A stretch of DNA of 63,153 nucleotides, filler included, from Hyphochytrium catenoides (GCA_900088475.1; 9 parts of 9 records of this genome joined end to end with filler, not necessarily neighbours in it), one strand, 5' to 3'; shown: positions 1 through 63,153, counted from the first letter of the whole stretch. The notes: generated from the letters alone by a model not told the origin. Made by a program: numbers and translations.

Positions 1-35
1 CCGTGCAACCTTATGGAATCAATACACCGGGGTCA

Positions 36-82
<47 letters not shown>

Positions 83-451
83 GCTGTCTTATAATAATCT
101 GAAGGAAGAACTGTCAGCTCTCTCCCTTTCTCGTGCTTCTGTTCCTGTCTTCGTCGCGTCGTTGCTTGTCCGCTTTTTAAGCGCGTATGTACTTTACTTT
201 CCATGGTCTCTCTCTCTGTTTCTCTCTCTCTCTCTTTGTCTCTCCTTTCTGTTCTCAGCCGCCAGTTTCTACAAATCAATTGCCCAGTACTGACGAAAGC
301 TTCTTCTCTCTCTCTCTCTCTTTGTTCTGCCTCTTCTTTCTCTGTTCTGCCTCTTCTTTCTCTACTCTCTCTCTCTCTCCCTCTCTCTCTCTCTCTCTCC
401 CCTTCACCTCCTCCTATCTACAACACAATACCTTTCTGACTACTTCTCTCT

Positions 452-491
<40 letters not shown>

Positions 492-1454
492 ATTCCTAAA
501 CAAAACCCCTAAAAGATCTTTGGCCTTCACATTCTCCATTGTTTTCTCTGTTTACGGCTCCAACGTCGCGACTTTGGGACACGAAGAAGCAGGAAAACTC
601 GCGTGGCTCGTCTCCGTGGCCGCGAACCTATTGACAGGCATCCTTCTCCTTATCTCTACGTTCTTCTCCAAGCAATTACAACGGTCTACGCCCGCTCTGG
701 CTCTCTTATCGTCCATCGCGGGTATCGGCGTGGCGTACTTAGTGATAAACTCTATTGTGGGCTCTATGACCCAGCCGATTGTCTGCATTGTCTCTCTCTT
801 CATCGTGATGATCGGATACTTTGGAGAAGTCCGCTGGGGACCCATCCCAACCGCGGTCTTTGCGCTCCTGGTTGGCACCATTATCGCCTGGGCGCAAGGG
901 TTAAATCAATGGTCCAACGTGACGGACAGCGCGGATCAGATCACCTTGAGATACCCCGTCTTTCCTCTCATGGATGTCATTGAAAACTTTGGAAAAGTCT
1001 CTCCATATATTGGCATTGTCGTCCCTGTCTCCGCCTCCATCTGCCTGGGAACTGTCACCTGTGTGGAGCTCTGTCATCAGGGCGGAGACTTCTTCTCTGT
1101 GCAGTGGTCAATGATTGGAGATGGCGTGGGAACCACGCTCACCGCGCTTTTTGGCTCGTTCTTGGGGATGACTGTCTATCCGAATCATCCAGGTTATCAG
1201 CTGATTGGAGGCCGCGTCGGGTTTAACTTGGGCAATGGCTTCTGCTTCTTTATCTTCTGTATATTTGGCTTGGCGGCGCCGTTCTTGGCGTTGATCGCGG
1301 TCAATGCGCTCTCTCCTGTCATTGCGTTTGTCGGTCTGATTATCTCCGCGGAGGCGCTGAATGTGGCCAAGCCAAGGCAATATCCAGTCTTCTTTATGGG
1401 CATTACCCCGACCATTGCGGAGTGGGGCATTGTAAGAGAAAAAAGACAGAGCTT

Positions 1455-1485
<31 letters not shown>

Positions 1486-1568
1486 ACTTGGGAGTCTCTC
1501 TTTCTGGTGGATGTTGGCTGGGCCTCTTTTTCTTACTTTTGTATTTGCTCTTAGTGGCTGGAGTCCTT

Positions 1569-1604
<36 letters not shown>

Positions 1605-1715
1605 CNNTCTCTTCTCTCCTACCTCCTTGTTCTTTTTCGGCTTTTACTTTCTTTACTTTGCTTGCTTGTCTATCTTTCTGTCTTCCCTTACCATGCACTC
1701 ATACTTTCTTTTTCC

Positions 1716-1754
<39 letters not shown>

Positions 1755-2415
1755 TTCTCCCCCACAGAGCACGATCGCGGATCCTCTCTACTCTGCAGTC
1801 GCCAACAATCGGAACCTTGCGACGGCGGAAGAGTTCCAAAAAGTCGTCAAAGCAATGCACGACGGAACGTTGGGCCTCCGCACCACGGGCTATGGACAAA
1901 TGCTGACCGGTTTACTCTGGGCCGCCATCATGTTTTATATTATCGAGCGGAACTTTCGCCGCGCCGCCGTGTGGACGCTGTCCAGCGGCGTTTTAGCGCT
2001 TTTTGGCCTGATTCACGGGTCAAAAGTTGGCTGGACGTGGCAGACGTCAGACGTGGGCTGGCATCTCTGTGTTGGCTATACAACTGTGGCCGCGATTCTT
2101 CTTCTCTGTGACCTCGGGCAACAGTTTGCGCCGAAGTATGTGAAGGCTCCACGAGGAGAGAACGATGATGATGAAGATGAAGAAGGCGATGAGCTCAAGA
2201 GAAGAGCTGCGATGATGAAGGATCAGCAGCAGCGTCAACGCGCGTCTTCTTCTCTCACATCGCTCAGTCTTCACAATCGCCAGGCTCGACATTCGGCGGC
2301 GAACGCGGCGGGAGAGAGAGAGAGACGCCCCGGCAGTATGAGTAGCACTCACGTTCTTAGCCCGCGCGTGGGCGGCGCGGCAGGGGAGGATTCTCCTGCT
2401 TATCACAAGGCATAG
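1..2415 (+). CDS. AzgA/NCS2-family (xanthine/uracil/vitamin C-type) permease, 5' truncated; exons <1-31, 516-1431, 1768-2415
   Basis: QPYGINTPG motif, then a GTCAGT donor at 32 and an acceptor at 515 that restores the frame (G-SLAFTF). Many TM segments, with STPALALLSSIAGIG, GDGVGT and TVYPNHPGYQLIGGRVG resembling bacterial AzgA-like permeases. Second intron 1432-1767 is phase 0. Confidence 0.8.
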
Positions 2416-2968
2416 AGAAAAGGAGAGAGAAAAGAAGGAAAAAGAGAGAGAGAGAGGAAAATGTGCTTTTGATACTAATTCTTTTGCTTTATAAATAAAA
2501 TAGAGAGGATTCGCATCCTTTTTCCCATCCATTGGAAGGGGAACAAGAGAAAGGCATAAAGGAAGATGTCCAGCCTTCATATTTATAAAGATTAGTCGTT
2601 TTCTCTCTCTCTCTCCTCCAGTTCTCTCTCTTCCTTTTCTTGATGTTTGTGATGAGATGCTCCTTTCCTTGCATCCTATGTCTATTATTAGCGGCGGTCC
2701 GGGGCGGAAGAGACAGAGTGACGAGCGACGTTCTTTACGCGCTTCTCTTTACTTTCTTTTCTTTCTTCTTCTTCTTCCTTTCTTTCCTCTTCTTTTTTCT
2801 TTGGGTTCGCTGGCCTATTGTTATCTTGAGAGGATAGAGGACGGGCTGCTATGGACGGAAGGGGCGCATCACGGTGAGGTCCAGTGTTAGAAACGACCTC
2901 AGGCAATTTTCCTTAGCTCTCTCTCTCTCCTCGCGTCATGGGTTGATCTCTCTCTTCCTCGCTCTACC

Positions 2969-3145
2969 TTGACTCTCTCTGTGGCCTCTCTTTCTCTCTC
3001 TTTCTCTCTCTCTGTCTCTCTCTCTTTCTCTCTCTCTCTCTTTCTCTCTCTGTCTCTCTCTCTTTCTCTCTCTCTCTTTCTTTCTCTCTATCTCTCTCTC
3101 TATCTATCTATATCTCTGTCTCTCTCTCTTTCTCTCTCTCGCTTC

Positions 3146-3194
<49 letters not shown>

Positions 3195-3217
3195 GTCTCT
3201 CTCTCTTTCTCTCTCTC
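2969..3217. repeat. (CT)n/(GA)n microsatellite tract, representative of dozens across the window
   Basis: Directly visible. Other long tracts lie at ~18345-18510, 23000-23260, 25310-25570, 42350-42700 and 53920-54115. Confidence 0.97.
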
Positions 3218-3573
3218 NNNNNNCCCTCACTTCCCTTCATTCTTCATAACAAACAAATCATCAACCATGGCCGTTAACGGCAAATACAAGAAAATCCCCC
3301 AATAAACGGACTGAAATCGTAACATCACTCTAAAAAGCAAATCTGGCTTCTTGAGATTATCGCCTTACAACGTATATCAGTTATTGTATCCGTTGATCTG
3401 CTCTTAGATATAGCCAAGCAGCAACACCACAGCTGAGAGATTTTCTGCTGCAATTTTAGAGATTTCACGGATTCTGATTGCCATTTCTGGAGCTTTTCGG
3501 TCGCTAAAAACAGGAGAAGGACTGGACTTCAGCCTCATTTAGTCTATAAGATCCGCTCAACCGACTGAGAAGA

Positions 3574-4232
3574 ATGGAGGATAAAGGGAAAATAATGCTT
3601 TCTGCAGGCTGCGGCCTGCTGGTAGGTGTGAGCATCGCGCAATTGCTCCTGAGGACAGCGGGAAAGTCTGGAAATCCTCGGTACAGCTTCTGACTCTGTT
3701 CGGCTAAAAGCAGCGTCTCCGCTTCATTCTGTTGTCAGCTATACCATTAAGGCAGTTCTACTCTCGTTATGGCAGATCATACCGCTCACTCTTGCTCTTG
3801 CTCTCCCTCTCTGTGTCGTTCTGTCTCGTTCACCCTCTCTCTTTCTCTCGTACTTGTTTTCTCTCTCTTTCCCTTTGTCTTTCTCTGTGTCTCTCTCTCT
3901 TCTCTTCTTTGCTATATCTCTCTCACGCCTTTGCTCTGTCTGGCTAACTCTTTCTTCTCTCTCTCTTCTCCCTGCTGCACCTTCTTTAGTGAAGAAGATA
4001 AAATTTACGAAGACGCGGACTGGCCTCCTCGCTCACGAGAGAAAGTCCAGCGACTTCCCTTAGAAGCCTTTCCTCCTCTTCAAAATGACCTTCTTCTCAG
4101 AGCCACGCGGGGAGAGAAGACAGAGCGAGTGCCTGTCTGGTGCATGCGACAGGCAGGGAGACACTTGGAAGAGTTTAGGGCCCTGAGAGCTGATAACATG
4201 TTCTTCAAGGTTATCTGTTTTCTCTCTCTCTT

Positions 4233-4281
<49 letters not shown>

Positions 4282-4707
4282 TCTTGGATTGTCACTGTTG
4301 TTCTCTCTGTTTCTTCTTTGTTTCTCTCTTGGGATCCCACGCTCTGTCTCCCTCTATCTGTCTCTCACCTTCCTCTCCAATTCTTTCCCCTGCTACTAAT
4401 CTCTCTCTCCCCTCTTGGGTTGTCCCTGTTGTCCTCTCTGTTTCTTCTTTGTTTCTCTCTTGGGATCCCACGCTCTGTCTCCCTCTATATGTCTCTCACT
4501 TTCTTTCCTCTGCTACTATCTCCCTCTCTTCTCTACACTCTTTACGTTCTTCCTCGCTCTCTTTCCCCCTTCTCTCTCTTTTTTTCAATTCAAGAGAGGC
4601 ACACAATCTTTCATACTCTTTCCTTCTCTTTCCCATGGACGTATAGTTTTCGACGTCCTCTTTTTTCTCCCTTCCTGTAGAAGAAATACCTAGTGTTAAA
4701 CCCCAAA

Positions 4708-4739
<32 letters not shown>

Positions 4740-7294
4740 ACTTCCTCTTTCTTACTCTACTGATCTCTCCCTCCTTGGCATTGCTTTTGTCTAACTTCTC
4801 TTCTCTCTCCTTCTATCTCTCTATGCTCTCCCTCTCGGTTCCCTCCGCTCTCCCTCTCTTGTGCGCACCTGCCTGTTATCTCTCTCTCTTTCTTTCTCTC
4901 TCCTCAGGTGTGCCAGACTCCCAGTCTCGCTGCGGAAGTGACTCTGCAGCCTCTGAGGCGGTACCGCGGAGCTCTGGATGCGTGCATTATCTTCTCTGAC
5001 ATTCTCGTCATACCACAGGTAGAGAGAGCGAGAGAAGAGAGAGAGAGAGAGTAAAATGAAGAAAGGAGAGAAATGGAAATTGAGAGCTCAGGGAAAGGGA
5101 AGAGAGCAGTCTCGTTGCTCTGAAGAGAGAGGTTGAGAGAGATTGAATGGGAAGAGACAGAGTACGAGAGAAAGAGAGAAGGCATGATGAAAGAGACAGA
5201 GAGGTTGATGAGGGAAGATGGACAGAGTCACTCACGGAGGGCGACGTTGTTGGAGGGAGAGAGAGAGAGAGAGAAAGAGCTGCATGTATGTGCTCTTTTA
5301 GCAGCCTTTCTCCATTCTTCACCCGCACTTAGCGATAGGCAAATGGGTTGTCTTCATCTTTCTCTTCTTTCACAGATACCTGTTTGCTATTGCTCTCTCA
5401 CTCTCCTCTCTCTTTGACAATTGCTGACAATTAGGCGATGGGCATGAAGATCCAGATGATTCCCAAGCGCGGCCCTGTCTTTGACGAGGTGACTCTCTCT
5501 CCCTCTTTCCCTCTCTCTCTCTCTCTCGCTCTGTTCTTTGACCCTACCACGCACGAGATCTTCCCAGCCCACATGTGGGAAGTAGAGTGGATCATTCTTT
5601 GCTCAGCGCGCGCGCTCGCTCGCTCTTTCTTTCTTTCTCTGTCGGCCATCTCGCTCTACCACTTTGTGCCGTATCTCTCCGCACTAACGCTCTCTCATCC
5701 TGTGCCCTTGCTCTTCTCACGCGCGCTCACTTGCCTCTGCTACTCTTCTACTTACTCTTTCCTTTCTTTTCTCTCTCCCTCTCTCTCTTCGATACTTTTC
5801 TCTCTCTCTCACTCACTCTCTCTGCGGCTACCCTCCTTCCCCTCTTTCTTCTCCGCCTCTTTATTACCTCTTTCTCTCTTCGTTTTCAAATCTTTCTCGG
5901 CTCTCTCTTTCTCCCCTGAATTTTTTTCGCGCTCTCACATTTCTCTCTCTCATTCTCTATTCTTCATCTCGTTTTCTTCTCTTTTTCTCTCTCTCTCCCC
6001 ACCACCCGGGACGTGGCGGGCCAGCCTCTCTCCACTCCCGCGGATCTCTCTCGTTTATCTCTCTCTCCTGACATTGAAGAAACCCTAGGTTATGTACTGG
6101 ACGCGATCAATCTGACTCGCGCGCGTATCGCGGGGGAGGTTCCTCTGATTGGATTCTGTGGCGCGCCTTTCACTCTGATGACCTACATGGTCGAGGGAGG
6201 GAGCAGCAGCACCAAGAGCAAGGTCAAGCAGTGGCTCTACAAGGTGAGAGAGAGAGAGTCAAGGGAAGAGGGAAAGACAAAGGAGGTAGTGAGCGCGAGA
6301 GAGAGAGAATGAGGGAGAGACAACGAAAACGAGGGTGGGAGAGAAGAGAGGGCGGGGAAGGTGGGTGAAAGAGGAAGAGAAATAAAATGCGACGTCAAAA
6401 GAGGAGAAGAGAGAGGGAAAACAGAGAGCTTAAGAAAAGAGGGAAACACACGGAGAAAGGACGGGAAGCATGAGACACCCAGAGAGATAATCTCTCCGCT
6501 AGCTCTTCTCCTTACCTCTCTTCTTGCTGGAACACTGTTCTCTTTCTCTCTATTTCTTTTTCCCTCTTTCTCTCTCCTTTCTTTCTTCTTTGTCGGTGTC
6601 TCTTGCCGACAGTCGCGTTAGAAGGTCATAACCCTAACTCAACCTGTGTCCCTCTCTCTCTCTCTCTCTCCTTTACTTTCACTTTTTCTTGTTTCTCTCT
6701 CTCTTCCGCTATGCCGCTTCCCTACCTCTCTCCCTCTCGATTCCGCTTACTAATTGCTTGCCCTGCCCTCTCTCTTTTCGTTTCTCATTTTGCCTTCTTT
6801 CTATCATTTCTCAATCGTCCCTCTCTCTCCCATCGACACTCTTACTCTTCTCTGTGCATTTCTCTCGTTGGTCCCTCTCTTTCCTTCCCATCACTTCGTT
6901 TCTCTCTCTCTCTCTTCTTCACTCTCTCTTTTCTCTCTCTCCCTCAGTACCCGTCTGCGTCTCACTCTCTCCTGTCGGCTCTGACCTCTGTCGCAATTGA
7001 GTTCTTAGCGGCTCAGGCTCGGGCGGGGGCGCAGCTCCTCCAAGTCTTTGAGTCCGTCGGGGCCGCGGAACTTTCGCAAGAACATTTCAACACTTTCTGT
7101 CTCCCCTACCTCCAGCAGGTGAGAGGGAAAGAGAACGAGAGAGAGAGAAAAAGGGCGGCATAACACATTGAAGAGGGGGAAGAGAGAGAGAGAGAGAACA
7201 CGACCCAAAAAATCTGTTCCTTCCGTCCTCTCTTTGGGCTCATATTCTCCGACCCTTCTGTCTCTGGTTCTGTACTTGGTGCCCAATACTCTTT

Positions 7295-7326
<32 letters not shown>

Positions 7327-8571
7327 CCCCTAACCCTCTCTCTTCCTGTCTGGCCTCAGATCGCTGAGCGTTTGAAGGAGCTGGTCCCAGATGTTCCCCT
7401 GGTCTGCTTCTCTAAAGACACGCCTCACGCTCTCCCGGCGCTGGGAAAGAGTGCCTATGATGTTATTGGATTAGACTGGAAAGTGGATCCCAAGGAAGCG
7501 AGGTCCTCTCTCTCTCTCTCTCTCTCTCTCCCTTCCTTCTCTCCTACACACACGCACTCGGGAGTCTGTGTCTATGTGTCTTCAAGTCCTTCATACACCG
7601 GTTATTCTCTCTGCCCGTTATTCTCTCTGCCTTTCCGCTATATCATTCCTTCAATTTAGTCTTTCTTTGTAAGCGCTCTCCCTTTTGCCTTATATGTATA
7701 TGTCTCTCTCGGCACTCATTTACTTCCCCTGTTTCCTCATGGATATGACGCACTTTCGCCGGCCTGCTGAAGTTTATCTTCTTGTCCTCTGTCTCTGTCT
7801 CCCTATTCGCATGTTCTTGCTATTCGCCTCTTTCCCAACCCCGCGTCATATTTCCTTCTCCTCTGTCGACAGCTTAGCGTACCTAGGGTCATGTATTGTT
7901 CCTTCGTTCCATTGAGCCTCTCTCTTCCCTTTTGTCTTTGTCTTTCCCCTGTGTCTCTCTCTCTCGCTCTTCTTCTCTTAGACGGCTGGTGGGTCCCAAT
8001 AAGACTCTGCAAGGAAACATGGACCCGATCGCACTCTTTGCTGATCCACCGGTTATAAGGGAGGAGGTAAGAGAGAGAGCTGAAAAGAATGCAAAGGAGA
8101 GAGTGAAAAAAGGAAAAGTTACTTCTTCTCTCCTCTTTCGCCCTCTTCTTACCCTCTTCCTCCCTTTTGTGAATTTGAGCCTCTCTCTCTCTCTCCACAC
8201 TCCCTCTCTTGTCTCTAGCTTTGTCCGTTTAAGGTCTAGGCCACACATGTGAATCACTTCTTCCTCTCTCTCCCGCTCTCGCTACCTATTCCCTCCGTCT
8301 CTCCTCCCTATACCGACTAACTCTCAATTCCTTTCTCTCACTCTCTGTCTCACTTCTTCGGTCTCTCTCATACCTCTCTCTCTCTCCCTCTCCCCTCTCT
8401 CTCTTTTCCCTTCTTCTCTCTCTGCAGGTGGCGAAGATGGTCCATTCCTTTGGGACGCAGCGCTATATCGCCAACCTAGGTCATGGGATCAGCCCAGACC
8501 ACCTCCCGGAGCACGTCAGAGCCTTTATGGAGGCGGTCCACTCTGTCTCGGAGGCGGCCAACAGGGACTAG
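3574..8571 (+). CDS. UROD: Uroporphyrinogen decarboxylase, eukaryotic host type, with N-terminal hydrophobic extension; exons 3574-3680, 3990-4209, 4908-5018, 5435-5488, 6025-6243, 6948-7118, 7360-7502, 7982-8066, 8428-8571
   Basis: Spliced product contains [88 protein letters not shown] and YIANLGHGI. All 8 introns are GT-AG and phase-compatible. Exon 1 is the least certain. Confidence 0.95.
4284..4500. repeat. ~85-bp direct duplication (period ~131 bp) in UROD intron 2
   Basis: TTGG(A/G)TTGTC(A/C)CTGTTGT...TCTTGGGATCCCACGCTCTGTCTCCCTCTAT.TGTCTCTCAC occurs at ~4284 and ~4415. Confidence 0.85.
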
Positions 8572-11061
8572 GAGGAGGACTGAAGTGACGAAAGAGAGAG
8601 AGAAGTGAGAAGGTAAAGGATAGGCTTTGCAGAAAATGCGCATACGGAGAGCGAGGGAGCCGAGACACAGAGAAATGAGGAGGAAGAGAGAGGGAAGAAG
8701 AGAGAGGGAAGAAGAGAGAGAGAGGAAGGGAGAGAGAAAGAGAGAGAGAGAGAGCACAGAAAGATGAGTAACTGATCAAGGGATGGGCTGTAGAAGGTTT
8801 AGAACGGACAAGGGAAGAACAAGGAGGAAGGGAGTAAGAATGACAGAGAAAAAGAGGTGAGGAGTCAGAAGGCTGCAGGAGAAAGCTATGAGAGAGAAAT
8901 GGCGAGAGACTTTGTTCCTTGTGCACCACTGCCTCCGTCTTTTTCTCTCTTCTCTCTCTCTATGTCGCTGTTTCGTCTCTCTCTCCCTCTCTCTCTCTCT
9001 CTCTTACTAATGGGTCTGCATCTCGCTTCTTTTCATCTTACTTGGCAGGTTCAGGTCTCCTTGTCCGTTCTTGAGGCGGAGAACAGAAGACTCAACAGAC
9101 CGCCGACTAGACAGAAAGAAGCAGACGACAGAGAAAAGAGCAAATAATATGGAAGCAGAGAGAGGAGAGAGAGAGAGAGAAAGAAAGAAGAAGAAGGGAG
9201 TAGGTTTGCTCCTCGTCTGAGGCAGCGTCCCAGTTTCTTGGCAAGCACTTTTTGGCTGGGAAGTTTTCTGCTCTTATTTGGCTGGCCCTACTACTTTTGC
9301 TCACATCAAATAAAATCAATATAACACACTGAGCGAGCTCTCTTCCTCTCTCTCTCTCTCTCTGACCGATCTTCTCTCTTTTTCTCTTAGCCGTTCTCTC
9401 CCTCTGCTACCCTTTACTTTCTCTCTCTCACTCAGCGTTACACGTTTCTTGCTCAGGATAGAAGATTTCGTTTGTCATTTCTTCTCTCTGTCTCCTCATC
9501 GCACTTTTGTTCTCTCTCCTCTCTCTGTGTCAAGGTCCGCCCAACGCCATTTTCTCTCTTCCTCGTCTGACCCTACAAGCGTCTATGTCCTAAGAGATTT
9601 AGCGGAAGACGGGATCCTCAAGCTGAATAGACCATTCTCTCTCTAGACATTTAACCTCTCTAGCCTGCACAACACGTAGGTTTCTCTCTTTCTCTTCTAT
9701 CCTACAATCTCTCTCTCTCTTCCCTCTCTCCCATTCTCAACCTCTCTGTCCCCCTTTCTCTCTCGCTGTCTTTTGGTCCTGGAGTGGGTGTGGATGATCG
9801 CCTTTCTTTCTCTCCTACTTCTTGTTGCCCTTCTCAGCATAGAGGACTCGAAAGAGCCATCAGAAAGCGCTGCAACCAAGAGAGAGAATGTCCCTCCTCC
9901 CTATTACATAAGATATCTGAGGAAGATGTTGGTGGAAGCAAGAGAGAGAGCAAATAGAGTGGCGCCGGGAACTGAATTCGGAGGAAACAGAGACCAACTC
10001 CAGTAGTGTCGGCCGCTGAGCCTTGCAAGGCCCTCCTGCTGTGAGCACTAGAGACCAAGTTCTTGTCCTCCAAGATGGATGCTGGGAGAGAGAGACCAGA
10101 GAAGAGAGAGAGAGAAGGGAAGGGCAAAATAATAATAAGAAGGTGTGGCACTGGATAGGGTTATTTATTTTGATAGGAGTTTGATGATGAGAAGAGAGAT
10201 GGAAAACAGAAAAAGCCAACGAAAGGAGGAGATGGTTGACATAGAAATGTGGGGAGAGAAGGACTATGCCGAGGAGAAGAGAACACCAAGAAGTGAGAAG
10301 GAAGAGAAGATGCGACAAGTATTGAAAAAGAGAACAAAAGAAAGAAAAAGAACAAACAGCGCCTTAGCAGCTAAGAAGGAGAAGAATGGCTCTGGTCCTG
10401 AGAGAGAGGGGACAGGCTAGAGGAAAATAACTGAGAGAGGGGAGAAGAGAATACACCGGTAGAATGGACACGACAGTGAGAGAAGCGTGAACAGCAGTAG
10501 TGGGAGAGTAAGTCTGAACGATGTGTCCTAACGAAGTTTTGAGTTTAGCACTTCACACATCGTTGAGTGGCCAGATAACAGCGTTCTGGGCGGGGCGGTG
10601 TGAGTCAGGTGAGCAGCTAATAACGTCTTATCGCAGAGCAAACTCAAGCCTCTGAGAGAGTGAGTGAGGGCTACACAGCATAAAATGATAGAATAGTAAG
10701 CGCACTACGTGTATTGCGAAGAGATAGAAGCGACGGCAGTGGCCCTGATAACAACATTAATCACTCATCACCATCGTTGCTGCGGACGGCAGCTTCTCCG
10801 CCACCACTCTCTCTCTTTCCGGTCAGTCCGCAACTTTGGCAGCCACAGCGCCACAACAGCATTGCTAGAAAGGAACTGTGCTGGGCTTCGAAAGGAAGGC
10901 GATCACAATGCTTATCATCGATTCCAACTAGTGCTAGTATTGGCTGCGGCACACGACCCAGCAGTACCGCTCCATCCCTCGGCAACAACACTCTGCACCT
11001 TTCATCCACCAGCTGGCAGCAGGCAAACAAGCAACACTAGTAGTCATCGATAGCCATCGGA

Positions 11062-13211
11062 ATGGCAAATCGTCGTTCTATGTCAAGTAGTAGTTATTTA
11101 GACGACGAAGGATATGGGCAGCGACGAGAGGAAGTGGAGCGAGAGAGCAGGATTGATGAAGATGACGCCGTGCTGGGACAAGCTGCGTATGGGAATGACA
11201 TGATCAGACGGACAGGAAAGAGGAGCAGGACCTCGACGGCGAGGAACTAGATGGGGGGCGATGAAACGAAGAAGAGAATAGTCAAGAAGAGAGCGCCACT
11301 GAAGAAACTGAAGGGCAAGAAAGCGCTGACGAAGAAGCTGCTGGAGAAGGGAGCAGTGCCGAAGAAAGCGCTGACGAAGAATAACGACACCGCTAGAGGT
11401 GAACAACAGAACAGCAATCCCGGCATTGGTCATAGGGAGAGCGAGGAGGTGAGCAAGACATCGTAAGAACTCCGGAGAGCTATAAGGAACTACCTCAACT
11501 TGACAGCTGCTCCTTGTAAAGCTATTTTGTTGCCTTTAGGCTCCAGCCCTGCCGCCCTGGCGGGCTTTGAGGGGGAACGAGGTGAGTATGTACAAGCCTG
11601 AAGCCCCCCCCCAAAGACTTCACTGCCTTCTGGCAGAACTGGAACTGCGGGTGCCCGCATCGCCACATTTTCCTCAAGTCCTATAGCTTGGAAATACCCT
11701 CAGTCAACAACGTTATCGCTCGAGGAGTCCTTCAAGGCATGACGCTTACATCTGGTAACACCAGGCTCAGCAATGGACCAGTTTACCCCCAATATCGATG
11801 AACCGACAGTCCTATTGAAGGCGGCTTAGAGGTCGCCTGGGTTGAGCTTTCTGAACCTCCTCGAGGCCACTACAAACTGGCGTCTTGGGAGGGGATTCCC
11901 AAGCCATTGCGGCTTATCTGTGACAAAGAGGGGAACCGTAGCTTTGAAGGAAGACGGTACAGGGTGCATTTCGGTTTTTCCGCATCAAGGTGAACCCTTC
12001 ATGTTGCCACGACTCCATATCAATCCCAGCCGGCGGCTAATATACTACTACTCAGGAACTGGAACAACCGTCGTCCCCTGGTCAGCAATGCATACAGTTG
12101 GGACCGCCAGCTACGTCACTCGTGACCCAGATGCGGGTGACGAAGACTCTCTCCGAGGAATAGACCCCACCAAGGGCCCAGGGCTTCTACGCTTCCACAT
12201 GGAATAGTTTTGAGGGACGGTGAGCTGTCCTCTTTTTGCCTTGATGCCCTTGATTAGGTTCTCAAAAGTAACTCTTTTTCAATTAAATTACTCTGGACGA
12301 GTTCGACGCTAAAGACTCCCACCGTTTGCCCGACAATTGGGTATGTGTTCGCTTGACAAACGTAAAGTCTGCTTCCTGAAAGCACAGGGCAGCTGTTGTG
12401 GCTCTCTGTCAGAAGAAGGCGGAAGTGGAGGTGGAGATGGAAGTGCCTCAACGTGTGAGGGGCTGGTGTGAAATTGACGATATATTTACAAGTGCCGGTA
12501 GGATAACCTGTCACCGTCATCCTGCGTGTCCTCTCGACGCCCTCCATACCACTTCTATTGCCGAGTGCAGGACAAGATTAAGTCCGAAAAGAACGATTAA
12601 GCGCCAACCTGGTGGAAAAAAAAGCGAAGCCGAAGAAGAAAGGATTGATCCGCGAACTACTAAATGCTCAAAATTACTTAGCTCGGCTGGAGCCGAGTTT
12701 TAGCCTCGTCAGCATTTCCATGTCTTCCGGTAGACACAGCGGCTAACGGACACATAATACACGGCAAACAGTTCATTTTCGGAGGCAGTGATGGAAGCGG
12801 GATGCTCGCAAGTAATCAGGCCTGCCTCCAAATGTTGCGCATGTCCGCACAATATTGGCTTTGATAGAAAGCCTCAAGGCGAACCTGTGTCGCTCTTTCA
12901 CTACCCCCGAGCTTAAGACCCTGGGCATGGCAGAGCTGCAGGTATTGCAGCAGCTTTTGTTTCGGGGAAAACGTCTCCCTAAAAACGCGGAGCAGTGCAT
13001 ACAGGATATCTTGTCAACACAACCCGGCCACGATAGAGGTAAGGAGTTTGTTTTTTCACCATATGGAATACTTAGGTACTAATGGAGACGGGCCAACCTT
13101 CACCATGCAGGCGTCTCAACTCTTATTAGATGTTGACTTGGGGTACTTGGGAAATTGGAAAGTGAGACTAAATGAAGTGGGGGCCGGACCAGAGGAGGCG
13201 GCCTTCCCGGC
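11062..13211 (+). pseudogene. Fragmented coding-like region, probably transposon-associated
   Basis: Microsatellite-free sequence with successive short ORFs in shifting frames: Lys-rich KKALTKK repeats, a Cys/His patch (WCEIDD..CHRHPAC) and a helical segment (ELKTLGMAELQVLQQLL). It converges on the transposon ORF. No family recognised. Confidence 0.4.
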
Positions 13212-13424
13212 TGTTATAATGTATGGGATTTGGAGACACTCTATTTATGTTATCTGGTCTACTGATATAGACAGAAAGAGTATGAAGGGCTTATGGGACC
13301 TTGTTTCCTAGTTATCAGGTTGTCTAGTTTGTTCTAATGAGTAACTGTGTCTTGTATAATCTACATGACCCAGTCACTGTCTCTTCACTTCTCATGATGA
13401 CTTACCTTGTGATAAAAGCCTAGG
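13212..13424 (+). repeat. LTR-like dispersed repeat, copy 1 (3' truncated)
   Basis: Starts TGTTATAATGTATGGGATTTG and aligns by eye over ~200 bp with 58034-58240 and with 17295-17345. Confidence 0.75.
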
Positions 13425-14386
13425 AGGCCGTCCGTGTTAGAATCAACGAAAATAGCCAAATTTCTTCCAATTGTCCTATTTTCGGTGGGACATCCCCTCT
13501 GTTCTGGAGGTGGAATTGATCCGCCGCCGCGTGAGCGGCGGTAGCTCCCGAATTTACGGTGCAAGGAACGCCAGAAAGGCACATTTTCACACAATTTATG
13601 AACTACCGACAACGCAGTTTTACGTAGCCTTTTACTATCATTCTTTTCTTGCCTCCTCCTATCATTGACTCTTTCTGTTCAGTGGCTAGCTGGCTTCAAT
13701 GTGATTGTTCTTCTTCACTTGATGATTCTCAGCATCATGGGCAATGGCCTCCTCTAACGTGGCTTATACGCCTTCATACCACAGTTGCCTTGGCCATCAT
13801 CCATTTCATTAAGAAAGCACGATAGTTCATCAGACTCTGATACATATTTATTCCTCTTGGGCCCTTTCTCTTCCTTGCTTGCGGCCGCCGAGAGTGATGA
13901 TAATCTTGGTGCTCGGTCACCCTTCACCCTCTCTTCTCCCTTATTGTTACTGCTGAGGAGTTCAGCTGATATGATATTTCCTTCTCTGATAATGTAATGA
14001 AGGGGAGGGAGAGTTGTTGGTGAAGTGGCCAAGACTTTTTGTAGCTCTTGCGGCTTTCTTCTTCTTCTGCGTAGTAGTTGGGAGTTTATAGCATATTAGA
14101 GAGGGATTGTTATCTTACTTCGCTATCAATAGTACCAATAAAGGGAAGAAGACGCTATAGAAGAAAGCGCACTTGACGAAGAAAAGAGCTGCAGACTAAA
14201 AAAATCAATCATATCATGATAGTGAAAGAGAGACCGAGGAGTCCCTCGCTGGCGCTTTCTGAATATAAGCTTGATTAGCTGTGGATATTATTGCACTTCT
14301 ATCCTGGCTGGGACCTCCATGATGCTTCCTTGTCCGCTCGCTGCTCCTAATTACTATTTTAGTCATCAATTCTACCACAATAGGTG

Positions 14387-17294
14387 TCACCATCCGTGCG
14401 TTCCCCTTTCTTCAGCATCATCATCCTGCTGGTCTTCTTCTTGACTGGACTGTACCTTCTTAGCCTTCCGAGTGCTCGCCAAATAGCTAAATTTGGCCTT
14501 TATCTGGACAACACTAAGCACGAACTTTCTTGCAAAAGGCCCTTTAGGGTGATTGAAACGTTCTTGCATCTTTTTAGGTGTCGCCTCAGGGGTCAAGAGG
14601 TTCTGGTTTGGCTGGGTCAGGTGGAGATTGAACATCTTCTCCAAGAAGTTGATCTGCTGGGGTGTGAACCTGGAGAACTTGCGTTCTTTTCTGGTGTACA
14701 TGCCCATCCCCTCAGACTCCGTCTCAGCCCTGTTTGCGGAGTGAACTTTGTAAGTACAGTGTTATAGAGGAAGACGAGTGCTGAGCGAGTTGTCAGAGGA
14801 AGAAAAAACGGATTTTAGAGACACTGAGATACTGGCCTTTTGCAGGTTGACGGTCCCATCAACGGGGAGAAGGATTCTTTTGTGCTCGGTGATCCGCTCT
14901 TATTCTCTTGCTGCCTATCATTCTCCGTGGTCCTTAACTTTTCTCTCCTCTCTTCTGGGTGCAGAAAGAAGGGATCAGGGGTGATGATGGATTGTGCGTT
15001 CAATTTTTGCTTCTTGGAAGAGAACAAGTGATCCGTTCCCAAAAATCAGATATGGACATATGGTTCCGCTTCCCTGCACAGCCTGCATAATTAAAGAAGG
15101 TGAGGGTATCAGTCATGCATCATCTTATACAAAAAAATTATCAGGTGTCGAGAAGGTCTTGAGCTAACCTTTCAACACTTTTGATCCTCTGTCCCTGGCT
15201 GTGGCCTTCTCGACTGCAGATGTGCTGGAGTCTTGCTTGCAGGGTAAGCAAGAGTCCTTTGGGGGCTTATCCAATTGGCCGTCACCAACGCGATGAATGG
15301 AGACCGCCACGTCATAGTGTTGATCTCTCAGCAACAACGTCAATGCTGTGGAATGTTCAGCTTCGACCCTTCACAATAGGGAGTTTGAGCTGCGGGGAGG
15401 TGTTGGAGTCTGAGGCCACATAGCTTCGGGAAGGCCCAACGGAAAGTAGGATCATCTTGCTCCCGGTTAACCTTTGGCATCCGTAGGACGACATGGCATC
15501 TGGCACCACGGTTAGAGTAGAAGCAGGAGAGGTCGCATCTGGCCGTTTGACAATATTCAACACTACCCCAAAGGCACCAGCCAGAATATTTGGGACCAAG
15601 TCACCGATGTCTGTGGCATAAAATTTGTCCATGTGTTCGAATATGGTAGACAAACCATGCGACAAATCGTATTCCCTGAGTCCTAGCTCTTCAGACTCGT
15701 ACTAGGGAGCTTGTCCGCTAAAAGTTCCACACTGCTTTGACGTTGGCGTCCACGAAGGCCGAAAGATCAAAGACTAAGTCCTGAACGGATATTACTGAGG
15801 GGAGAGGGTTGTCAATTCTCGACCATTGAAGTCCGTGCAAGGAAAGCGTGGAAGAGACATTGGCCATCTGCCTGACAGATAAGACGTACAACTTTTACAC
15901 CGCCCAAGAGCAGGTCTGTTGGCGGGTGAGTGAAGCACACTTGGTCCCTGCTAAGCTTCGGAAAATGCCCAGCTGGGTGAGGAGCTCGAACACCTACTCG
16001 TGGCACGCGTTTACTGGGTAAAAGGACCTCATAATGGCTACGATTCCGCCACAGGAGGATGATAGCAGCATTAGGGATTTTCTTGAGAAAGGTCAGCTTC
16101 TGGGAGGTGCTTCCATACAGCGGCCGCTCCACTGCCCGGACTGTAGCCATGCCTGTGCCATCACCTTGAGACATAGAGGAGAGGATGACGGTGCTTGCAG
16201 GAGCCACCGTTTTTCGCTCGTAGATGGTCACACCAGTAATCACCTGGTCCTTCTCATTATCCATCTGCAGCACTACGACTGGCCTGCAAAAGAGAAGGCA
16301 GAAAACCCTTATAGTGTCATCTGACCCCCATCCTTCTCGCCCTACCGTCCCCGCGCGTGTTTGGCCGTATCCCTTTCCGTAACTTTTATAGGCGGCAATG
16401 GCCTCTGGCGTGTCCAAGGAAACTTGAGTATCAGCACCTCCAACCAGTTTGGGCCCACAACTTGGGCGGAACCAAGACATATTCCTTAACATGAACTCAC
16501 TGGCACCGCACTGTCACCCAAGAGAGACTTTGCACTCCATCATCCCATGAATAGCCTGCCGCAAGGGATCGAGCTTGACAATAGCCGTCTCCTGGGATCT
16601 TCCTCAGTTCCCGACCCACTGTCTCCTCGACAGCAGGAAGCTTTAGAAGAGGTGAGGAACTATTTCTGTCCGTTAATGTGGTGTCATAGAAGCTTCCGAG
16701 ATAAAGGGGACGTGCAGAAGGAGAGTCCAGGTCCTGAGGTGGGTGCCTACTGCCTTGTTGGCTACTAAACGCTGTCATACTCTCTGTTCGCTCCATACCG
16801 CTTCGGGAGTGAGCTTTACCTCCCGGTCACCCTCGTTACAGGCGGGTACCGAAGGGTCGGGAAAATTAGCCTCTGGTCGCCCTGTCCTTCCCCCTGCTGG
16901 CTCCTTACTAGTTGTCTCCGGTTCAGACTCAACAGGGTTCTTTGGCTTCGATAAGTCTTCCCGTCTAAAAACTGCGGGCTGGACAGGGCTTGTTCTCGGA
17001 GTTTCTATTAACGACAAAAAAGAAATTTACTTCTAAGTGGCGCATGATAGCAAGGGGATGTCATCTACCTGAGAAGATGTGAGGCTCCACTTTCATGCGC
17101 GCACCCCGAAACTCTTCTGTTGTCCAGTATTGTTCCAGCTCTTGCCATGGTTTGTGAATGCCAGCCCCGATATCACGGTTACGGAAGAGCCGAACTCCTG
17201 TGCATCGGTTTCGACCCTCATCGTACTCATACCGCCGGCATTGGTAAAACGAGAGGTGCTTCAATGGAGTATACTTCCTCTTCTCCTCTCTATT
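14387..17294 (-). mobile_element. Degenerate Sola3-like DNA transposase (C-terminal part) with two inserted OTU-like domains; catalytic core not present (interrupted by LTR-like repeat and gap)
   Basis: LSFYQCRRYEY..GVRLFRNRDIGAG (17061-17264) and RFTPQQINFLEKMFN..TPE..KKMQERF..VLSVVQIKAKFSYLA (14387-14707) resemble Sola3-type motifs as I recall them. OTU1: IPGDGYC / GWGSD / RSHYE. OTU2: ADGQCLFHAF / DIGDLVP / RDQHYD. Several frameshifts and stops, and a probable intron at ~15083-15168. Confidence 0.6.
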
Positions 17295-17345
17295 TGTTAT
17301 AATGTATGGGATTTGAAGACACTCTTATTTAGGTTATGTGGTCTA
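17295..17345 (+). repeat. LTR-like dispersed repeat, copy 2 (cut by assembly gap)
   Basis: TGTTATAATGTATGGGATTTGAAGACACTC..., with the same start as the copy at 13212. It interrupts the transposase reading frame. Confidence 0.75.
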
Positions 17346-17445
17346 NNNNNNNNNNNNNNNNNNNNNNNNNNNNNNNNNNNNNNNNNNNNTTAATTAATTA
17401 ANNNNNNNNNNNNNNNNNNNNNNNNNNNNNNNNNNNNNNNNNNNN
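17346..17445. other. Artificial contig linker N44-TTAATTAATTAA-N44 (also at 43296-43395, 45549-45648, 50817-50916, 54518-54617, 56216-56315, 58323-58422, 61541-61640)
   Basis: Identical 100-nt spacer giving stops in all six frames; this is an assembly convention. Confidence 0.97.
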
Positions 17446-17467
17446 GAGAGAAAGAGAGAGAGAAGAA

Positions 17468-17505
<38 letters not shown>

Positions 17506-18363
17506 CAAACGAAGGTACTATCTTAGGATTTCCCTTTCTTTTTGATGTCTCATTATTTGAGAATTAGTACTGCTTTTGCTGTCTGGCATTGCAGGCCAGC
17601 TCTCTCTGTCCTCCTCCGTGGCTGTTGGGGGGACGGGGCCTAACTTGTCTCTGCTACTCTATCGACCACTACTATTCTTTCTCCACTGCACTGGCGTTTA
17701 TTCCGCAGTCACCCTTGTGACAACAGTGTTCTTATGCCTACAGTCAAGTTGCTCTATTATTTCTCTCACTGGACACATTTTACTCCTTTTCTTTCCTCTG
17801 TCAGTTCGTCACACTTCCTCCTGTTTATTCTAATAATAAATAAAGGACCAAGACTCTGTAGCTCTTGCCTCTGTTTCTACTTCTTCCACTACTGTACTTC
17901 TCTTCTATCATCAGTACTTGCCATAGAGTCCATTTATAACCTCACCGACGCCACACCTGTCAGTCCTCTTCCTGTATTGCTGGGGAAGGAGAGACGAAAT
18001 GGCGAATAGGGATAAAACAGTATTAGGTTTCAACCCCTATTGTTTCTACTTCTAGGGCTAATAAAATAATAAGAACAAAATTTCTATAAAGGCCTTCCCT
18101 TGATCCTATTCTATAAAATTAACCCTAAACTAGCTAGAGGTAACCATAATAAGGCTTGGTTCTATGGCCTTATTTGATGATATTAATTGGTTTCGAAGCC
18201 AATGAGAGCCGATAATAGCACAATGCTGATGCTGTCATAGTGTCCAATATAGAACTACTGTACAGACGTCCAGCGTCATGGAGTCCAGTCGACTCTTATT
18301 ATCGTATCCGCATCAATACTGGCCCCTGTCTTCTCAATCGCTTCTTCTCTCTCTCTCTCCCTT

Positions 18364-18394
<31 letters not shown>

Positions 18395-20476
18395 TTTGCT
18401 CTCTCTCTCTCTGTTTCTCTCTCTCTGTTTCTCTCTCTCTCTCTGTTTCTCTCGCGCGCTCTCTCTCTCTCTCTTGCTCTCTCCCTTTCTCTTTCTCTCT
18501 TCTTTCGTCCTTGTCTTTTTATAAAAAATATCTGCCGCTCTGCTTCTTCTGATCAGTTGGTCTATCTCCTCTCTCTTCTTCATATAGGTGGTTTCTATCT
18601 TCGAGACATCTCAAGATCCTCTCACTTGCAAAGAATAATGATGACACGACCTCATCCAATCCCTCAACCGAATGATGAAGACGAAGAACTTCTTCATCAT
18701 CTTCAGACCTTCGTTCCAGATAGTTACCATCTTCTAGACATCTCTTCATAATAACAGACCGCTTCCGACTTCTTGGGCTGACATCACTGTGATCTTAGCC
18801 AAGAGTAATATACAGATGATCGTTGAGCAACTTCTTCCGCCTTCTCGGGCTGGCTCACATTGTGATCTGAAGTAGGTTCATCTTTATTGGCCACAGGATC
18901 AGGCGCTTGTCGGTATTAGGTTAGGATCTTTTCATATCAAGTGACGGTATGGCAGCACTAGTACGAGTAGTGCTAAGATTCCCCCCGTAAGTCCGTCCTT
19001 TGGGGATGGTTGGTCGCGCTAGAAGACAAGCAGTAATGCAGCTCCGTACTACGAATAGATTTTGACAGAGACAAGCGTCCTGACTCTTATTCCTCTTCTT
19101 TCCTCGTTCATCAGTTGTTAACCTCTGTAGCTATCGCTTTCTCTCTGTATCTATCGCTTTCTCTCCGGCGTGCTATGATGGTTGCTTGTGTCTCCTCTTC
19201 CGGCTCTGACCTCTTTCTCTCCTCTCTCCCTACGATGATGCATCATCACCTAGTCTGTATGTCCCATTATCGTGAATGTTCGTACTTTGTCCAATAAAGA
19301 GAACATCTATGCAATCATCTTCTTGGTGGTTTGGATGGCCGAGGGCAAGCGCTGCTCCGTGTTGACCCATCATGAGCGGCGGCAAGCCGAGACTGGTAGA
19401 AAAATTGAGAAAAAAGACAACAGGGCGCTATCCTTTCACGCAGCAATCTGCCGTCTTCCTTCCATCAACAGGCCACGGGATGTTTCTAAGCAAAAGCGCA
19501 TTGTTGTTGGCGCCGAGCGTCCACGGAGTGATTTCACACCAAAAAAAGCGCGAGATAGAGAACAGCAGTTTGCGCCCGCAGCGAACGAGAGTGGAACCTG
19601 CGGCCTTGCTTGCCATTGAGAGACGTGGCTGGCGAAGGGAACCAAGGCCGGACGGTCTATATTCTTAGCTAATAGAAGACATCATCCTTAGACGCTCGGA
19701 TTGCCAGATGCCGAATCCGGGTAAGAGATAAGGCCCGAGATGGCGACGAAGGCCAGAGAAACAGACTGCTGCAGGCCTTCAACAAGCAAATATACCTTGT
19801 TGGCCTGACGCCTTCTGGCCCGATCCATGGCGTGGTCCTCGCGTGGGGTCCTTCCCTGTCCGACTTAAGATATATATGTACCACTTGGGGCAGAGAGCAG
19901 GGCTGACGGTCGAGTTGATGAGCCTGATCCTCATTACTATTGGGCGGGTTGTTGGGTCGCGACGAGCAACCCTGGGTGCGGACACATAGCGCCCACCACT
20001 GACGGGTTTATGCCCCAGTGTTGGCGGGATTCTTGATGCAGAGAAGGACCAAGATCTTCCTAATAAGGGACACGACCCAGCAGGGACTAGGTCCTTCGAG
20101 TGGTAGAGGCCGCGTCCGTGGGGTAGCCCGCCCAGATGTCCACTCACTCAACAACGGCGTTGCTCGCATCCATCATGGGTCTGCCGCTGTCTCCAGTCAT
20201 CACTAGAGACGTCTCCACCAGCTGTCATTGTAAGGCCAGAAAGGGCCGTATTGCAACAAAGAACTGGAGAAGAAAGAAAGCCTGCTATTCTTCTGGTCGA
20301 GGCAGAAGAAGCAGTAGAGAGAGACCATGACGGACCAAATGGACGTACGCATGAGGGAGACTGTTGACGCATTTTCAAAGGTCGAAGAAAGTAGAGAAGC
20401 TGTGGTGGCAGCGTTGGGCTAGTTCCCCACTTCCAAAGCAATCTTTGCTTTCTCCTTTGCTTTCGAGGAGAAGAGA

Positions 20477-20530
<54 letters not shown>

Positions 20531-21575
20531 GACAGAGAGGCAGAGGAGGGCTGGAAGACGACCTAGACAAAAGAAAGCGTGAGTCCAGAAGACAAAAAAG
20601 AGACTATAGAGCGAGGAAGGAAGCCTACTCTACCTTGCAAGGAAAGTGATCGTAAAGATTCAGGACTATCCGTGACACAGTGGAAAGCACAGAGAAAAGC
20701 TTTGGGAAGGAGAGTATACCGCTACGGAGACAAGATCCCTCCGGCCGCTGAGGGTAGGACCAACGAAGAGGAGAGAAAGACAGCAGAAGAGGAGAAGGCC
20801 AAGCAGCGGCCACGTTCATGCGGTTGTCGGATGATGATGAGAGTGGACCCTGGCGGACAGTTTTGGGTGTGCTGCTTGCTGCCAGTTGATGTTCCTATCC
20901 TCCACCTCTTTGTTTGACTACTTGGTTGCAGGATGAGAATCGAGAGCAAGTGTAAGGAAGACAGCGCGTGGAGCTGAGAGGCACCCGTCAACCTTACCGA
21001 GGGACCTTTCAAGATGTGGCTCAAAAACGGAACCTGCTCTTTCCGCTTATTTCCCCCTTCACACTTTTAAGTATAACTGTCTGTTCTCTCTCTCTTCTCT
21101 TTTCCAGTTCTCTCTCCATTCTCTCACGGAGCCCTGCTGTTTAGAGGACTCTATACTCTGCATTCCGTCCACATCTCTCTGGGCAAACCTTAAACCTCTT
21201 CGTCCGTTCATAGTTCTCGACGTGGAACTGTTCGAGCTGTCCAGCTAAGGGAAGAAGACAAAGCAAACCGGAACAGACTCAATCTTTGTTCATACATCCA
21301 ATTACCATGCAAAGCTCGACGGAAGACATCTTCTGGTGCGCGGGCCAGCTGTGTCCATCAGAAAGGGATCGCCATTTAACGAAGAACGATGCTTATTGAG
21401 GCAGCCGTCCAGGATTGCTGACAGTGCAGACGACTAAGACGACTACCTATGGCTATTCATGGACTTATACGCTAATCCCTTCTTTCTGGGGCATAGACCA
21501 ACACAATCCATCGTCTCTCACCATCGCTTCCTCCTCGCTCGCAACGTGAAGGTTAGCCTCTCATGAGCTTCCTTC

Positions 21576-22151
21576 TTAGGGCTCCTTGTTATGGATGGTT
21601 GTGAGATAGTCGTGAAGCTGGTCGAAAGAGCCTTTGCAGCCGAGACGCATGGCCTCCAAGCTTTGATTGAACGTCTCAATCTCCTCATCTGAGGCTTTAT
21701 AAGGGACAGTCAGCATGTCAATCATGGTCTTCTTCCCACCGCTGGTCTCTTTAAAGGAGACAGTGGCTTTCAGGTACATCGGCCACGTGGCAGAGAGAGG
21801 ATGCTTGATGTCGTTGCCATTCTCGTCAGTAAAGCTGACAATATACGTCATCTCTTCCGGAGCTCGTACATCCAAGTACGTGAGCTTGCCATGCCAAGCT
21901 TCCTTCTGTCCTGGAGCTTTCATGGAGTATCTGAACTCTCCTCCTGGACGGCAGTCAAGGTTAAGCACCGAAGTAGACGAGCCCTTGCAGCCCCACCAGC
22001 CCTCTAGGTGCTCGGCTTGGCAGTAGGTGTTGAAGACAAGATCGCGAGGTGCGTCAAACTCTCTGCTGGCAGTGAACTCCAGGGCTTTCTTCTTCAAGGT
22101 CGGCTCTTCCGTGCGTGGAACCAGGTGCTGCTGCTCTAGTACTTCGGCCAT
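21576..22151 (-). CDS. SRPBCC/AHSA1-like (CalC/Aha1-like, START-fold) protein, intronless, bacterial type; copy 1
   Basis: 191 aa with SREFDAPRDLVF, HLEGWWG, LDCRPGGEFRYSM, IVSFTDENG, HPLSATWP and SFDQLHDYL. Confidence 0.9.
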   Translation of the reverse strand: MAEVLEQQHLVPRTEEPTLKKKALEFTASREFDAPRDLVFNTYCQAEHLEGWWGCKGSSTSVLNLDCRPGGEFRYSMKAPGQKEAWHGKLTYLDVRAPEEMTYIVSFTDENGNDIKHPLSATWPMYLKATVSFKETSGGKKTMIDMLTVPYKASDEEIETFNQSLEAMRLGCKGSFDQLHDYLTTIHNKEP

Positions 22152-22633
22152 CTTGCCACTTATAAGGCTTTAGCACGTTTGATTTGTTTGTGGGAAAGAG
22201 AGCCCCTTCCTTTGATCGCGAGGTAGCAGGCGCTGGACAAAGACGTGGGATGGATGATAGGTTATTGTTGATGCTTGAGCTCCAGGAAGAATTTTCAGGA
22301 GTGAGCCTTCCTCCTTCTGCTGATGTGCCATCCTCAACGACTCATGCTCGAGGAGAGCAGAATAGAAGGACGACGGAGGAGAGAGGAAAGAAGAAGTAGC
22401 AATCTTCACGAAGGCCTTCGAGCATCCTTCTTCTATTCTTCTCTGCTGCAGTGTGCCGTGTGCCGATAAACGAAGAGCCTTTCCCTGGAGAAAAGGCGGG
22501 AGGATGGATGCAGGTGGCTTCTTGATGATGGCGGCGGGAAACAAGGAAGAATGAGGAAATGGGTTGGGAGACAGTGGACGGATGAGATGGAGACAGACGA
22601 GAGAGAGAGAGAGAGAGNNNNNNNNNNNNNNNN

Positions 22634-22675
<42 letters not shown>

Positions 22676-23697
22676 GCTAGAGCATAGAATAACGGGTGGG
22701 AAATAAGGGGGGAAGGGCTCGCACAACAACAAGGACCCACACTCCTTTCCATCTGCTATTGTGCTGGGTAGAACTGCTACTTACCGAACCTGCTTCGGTA
22801 AATTATCTGACTAAACATTATCTAACCCAGCGAGCGGTATATACCGTACGAATTGACCATCACTCTCACTTATATACTGCTTACAGTGGTTTGGATCCTT
22901 TTCCGAGTAAAGCTGGGAGTGACTGTCCCTAGGGGTAGAAACCACTTTGGGCTGTTTAAAATTCGTTCGTTCTCTTTACTATGAGACAGCCGCCTTCCCT
23001 ACCTTTATCTCTCTGGCTGTCTCCTCTCTCTCGTTGTCTCTCTATCTCTCCCTCTCCCTCTTTCTCTCTTTCTATCATCTCTGTCTCTCTCTTTATCTCT
23101 CTCTGTCTGTCTCTCACTCTATCTCCATCTCTTTGTCTCTGTCTGTCTGTCTCTCACTCTATCTCCATCTCTTTTTCTCTCTCTGTCTCTCACTCTGTTC
23201 CTCTCTCTTTTTGCTCTCTCTCTTTTTCCTCTCTCTCTCTCTGTCTCCTCTCTCTCTCATGACCCTTATTTTTCGGATCCCACCATCATAACGACGGCGC
23301 CAACCATCATTCTTCCAACATCCTTCCACTCGCTTCGTCGTCTGTTCCGTCCAGCAGCAGGATACTGTACCAGGTCCCGCCCGCTTTCCCTCTTTCTTCT
23401 TGAGAAAGAAAGGTGACAGGAGGCCAAGATCGCCTACGCCCAGCCTGCAGACAGTCCTTTCTCTTCAGCTCCAACAATGAGCAGGCTGAACATGTGCTCA
23501 CTCTTCAAGTTCCTCTCTTTAGCTCATTGAACATAAAGAAGACGGTAGATTAACAAGCAGACAAGCGAACCAACCAGAAGTCTGTTTGCTATCTCCTCAA
23601 CACTTACTAGAGGTCAGGACTCTGTTTAAATCTTCTCTCTATCAACTACAAGGCGCGTGGTCATCATCAGCACACCACCGGCCAACCAGCAAGTAGG

Positions 23698-24276
23698 ATG
23701 GCTGAGTCACCAGAGCAGCAGCAGCAGAAATCGCACAAGGGCGAACAGCCCTTGACAGAAGCAGTGGAGTTCACTGTCAGCAGAGAGTTTGAGGCACCGC
23801 GCGAGCTTGTTTATAAGGTGCATCGCCAAGAAGAGCACCTGCAGCGCTGGTGGGGGCCTAAGGGTTGCGCTACGGCAGTGCTAAACCTCGACTTTCGTCC
23901 TGGAGGAGAGTACAGATACTCAATGAAAGCTCCAGGACAAGAGGAACCTTGGTATGGCAAACTCAAGTACGTGGACATGCGAGAGCCAACGGAGATGACG
24001 TATATTGTGAGCTTCAATGACGAGAAGGGCAATGACATCAAGCATCCTCTCTCTCCAACGTGGCCCATGTACCTGAAGTCTGTTGTCTCTTTCAAAGAGA
24101 CCGGTGATGGAAAGAAGACCTTGGTGGAGATGCGGACTGTTCCTTATGAAGCTTCTGAAGAGGAGATTAAGACTTTCAATCAGGGCTTGAAGCCTCTACG
24201 TCTCGGTTGTGAAGGCTCCTTCGACCAGCTGCGTGACTATCTAACGACTGTTCATCGTCCGGCGGAACCTAACTAA
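23698..24276 (+). CDS. SRPBCC/AHSA1-like protein, intronless, bacterial type; copy 2 (divergently oriented paralog)
   Basis: 192 aa with SREFEAPRELVY, HLQRWWGPKG, LDFRPGGEYRYSM, HPLSPTWP and SFDQLRDYL. Colinear with copy 1. Confidence 0.92.
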   Translation: MAESPEQQQQKSHKGEQPLTEAVEFTVSREFEAPRELVYKVHRQEEHLQRWWGPKGCATAVLNLDFRPGGEYRYSMKAPGQEEPWYGKLKYVDMREPTEMTYIVSFNDEKGNDIKHPLSPTWPMYLKSVVSFKETGDGKKTLVEMRTVPYEASEEEIKTFNQGLKPLRLGCEGSFDQLRDYLTTVHRPAEPN

Positions 24277-25525
24277 GTAGATATAGCGGTGGTCTTCATC
24301 CTTGTGCTAGGAGCAGAATCGAAGGCCTGACTGGATGACATCATGTGCTGCTGGTAGCTTGTGCTGTCTCTTGTTTCCTCTATTCTATTTATAAAGGTGA
24401 TCGCTTACTATGTAGATCCAGTAACGAGCCTGCAGCCTTGATGGCTTCTCTATTATTTGTCTAATCTCCCCAGTGCTGGAGGTCTCATTGTCCCAGCAGA
24501 GGCGTCTTCAGAATCAACTTCATCACCAAAGCAAAGCTCAACCGGAGGAGTACTAACAACGAAGAAGAATAATGGTGGTAGGATGGAGATCAGGATCAAA
24601 AAAGCTCCCACCATTCGACTCGTGCATTGGTGTCTGTAGGGAAGAGTCGTGCCTTAGCCTGTCACCGTGGTGGACTATGATGTGTGGATCAAGGACGCAT
24701 ATTATTAAGCCTTCTTTCTTCTTCGCATCTTTGTCCATAGAAGACGACGAAGGTCTTGAAGCTTGAAGAGCTAATAGGAGCATCTCGTGTCTTCTGTGTC
24801 TCCTTACAGCCCTCGACTGCAAGACTATTCAGAGGAGGCAACAACAGCAGCAAGGAAGAAGGGACGCACACGAGATGCTGACAGACACCACGGAAGGCAC
24901 TGCGTGTTCCCGTTCCTTCGTCCTCTTCTGTCTTCTAGGCCTTATTTAGTCCTTTAGTAGACAGAAGAAGGGCCAAAAGGAGAAGCTCCGCACTGGCTTT
25001 ACAGCACCATAAAGTAGCGGATAAAGTAGCGGAGGGAAGAGGACAAGAAGAAGAAGCATCTTCTTTACTTCTTTGTTCTGTGTCGATGACAGAAGAAGAG
25101 GAGACGGCTTGTATTTTTATAAAAAATTGCAGAAGGTCAAGGAAGAAGACGGGAGAAGCAGCGGTAGCCAAGAAGAAGTCAAGACCAAGAGGCAGTGTTC
25201 AAAAGTAAGCTCGACCGAGGTGATGGAGAAGAAGAGTGCTAAGTTCCATCAAACAACAGAAGATACTTTTCATAGAACTAGTGTGGCCCTTCGGCTTATG
25301 TCAGGTCGAAGGCAGAGAGAGAGAGAGAGAAAGAGAGAGACACAGAGAGAGAGACAGAGAGAGAGACAGAGAGAGAGACAGGGAGAGAGAAAGTGAGAGA
25401 GAAAGAGAGAGAAAGTGAGAGAGAAAGTGAGAGAGAACGAGAGAGAACGAGAGAGAAAGAGAGAGAAAGAGGGAGAGAGAGATAGTATGTAGCATGAGGG
25501 AGAAAGAGAGAAAGAGAGAGAAAGT

Positions 25526-25570
<45 letters not shown>

Positions 25571-27306
25571 ACGACAGAATGAGGGAAAGAGTTGAACGAC
25601 AAGGGGGGACTTTCGCCAGACTCTATGCTTTCCAACCCGGAACCGTCGGCGACCCTGCCACCCCATGCTTCCTTTCCTGGTCTCTGTACTACTGCCGTAC
25701 TGAGAAGCACTTGGTACCGACCCTCGTTGCCCTAAGGGGCCAGGGGGCCTCACCCAGCACAATTTTCCCTCAATTCCAAGATCGCTTTATGGTCGAGTAA
25801 GGGTTATAAGGGTCTGATGTAAAGAGAATACGTTTGCTTAACTAGGTTAACTGACAACTATTTATGGGTCCAGTGGGAAATTTTTTTGGGGGGAATTGTG
25901 TGGGGAAAGTGTAAGGAAAGAACTCTCTCTTCTGCTACTGCCTCTTTCTTCTTCCTTCCTCTCCCTCTTTTTTCCATCGCTTCATAATAGTGGAGCCCTT
26001 CGTCTACCAGTAGTAAGTTAGCTGGTTGGCATCCTTCTTTCTTTGTCTGTCTGCCCGATTCTCTTCCCAACACACAGCTTGCTGTGCATGATGCCAGCTC
26101 GCTTCTGTCTTCTGTTTGATGAGCTACCTCGATTGCTGCTGTGGTTCTGCTACGAGTAGTGATGAAGGAAGAAGGAACTAGGGAAGGATGATGATGGGCG
26201 AGTGAGAGGACGGAGGAGGGAGGGAGGAAGTTTGCAGTCTACGGTCGGTCATCAGCTGTCCGCCCCTACTTCTCACTCCTCATTCATCAGTACTCTGTCC
26301 ACTGAGCACCTCAACCAACAAGCAAGCCAGATGGGAAGGAAAATTTGCATTGCTGATCAGAAGTCTGTGGCATTAGCAGCTTGTCAGTAGCATAGAGGTA
26401 TGGAAGCGAGCTGCTTCGGCCGCTATTTATTCTTGTTATTGTGGCTCTGGCTCTTCTCTTTCTACTGTTAGTTATCAGTTAGCTCGCTATCACCGGTGCT
26501 TATCATCATCCCGCGTCGTGATCTTTGGCTCGGCGGCAGTACCACTCACTGTCCCTTCATCTTTGTTTCTTGGGCTTTGTGTAGTATCAGGAGAAGCAAG
26601 CGCACAACAACGGCGGCAAGCTGCGCAGCCCAAAGAGCTTCAAAGATCCTCTCCTATTGGCACTCTAACTATCCCTGTTGTCCAAAGAAGAGACAAGCAT
26701 GTCATGAGCTTACATCTGGGGGCCCTCCTAGCAGCATACATATCCTCCAACTCTTCGTCTTTCGGAAACTCGCTGGAGGTCTTGGGCCAGGCTTATGACC
26801 AAGACGGGGTAATAACTGACATAGAGTCCAAAGCTTTACTTGCCCGTGTCACATGACTGTCCTCGAAAGGAGGTAGCCTTTCGAAGTGCCAAGTCCAAGA
26901 GATACCCGACGGACTTCGTTCCCTACTAGAAGAGGAAGAATAGTGCGTCTACTTACTGCGCACTTTTTCTTTGAACACTTCTATCCCCGCTTGCCTGCTG
27001 GTCGTTGTGGACTCTACTGATCGAGTGGGATGGGTATTTCTCCCAGTAAAACTACTGATAGCAGATACGTCTCTGACGACGGTTAGAGCAACCATTATTG
27101 CCTGCTGTCAGATTCAGCTGACTGAAAAGGAGAAGACGGTACTAGCCACATTCCACGCAGAAGTGTCAGGCTGGTTATCCTTCTACAAGTGAGAGTTTGA
27201 CACAAGCTGGCATGTAGCAGAGCCAAGGACCCAACACCAGCTCCGACACATCTGGATAAGGCGGAAGAACTGAGAAGAGAGAGGCTATCAGTGTTAAAGA
27301 GCAGAA

Positions 27307-27768
27307 ATGGCAAGGCGGAGGCAAAGAGAAGGTAGTAGTAAGTGGACTGAAGCGGCAAAAGAACTAGGAGAAGCTGCAGGACAGAGCGCGGTGGCGGTGG
27401 CAGCCCCAGTGGCGAAAGCAACCCTTATAAAGGCAATCGGTGCCTCTTCTGCAGGCTTAGCAGCCAAGTGCTTTGCTGCCGCTTGCATCTCTTCCACGGC
27501 CATTACGGTAGGAGCCGCAGGGGGAGGGGTTGCTTCTGTTTCGATTTTAGCGCTTCTTCAAGGTCTGGGATTGGCCGCCATAGGTGGACCAGTGGCGATA
27601 GGCCTAGCAGTTGCTGGTGCTGCTACTTCTGCGGGATCCAGGCTATACCGCAAGAGACAAAGACGGAGAAAGCAGGAGCGGCAATGGAAGAGGCTGACCG
27701 AGAAGCCGATCACAAGAGTGGCAGGAGGAGATGAGAGGAGAGAACTTAAGAGACAACTGAGACCGTGA
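27307..27768 (+). CDS. IFI6/IFI27 (ISG12)-like Gly/Ala-rich membrane protein; true start uncertain, upstream region (26.6-27.3 kb) may be a disrupted N-terminus
   Basis: AIGASSAGLAAKCFAAACISSTAITVGAAGGGVASVSILALLQGLG matches the ISG12 pattern (AMGFTxxGIAxxSIAAxMMSxxAIANGGGVAxGSLVAxLQSxG). It is followed by a hydrophobic helix and a basic tail. Confidence 0.6.
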   Translation: MARRRQREGSSKWTEAAKELGEAAGQSAVAVAAPVAKATLIKAIGASSAGLAAKCFAAACISSTAITVGAAGGGVASVSILALLQGLGLAAIGGPVAIGLAVAGAATSAGSRLYRKRQRRRKQERQWKRLTEKPITRVAGGDERRELKRQLRP

Positions 27769-29621
27769 AGCATCTAGTCCAAGGTCTTCTGTTATTCATC
27801 ATTCTGCTGCTCTGCCGCCACACGGCAATAGAACAGTGATGCTCCTTAGTATCTACTTTCTTTTTGAGGATCCATCCACCTGGAAGAGGGAGGTTGCACT
27901 TAGCTCCTTCAACCTCTACCACTGTTCCAACTAGCTCTACTACGTCCTTCTTACTGCTCACAAGAGTCAGTGGCAAAGATTCATGGCCGGTTGGTCGGCG
28001 CAATCCTGCCATATCCCCTTTGCACTTGCCTTGGCAATTCCCTCTAATTTATTACGGCTTAACCTAATCTATTTATTTCTTGATGACGCCGTCTCTATCA
28101 CTACCACCCAGCAGCCCTTGGTAGTCCGCACTTTCTATGATAGACGCAAGCAGCGGTTAGCTGCGGTTTGTTGTCAAAGCTAAGTTAATCTTCTTACCAT
28201 CAAAGAGAACGGCGCAATTGAGAGATGATAAGGGATTTTTCTCACATATCATCCTTCATCATCGCCTTCTTCTGCTCTTGAGGTAGTCGCGTCTTGTACT
28301 ACCAGGATGTGTGAGTTTCCCGTCATTTAATGAACGACGACGAGCGATTAGAAGGCAGCACTTGGCGAAGACGAGAAGATGCCAAGTGATGATAGATAGA
28401 TATCACGTACGTGCCATGCTAATAGTAAGGATCCCCATGGTCTCCTCTCTCTCTCTCTCCTCTCTCTCTCTCCAGCTGAAAGAGCCCAAAGAAACTCTCT
28501 TTGTCTCTCTCCTTCAGAATGGGTTTTCGTGTCTCAATGGCCTCCATCCCTGTCTTTGCATTGAAGCAGAAGGAGGATGACAACTGCCTCCTCGGGGTTG
28601 ACAGTCCTCGAATAAGTGAAGGTGATCCCTCTAAGGCTTCGACCCGATAGTAGGAATAATGGACAGAGGAGGAGGGTGGCCGATGGCGGGAGCGAGGGAA
28701 AAAGACGTGAGAAGCATGGGCGGGAAGGGGAAACTGAACTGAGCAGCGGAGATGACTTTGATGAATGAGGAAGAAGAAGAGAGAGAGGAGGCGGACACTT
28801 TTCTTTATTAGGACGAAGGCGAGTGCTTTCTCTCTTCTCCTGCCATCAAGAGGAAACCGTTTCTTCCCCGCCAAAACTAAGCTGCCGAAACTAAAATTAG
28901 GCAACTCTCGGCTATTTTTCGGCCAATCTACTCTTGATTTAGGATCCTTTGGTGCCAAGTTCGTGTTTTTCTTCTCTTCTCGTTGTTCTTGTCATCATTG
29001 ACGCTGCCTCACCACCGAGCTTCCTCTTCTTCTTTTCTTCTTTTCTCATCCTTCTGCTCTTCTTTTTTGTCTTCAGTCCCCGCTGTCTTTCCTCTCTTTG
29101 TGATAGGTCTTCTCAAGGATGATGATGGAGAATGATCAACACTCCTCGTTCTTCCGTCCTCCTCCAGTTCCTTTTCGTCTTCCTTTCTCTTCCCTCTTCC
29201 CACCGTCAAACGTGTCGCTAGTAGAAGAATATGCTGCTGGTGCTGAGAAGAATGGGGGCCTTGCCTCCTGCTGCTGTTACGTGCCATTGGTGCGACGACT
29301 AGAAAGAAGCCTGCTTTTCCCAACCATCGCCCCTCCTCTTCCTTGTTTCCTCTCTCTCCTTCATCGTCCCTCTTGCCTTTCTTTGGCATCATCTATCTGT
29401 CCTCGTTTTCCTTAGGCTACTGTTCGTCATTCTTCCTCCTGCTGGCCCTTTCTTCTTCTTGTTCTCTTCTTCCTTCTCTGCCAAGCACCTACAGCCTAAC
29501 AACAGAGCATGATGCTTCATTGAAGTTCTAGTCTCCCGGCTCACTTTCACAATTGCTTTGCCAGTGACAGAGGTGCTAGAAGAACTCATTGACAAGAGAG
29601 GAAAGACATTAAAAAGACAGC

Positions 29622-30119
29622 ATGGCATCTAAAGGCTCAGAGAATTGTCCCGCTGGACCGTCTGAGGGCCGTCCCTCGTGTTCTCTTTCGCCCTACCTCG
29701 TCGTACAAGGAGCTGATCGCTGCATTGAATTCATGGAGAAAGCCTTTGGTGGCCAACTAATGTGCAAGTACTATGGAGGGGAAGCAGGAGCCGAAAAGGG
29801 AACAGAGAAGCCTGCTGAGAAGGCATCCAGCGGGAAGAAGCAAGAGAGAAAGATCATGCACGCAGAGGTGCGCATCAAGGATTCCGTGGTGATGATAGGA
29901 GAAGCAAGCGACTGCTTCTCTCCTGCTGTCCCCTCTCACCTCCATCTCTATGTGGACAACGTTGATGAGGTCTACAAGCGTGCTCTATCTCTAGGAGCGA
30001 CCTCAGTGCAGGAGCCACGGGTACGAGGAGGGGATGATACTGATAAAAGAGGAGGTGTTAAGGACGTCACTGGGAACACCTGGTGGATATCTACTACGGC
30101 CCGTTCTTCCTCCACGTAG
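29622..30119 (+). CDS. VOC-family (PhnB/glyoxalase/bleomycin-resistance-like) protein, intronless, bacterial type; copy 1
   Basis: LSPYLVVQGADRCIEFMEKAFG, IMHAEVRIKDSVVMIGE, HLHLYVDNVDEVYKRALSLGATSVQEP, KRGGVKDVTGNTWWIST. Confidence 0.92.
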   Translation: MASKGSENCPAGPSEGRPSCSLSPYLVVQGADRCIEFMEKAFGGQLMCKYYGGEAGAEKGTEKPAEKASSGKKQERKIMHAEVRIKDSVVMIGEASDCFSPAVPSHLHLYVDNVDEVYKRALSLGATSVQEPRVRGGDDTDKRGGVKDVTGNTWWISTTARSSST

Positions 30120-31580
30120 TTGTAAGACAAGAAGAAGAAAAAGAGAAGACGGCGAGATGGAAGCCAGGAGGAAGATGGGAGTCAGCATGGCAAGAAACCC
30201 CGGTAGCTTGCTCTCCTCGGATGTTTGTCACTCAATAGTGGATCCATATAGTAGTTCTGCCGTAGTCCAGCTTTATTGAAGACAATGTGTCAATCAATTC
30301 TCTCTCCTCTTCATATTAATCTACATAATGTGCTTGCTGCTTGCACTCGCCTTTGTGTTCTCTATAGTGAGAAGGGGTCGTCAGCATCCTTGCAGACAAA
30401 AAATAATGAAGGACATCATTTCAAAGAAGCATCAAAGAGTTCTGGCTCAAAGATTGACGGCCGCCTACTAAGGCACAACAAGCGCTAGTAGGAAGCAGGG
30501 GAAGTGGGTTTCCCTTCTACCCCGCCCATCAAACAGCATACAAAAGCAGCACAGGCCGCCATAGTCTAACCTACCAATAGTGCGATGAAGACAGAACAAT
30601 ACAAATAGTAGCCAGGAGGGCTATTCTACTAAGAAGAGAAGAAGAGCACACAAGCAGGCGGAGCTTCTCATTGAGAAGAGAGACATTTTCTGAGGATGCA
30701 GTCGTCTAGCATACTAATAGTAGAAGATGATTGACGATGATAATGGATCGTCGGATGCTTTTTGGGAGAACAGGAGAGATAACGAAGAAGATGATTGAAG
30801 GACAAGAAAAGAGCTAGTTCTTTGATAAAGGAGTCGCGGGGCGCGGGCCGGGGCGGGAGAGAAAGGAAGCGAGAAGAGGCGCGAAGGGTAGAGGGGAAGA
30901 AAGGGAACATGTACACTTCTTGTTCTCCCGCTCAACAGCGACGGTCGTTACTTCCCGCCAAGTCCCTGTATTCCGTAGCTAAAATATCATGAGCCCAAAC
31001 CCAAATATAGTGTTTAGAGAGAATTACCTTGAAACCCCCTGACTATGCTCTAAGTCGGAAGTATATGTTAATCTCGGTTACTTGTCAATAGTCCTATTCA
31101 AGTTAGTTTCGTGCACGCTGACAGGAAGCTCCTTCCAGAAAACTGTTTTCTTCCTCGCTGCTGCTGCTGCTAGGAACTAGTCCTCCTCCTCCTCCTCTTC
31201 TTCTCATGATATAGGGCTAATGTTGGCATTGATCCTCCTCAGGATGGAAGCAGCCAAGGTCCTGCCCCCCCAGCCCCTAGATTCTCAAGTTCTTCGTCTT
31301 CCTCTTCTTTCTTGGTGGTTCCTTTCCTCACTTTAACCTCCTCCTCCTCCTCGCTTGTCGTCTCGCCGGCGTTCTTTCTTTGTCGCCTTCTGTTGCCCTT
31401 CTATGATAACCGTCTCCTCTCTCCCATCGACTCTCAGCCCGAAGTATCTGCTCAGTTTCAAGCTTTCTGCCTCAAGAACAAGCGCTGGTAAGATCTACAT
31501 ATCAACAACAAGGCGCTCAAGACAGCCGCCATCGGCTGAGGGAAGGAAGAGCAATCTTCAATACATTGAGTGAAGCGAAG

Positions 31581-32039
31581 ATGGCCTCTGAGAGCTCAAC
31601 CACATGCCCAGGAAGACGTGAGGGCTACCCGTCTCTTTGTCCCTACCTGGTGGTGCATGGCGCAGAACGCTGCATTGGCTTTATGGAGAAAGCCTTTGGA
31701 GCCAAGGTTCTCTTCAAGCATTATAGAGACGAGGCAGAAGGGACCAAGACGGAGAACTCTAACAAAACGGATAACCGACCAATAATGCACGCAGAAGTGC
31801 GCATCGATGACTCTGTCATTATGTTGGGAGATGCAACCGAAGCCTTTACTCCGGCTCTCTCGCATCTCTATCTCTATGTCGAGAACGTGGACGAAGTGTA
31901 TAAGCGTGCACTCTCCCTCGGGGCGACCTCGGTCCAGGAACCATGTGTAGGCGGAGGCATGGATCTTGACAAGAGAGGAGGAGTAAAGGATCCTGCAGGG
32001 AATACGTGGTGGATTGCGACTGCTCCATCTACGAAGTGA
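31581..32039 (+). CDS. VOC-family (PhnB-like) protein, intronless, bacterial type; copy 2 (tandem paralog)
   Basis: ATG at 31581. REGYPSLCPYLVVHGA, IMHAEVRIDDSVIMLGDA, LYLYVENVDEVYKRAL, KRGGVKDPAGNTWWIAT. Confidence 0.92.
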   Translation: MASESSTTCPGRREGYPSLCPYLVVHGAERCIGFMEKAFGAKVLFKHYRDEAEGTKTENSNKTDNRPIMHAEVRIDDSVIMLGDATEAFTPALSHLYLYVENVDEVYKRALSLGATSVQEPCVGGGMDLDKRGGVKDPAGNTWWIATAPSTK

Positions 32040-33511
32040 GAAGGAAAACCCACGAACAAGGAGAGAAGGACGCAGTTTGTCGTAGGTAGTGATGTCCTAA
32101 ATGTAATGACGAGTTGTTGATGCAAAGGCTGAGGGAGCCTATCTTTCTTTCTTGCTTGCTTAGCTTTTGCTGTGGAAAGGGATGAGGAGTCTCTTCCAAC
32201 AGGGTGCAGTATGCCATCCTTTGTTTTCTGGTGGTCTTCTTGCACTTTCTCTGCATTGCCTTTTCAGAGCGATGTGCCAACAAAGCTTTCTACCTTTTAA
32301 CCACAGCTTGAGATAGCTAATGAACGTTCCTCTTGATGGATAAGTCTATCTGAAGCAGCTCCATGCTGCACGGCAAACCGTCTTTCAAAGGCGTCAGGCC
32401 GAAGATAGCCTAACCTTAGAATAGCCCCAAAGACCTTCCTCTTCAACTCTCTATCGCCCAGTTTACCGCCGGCAGCCACCCTTTACAGGCTGGACTCAGT
32501 AGGTTGCTTAGGTGTACTCAGAGGTTGCTTTATAGTTCTTTATTCTTCTCTACTTGGTGGTCACTTGCTTTTGATAGTGTTCCAGCTTGAGCTCTCGAGC
32601 TCGGCCATGCCCGCTTTGAGCTGCTATGGGAAGGAATTTTAGCTATCACGTGCTACGTTCTGTCTCTATGAACGACTGTTGCTTATTATCTTGAATGTGG
32701 CACTTGTTGCTGCTGGTCCTCTTCGTTCACTGAGGTAGAGATGATGCCGCTCAAGATGTGTCGCGATACCATGGACTGTTGTTCAGGAACGTACCCGAAG
32801 CCGGAGCAATCCAAGTAGCCAAGTGTGGTGGTGGCAGTGGCTAACCTGCAGGGCGAAAAAAGGAGGGAGGACAATGCTTATTTGCAGCCAGGAAACGACA
32901 AGAAGAACTTCTAGTGAAGTGGTCGATAGTCGATATGTTGCTCGGGGTCTCTTTCTGTCCTTCGTCACTGGCCAGTGGAGACCGACAGAGTTAGTAGTAG
33001 ATGGCTCTCTCAATAGTGTCTATCTGTTGACTGTTGGCCTCCTCTTTGTTCATCAGCTAGTAGTTCGTAGTCCTCATAGATTCTAATAATGATGCGTGAA
33101 GCGCACCGCTTTAGCGACAAGAAGAAGGTAGAGCATTAGGGAGAAGGGTCTAAGAGCTTCAACATTTCTGCTTCGTTCTTCTTCTCAATCAACAAAGGGT
33201 TAATGAGAAGATGCGGGAAGCACGGTAGGAGCTGTTGGACACTGGGACATTCTTTCTACCGCTTTTGGCCAATCAATGGGGAAGTGAGGCGGGCAAAGTC
33301 GTGGAGAGAAGCGACAGCAGGAGAGAGAGAGAATACATGAGAAGAGAGAGAAAGAATAGTTCTAGATGAGAGGTTGGAGAGAGAGAGAGCAAAAAGAGAG
33401 AGAGAGAAGAAAGAAGAAAGAAGACCTAAGAAGCCCATGACTTTCTTTCTGCTCTCACAGGCTCAGGCATCCAAGAACCTTTGTGCATTCCTTCTTCCCT
33501 CTCCCCAGGGG

Positions 33512-33569
<58 letters not shown>

Positions 33570-34359
33570 AAGAGAGAGAGAGGGAGAGAGAGAAAGAGGA
33601 AAGAAATGTCAGAATCCTGGAGAACCGCTAACGTAAGGATACTGGGCCATTGTTCAAGACAGACGCCAGGAAAGAAGAAAGCGCTTCTTTGTTCAGAAGC
33701 TGGCGACACTCACCAGGACCTCGACCCGCCCTTCTTAGTACCCATGCCCTGTAATACAGGTCTATCAGTATAGACTAGTCTATTGAAACATGGGCTTCAC
33801 AGGTTGGTATTGGGTAGATACCCATGGGTTGCTGTGGATAAACCTTGGCATGGGACAAACCGCCTTTGGGGAAAGGAGAAGGGAGAAAGAAAGGAAAGAT
33901 CACGCTCTCCCCATCTCCTTCGTGCAAACACTCCCACCCAATAATATGCCGCACTAGATCTAATAACTTATGCACACCAGTCTTTCAAAACGCTGCTACC
34001 TAAGCATTATCCGCCCGTAATACGTTGTCACCAATAATCACAGCAGGTTAAATAATCTGATAATTCTCCACGTGGGTTAAGAATATATTGCTTAATCTCC
34101 CCTTGCCACCTGATAGTAATCCGCCCTGCCTGCTGTCCCTCGGTTCCGGGTTTGTCGTTTTCTTCCTTTTCCTGACGCTTCTTTCGCTTCTTCTCCCTTC
34201 CTCTCCTGCCGTTCTCTCTTCCTCCACCTCTATTTCTTCCTATCTCGTCTCCCTCTTTCTCGCACCGCTAGCCCATTTTGCTCTCCCTTTTTCCATCTCT
34301 GACATTCTCTGGCTCTTGCTCCGCCGTCTAGATCTAGATCTAAGAAAACCATCTTCCTT

Positions 34360-34407
<48 letters not shown>

Positions 34408-34690
34408 TCTCTTTCTTGGCCTGTTCTCAATAAGATGGAGGTTTCCTTGCCCTCTGTCTCTCCACAAATACCCTTTTTTCTCTCCTGTTTGTACCTCTCT
34501 CTCCTTTTCTTCCCGCCGCTTGCCCACGCCACAGAAGACGCCAGAACGCGATTTAGCAGAGATCCAGCAGTCAATAGCCTCCAGCAATCTTCCAGACAGA
34601 GATCTGACAGAGACTTAAACGAAGCTTTAGACCAAGAAAAAGCAGAAGAGAGGACTCACGTAGACCCAAAGGAATCTTTAGCAAGAGACA

Positions 34691-35415
34691 ATGGAGCAGT
34701 TCGAGGCCATCCGCAGCAAGGTTAACACCAAGCTTCAGAAGTATGAGAAGCTCAACGAGATTGAGAAGGCGACCGGCCTGGACAAATTCTTCATCTCTCT
34801 CATTGCCTCCACCATTGCCGGTCTTATTCTCTATCTCATTGGCGGCGCCCGTCTCATGGTGAACCTCATTGGCTTCACTTACCCCGCTTACCAGTCCTTC
34901 AAGGCGATAAACATGCCGCAGAAGGACGATGAGGCACAATGGCTGACATACTGGATCATTTTCGCCTCTTTCGATCTTACAGAGCAGACAACCGATCTGT
35001 TTGTTACCTGGTAAGATAAGTGATCTCTCCTAGCTGAGGAGAGACTTGTGACTAATCTTTTCCTACTTTTGTTGCTCCATGTGCTCTTATTGTCTTTTCT
35101 TTTCTTCTCTCTCTCTCTCCCTCCCGATATCCGCAGGATCCCCATGTACTATGCGCTGAAGCTTGGATTCCTCGTCTACGCTTTCCTGCCAAAGACAAGG
35201 GTAAGTCTCTTCGTTGTTCTCCAAGCGCTCTCTTGAAGCCTTAGAGGCTGATCACTTTCTCTCCTCCGCCTTTCTACTTCGCATCCTCACTCACTCTCCC
35301 TCTCTCTCTTCTCCCGTCCCACATCTTTCAGGGTGCACTCGTGATCTACCAGACTGTTCTTCACCCTAAGCTCGCGCCAATGGTCAATGGCTCAGCTCCC
35401 AAGAAGGCAGAGTAA
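34691..35415 (+). CDS. YOP1: TB2/DP1/HVA22-family ER-shaping protein (REEP5/Yop1-like); exons 34691-35010, 35137-35200, 35332-35415
   Basis: NLIGFTYPAYQSFKAI, DDEAQWLTYWII, WIPMYYALKLGFLVYAFLPKTRGALVIY. GT-AG introns keep the frame. Confidence 0.93.
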
Positions 35416-36425
35416 CATGACATCAAGAAAGAGAGAAAGAGAGAGACGGAAGGAGAGAGGATCTTCAGTGGTTTTCTCTCTGTGGTTCTCTCTCTTCCTA
35501 GCAGTTAGCATGCATGTGTCTTCCCTAGGAAGGATCTTTATAGCGATGCTCAAATAAAATGATTGTTCATGCATTTGTATGAAAGCCCTTGGTGGCATCC
35601 CCTTGTCCTTCCTCAATGCTCAGGATCTCTCTTCTACCTCCTCCCTCTTCTTCCATACTATTTCTCGTATTCTCTCTCTCTCTCTCTCTCTGTCCCTCTC
35701 CCACCGTTGAGTAGGTTGCAGTGCTCGCCGTAACTTCGCCAATCAACTCTTTTCTCCCGAGGTCTAATAAAGAAAGTGGCATTAGTCTCTTCTCCCTCGC
35801 TGTCTCTCTTTCTCTCTCTCTCTCTGTCTGTCTGTCTCTCACCCGTTCTCTCTTCGCTTTTCCGTTTACGAGCGCGACTGGGATCAAAGAGATGGCCACC
35901 ACGAGGTCAACGGGCCAGATAAAGCCATGAACAACTGCTGAGCTTGCTTAGTTTAACGGTATCGTTTTGCCCTATCGGTCTGTCCCACTTAATTATACAG
36001 AGCTCACTTTCTCTTCTCCTCTTTCTCCATCTCTGTCTCTCTCTGTGTGCTCTGTCTATCCATCTTCCTCTTTTTGTTCGCAAGCTCTATTAGGGCAGAA
36101 GTTGGCGATAAGAAGGTGGACAAGGGAGGCGAAACAAGGCTAAACAACAGACACATGACCAGCACAAGAGAAGTCTCGGATGAGGAGAAGAGAAAGAGAG
36201 AGAGAGATCGATAGATAAAGGGAGACAGAGAGAGACAAGATGGAGAGGAGAGATGATTAAGAGACTCGTCCTGCACCTATTAACTCTTCACCTATCAATG
36301 ACCTCGTGTAAGGTCTTTTCTGCCAAGACTGGACCAGCTTTGAGCAGTGCGAAGATCCGACCAGGAATGACAAAAGAAAGTGCGAGGAATGTGGAAGAGA
36401 AACATACGGAGGGACAGACAGACAG

Positions 36426-36476
<51 letters not shown>

Positions 36477-36528
36477 TAGCAGAATGGGGGCGGCCTTATC
36501 GTTCTTTTAAAGCACATTACCCTTTACA

Positions 36529-37564
36529 TTACTCTTTGGCTTCAGCCTTCCCCTGCTCTTTCTCCTGGTCCTCTTTTACCTCCTTCTCCCTCTCTTCTTC
36601 TGTCCTCTCTTTCTCTTTCCGTCTAACCGTTCTCTCTCTTTGTATGGTTGCGATGATGAACTCTGTCACCAGGAGAGAAGAGAAAGAGAGATAAACAAGC
36701 GTCTGGTTATAGTAAAAGTTCGAGTTTCCCGAGCCTGGGTAGAGCCAGAGGTAGAACATCAGATGCAGAAGAAGAGAACCGAGGAGGACCCCGAAGAAGA
36801 GGACATATTTTCCTCTGATGCCTGGTGACGCCAAGAGAAAAAGAGGCAGAAGGTGTGGGTGTGAGGGAGAGAGAGAGAGTGAGATAGGAGAGAATGAGGG
36901 CAAAGAGACAAAGAAGAGAAAGACAGATACAGAAGAAGGAAGAGAAAGAGAGAGAGGTGATTATGAGTCAGCTGTTAACTGGTCATCCGTACCGCCACAT
37001 GAAGAACAACGAACAAACGACAGAACAAAAAGGCTCGACTCTCTCTCTCTCTCTCTCTCTCTCTCCCTTGTTCCTTCCACAATGTGTCTCGGTATTTGAC
37101 TTACGTAAGACGGTTCGCGGGTGTAGGAGCATGAGAGTGTGGAATAGCCCCATAGACGAAAAGGTGGGATAGGGACCGAAAAGGCCGGTAAGACCCAATA
37201 GAGCCGCTGAGAGTGCCTGTGGGTGGTAACTGGTGCGAAGGCGGTAGAGACGAAGAGAGAGAGAGAGAGTCAAAGAGAGAGAGTGTGAGAGCGTGTTTGA
37301 CGCCAGACTGGACCTGGGGGAGAGAAACGAACAGAGGAAGAAAGAAGCAAACGATGCTTCCAGACCTTAGCCTAACCCAGAGCGGGAGGGTGTATATGAA
37401 GGGATGCACCGCGAAGAGGAGGGCAAAGTATCCTCGAAACCGGTCAAAGACTTCAGTGAAGAAGTACCAGAACGCTCCCACGCCTGGAGTCAAGTCAGAG
37501 AAGCGCCATTGCCAGAGATATGACTCCTTAACAAGGAAATATTAGGAGAGGGAGATGCCAAGGA

Positions 37565-37600
<36 letters not shown>

Positions 37601-39680
37601 GGAGAGGCAGGTCGTCAAACATCAGAGTAGACATACAAATTCTCGGTGACTGGAGAGACAATGGTTTCGAGCTCAGAGACAGACAGAAAAGAAGAGAGAA
37701 TTGACCGGTGAGGACAAGAGGTCGAAGAGTGCTGACGTGGTGGACAATAAGTTGAACAGTGAACAGCGAAGAGACAAAGTTTGGTCATGGAAAGGCTGCA
37801 CGCATGCTATTTTTCTCTCTTTCTGTGGTCTTTCCTCCTACTCTCTCTCTAGTGCTCTCTTCCGAGAAAGATGAGGCACCGCTTGGCTAATCCAATCGTC
37901 CGCAGTCTCTCCTTCCTTTCATCTTTTCATCTTTTAAAATCTCTCTCTCTCTTCACCCTTAAACCTTGCTCTCTCCTCCCCCTTTCTATCTTCCTCTACC
38001 GCTCCACACTTTTCTCTGTCCTCTTCTTCGACATATGTTTATACATAATTTTCCCCAATCAGCGTACCTCGAGGAACTCCCAGGAGTTGGTTAGAATGGC
38101 AGATACATAAAAGAGGGCCGCCAGCCAGGTCAGAACCAGTGAGAGAAAGAGAAGAAGGCGACGAGGAGTTACCTGCAGGAGAGAGAACAAAATGCGTCTT
38201 TAGGGTTCAAATTGAAGAACCCATCTTCGGAGGCTCGACAGAAAGAAAGAGTGGGAGAGAGAGAAAGACAGGAAGAGAAAAAGGTAGACACATGCGCCAC
38301 AGAACAGGAGAAGCAGTGACCTGCTTCGTGAGTGAAAGGAGGCATACAGGGGTTACATTGGCGAGGAAAAGAAAAGAGAGAGAGAGAGAGTGAAGAAATT
38401 CTGTCTTACCGTCCTGTCCTCCAGCCATCTAGCTCCTCTTCTCTTCCACTCTCTCTCTCTTTCTATCAAAGTTGCTACCGCAGGAATAAGGGCCGCAGAG
38501 TAAAGACTAAGGTAGCATGCGCCAGCCAGGGAGACAGAAGAAAGTAAAACGAGCCCTGAAGGAAAGAAAGAACGCGTTTATCGTCGCGAGGGGGATAGAC
38601 AAAATGCACAGTAGGCAGAGACTCGTAAGCCTATTATAATCCAAGCTCTTACTCGGTTCTCTCTCTGTCTCGTCCCCTCTTTTCTTCTTCTCTCTCGCCT
38701 CCATATCTATCTACTCTTTCGCTTTTTGCTTGTCTCTCTGTCTGTCTGTCTCTCTCTCTCCTCCTCTCTTACCCCTCTCCTTCACTCAATCACTCTCCCT
38801 CTGCAGCAGAGACACACACTCTTCCTCTTCCTGTCTTAGTTCTCTTCTTTGTACTTTCTTGGCGCCTATCAATCTTCCCGTACGCCTTACCTTTATGGCC
38901 TAACAAGAGAGCGAGAGAGACAAGAAGATGCTGCACTCCAATGGTGGACATTGCAAGACAGGAGGCCACATTGTAAGGATGAAAGAGGTAAACCGAGAGA
39001 ACAAGGTCAGGCAGACTCTCTCTTCTCAGAAGAGGAGACAATGGAACACCTTCCTCTCCTTTCACACACTCTCTCTCTGTTTCTTCCTCTCTTCCCCAGT
39101 TAAGGGCGCAGACCTTGCGAAGAAGAAGCGCTATGGCAACGTCCAGGAGAGAGAAGAGAAGAAAAAGAAGGGGAAGACTGAGCTCTTCCTTGAGAGAGAG
39201 AAGAGGATAGAAAAGAGCGAGGAGCAATGGTGGCTGATGGTAGACGTCTCCGGCATAGGGCGATAGTCCACGTTGAGCGAGGAAGAAGCTTTCCTTCACT
39301 AAAGAGATAGAACCGGGAAAGTGAGCGAGAGAGGGAGAGAGAGAGAGTGACGAATGTAAGAGAGGGAGATTAGGAGAATTAGTAGGTAAAGGAGGATGTC
39401 GATGGAAAGTAGAGGAGAGGCAGACCAAGCGGGACCTTTGGCGAAGAGAAAGAGGAGGAACTGGTGCTGCACTAGCAATGGGAGAACGAATTAAACAGAT
39501 GGAGAAGGCTCCAGAAGGTATGAAAGCTAAATTGAAGACAGAGGGAAGAGGCTGAGGCAGTCAGGAAGGAAGAGGAAGGAGTGAGATAGAGAAATCGTGT
39601 ATGTGTGTTTCTAAGATAGGGAGAGAAAGCAAAAGGAGAGAGAAAGGAGGAGAGAGAGACACACAGAGAGAAAGAGAGAT

Positions 39681-39723
<43 letters not shown>

Positions 39724-39957
39724 AGACAGAGAAAAGGCAGTGCGTGAAGAGAGCGAAGCAACACCACTGCAGAAGAAGAGATGTAATAGCCGTAAGAGTG
39801 AGATCCCTGTGTGCTCTAAACTCTTACCTCTGTGAAAGGATGTTGTTGGGCTCGTCAGCTCTGGGCGCCAGGACAGGATACTGCTGGCGCCCGCTTGGAA
39901 GAGGTAGAGCCGTAGCAGCAGCCCTGCGGAGACAATTAACAACGTCCGACTGCCCAT
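36529..39957 (-). CDS. PIGU: GPI transamidase subunit PIG-U (Gab1/CDC91); exons 39957-39828, 39298-38891, 38555-38410, 38172-38068, 37526-37366, 37229-37105, 36821-36529
   Basis: RPELTSPTTSFHRVKE, GLSPYAGDVYHQPPLLL, YLFHPY, DLTPGVGAFWYFFTEVFDRFR, FGPYPT, LWLYPGSGNSNFYY. Splice phases are consistent. Confidence 0.93.
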
Positions 39958-40911
39958 ACCGCGTAGAGGCTGGTGGCCACAAAGCTTCTGATGAGGGCGG
40001 AAGTAAAGAAAGAAGGGTAGGGATAGAGAGGGCGCCAGATACGATTTTCTAACGCTTCGCCATGGAGATCGAGTGTAGATCTCCTGTCCTGGTTGAATCC
40101 GAGTAGCTGCGATTGAAAGAGTAGCTGCAAGCGCTACGGACGCCCTTCGACCCACAGCTAAGCGAGTGCCTCCCTACCACCTGCCTGCTTTATAATCCCT
40201 CCTGGAAGATCCGAAAACACTTCATAAATCTCTTGAAGAGGCGCGATAATCATCTGAAGCTTCCTCGAATCTCTGAATTGAAGATCCAAGAATCTGCAAA
40301 TCCAGAAATTCACGTCTGCGCCAGACTGTTTCGGTTGCAAGCAATTAAATGCGGAAACTACTTGTAATTTCGGTCTTCTGGGCTTTTACATGGCTGCTAA
40401 AAATATGAGTATCTCTCTATATCGATAATTTGTCATAAGATTCGGTATATGTGGCCTGAGGAGGCGTAGCCAGAAGCCTGAGAGAGAGAAAGACACAGAG
40501 AGAAAAGGAGAGAATGAAAGAAGGAGGTCGGACAGAGAGAGAAAGACACAGAGAGAAAAGAGAGAGAATGGAAGGAAGATGGGTGAGAGGAGAGAGAGAG
40601 AGATAAACAAAGAGAAGAGTTACCCTTGTGCTATCGGAAGTCCTATAATCTTTTAGCATCAACTATCTATCCTACGTGCCTTCGCTATCTGTACATAAAA
40701 GGAAGAGGATCCCTCCCTCGCTTGCGTCTCTCCGTCTGTGTGTCTCTCCGTCCGCATCCCAACCTTACTTCTGAGCTCGCAGGCTCTACGATTGCACCTT
40801 CTTTCCCTCTCTTAGATGTGACTACTCTTGTCCCAGCGAGCCTCACTTTTCTCCTCCTCTGCTTCCCGCTTCGCTCTTCTTCCTCTCTTTTTTTCCCTTT
40901 TCTTTCTCTTT

Positions 40912-41848
40912 TTAACAGCAACCCTTAGAAGCCGTGGTTGTGTCCTTCCCTGCCTCTAGGTTCACAGCCTTATTTGCTCCAGTCCCAGCTCCTCCGCCAG
41001 AGGCAGCGACTTGCTTTTGGATGTCCGCGGCGATAGACAAGAACGCCTGCTCCACATTGATGTTTCCTTTTGCACTAGAAGGAACAGAGAAAGGAGAAAG
41101 ACGTTCAGACACCAGCGGAAAGAGGAGAAAGACGGTGGAGAAAGTAAAAGTGTTGGGCGTATAAAGCACCACTCCGTCCTTTGAGAAAGCAAAAACGCTC
41201 TAAGAAAAGAGTATAGTCGATGAATATAGAGAACCAAAGTTTAATAGGAGGGGAGACGGCGAGAGACGAAGGAGAGAGAGAGAGAAAGAGAGAGACGACG
41301 ATCAAGTGGGAAAGAGTGCGAGAGAAAGAGAGAAGGGGCGGAAAAGAAAGAGGAGGAAAGAGCGTCGGAGAGAGAGATAACGATTATTAGAGAGAGAGTG
41401 TGCGGACCTGGCCTCAAAGAACTTGATGCCAAACTCGTCAGCCAAGGCTTTCCCCTGCTCGTATGTCACAGCCTAGAGGAGAAAAAGCTCACGGTCATCC
41501 TTCCTGGTCCTCTGCCATTCTTCTATTCACACTCTCTCCTTCATTCCTTGCATAACATCATCAGACGCCTCCTCTTTTTCTCTATCCTCAACCCTCCCCC
41601 TCTCATATTCTCCACATCTCTCTCTCTCTCTCGCTGCAGTTTTCTTTCGACTGTCTCTGTCTGGCTCCAACTACTCTCTGCCTCAAGTTTATACTGGGCA
41701 GCTCACCCTTTCGCTGGGATCCACATCGCATTTGTTCCCGACCAAGACCTTGCAAACGGTCTCCGATGCGTGCTGCTCAATCTGCCGCATCCAGTTCCGC
41801 ACATCTTCAAGGTCAAGAAAGGAACAACGGAATGGAAAAGAGAGAGAC

Positions 41849-41880
<32 letters not shown>

Positions 41881-42505
41881 CGGTGAGAAAGAGACAGAGA
41901 GAAACGAAGAAGAGGAGGGGAAGAGAGGAGGAGAAGGAAAGAGATAGAAAGAACGACAGACAGAAACAGGTAGCCCATAGGCAAAGAATGAGAAAGAAAG
42001 ATGAGATTGCACAATAGAAAGGAGAGGAAACCTGAGATGACAGTAGGAGAAGAGTGTGGGGAAGGAGAGAGAACAGAGTGAATAAACGGAAAGAGTCACC
42101 TGTGGGTAGGGGATTATGCTCTAACGGAAGATGTAGGAAGAAAGAGGCTTGTGGAGGAAAGAAAGAGAGAGAAATAGCGAGAAGGAGAGAGAGGGAAGAG
42201 GAGTTTGGTATCTCTTACTATGAAAGGAGTTCTCATCCGTCACATCATAAATCAGGAGGATCCCCATAGCGCCGCGGTAGTACGCTGCCCCGGTGAGGAT
42301 ATAGAGTCGTTCATTAGCATCCAGGAAGACCAAAATAGAGACAGATGGCAGAGAAAGAGAGCGGGAGAGGGACACACAGAGAGAGGGGAACAGAGAGAAA
42401 GAGAGAGAGAGAGAGAGAAAGCGAGAGAAAGGGAGAGGGAGAGAGAGGGGGGAGAGGGAGAGAGAGGGGGAGAGAGGGAGAGAGAGAAAAAGCGATAGAG
42501 AGAGA

Positions 42506-42537
<32 letters not shown>

Positions 42538-42997
42538 AGCGAGAGAAGGAGAGAGAGAGAGAGGGGGGGGGAGAGACGGAGAGAGAGAGAAAGCGAGAGA
42601 AAGGGAGAGGGAGAGAGAGGGGGAGAGAGAGAGAAAGAGAGAGAAGCGAGAGAAGGAGAGAGAGAGAGAGAGGGGGAGAGACGGAGAGAGAGAAAGAGTA
42701 GGCCAAGATGACGGTAACGGCAGGAACAAGCCACAGATAATAATCTGATACGGGAACAACGCGAAATAACGTGAACGGGCACGAACAAGGTATACAAGCT
42801 GAAGTTCGCAAGAGAGAGAAGAGAGAGACAAGCGAGAGAGAAAAGAACGTAAGAGAGAGCAAGAGAGAGAAAGGGGAAGAAGTAAGTGCCCGAGACCTGT
42901 AGTGATCGTGCGAAAGCGCTCTTGTCCCGCTGTGTCCCAGATCTGAAGCTTGATCTTCTTTCCTTCCGATTCTATTGTCTTTATCTTAAAGTCAATC
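40912..42997 (-). CDS. RAB8: Rab GTPase of the Rab8/RabE/Sec4 group, 5' exons lost in gap; exons 42997-42897, 42284-42219, 41804-41707, 41472-41408, 41074-40912
   Basis: [65 protein letters not shown] and a C-terminal CC prenylation motif. Confidence 0.93.
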
Positions 42998-44184
42998 CTA
43001 TGAGACAGATAGAAGTGTCCGTGAGGGAGAGAAAGAGAGAAAGAGAGAGGGAAGACACACAAGAGAGAAAGTGTGAGAGAGAGAGAGAGAGAGAAGACAA
43101 GATATGGCGACGGACGCACGGAAAATATCGTTGCAGAGAGGCAGAGTGGGAGCAAGAGAGAGAAAAGATAAAGAAATGACGTGCAGCTGCTGCGAAAAAC
43201 ACAAATAGATGAAGAGAAAGGTAAGCTCATGCTCAAAACTGAAGATCTAAGAGAAAGAGACACACCTAAAGACACCACAGAGAGAGAGAGAGAGANNNNN
43301 NNNNNNNNNNNNNNNNNNNNNNNNNNNNNNNNNNNNNNNTTAATTAATTAANNNNNNNNNNNNNNNNNNNNNNNNNNNNNNNNNNNNNNNNNNNNCACCG
43401 AATGAAGAGATTGGGCCCGCCTTGCAGAGAGAGAAAAGCAAGGGGGAGAGCAAAAGTGGGAAGACTCTCTCTCCAGCAACAGAAAGAGTGCAGGAATACA
43501 AGTTGACCAGGAGAGAGAAAGACACCGTAAGAGCAGAGAGAGAGCAAGAGACAGAGAGGGTACGCGCTTGACTAGGCCTCAGGAGGGGAGGAAAGCTGTC
43601 CCCGTGCGTTAAGAGAGATCCGCAGGGCCTGACGCTACGTCATCTCCTTGCTCCTTTCTACTTTCTCTCTCCCTCCCTCTCTCCTTGTCTCTCCTCAACC
43701 CTCCAGCGCCTTGGCTGTCTCTTGCTTCTCCTCTTCTTCGCTCCGTCGCGAACGTTTTCATGCGATCTCTCTACCTGACCTCTATTCACCCTTCGGATCA
43801 CCTCCCTCTGTTGCTTCTTTATGTAGGAATTGTGCTCTTTCACTCTTCGTCCCCCTCTCTCTCTCTCTCTCTCTCTCTNNNNNNNNNNNNNNNNNNNNNN
43901 NNNNNNNNNNNCCCTCCCTTTCCCTCTTTTTCTCTCTCTCCCTTTCTTTCTTCCTTTCTTCTCTCTCGTCTTTGCTCTCTCTCTGTCTCTCTATGTCCCT
44001 TCCCTCGGCTCGAACCGACACGCCACTCCTTCTGCAAGCTTTAGTTCAAGTACAAGTAAATCAAGTCCAAGTTACCAGTTGGACAACTAGTACTTGTGCT
44101 ATAATTACCCTTTATAAAGGTTATACCTACTTTGTACTGTAAAACGGTAGACTTAGGACAGTAGTGGACTTATAGATTTGGAGG

Positions 44185-44226
<42 letters not shown>

Positions 44227-44294
44227 AGAGGGGCAGCATAGACCAATGTGCTGCAGCAGCAGGGAAAGCCAAAGCAAGAGAGGGAGCGCGAGGG

Positions 44295-44355
<61 letters not shown>

Positions 44356-44380
44356 GAAGAGGAGCGTCAAGAGAGATCAT

Positions 44381-45548
44381 TTACTTATACTTCAGCTTCA
44401 TCACGTTCTCCTTCTTCCCTTTCCTGTCAGCTAGGAATCCCTCAAGGACATTGGCACTGTTCAATATTCTGATGGCACTACCTCCTCCTCGTTCTTCTCC
44501 CTCTCTCTCTACCTCTTCTCCCTTTGGCTCTGTGACCAGCTGCGCGCTATCAAAGTAGACAGTCGTCCCGCTGGGTAACAGGCCAAGACAGACGCCTCCT
44601 GCAGGCGGCATGTCCGTCATCTTCACCTCTAGCAGTCCAGGGCGGTAGATGATAATAGCAAACCTGCTGAAAGATGCTCGAACCGTGGGCCGCACCACTC
44701 TCTTCATGGTCAACATACTGCCAGAGGTCACCACGCCGTCCATAATGTGGTTGAGCACCCAGAAGACATTGAGCATCACCTTGTTCTCATCCTCTCCTGG
44801 CGCGGGCCTGATCATGGCAATAGGAAGGATAAGGTCCACGGGGCGGCCCAATTTGTCCAGCACTTCGCCTGCGCTTAGAGCATCCTTAGTCTTGACAGAG
44901 ATGTAGGTGCCCCGAAGTGACTCCTGCAGCATCACGGCCACGCCGACGCAGCAGCATACAGCCAACAAGCCTATCTCTACCTTAGACTTCAGCCAGTAAG
45001 GAAAGAGCTCCTCCGCAATGATGCAAACCCCTGACGCGCTGAGAATGAGCATCAGAGGGCTCACGGTGGCCCGAGCCCAACGTCTTAACCTAGATCTTAC
45101 TGCCACCCCGTGCATGTCAGGGTTAGCAGTCATCACACTGCCTACAGAGAGAGCAGCAATGAGCCAGATCAGCCATTGACTAGATGTGGTCTCTGCCATT
45201 GCTCCGCGGGTTATCAGGATGTACTGCTCTGCCACAATGACACCAGAGTCTAAACGCGCGATAGGGCGAATCATCCTCGCCAGAGTGACCATAGAAGGCA
45301 GACAGAGAGCTATCTTCTCTATTAAAGAGCACCGCGCCATCTGCCTCTCTGTGTAGTCCACGAACTCGATGAGCGGCCCATTGTAGAAGAGAAAGATCCT
45401 CTTGGCTGTCGGGCGGTCAAAGGTACTGAGCACTCGAGAGACGATCCTCACTCTGCTGACGATCTGCTTGATCAGACCTACAGTGTAGATGGCGTTGATG
45501 AGGATGCCGATGTAGATGATGCCATTCTCATAGCTTTGAAGGCCATTT
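44381..45548 (-). CDS. Hypothetical multi-pass membrane protein, intronless, 5' end in gap (>385 aa open)
   Basis: The frame is open from the contig edge to the stop at 44381. Sequence is non-repetitive with about 4 hydrophobic segments. No family recognised. Confidence 0.7.
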
Positions 45549-46425
45549 NNNNNNNNNNNNNNNNNNNNNNNNNNNNNNNNNNNNNNNNNNNNTTAATTAA
45601 TTAANNNNNNNNNNNNNNNNNNNNNNNNNNNNNNNNNNNNNNNNNNNNGCTGAATGTTCGTGGCTCTCTCTCTCTCTCCTCTCTCTGTCTCTGTCTCCTC
45701 TGTCTCGCACTCTCTGTTTTCTCTGTCTCTGTCTCTCACTCTCTGTTTCTCTGTCTCTTTCTCTTTCTCTCTGTCTCTGTCTCTCCGTCTCTCTCATTCT
45801 TTCACTCCCAGTTTGTTACTTGCTCCGCGCTGTAACTTTATTTCTATATTGCGGAAACGTTAGGATACATTATAGAGCTTAAGCGATAGAGGTATAACTT
45901 ATAGAGTTAAAAGGCTGCCTAGCGTAACTGCCATGTCGCTGGTTTATAACCTACAGATATTTATACGAATATTAAAGGTTGAGATTCAATGTTATACAGC
46001 CATTCAAGAGAGAGAGAAGGACTTGGAGAGACAGAGCATAGAGCGCAAGACAGAGTAGGACAAATCACCTAGAGCAGAAAGACAGAGCGATATGAGAGAA
46101 AAAGACTAGATTTAGGGAGACAGAGAAGAGAAGAGTCACAAGACAGAGTATGGTCCGCTGAAGAAGAGAGGGAGAGAGTGTGAGAGAGAGATTGAGAGAG
46201 ACAGCTAGATAGATAGAGAAGGAGAGAGAGAGAGAAAGGAAAGAGAGAGACAGCTCCTAATTGTCGACATCGGCTGTTGGTTTATAGCAGACAAGAGAGA
46301 GAGAGGAGAGAGAGAGAGAGAAAGAAGAGGAAGGGACACATGATTTCGACCCCGTCACCTCTTCTTTACACAGAGGGAGGAAACAGACAGGGAAACAGTT
46401 GGGATTTGAAGGAAAAAAAAAAGGC

Positions 46426-46473
<48 letters not shown>

Positions 46474-46812
46474 GAGAGAGAGAGAGAGAGAAAGAGTAGA
46501 GAAGAGAGAAGAAAGAGCCAACCCTCAAGACCTGTCTCTTGGTTGTTTGGCTTTCCTCCCACCCCAAGACAGAGAGTGGATGGGGGACACAGAACATAAA
46601 TGGATCTTGCACTTACATTCCTTCTTTCTCTCTCTCTCTCTCTCTCTCTCTCCTTCATGCATCATAAGATAGGGAAGGGGCCAAAGTACCGCATGATGGA
46701 AAGGAAGAACAGGAGGAGGAAAATTTATTACACCTTCCCTCATCCTTCAGGAATATTGTTCCATGAAGAGCGTGGATGTGGTCCGGAGGGTCGCTAATGC
46801 ACGTGATCTCTT

Positions 46813-46843
<31 letters not shown>

Positions 46844-47415
46844 TTTTCCTCTCTTGGTTGCTTCCTTTCCCTCTTTCTCGTTCCTCCGTCGAAGTACGCG
46901 TTCTTGCATAGTAAACGTACCACTTTCAAGAGGGACGAAGGGAGAGAGAGAGAGAGGAAGAGAGAGAGAGAACGAATGTGGGTTCTTCAGTTACTCCTTC
47001 TCTTCTCGTTCTTTGTCTTGGTGTCTGCGCTATGTCTGTCTTTGGGTTAGACGTCTATCTGTGTTTGGACATCTCTTTTACTCTGTCTCCCTCTTCTCCT
47101 CTCTGTCTTGCTGTGGTCGTTCGTCTTGTTTGTTTCCAGTCAGTGCAGCTGCGATGAGAGAAGAGAAGAGACAGAGTGAGAGAGAGAGAGAAGACGATGG
47201 GGATAGATTATGAGGAGAAAAAGAGAGAGAGAGAGAGAGAAAGGGTAAAGGAACTGCGCAGAAGCTGGAGAAGCAAACTTGCCCTTTGTCGTGTCTCTCT
47301 CGCTCTCTCTCTCTCTTTCCCTCTCTCTTCTGTTGTCTGGTTATCGTTAGCACAAGAAAGCCAAAGGAAGAGGCGGAAGAAAGAGCTGGGACAAGGAAAG
47401 AGGTAAACTAGAGAA

Positions 47416-47454
<39 letters not shown>

Positions 47455-47660
47455 TGGCTGATACACACAGAAGCGGGTGCTAAGAGATTACGGACGCCCG
47501 CATTGGCACTTCTCTCCCGGGCACTGTTTCTCTTCGTTCTTTGAATTCTCTCTTCTTCCGTGTTTTGGGGGCGTGCATCGGGCGAGGAAGGTGATAAACT
47601 TTTTTTGTGGGGTCCAAGGAGAGAGACTGGGGCAGGAGATTGAGAAGGGACGGGACGGAA

Positions 47661-47697
<37 letters not shown>

Positions 47698-48919
47698 CTT
47701 TTCCAGCTCTTTGTCCCTCTTTTTTCCTGCCTCCTGCTTTTGCCTGATTGACACGCAGCGCAGAGAGAGAGAGAGAGAAAGCGAGAGAGAGAGAGAAGGA
47801 CACGCACTGCTGCTGGGGACTGCATGCAGGTGTCCGGTGGGAGGAGGTGGTGGTGACTGTGCTCTCTCTCTTCTTTCTCCTTTTTGTCACTTTCGCTTTC
47901 TTTTTTGGGGCTCTCTTTTTTCCTCTCTTCCAGTCTTTTTGCCTTTTTCCCTATCTTCGCCTTTGTGGTTTGGCCCTCAGAGCCCTTGCAGCGATTTGTC
48001 ACCTGCTCTCAGAGAGAAAAGAAAGAAAGAGAGAAAGAGAGAGAGAGAGAAAAAGAGAGAGAGAGAGAGAGAGAGAGCATCAGTTGGCTCACAGTTCGCG
48101 ACGATAACCGTTTGCGCTCCGTCTTTACCCTTGGGTTCGACGCAGGGCTACGTCCGCGTCCACCAAACACCAAAATAGGAGAGAGAGAGGAAGCAGGTGT
48201 CTTCCTTATTCTCTCTCTCTCTCTCGTTTTAGCGCCTCCGTGGCTTTTTGCTGCTCTCCTTCTGGCCACGCAAAAGAGAGGCACCTGCTCTCTCTCGTCG
48301 TCAGCTCACAGGTGCAGAAGGGGCGCTCTCTCCCCTCATACGTTTTGCTTTCTTTCCTCCCACATTATCCACGTTTCTCTCTCCCGGTCTGGGGACTTTT
48401 CTCTCTCTCTCCGGCTCTGCTGGAAGACGGCATTGTCTCCCGTTCTCCGGTACCTTCCTCTCTCTCTCCTACGGGGACCATTCAGGGTTTTTGCGGTCAG
48501 CCTACCTACGGACGTTTTGACGAGAGAGAGAGAGAAAGAGAAGAGAGAGAGAAAGAGTGAGAGAGACAATTTTTAGCGAATGAATGAGAGAGCCTTTTGA
48601 TGCCCAGAACTGTTTGTTGCCCTGCTTGGTCTCTATGATGGTCTCTCTGAGACATCGAAGAGCCTAGCACTGCGTCTACATAGTAGAAAGAGAGAAAGAG
48701 AAGACACATTTTCAGCGGACCAGTCTTTCTCTCTCTCTCTTAAGTTAACTCTCTCTCTCTTGAGAACAACGGCAGGAAGGAGAAGAAAGAGAAGGACGGA
48801 GACAGAGGAAGGGGCCTTAACGGTCAGAATGACGCGGACAAAAGCTCAAAGAAGGGAGAAGGACAAGAGCTAACATTGGGAAGGGAAGAGAGAGAGAGAG
48901 AAAGAGAGGGAGAGAGATC

Positions 48920-50434
48920 ATGCAGACTCAGCGCTCGCTAATGGGGACAAACAGTGCCAAAGGCAACGAGGAAGACGCGGCTGCAGGAGGAAAGACTCAT
49001 TCTTCTTCTCGCTCTCTGGTGGCTGGAGGAGAGGCTAAGCAGGAGAGAGAAGGCTTGAGAGAGCCCCTGCCAATGTTTCCCGGAGGAGAAAGCCAAGAAG
49101 AGGAAGAGAGACGCATGTCCTTCCATCATAGATCATCGTCTTCTCGTCTTCCCTCTTCTGCCTCGTCTCCTTCTCTCTGGAAGGAAAGTCACCCAGGGTA
49201 CTATGCAGGAGATAGAGGAGGATGGTCAAGAGAAGAAGAGAGAGAGAGAATTGCTCAATTGTCCTCTTCTTCTCTTCATCACTCTTCTCTCTCTCCGTTT
49301 CTTCGGCAGCCAGGGGCTGGCTCTTCTCATGCTCATGATCTCTCTCTCTACATGGCGCCGCCTTCAAGCAGAAGACTTGACAGCTTTCCTCTCCAAGGAA
49401 GAGGAGTCATATCCGGAGGGAGAGAGAGGGCGTGGTCGGCAGGAGAAGGAGCAAGAGAGACAAGAGCCGCTCGTCCTCCCTCTCTCTCTTCAGCGGGGAA
49501 GAGAGAGAGAAGCCGAGAGAGAAATGAATACTCTCTCTACCACGCTTCTCTCCCATCCCATACCTCCAGCACCCAGTCTTTCCCTAGTGCTGTCGCTGGG
49601 AGAGGCGAAGAGAGAGAGAGAGAGAGAAGCCACGCAGAGGATCGTGCCGACTCTTCAACAGGAGGCGGAGGAGGAGGAGAAGGCGGGAGAAAGCCGAAGA
49701 GAAAGAAACAGAAATGCAAGGTGCCTTGGTGTCAGAAGTACGTCCAGCAGGGCGGCGCCTGTATAACACACGGCGCGAAGAAGAGACTCTGCACCTTCGA
49801 AGGCTGCTTAAAAAAAGCTGTCCAAGGCGGCGTCTGCGTGGGCCACGGCGCGAAGGTAAAGAACTGCATTATCCCTGGCTGTACCAAGCGCTCGGTACGA
49901 GGCGGCATCTGCATCGCGCACGGGGCGAAGGTCAATCGGTGCTCAGAGTTTGGCTGTGAGGCGCCTGCGAGAAAGGGAAGAGGCCTCTGTTCGGCTCATG
50001 GAGCTTCCGTACAGACGCCGCGATGCGAGAGCGAGGATTGTCGGCGCTTCGCCAAGATAGGAAACCTTTGCATCAAGCACGCGAGAGCTGGAGCTGGAGC
50101 TGGAGGAGGAGGAAGCGGACAGACGAGCGAGGCGCCTTCTCTCTCTTCGTCTCTCTCCTCGTCTCTCTCCTCGTCGCTCTCTTCTTCGCTCTCCTCGTCT
50201 CTCTCCTCATCTCTCTCTTCCTCTCTCTCGTCTTCAATTACGTCTGTTACGGCGACGTTGACCTCTACGGAGTCAGGAAGATCCTCTTCGTCGCTAGTTG
50301 GACAGAAAGCAAGGAGCGGACAACGAGGAAGAGAAGTAGCATTAGATGACGAAAGGAAAGAGGAAGAGGAGACAGGAAGCTCTTCTCTCTCTTCCTCAGA
50401 CGGGGAGACTTATGACGAAGAAGAGAAGGACTAA
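48920..50434 (+). CDS. Zinc-finger repeat protein (CxxxGCxKx(4-5)GxCxxHG repeats, 'WRKY19-like' type), probable transcription regulator
   Basis: 504-aa ORF with a basic NLS-like RKPKRKKQK followed by five Cx4Cx10-11CxxH units at ~49715-50080. The flanks are low-complexity. Confidence 0.85.
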   Translation: MQTQRSLMGTNSAKGNEEDAAAGGKTHSSSRSLVAGGEAKQEREGLREPLPMFPGGESQEEEERRMSFHHRSSSSRLPSSASSPSLWKESHPGYYAGDRGGWSREEERERIAQLSSSSLHHSSLSPFLRQPGAGSSHAHDLSLYMAPPSSRRLDSFPLQGRGVISGGRERAWSAGEGARETRAARPPSLSSAGKRERSRERNEYSLYHASLPSHTSSTQSFPSAVAGRGEERERERSHAEDRADSSTGGGGGGEGGRKPKRKKQKCKVPWCQKYVQQGGACITHGAKKRLCTFEGCLKKAVQGGVCVGHGAKVKNCIIPGCTKRSVRGGICIAHGAKVNRCSEFGCEAPARKGRGLCSAHGASVQTPRCESEDCRRFAKIGNLCIKHARAGAGAGGGGSGQTSEAPSLSSSLSSSLSSSLSSSLSSSLSSSLSSSLSSSITSVTATLTSTESGRSSSSLVGQKARSGQRGREVALDDERKEEEETGSSSLSSSDGETYDEEEKD

Positions 50435-50738
50435 CAAGCCAGAGATCACTTGCCATTGTTTTTTCTAGAAAAAGGAAAGAGCGTCACGCTCACGAACTTT
50501 ATTTTTACAAAGAGACGGGCTTCTCAACCCTGAAGACCAGAAGAGAAAGAGTCCATTGACGTTAGGAAGCAAAGCATTGTTTTGCGGCAGAAAGAGAGAC
50601 AGAGTGGATGCTTTTCAAGAGAAGACAAACTGACTCTCGTGGGAAAGAGAGGAAGACTCGGATGCACGAACTTCTCTCTCTCTCTCTCCTCTTTGCGCTC
50701 TCTCTTATGGTGCGCAGGGCGGAAAGAAGGAACACGAA

Positions 50739-50771
<33 letters not shown>

Positions 50772-51623
50772 TCTGTTTTAAAGATAGTGCGGAGAGGGAG
50801 ACGGTACATAGAGACANNNNNNNNNNNNNNNNNNNNNNNNNNNNNNNNNNNNNNNNNNNNTTAATTAATTAANNNNNNNNNNNNNNNNNNNNNNNNNNNN
50901 NNNNNNNNNNNNNNNNAGCAGGTGGTTTATGGGGCAAGAGGACCAGCATATCGTTAAAGAAGATGTTCAGAGAGATAGAAGGAGATGAAAATCAAGCTCC
51001 AAAGACTACAGAGGAACTTTAAAGCCTAAAGCAATGCAAAGGTATCTTCCTTATGTTCCTCTTCTTATTTTTATACTGTCTACGCTGAGCCGTTGTATAT
51101 CCGCCGGAAGTACAATGAGAGGAGAAAGAAGAATGGGATAAAAGTAGAGAATTATAACAGAGCACAGAATCCTGGTCGGCACCTCCGTCTGGCACCCGCA
51201 GTATAAAAGGTGTTCTTACACTGGAGTAAATGGTATGAAGAGTTCCATAAACGATGGAGAAACATCTACCCAGCAGCAGCTAAATACTGGTCGTCCTCTG
51301 AAACAGGCGTCACCCTAGCTCCTTCTTAGGTGGTCACCCGCCTGGCCCCTCTGTGGTCTACACTGAGACAGAGATGGTATTGCTAGACCTCCGTTCTTTC
51401 TTCTCTCTTTGCCCGATCGTGGCCTCCATTTCGTCGTCAAAGAAGGCCCGCATAAATGGGAAGAAGCTTAGTAGCACTAAGCTGCCAACTATGGCACCAC
51501 AAACTCCCAAAAGACCTGCATCACAGAGTTTCCAAAGGATGAGTTACAAGGCAGAGACAGTGAGTAACTATGCCAATGATGGGTCGAACACTGGTAGACT
51601 TGGGTAAGATAGAGAGAGTTGGT

Positions 51624-53264
51624 TCAATGTGCCTCATACCGCGTCTGATAAGACTCATACCACGGCTGATAAGGCAAGTGCCAGATGTAGTCAACGGGAA
51701 CGATATCCATAGTAAAGACGGTACAAACCAAGAGGAAGACCAGAACTTCGTGAAACGTACCGGCAGCGACAAAAGCGGCAATGGACACTGTTCGGCTGTC
51801 ATTTACTGATCGCAAACCAACACCCATGAGCCCCCAGGCTAGGACCAGGCAGAGGGTACTATCCTTGCGCACTGTTATACTAAACATGCCCACCAGCGCC
51901 AAAAGCACAGAAAGGCTCACAGACAGCACAATATCGGTAGTGCTACCTACAAACACCACAGTGAGATCAGAGTTCTAAGATAGGCTGTTGTTGCCTCCTC
52001 ATCAGTTCTATATCTATCCCATCGTCCAGTCTTGCGAGAATATTGGATACCTCTACCTTGACCTAAGCACCATGGGGCTGTTCCCCACTAAACTTTTCCA
52101 AACAGAGATTGTATCTAGCTTACCTGGTACCATTCCGGCCTCTACCGCGACGGCTGCCAAATGCATTGAAGCCAGGAAGAGAAGCCAGCCGAGAGACAGG
52201 GAAAAAGGGAGGTGAATGAGAAGACGATCAGGTGGCCCAGTTCTGAACTCTTGCTTGCCCCCAATATCTAAACGAACCTACAAAGGCGAGGCGGTGATCA
52301 AGTTAAAATTGAGGATAATGGCATGGAACTTCAGGGCGAAGCCGACTAAAGCGCAACAAGGGAAGGGTAGAAGAGAACGAGAAAAGGAAATTAGACCAAG
52401 AACAGAAATCACTGAGACCGGCTAGGGTCGCTCCCGCCTTGTTCGAAAGACAGAAAAAGATAGCAATGAAAAGGGAAGATTGGGTCATGGAGAGGGGTCA
52501 TTTACTAGAGAACAGGGACGGGAGACGGTCCTAGAAGTAGAAGTGTGAGTGCTCACATATATAACGATGTGCACGGCCATGAGAAGAAGCAAGAGCACCA
52601 AAGAGAGCCATAGCACTTCTCTTGAGAAGGCTATAAGCCACGCACTATTGGTGATACAAAGTGCAACGAAGAGCCAGCCGACATCCCGCGAAATTTTTGC
52701 ATTTCCTAGTTGAGAGGGTAAAGCCTTACAAACCATGTGAGACTCAAAAGATCACTGAAAAGCTGAAGAGCGATCCAGATGCAGAAGGAAAATGCCGAGA
52801 GCTTATATAGCAAGCGGTAAGTAGAATAAAAGTACGAGCCAGTGCCCTACCTGATACACAGCGAAGGCGGTGAAAGCCAAGAAGACCAAGCCCACGCAGG
52901 CAAAAGTCCAATCAGGGACTCCAAATAGTGTGTGATACTTATCAAGAGCTGCGAATTGAGTGCTCCCTGCAAGGCATTAAGGCGCTATTAAGAAATAAAT
53001 CTTTCCTTAAAAAGACGTCACAGGTGAAGGGCTAAGCCATTAAGCAAGCGATATGGACGAGGGGAAGGAGAGTCTTATAAGCAGCCCACACACTGTTGGA
53101 CTTAGAGAGACAAGGCTTAGTAAGAGGCGTCCCTTACCTCCAAATGGTTCTTTGAAGGAGAGAAGGTTCAAGATGAAGCTGATCACAAGGGCCAGCACAT
53201 TGAGCCCTCTTAGTAGTCGCACCCGTCCTAGGCCACCGCCTTTCGAGCTCCTCCTCTCTTCCAT
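51624..53264 (-). CDS. TspO/MBR-like extended membrane protein; exons approx. 53264-53138, 52966-52851, 52724-?, ?-52124, 51974-51624 (middle junctions unresolved)
   Basis: LNVLALVISFILNLLS, KYHTLFGVPDWTFA..FAVYQALP, VGWLFVALCITNSAWLIAF, PFSLSLGWL and RKD..CLVLAWGLMGV follow the pattern of the extended tryptophan-rich sensory protein-like family. Introns are short GT-AG. Confidence 0.65.
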
Positions 53265-53939
53265 CCTCCCACCAAGCAACGGCGTGTAGTGCGGCGACCC
53301 AATTATTCTTGTTCACACGGAATAGCTCCGAAGCTCGGCCTAATCTCCTTCTGGAACAGAATGCAGATTTTTGCTTTGTGAGCTTTCAGAGACCGAGAAA
53401 TTTCAGCTTCCACGAAGATTTTTGGCACAGAGAAAAAAGGCTGTAGACAATATGCGAATATGCGAGACAGAAATCGAGCTAGAGAATGAGAGAGATACAC
53501 ATTGTGCTGTAAGAGGGAAGCTATTATGACTGAAGAACTGGGTATGAGCCATTAGAAAGAGCCAAGAGAGATAACAAAGAGATAAAAAAAGGGCACAACG
53601 ATCAGAAAACGGACTCCCTCCACTGCCGAGTAAGCACGAAACATCCAAGGGAAATCCTCAGCGTTTCCTTTCGGGATGTATCCCTATGAGTTTTCCTTGG
53701 TCTGATGAAGAAGCCTTCATTTTCGGCTTTAGTGGCCGGCCTTCTCTAGGCTTCTGCCAGCGTAAATGCATTGTGGACTCCACTGCAGAGCGGGACAGGT
53801 ATGCCGTATCTACGGATTCCGCATAAATGAAGGTTATGTTCCTTATAGATTAAGTTCGTTAGCGGCTATCCTAGGGTGGTGATTGGGTGATGGGAGGTTC
53901 GCATTCCCTATCAACGCAACAGGAGAGAGAGAGGGAGAA

Positions 53940-54010
<71 letters not shown>

Positions 54011-55857
54011 AAAAGAGAGAGCGAGAGAATTAAGAGAGAGTTGGGGAGGGAAGAGAGACAGAGAGAGAGAGAGAGAAAAAGAGAAAGAAAGAGAGAGAGA
54101 GAGAGAAGAGAGTGAGCGATGATCCATCAACGACAATCCAGCACTCAAAAGAGGGACAACAACGAGCTCCCAACCTTCATCATCAATCAGAGCAACAGCA
54201 GTCTCAACATCAAGTCTTCAGATTGGCATCGGATCTACTGGCAGGATAGCGGAAAGGGAAGAACGTTAAGACGATAACGCTTAAAATGGCGTGGAAAGGC
54301 AAGGATGTCATCTCCGTGGACCAGTTCGAGAGGACCACGATCGAGTAAGTCCTCAAGCGGAACAGAGGAAGGGGTCAGGACGTACAGATCCAGTGAAAGC
54401 GATCAAGTGCAGCTCTTGGGATGTAATAAGAGAGGAAGGTTGAAGAAAGGGCACATGAGAGGACGACATAGGTCTGGGAGACACGGAAAGAGAGAAAGCG
54501 GGAGAGAAACCGGGGGGNNNNNNNNNNNNNNNNNNNNNNNNNNNNNNNNNNNNNNNNNNNNTTAATTAATTAANNNNNNNNNNNNNNNNNNNNNNNNNNN
54601 NNNNNNNNNNNNNNNNNCTCTCTCTCTCTCCCTCCCCCTCTCTCGTCTCGGCCATTCTGTATCACAATGAGAAAGCCTGCCCCGTTCCTCTCCTTCCCTG
54701 CTACCTTGCTCACCCCACCACTCGTGAGGAGGGTGGTCTCTCCCCATTCCCTCTCTTACTTCTCCTCCTCTCTACCATCCTTTCGCCTCCTCTACCTTCT
54801 CTGTCTTCTGTCCCCCCCAACTCTCCTATTCCCTCTCTGATTTCCCACCATGTCGAGCGAGCAGGTGCTGGTGGTGCGCTTGCCTTCTCCCTTGTCACTC
54901 CTTCATCAGGCTCATGGCGCGCAGGTTGTGGCCGCGGCGGCTCATGCTCTGATGATTGATGAACATGTCTATTCATAAAGAGGAGGCACAGGGTCCAGAC
55001 GGCGAGAGACGGCGAGCGGCACCCGCCTCGCCAACTTCTCGAGTCAGAGAGGAGCACGAGGACCATTATACTTCAAGGCCAGAAGAAGTGGAGACGCTGA
55101 CAGATCCGCTGCTTCCTCTCTTTCCCTCATCGCGCCAGCCCCGAGCCATACCAACTTCCCTGCGCCTGGCGCCAAGAGCATTCAATTCATGCTGGGAATA
55201 GACTTTCAGTCCTTTAACTTAGAATCCCTTAGAAAAGGAAGGAACAGACTGGTTAGGGGCGATCGTGCCGCGGAGTAGAAGAGAAGAAGAAAGCGAAGAG
55301 CAACCATGTCTTCTCTTCTCTCCTCTCTCACTTCCGATCCGGTCTGAGGCAGTGACGCAGACAGACGCGGCCGATGGCGCTCTGAGCTCCTTGCGCGTGA
55401 GTGAGAGTGACAGACAGGCAATGGCGCATGGAGAAGAGAGAGACAGAGGATGATGAGATACTCTCATAAGTATGACTTTGGGAAAGACAGAGTGGCATGG
55501 AGATGAGCAGAAGGAGACGATGTAACAATCTTAGTGCAAGTATTTCTCTCCCCTCTCCTTGAAGATCTCCGCAGCTCATTCTGAAAGGACAGCATCATCT
55601 CTCTGCCCTCGTGTTCTGGTCTCTATCTCTCTCTCTTTTTTTCTCTCTTTCTCTCTCTCTCTTTTCAGTCTTTAGACTTTGAACACTTTTGTCTTTTTCT
55701 TTTCTTCTTTTGAACCCAGGATTTTGGTCCCCAGTTGCCCTACAAGCAGTACATGAGGCAGGAGGAGGAGTGGACAATAGACCAAACTCTTCAACTGTCC
55801 GCACAGAGAGAGACACACAGAGAGAAAGAGAGCGAGCAGAGAGAGAGACACACACAC

Positions 55858-55895
<38 letters not shown>

Positions 55896-56463
55896 CGGTA
55901 GGACGAGCACTGCAACTGTTGCTGGATCTTCGCGACCAAACCAGCGGCGGCGCATCAGCCTTTTTGGTCAGCACAAACAGCCAGCGGCGAGGGAAGAAAA
56001 GGAGAGAGAGAGAGAGAGAGAGAGTAGCTGAACAGAGGCTAACAACGACAACGCACGGAAGTCTTGCCTTTTATTCGTCCCATGACGGTCACTGGGAGCA
56101 TAGAGGCCAAGCCCGTACAAGAGACATCACCTTCATCGACCCTAATACACAGGCTCCCGTTAAAGCACAACGGACTCCAAGGGCAGGTCAACCCTTATAG
56201 TCAGGTGATATGACCNNNNNNNNNNNNNNNNNNNNNNNNNNNNNNNNNNNNNNNNNNNNTTAATTAATTAANNNNNNNNNNNNNNNNNNNNNNNNNNNNN
56301 NNNNNNNNNNNNNNNCAACCCCCAATATTAATTCAAAGTGCTCACCATCAAATAATAAAATCTAACAGGGAGTGAGTCCTTAGGCCAACTAACTGGGCCA
56401 AGCCGTAGCCGTGGAATATCCTCCATGAAAGGAAATCGCTCTTAGAGTACAGTGGAAAAGTAA

Positions 56464-56543
56464 AGGATATTCCAGGACTTGAACCTGGATCTCATGATTG
56501 ATCAACCAAGCGTGCTACCACAAAGACATTGCACCAAATATCC
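56464..56543 (-). pseudogene. tRNA-like cloverleaf (pseudogene or SINE head) with enlarged D-loop and damaged anticodon arm
   Basis: Minus strand: GGATATT/AATATCC acceptor stem, GTGC/GCAC D-stem, and CCAGG-TTCAAGT-CCTGG T-arm (B box). The anticodon stem is imperfect. Confidence 0.6.
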
Positions 56544-57337
56544 ATACAAGACTGGAGTGACCAAGGACTATATACCGGATACAACTCACAGACCTAACAG
56601 TACTCACATGTACTACTAAAGCATAGAGGTAGTACCAGTACATCATCCAAAGTAAAAAGCTAAATGAGCGCTAGAATTGGAGATTACGACTGAAAATTCC
56701 CCAAACAAACTGTCTGGCAAAGGTGAGAAACAAGTATGCTCGAAAGTCAACTTATTGTCGTCAGATTGGCGGGATTGTTCAAACTCAGATTGTCTGTCGG
56801 TCTGACTCGGATTGTCAGCAGATTGTGTGTCTGTCCGCACAATCCTAATGTAATAAGGCCTACCCTCGTGGTGAGGGCTAGGTGTGTAATGTAAGAGATT
56901 GACTACTGACTGTTGTTAGATTTCGTAAAGAAAAAAAGAGTGAGATCAATGGGTTTCCATAACTAAATCTCTGCTTTAGCTGGCCAGCCTAGCCTCAGGT
57001 CTGGCAAATCTTAGCAGAAGAAGACTTCTAATGAAGCGTATCTAAGGACTTTGCCCCCAGCTCGAGCTTTATTGACTGATGATCAACATGCCCGCAAGGA
57101 CAAATTGATCCCAGGGAGGAACAGAGGGGAGAAGAGGGATGACGAAGAGATGAGCAGCCTCCTTCGTAGTATGCGCTATGTGGAACGCTGATAGCCGACC
57201 CTTGGTCTAGGAGACTCGAACTACTACCATCTGTGATGACCTGTTGAGTGCTACAATGTTCGTTGTCAGTAGTAGTACAGTAGTCACTCTCTATACACAC
57301 CTAGCTCTCAGGGACATAGACGTTACGGGTACACCTG

Positions 57338-58249
57338 TGTTATGGGAAAGAGGGATGTGAGAAGAATTTCCAGAAGAACACAGGAACAGCACAGGAGAGA
57401 GATGATGAGGGAAGCTGGGCCGAGCAACAAAAGATCTCGAGACCAGACTTTCAGGACTCAGCGAGCATGCAGAGAAATCTCAAGCATATATCAATACCAA
57501 GTCCCTTTGTTATCGTTTCATCTAGATTGTGCTCATACAGAAGCTTCAGGCATTGCCACCCAGCTCTGTAAAGTTCATCAGGTTATGTTAGGCCCACACT
57601 CGCAGTTGGTCGTGACTGTTGGTTCTCTTCTTCTCAGTTGAGCTGCTAGAGTGACAATCCTGTCCCATACAATGACATCAAAGGAAGGCGGAGTTCATCC
57701 GCACAATATCGCTGTTCTACACAGCAAGGACCAGTATCCTATCTGGTCAAGCCGGGTACGAAGTAACTTGGATGAATTAGACCTCCTCGTTCACATTGAG
57801 GATGAGAGTCAGACACTGCTGGCTGATGGCAAAGACCCGCTCATCGGTAGGGATTTCACAGAGTCAAGCAAGAAGACCTGGAAGAAGAATGATGAGCTCC
57901 TGTCGCTGCTGGAAGCACAAGAGTCAGCGTACGCGGGATGGCTCAAACTGCAGGACCTCCTCGTTCACATTGAGGATGAGAGTCAGACACTGCTGGCTGA
58001 TGGCAAAGACCCGCTCACCAGTAGGGATTTCACATGGGATTTGAAGACACTCTCATATAGGTAATGTGGTCTACTGATATGCTCGAAGTGAGTATGAAGA
58101 GCTTATGGGACCCGTGTTTCCTAGTTATCACGTTGTCTAGTTGTTCTGGGGAGGAGTAACTGTGTCTCGTATAAGCTACTAGAGCCAGTTACTACTACTT
58201 GACGTCATATGATGACTTACCTGATAATGAAGACCTAGCTATCATAACT
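57338..58249 (+). mobile_element. Internally deleted Copia-like relic: putative 5' LTR (~57338-57580), PBS-like site, gag fragment with ~80-bp internal duplication, then copy 3 of the LTR-like repeat (58034-58249)
   Basis: TGTTATG...CATCA followed by GGTTATG(TTA)GGCCCA. ORF 57651-58064 (LHSKDQYPIWSSRVRSNLDELDLLVHI) is homologous to the gag at 58599. Direct repeat at ~57780-57860 and ~57953-58033. Confidence 0.65.
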
Positions 58250-58598
58250 CTGAGACACTTTTTTGTGCCTTCTCCCTCTTCTCAGATAGAGTCTGGAACT
58301 GTGAGCCTTTTAGAGCTCTTGTNNNNNNNNNNNNNNNNNNNNNNNNNNNNNNNNNNNNNNNNNNNNTTAATTAATTAANNNNNNNNNNNNNNNNNNNNNN
58401 NNNNNNNNNNNNNNNNNNNNNNTAGAGCACTCTCATCTAATGACATTGTCCAATCATCCCATATAATCCAACAAATACATCTTATTTGACATCATTTGGA
58501 GCACCATTTTTGACATTTGTCAATTATACTGTCAGTTTTTCACGGAGATCACGACCCTGCAATCAAAACTCCCGTATCCCCTCTACTTTTGGAGAAAA

Positions 58599-61540
58599 AT
58601 GGACTCTCAGCCCTCAGGAGCTCTATCCATCAACAAGCTTCAAGGACGAGATGACTACCCCATCTGGAGTGTCAAAATGGAAGCCTATCTGGACGAGCTA
58701 GGTCTACTGGACCACATTACGGATCCCCAACCCTCTGGAGCCTCTACAGCGGACACTAAAAAGGAGGACAAGAAAACCGCAGGACGTGAACAGGACTCAG
58801 AATGGCTCAGGGATGACAAGAAAGCCTACAACAAGATTGCCCTTGCCGTGTCCGACAACCTCGTGCGCTTCTTACCAAGGAAGGGAACTGCCAGGGAGGC
58901 ATGGTTGAAATTGCAAGAGGAGTTTGAGAGCCGCAATGTCAACAATATTGTGACAACCCTCATCTCTTTCCTTACCAACAAACATAGGGATGGAGATGGT
59001 CTAAGAACCTTCCTGAATGAGCAACGCAGACAATGCGATTTGCTCAAAGAGATGATGACCAACGAAGACTTCAGTGACAAGCTCCTCATTGCATCCATCC
59101 TAATCGGGTTGCCAGTATCATTTCGAGGCACTGCCGAAGCAATTCAGGTCCGTGGCACTGGCACTCTGACTGCTGATCAAGTGGAAGAGATTCTCATCAG
59201 TGAGATTAATCGCCGTAGAGCTGTAGCTGCGCAGCAGGAGGCTACTACTGGTGAAAGAGGAGCTTATCACACCGAACGCCTGGATCCTCATAAAGGAGAT
59301 CCGGAAAAGGAAGACGCAATCCTTGTCCTCATTGCAATGGACGGACCCATCGTGCAGAACTATGTTGGGAATTGAAGGCCAATGCTCATCGTCGTCCGGC
59401 GGGGTGTAAGTCGCTCATTAAGGGGAAAGATAGTAAGCCAGCTGCAAAGCCTGCAGCGGCATTTGCGGCCTTTATTAATGCCCTTGACGCGGATCAGCGC
59501 GAGGAGCTAATCAACTCTCTTGGAATTGTCGCTTATACCAAGTCTCCTCCTTGTGCCGACGAAAACGAAAAAGAACCACCTCCAAAATCACAAGCAGAAG
59601 TGGCTTTCACAGAGAGCAACACCGCAGCACGGTGGATCATTGATAGCGGTGCCACAGATCATATCACCGGCAACCGGCAGCTTTTCCAGGACTACAGAGT
59701 CATAGATCCAATACCTCTACTCACAGCCGACAACAGAAGCGTCAAGGCCATCGGTCAAGGATCAGTCAAACTCTCTCTCACATCACCGACCAACCGGACA
59801 GGCACTGTAACCCTTCAGAACGTCTTACATGCTCCTGGGTTCACCAACAAAGATCTACTCTCGATCAGCAAGGAGCTTGATAAAGGTTACCACGTACTTT
59901 TTACCTAAGATGGACAGGTCTATTATCTACCGCCTAAACCTCTATCTCAGCTACTTTCTGTCGCACCAACCAGCACCCTTGGCGAACGCATTGGGAATCT
60001 CTTTTACGTGACGGGCTCTATCTTAACGGACTGTACTCCAGCAAGCAGTTCTCCCAGTGCCTACATCACCTTATCCGATACTGAGACAATAGCCCTTCTG
60101 CTTCCGCTATCAGCCCCCAATCAGTCACCATCTGGCATCGCAGATTGGGACATCTAAACATTCCAGATGTACGGAAATTGGCAACGGTTTCTTCAGGCAT
60201 GAAGATCACCAACGACACAACGTCTCTCTGCTCGGTTGTGTCTTGGGAAAACTGACCCGACGTAAGTTTCCTGAACAATCACACCGTAAAACACAACGCC
60301 CCCTTCAACTAGTCCACTCCGATGTTGGCATTGTCAATACACTTAGCCTTGGCGGTCATCGCTACTATGTGGTTTCGTCGATGACTATATATACTCGTCG
60401 AGTTTTTCTATATCTCATGAAGAATAAGAGTGAAGTCATCACTCACCTCGACACCTTCATCAAGATGGCTGAGCGCCAAACAGGACTTTAAGTTCAACGT
60501 ATTCGGAGCGACCGAGGTGGGGAATACTGCTCAGAGGCTATGAAGGAGTATTGCAAGACACGTGGCATTCTACATGAGCTCACAGCTCCATACAGTCCAG
60601 CGCAGAACGAAGTTGCCGAGCGACGGCAGAGAACTCTTGTGGAGTCTGCCCGGTGCATGCTACGTACGTGCTGCCAAGCGACCGCCCTCCTTTTGGCGTG
60701 AAGCTTTGTTAACGGCTGCATATGTAGGTAATCTCTCCCCAACAAGCGCCTTATATGGAGCAACTCCCTATGAAAAATGGTTCAATGCCAAACCGGACGT
60801 TAGTCATCCCCGTGTCTTTGGTTGTCTTGCCTATGCACTCGTACCGAACTCGAAGAGACAGAAAATGGACCCGAAGTCAAAGCCTTACATATTCGTTGGG
60901 TGCCCAGACAACTCAAAGGCCTATCGACTTTATGACAGAGAGAGTGGTACCATCATTGAGCGTAGGGATGTTGTGTTCGATGAAGAGGAATTTGGTTCGC
61001 TACTTCAAACCTCGCCTCAGCTGCGTGACTCTGTACTCCATCTCTTTGATGTACTTAGCGAGGAAGACAGCTCCCTCCCCAACAATCCGAATCAAAAAGG
61101 GGATTCTGATCAACATATGTCCATCCAAGTGACTCCCCCCAAGGAATACCTCGTCAAACAACCCGATACTGCAGCCCGCCCCTTCCCAACCCCTGAACCA
61201 GAAGACACAGTATGCGATACCGACAATTCAGCTTCGATAGATCCGTGTTCGCCTCCCGATGACCGTTGCGAAAACCTGCGCGTTTCCCAAGACAGTCTAC
61301 AACAAGCCCTTGTCCGAACCCCAGCACGAGCAACTGATTCCCCACAACAAGTACCTCCCCTCCCTCCCGCATTCCACTTTTCAAACGCCGACTTCAACAA
61401 GAAGACTCTATGTTCACCATGGCTAATCACCTTGGCAACTCCTTATCACCCAATGAACCCCGAACGATAGAGGAGGCTCTTTCTGGAGCGGATGCGTCGG
61501 AGTGGAACGCCGCTATCCTCAGTGAAATGGCATCTATGGA
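58599..61540 (+). mobile_element. Ty1/Copia LTR retrotransposon gag-pol, frameshifted; RT/RNase H lost in gap
   Basis: Domains in Copia order: gag (KLQGRDDYPIWSVKMEAYL), CCHC knuckle CPHCNGRTHRAELC (~59324-59365), protease WIIDSGATDH, IWHRRLGH, integrase LVHSDV / IRSDRGGEY / TAPYSPAQNEVAER, RVFGCLAY, and RT start EPRTIEEAL. Confidence 0.95.
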
Positions 61541-61957
61541 NNNNNNNNNNNNNNNNNNNNNNNNNNNNNNNNNNNNNNNNNNNNTTAATTAATTAANNNN
61601 NNNNNNNNNNNNNNNNNNNNNNNNNNNNNNNNNNNNNNNNAAAGGCCTCACTCCTGGCGGGCATCCTCGTCCTCGTCCTTCTCTCACAAGTGTTCCAAGA
61701 GTTCGGCACGTCAGTAATAAAAGAAGAGAGAGAGAGAGCTGGCGCCACTTTGAGGATTTCGAATTGAAGCAAGCAAGGATTGCACTTCGTAAGCCCAACA
61801 TTCCCGCGCTTTTCCCCAGTGTCCCTCCTGTACTTACTCTCTTAGCTTCCTTTATAATTAACCGTAGTTCCTATAACGTCTCGTACGCCGATGGATGCAG
61901 GATAACGGCTACGCCAGCAACTTGTACCAGAGTACCACTGTCCTTTCCAGCTTCACT

Positions 61958-62029
61958 TCCTCGTTAGTATAGTGGTTAGTATACCCGCCTGTCACGCGGG
62001 TGACCCGGGTTCAATTCCCGGACGGGGAG
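61958..62029 (+). tRNA. trnD-GTC: tRNA-Asp (GTC), intronless
   Basis: TCCTCGT...ACGGGGA acceptor stem, CCCGC-CTGTCAC-GCGGG anticodon arm, GGTTCAATTCC T-loop, and a T5 Pol III terminator just downstream. Confidence 0.97.
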
Positions 62030-62356
62030 CTCTTTTTGCATTTTGACAGTGGGACATCTCGCCGCTTAGCTACGAGTTGTCAAGCATTTTGGCCCCTTTG
62101 CTCATGAAGATCTTCACAAGAATAAGGCCTTTACCAGTTTTCTCTGACAAGAAGAAAAATACTTCTTCGTTCATCAGCTTGCGTCCACTGTCATTTCCTG
62201 TCTGTCCAGGTCAACGCACCTATTGGAGACTGCCCATAGAATATCTCTGCCAGTACCTTGCCAGATCGTCTGAGGATCGATCTAACTTTCTCACTCACTC
62301 GTCTTCGCAAAGGCCCAAGCGCTTTTTGACCGCTGTCAGCCTCCGGTGAAGCAAGG

Positions 62357-63153
62357 ATGAAGAAGAAGGTCTGGGGCTTCCCCTTCTACATCTTCCATAC
62401 TCCTGGCATCTAACGTTCCTGGCTTCTCGTCAGGTGCTGTTGATGGGTAAATCGGGGTCGGGAAAGACCTCAATGAGGTCTATCATCTTCGCTAACTATC
62501 TAGGTAAAACGCACTGCAAGATAAGTTGAAAGCTTCGTGTCTCACTTTACACTCTCTTCTTACGGACAAATCTTGACCTCCACGCTTTTCTCTCCGTGTG
62601 ACTAGCGCGGGATACAATGCGGCTTGGCCCTACACGTAAGTCACCAATCTGTGCATTCCAACCCCAATACCTTGCTGACAAATGCCTACTCTCATCTCAG
62701 TGGATGTCGAACATTCGCATGTCAGATTCCTCGGGAACCTTGTGCTCAACCTCTGGGATTGTGGCGGGTAGGACCGATAGGCCGTAAAATAAAAGTAGAA
62801 GACTCACGCCTTCCTTCCACTCTTTCTAGTCAAGACGCTTTCTATGAGAACTACTTTGAGAGTCAGCGAGATCACATCTTTCGTGGCGTAGAAGTACTGA
62901 TCTACGTCTTTGACGTAGAAAGCAAAGAAATGCAAAAGGACTTGATGCATTTTGATGGTGTTTTGGAGGCCATCATGGAGAACTCTACGAATGCAAGGGT
63001 CTTCGTTTTAATTCATAAGATGGATCTGGTGGCTGAAGGGAGCAGAGATGAGGTGAAGCCTGTCATTTGCATGCCATTTTGCTGGCCTTCCAAGCTTAAC
63101 TTGTTTTGGCTTCAACTAAGGTGTTTAGGGAAAGAGAGCAGACCATTCTGTCC
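62357..63153 (+). CDS. RRAGA: Rag GTPase A/B (Gtr1), 3' truncated; exons 62357-62368, 62434-62503, 62606-62635, 62701-62767, 62830-63052, 63121->63153
   Basis: [97 protein letters not shown]. All introns GT-AG. Absent from the ORF track. Confidence 0.97.

Follow-up and report, generated by a model that had tools for sequence, protein, structure and literature searches.

The window analysed here is a stretch of 63,153 nucleotides, filler included, from the genome of Hyphochytrium catenoides (GCA_900088475.1), in which parts of nine records, not necessarily neighbours, are joined end to end. On one of its contigs, within 10.5 kb (positions 21,576-32,039), lie five intact, intronless ORFs with no internal stops: two encode AHSA1-type SRPBCC proteins, the next an Ifi-6-16-family membrane protein, and the last two PhnB-type VOC proteins (Table 1). 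An earlier interpretation made from the DNA alone (the sequence-only reading) had proposed these five ORFs, and all are present where it placed them. The SRPBCC genes, SRP1 and SRP2, are divergently oriented around a 1.5-kb spacer and their products are 67% identical, while the products of the tandem VOC genes, VOC1 and VOC2, are 64% identical. Both SRPBCC proteins score above the PF08327 gathering cut-off (22.1 bits), and both VOC proteins above that of PF00903 (20.6 bits). The mechanical start call for VOC2 is a TTG at 31,566, but the ATG listed in Table 1 is likelier, as the protein then begins MASESS..., which parallels the MASKGS... of VOC1. The genes of the block are set apart by non-coding spacers of 1.4-3 kb. 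No further genes were found in the block, and a Pfam analysis of ten extra ORFs from the spacers and the left flank identified no family.

Table 1. Features of the contig, with positions counted from the first nucleotide of the window.
Feature	Position	Strand	Description and basis
SRP1	21576-22151	-	AHSA1-type SRPBCC, intronless, 191 aa; ORF; PF08327 59.4 bits
Assembly gap	22618-22633	.	Sole N run of the piece; within an intergenic (GA)n microsatellite in the SRP1/SRP2 spacer; no ORF hit
SRP2	23698-24276	+	AHSA1-type SRPBCC, intronless, 192 aa, divergent to SRP1; ORF; PF08327 52.8 bits
IFI	27307-27768	+	Divergent Ifi-6-16 (ISG12/IFI27) Gly/Ala-rich membrane protein, 153 aa; PF06140 23.4 bits
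VOC1	29622-30119	+	PhnB-type VOC, intronless, 165 aa; ORF; PF00903 27.3 bits
VOC2	31581-32039	+	PhnB-type VOC, intronless, tandem to VOC1; ORF; PF00903 31.1 bits
REEP/Yop1 (TB2/DP1)	34691-35415	+	Three exons, GT-AG introns, read directly; PF03134 match 34883-35011
REEP exons	34691-35010, 35137-35200, 35332-35415	+	Sequence reading
PIG-U	36691-39356	-	At least three exon blocks; PF06728 86, 64.7 and 42.9 bits
PIG-U exon blocks	36691-36933, 37329-37751, 38892-39356	-	PF06728 matches
Rab-family GTPase	40912-43278	-	Several short exons, (CT)n-rich introns; ORF pieces with a 15-residue motif and a GNKCD motif

The same contig carries three host genes, for REEP, PIG-U and a Rab-family GTPase, which we read exon by exon. 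None of the 14 control genomes from bacteria and archaea contains a match to the PIG-U family (PF06728). In principle, contaminating bacterial DNA or a chimeric join in the assembly could have placed bacterial-type genes beside these host genes, since the source assembly consists of short-read scaffolds and has one scaffolding gap inside the block. SRP1 and the 5 kb on its left are tied to the remaining contig by scaffolding only. However, the stretch from 22,634 to 43,295 is free of gaps and joins the other four genes of the block to all three host genes, and the spacers within the block bear the (GA/CT)n tracts of the host (8 tracts of at least six units, compared with 43 in the remaining contig). 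The GC content along the contig is even (0.47-0.54). Furthermore, independently assembled contigs of a sister species (88% nucleotide identity) carry both SRPBCC genes, flanked by dispersed repeats that are found more than 100 times in the H. catenoides genome; the sister-species contigs part from the H. catenoides sequence and run into repeats at 670 bp downstream of SRP2. The encoded proteins themselves have extensions and insertions of a non-bacterial kind (see below). On the strength of the gap-free linkage, the host tracts, the sister-species contigs and the non-bacterial extensions we reject contamination, which appears extremely improbable. The evidence thus supports a genuine eukaryotic, nuclear contig of a stramenopile (‘pseudofungus’) close to oomycetes. 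This agrees with the sequence-only reading, which had argued against a contaminant and placed the ORFs on the same contig as the spliced host genes, a linkage that is gap-free for four of the five ORFs, with SRP1 beyond the gap.

Both SRPBCC proteins resemble standalone bacterial AHSA1/YndB-like proteins (PF08327, COG3832), with which they are full-length co-linear. The bacterial WWGPKG motif is shared, except that SRP1 reads WWGCKG. Their best bacterial relatives are 40-46% identical to them, and in an exhaustive HMMER search (1.84 billion representatives) only their own cluster, which includes the sister species, exceeded 50% identity, all other matches being at most 45% identical. An AlphaFold model of SRP2 (pLDDT 88.4) shows a helix-grip fold in which a long helix at the C terminus packs on an antiparallel sheet, and its best fold matches are all AHSA1-like proteins. 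Solved examples, namely Ms6760 (3uid), MM0500 (1xuv), AAur_3427 (2ldk), NE0264 (1xfs) and CHU_1110 (2lf2), have this fold too, their target-normalised TM-scores being 0.74-0.86; the close solved relatives are all uncharacterised structural-genomics targets. Unlike their bacterial relatives, the window genes lie in a eukaryotic nucleus and have neither an operon nor a neighbour of the ArsR type, and their products are extended at the N terminus by a polar stretch of about 20 residues. The family has two copies in the 61 Mb genome, which comprises 4759 records, both on this contig.

The VOC proteins are likewise of a bacterial type. The best matches of VOC2, 50-55% identical to it, are bacterial proteins that JGI names PhnB, and the MHAE and GGVKDP..NTWW motifs are conserved between the window proteins and 24 bacterial PhnB-type relatives. 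On the other hand, VOC1 and VOC2 have in common a charged insertion, 13-22 residues long, which none of the 24 has. The VOC2 model (pLDDT 86.9) shows paired beta-alpha-beta-beta-beta modules in the expected order, and a fold search returned 218 PDB matches at E <= 0.001; among the matches listed, all are VOC proteins. The fold is shared with members of PhnB/COG2764 (Bacillus cereus PhnB, 3oms; Pseudomonas aeruginosa PA1353 and PA1358) and with the thiocoraline-binding protein TioX (3itw), but solved VOC structures are 17-23% identical to the window proteins, which also differ from PhnB and TioX in the charged insertion and in having no biosynthetic gene cluster nearby. Against the YjdN equivalog model (NF007537) the two proteins score 28.7 and 24.6 bits, far under its cut-off of 122, which places them outside that group. 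Within the genome this VOC family is confined to this contig, and no sister-species ortholog was recovered among the matches of the VOC word search. Elsewhere in the genome there are other VOC genes, with 16 matches and a triple array on contig C2848.

For both families, all named matches are bacterial or come from prokaryote-annotated metagenomes, with many metagenome matches, and most of the VOC matches, carrying no name. None of the top 120 matches in the SRPBCC or VOC word searches was a EukProt or MMETSP protein, and none of 19 matches that we looked up was eukaryote-sourced; a control with HSP90 confirmed that oomycete, MMETSP and EukProt proteomes are present in the database, eukaryote sampling across databases being uneven. 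The genes also lack introns, compared with a genome average of 3.64 introns per gene. We therefore regard bacteria-to-eukaryote transfer, with subsequent duplication at the locus, as well supported for the SRPBCC and VOC genes. It is a solid, if rather ordinary, example, and we infer that the direction of transfer was from bacteria. The sequence-only reading had likewise taken both families to be of bacterial type, and their named matches, apart from this lineage, are indeed bacterial or metagenomic only.

The phylogeny, which of the two families covers SRPBCC only, places the four eukaryotic sequences in one clade (support 100) inside the bacterial radiation. Within this clade each window copy pairs with its sister-species ortholog: SRP1 is 96% identical to P0002 (dN/dS 0.11) and SRP2 97% identical to P0001 (dN/dS 0.16). 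The clade sits on a long stem of 1.29 substitutions per site, and the neighbouring forks (81-87% SH-aLRT) mix several phyla; the tree resolves no bacterial sister group or donor clade. These features could also be expected if the genes were old eukaryotic or stramenopile genes, vertically inherited and lost or unsampled elsewhere, with their bacterial look arising from bacteria-heavy databases. AHSA1 and VOC domains do occur in eukaryotes, and the further VOC genes of this genome would fit as well. Vertical inheritance is, however, very improbable in view of the search results, given the coverage of oomycetes, MMETSP and EukProt, and of the co-linearity of the window genes over their full length with standalone bacterial proteins; the absence of introns and the restriction of the SRPBCC family to two copies in the genome further argue against it. 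With transfer from bacteria as the preferred explanation, the low identity to the nearest bacterial relatives (45% for SRPBCC, about 53-55% for VOC) suggests that the transfer is old or that the donor is unsampled.

The claim that each family duplicated after its arrival and was kept intact is borne out by the SRPBCC tree, by the insertion common to both VOC proteins, and by the dN/dS values of the genes, which range from 0.11 to 0.24 and indicate purifying selection. Synonymous divergence between paralogs differs between the families (dS 0.79 and 1.53). The similarity of the paralogs at the DNA level ends at the borders of the coding sequences, and the duplication units therefore cannot be delimited. 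Taken as a whole, our account is as follows. Two small bacterial-type families, AHSA1/YndB-like SRPBCC and PhnB/COG2764-like VOC, would have entered this lineage by horizontal transfer, in one event or two, after its split from other sampled eukaryotes. Each gene would then have gained a eukaryote-style polar N-terminal extension of about 20 residues, and the VOC gene also its charged loop insertion. Duplication in place would have produced the divergent SRPBCC pair and the tandem VOC pair, and the four copies would have been held under purifying selection as proteins that are presumably cytosolic, since they have no apparent targeting signal. They may have been retained for small-molecule handling, with the Ifi-6-16-like gene between the pairs being a resident host gene outside the transfer. 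We assign this account as a whole a probability of roughly 0.7.

The sequence-only reading went further and proposed that a bacterial SRPBCC and VOC neighbourhood had been acquired in one event. Under this proposal a single DNA fragment would have brought an adjacent bacterial pair, and the host Ifi-6-16 gene would have come to lie between them later. Both families are unique to these 10.5 kb of a 61 Mb genome, and by our own rough estimate the chance of two independent random insertions falling so near each other is about 3e-4. Bacteria do also pair the two folds: in a Hyphomicrobiaceae MAG, P0075 is a fusion of AHSA1 with a PhnB-type VOC and is followed by a second PhnB-like gene, and of the 80 bacterial SRPBCC loci closest to those of the window, 4 have a VOC gene directly beside the SRPBCC gene. 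However, those four adjacent VOC proteins are only 29-32% identical to the window VOC, compared with 50-55% for its best relatives. Closer VOC proteins (38-47%) are present in 9 of 40 genomes that hold the closest SRPBCC genes, but none lies in the 20-kb locus around the SRPBCC gene. Conversely, among Acidobacteriota with this type of VOC, a related SRPBCC gene was found in 5 of 24 genomes, always on another contig, and the contexts of the closest VOC relatives (n=4) contain no AHSA1 gene within 5 kb. Across 33 sampled genomes, closer VOC genes (38-53%) are never beside a close SRPBCC gene. At the locus itself a host gene separates the two pairs, and the paralog dS values given above are unequal. 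Genes of the closest type are thus unlinked in the bacterial genomes sampled (linked in 0 of 80 SRPBCC loci and 0 of 4 VOC contexts), which counts against this part of the earlier proposal and makes a single event unlikely.

The gene between the pairs had been described as an innate-immunity-like membrane protein. An Ifi-6-16-type membrane gene is present, but it appears to be one of a family of host genes of which this genome has further members at other loci, and the link to immunity lies in the family name only. Its product shares the Gly/Ala-rich four-segment membrane core of Ifi-6-16/ISG12 proteins (PF06140), but has basic N- and C-terminal tails and scores below the cut-off (23.4 compared with 29.1 bits), while paralogs in this genome reach 68.5 and 58.6 bits. 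With the first of these, encoded on contig C269, the window protein shares 50% identity, and its ten nearest Atlas clusters are all Ifi-6-16, the nearest being fungal families (score 0.87). We know of no interferon system in this organism, and the name of the family therefore says nothing about immunity.

As for the transferred genes, judged only from fold and family, the SRPBCC cavity may bind a hydrophobic small molecule, and the VOC proteins may bind or transform a small electrophile or aromatic compound. Their role could be a type of xenobiotic or metabolite handling that is typical of soil bacteria and was taken over by an osmotrophic saprotroph. An antibiotic-sequestration function would be speculative. 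The window proteins share the broad SRPBCC and VOC folds with sequestration proteins of the CalC and bleomycin-binding types, and TnmS1 and TnmS3 are among the VOC fold matches. However, the supposed relation to CalC finds no backing among solved SRPBCC relatives, and we reject it: neither the PDB profile matches at E <= 1e-5 nor the 50 best fold matches include CalC. In Pfam, no match to Ble-like_N (PF22677) appears for the window VOC proteins, which sets them apart from the bleomycin-binding type, and the window contains no biosynthetic cluster, such as the enediyne cluster that would be expected around a CalC-type gene. The sole hint of antibiotic or toxin binding comes from TioX, which among solved VOC proteins is the best match both by profile (E 9.5e-7) and by fold (E 1e-8), though a remote one. 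A more ambitious possibility is that the genes arrived together or were gathered by selection, and form with the Ifi-6-16 gene a co-regulated chemical-defence island in which the SRPBCC pair would capture a hydrophobic toxin or antibiotic of bacterial origin and the VOC pair would sequester or inactivate it. We regard this as improbable; if true, a saprotroph in competition with soil bacteria would have a eukaryotic gene cluster assembled from parts of the bacterial resistance type.

Prokaryote-to-pseudofungus transfers have been reviewed for oomycetes (PMC4447370) and discussed for Hyphochytrium (PMC5795050). The present genes share with known cases their occurrence as small, intronless, bacterial-type genes amid host genes, the osmotrophic stramenopile host and duplication after arrival. 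We came across neither family in the literature that we searched on such transfers. In oomycetes, the reported cases mainly concern transporters and secreted enzymes rather than ligand-binding proteins of the cytosol. The locus thus adds a clean, physically anchored bacterial gene acquisition in the sister lineage of oomycetes, where genome data are scarce, with post-transfer duplication and long-term retention. Since the acquired genes are predicted to encode cytosolic small-molecule-binding proteins, as opposed to the usual secreted enzymes, they may hint that hyphochytrids and soil bacteria interact chemically. The two families lie together in 10.5 kb and occur at this locus only, yet the bacterial genes closest to them are unlinked, which raises the question of whether transferred genes land in, or are gathered into, particular regions of the genome.

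All five open reading frames (ORFs) that the sequence-only reading had recognised in the 10.5 kb block at 21576-32039 are intact and free of internal stops. They comprise two paralogs of the AHSA1-type SRPBCC family (SRP1 and SRP2), two PhnB-type VOC paralogs (VOC1 and VOC2), which also match the YjdN model weakly, and between the pairs a gene for an Ifi-6-16-like membrane protein. SRP1 and SRP2 face away from each other, lie 1.5 kb apart and are 67% identical, while VOC1 and VOC2 stand in tandem and are 64% identical. Since paralog similarity at the DNA level (77% and 69%, respectively) ends at the borders of the coding sequences, both duplications must be old. The dN/dS ratios are 0.24 (SRPBCC) and 0.17 (VOC) between paralogs, and 0.11 and 0.16 between the SRPBCC genes and their orthologs in a sister species.

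Features of the locus and of a second VOC array (L102, G000:C2848:3500-11800) in the host assembly
Feature	Position	Strand	Length	Domain match and remarks
SRP1	21576-22151	-	191 aa	PF08327 (AHSA1), well above cut-off
SRP2	23698-24276	+	192 aa	PF08327 (AHSA1), well above cut-off
Middle ORF	27307-27768		153 aa	Gly/Ala-rich; Ifi-6-16 23.4 bits, below cut-off of 29.1
VOC1	29622-30119		165 aa	PF00903 (Glyoxalase), above cut-off
VOC2	31566 (start)		157 aa	PF00903 (Glyoxalase), above cut-off; mechanical TTG start, likely start ATG at 31581
L102 VOC paralog	1082-1564	+		PF00903, 57-59 bits across the array; weak Ble-like_N
L102 VOC paralog	3645-4130	+		As above
L102 VOC paralog	6648-7391	-		As above

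Bacterial-type genes in a eukaryotic assembly could reflect contamination or a chimeric contig. The block lies on contig C2465 of the 61.0 Mb assembly (4759 records), and the only run of Ns in this piece (22618-22633) falls between SRP1 and SRP2, within a (GA)n microsatellite, and breaks no reading frame. SRP1 is thus joined to the remainder solely across a scaffolding gap, while the sequence from SRP2 to the contig end is gap-free. The same contig carries PIG-U in three exon blocks, a family absent from all bacterial control genomes, a REEP/TB2-DP1 gene of three exons whose introns (126 and 131 bp, both GT-AG) were read directly, and a multi-exon Rab gene. Eight (GA/CT)n tracts of the type found in host introns also lie between the five ORFs, and GC content is flat along the contig. 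Furthermore, independently assembled contigs from the sister species (Logan SRR28521185 and SRR28521197) contain orthologs of both SRPBCC genes with 96% and 97% amino-acid identity, at a nucleotide identity of 84-88% that includes the flanks. These host genes, shared tracts, even GC content and independent contigs make contamination or chimerism very unlikely, as the sequence-only reading had held.

Collinearity with the sister species stops at 24944; past the conserved part, its contigs enter dispersed repeats with many copies in the host assembly, which suggests that these repeats form a dispersed family and that the neighbourhood has been rearranged. The segments concerned, L088:1773-3938 and L003:1812-5652, match many other host contigs (for L088, 105 matches were reported out of 1428 first-look candidates). 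The published Hyphochytrium catenoides genome has 3.64 introns per gene (PMC5795050). Host (CT)n microsatellites often lie within the polypyrimidine stretch that immediately precedes intron acceptors (35100-35136, 35290-35331 and others, e.g. 42121-43278), which accounts for the SLSLSL and RERERE runs seen in nearly all mechanical ORFs of the contig. The cytosolic HSP90, encoded by an intronless gene, shares 84-85% identity with its counterparts from every oomycete order and about 80% with those of ochrophytes, and these identities place the organism beside the oomycetes, not within them. A further, more distant relative is present in public reads (L101, Logan SRR33633064; HSP90 91% identical).

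Within the host assembly, the SRPBCC family and the VOC family of the window type are each confined to this locus. A word search with the SRPBCC proteins recovered the orthologs of the sister species; all further matches were at most 46% identical, and every named one is bacterial. Of the 5580 matches from an exhaustive HMMER search against 1.84 billion representatives, only the proteins' own cluster exceeded 50% identity and all others reached at most 45%; the sources that were looked up are metagenomes or bacterial metagenome-assembled genomes (MAGs). The top matches (P0242-P0389) are mostly bacterial proteins of 310-626 aa in which two to four AHSA1 domains stand in tandem; their summed scores place them above single-domain proteins of higher identity. 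The alignment is co-linear across the entire bacterial protein, including the WWGPKG motif, and the eukaryotic copies are extended at the N-terminus by about 20 polar residues. A tree built with 80 named bacterial loci unites the four eukaryotic sequences in a single clade (support 100) whose stem is long (1.29). This clade falls within a weakly resolved mix of Leptospiraceae, Bacteroidota, Acidobacteriota and other rows, from which no donor can be named. SRP1 groups with its sister-species ortholog and SRP2 with its own, so the SRPBCC duplication predates the species split.

The best 120 VOC matches in a word search are 47-55% identical proteins, mostly of about 130 residues; many are named PhnB by JGI, and the few with organism names belong to Acidobacteriota or Myxococcota. 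Both VOC copies carry a charged insertion (13-22 residues) and an extended N-terminus, neither of which is present in 24 aligned relatives, and they retain the invariant residues of the family (H75 and E77 of the MHAE motif, RGGV and TWW). The shared additions argue that the VOC genes duplicated after acquisition, and with the invariant residues in place the proteins look functional.

No EukProt, MMETSP or named-eukaryote source appeared among the top 120 matches of either the SRPBCC or the VOC search, while a control search with HSP90 confirmed that EukProt and MMETSP sources are present and labelled in the database. That bacterial-type genes were domesticated in this pseudofungus and duplicated after transfer is well anchored, and this part of the sequence-only interpretation stands. 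Transfers from prokaryotes to oomycetes are established (PMC4447370) and prokaryotic transfers have been discussed for Hyphochytrium (PMC5795050); we found no report of these SRPBCC and VOC families in the literature searched.

The same interpretation had a bacterial SRPBCC-VOC neighbourhood arriving in one event, which is unsupported, though it may still be right. Both families occur nowhere in the 61 Mb genome except in this 10.5 kb block, and two random insertions there would be very improbable (3e-4 by our own rough estimate). Bacteria also associate the two folds: a VOC gene is directly adjacent at four of the 80 SRPBCC loci closest to the window copies, and in a Hyphomicrobiaceae MAG an AHSA1 domain is fused to a PhnB-type VOC domain (P0075, 304 aa; L089:6001-7418, GCA_035440865.1), directly followed by a second PhnB-like gene. 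This fusion is a natural link between the folds. However, the VOC genes at those four loci are just 29-32% identical to the window copies. Of 40 genomes that carry the closest SRPBCC genes, 9 have closer VOC genes (38-47%), but never inside the 20 kb loci around SRPBCC. Among 151 Acidobacteriota genomes, 24 have the window VOC type (up to 53% identity), and the five of these with a related SRPBCC gene always have it on another contig. Likewise, no AHSA1 gene lies within 5 kb of the closest VOC relatives in any of four distinct contexts, and a host gene separates the two pairs. The co-location of the transferred genes may reflect a donor not yet sampled, a region favoured for insertion, or clustering at a later time.

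That intervening gene has paralogs on host contigs C269 (50% identity; Ifi-6-16 score 68.5 bits) and C3573 (33%; 58.6 bits), adjoins fungal Ifi-6-16 clusters in a language-model search and has no match among the 80 bacterial SRPBCC loci. We take it as a probable divergent member of a resident host family, outside the transfer; the interferon name is uninformative on its role here. The C3573 paralog (L087:1300-2208) has 302 aa, with the domain at residues 78-157 and a long C-terminal extension.

The SRP2 model has a helix-grip SRPBCC fold (pLDDT 88.4). Among solved structures it lies closest to uncharacterised AHSA1-like proteins from bacteria and archaea, then to PYR/PYL and Bet v 1 proteins, which bind ligands; CalC appears neither among the PDB profile matches (E <= 1e-5) nor among the top 50 fold matches. 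The VOC2 model has a standard VOC fold (pLDDT 86.9), closest to TioX, followed by B. cereus PhnB, E. coli glyoxalase I, PA1353 and PA1358; TnmS1 and FosX rank lower, and identity to all of these is 12-23%. Because TioX binds thiocoraline and TnmS proteins sequester enediynes, a role in binding or resistance is possible by analogy, with no specific indication. The antibiotic sequestration proposed in the sequence-only interpretation is speculative. Small-molecule binding or detoxification in the cytosol would be the likeliest role, at roughly even odds.

VOC genes as a whole seem to have expanded in this genome and to lie in clusters: Glyoxalase matches total 16, two of them on contig C1976, and the C2848 array consists of three intronless paralogs of about 160 aa from a subfamily other than that of VOC1 and VOC2.
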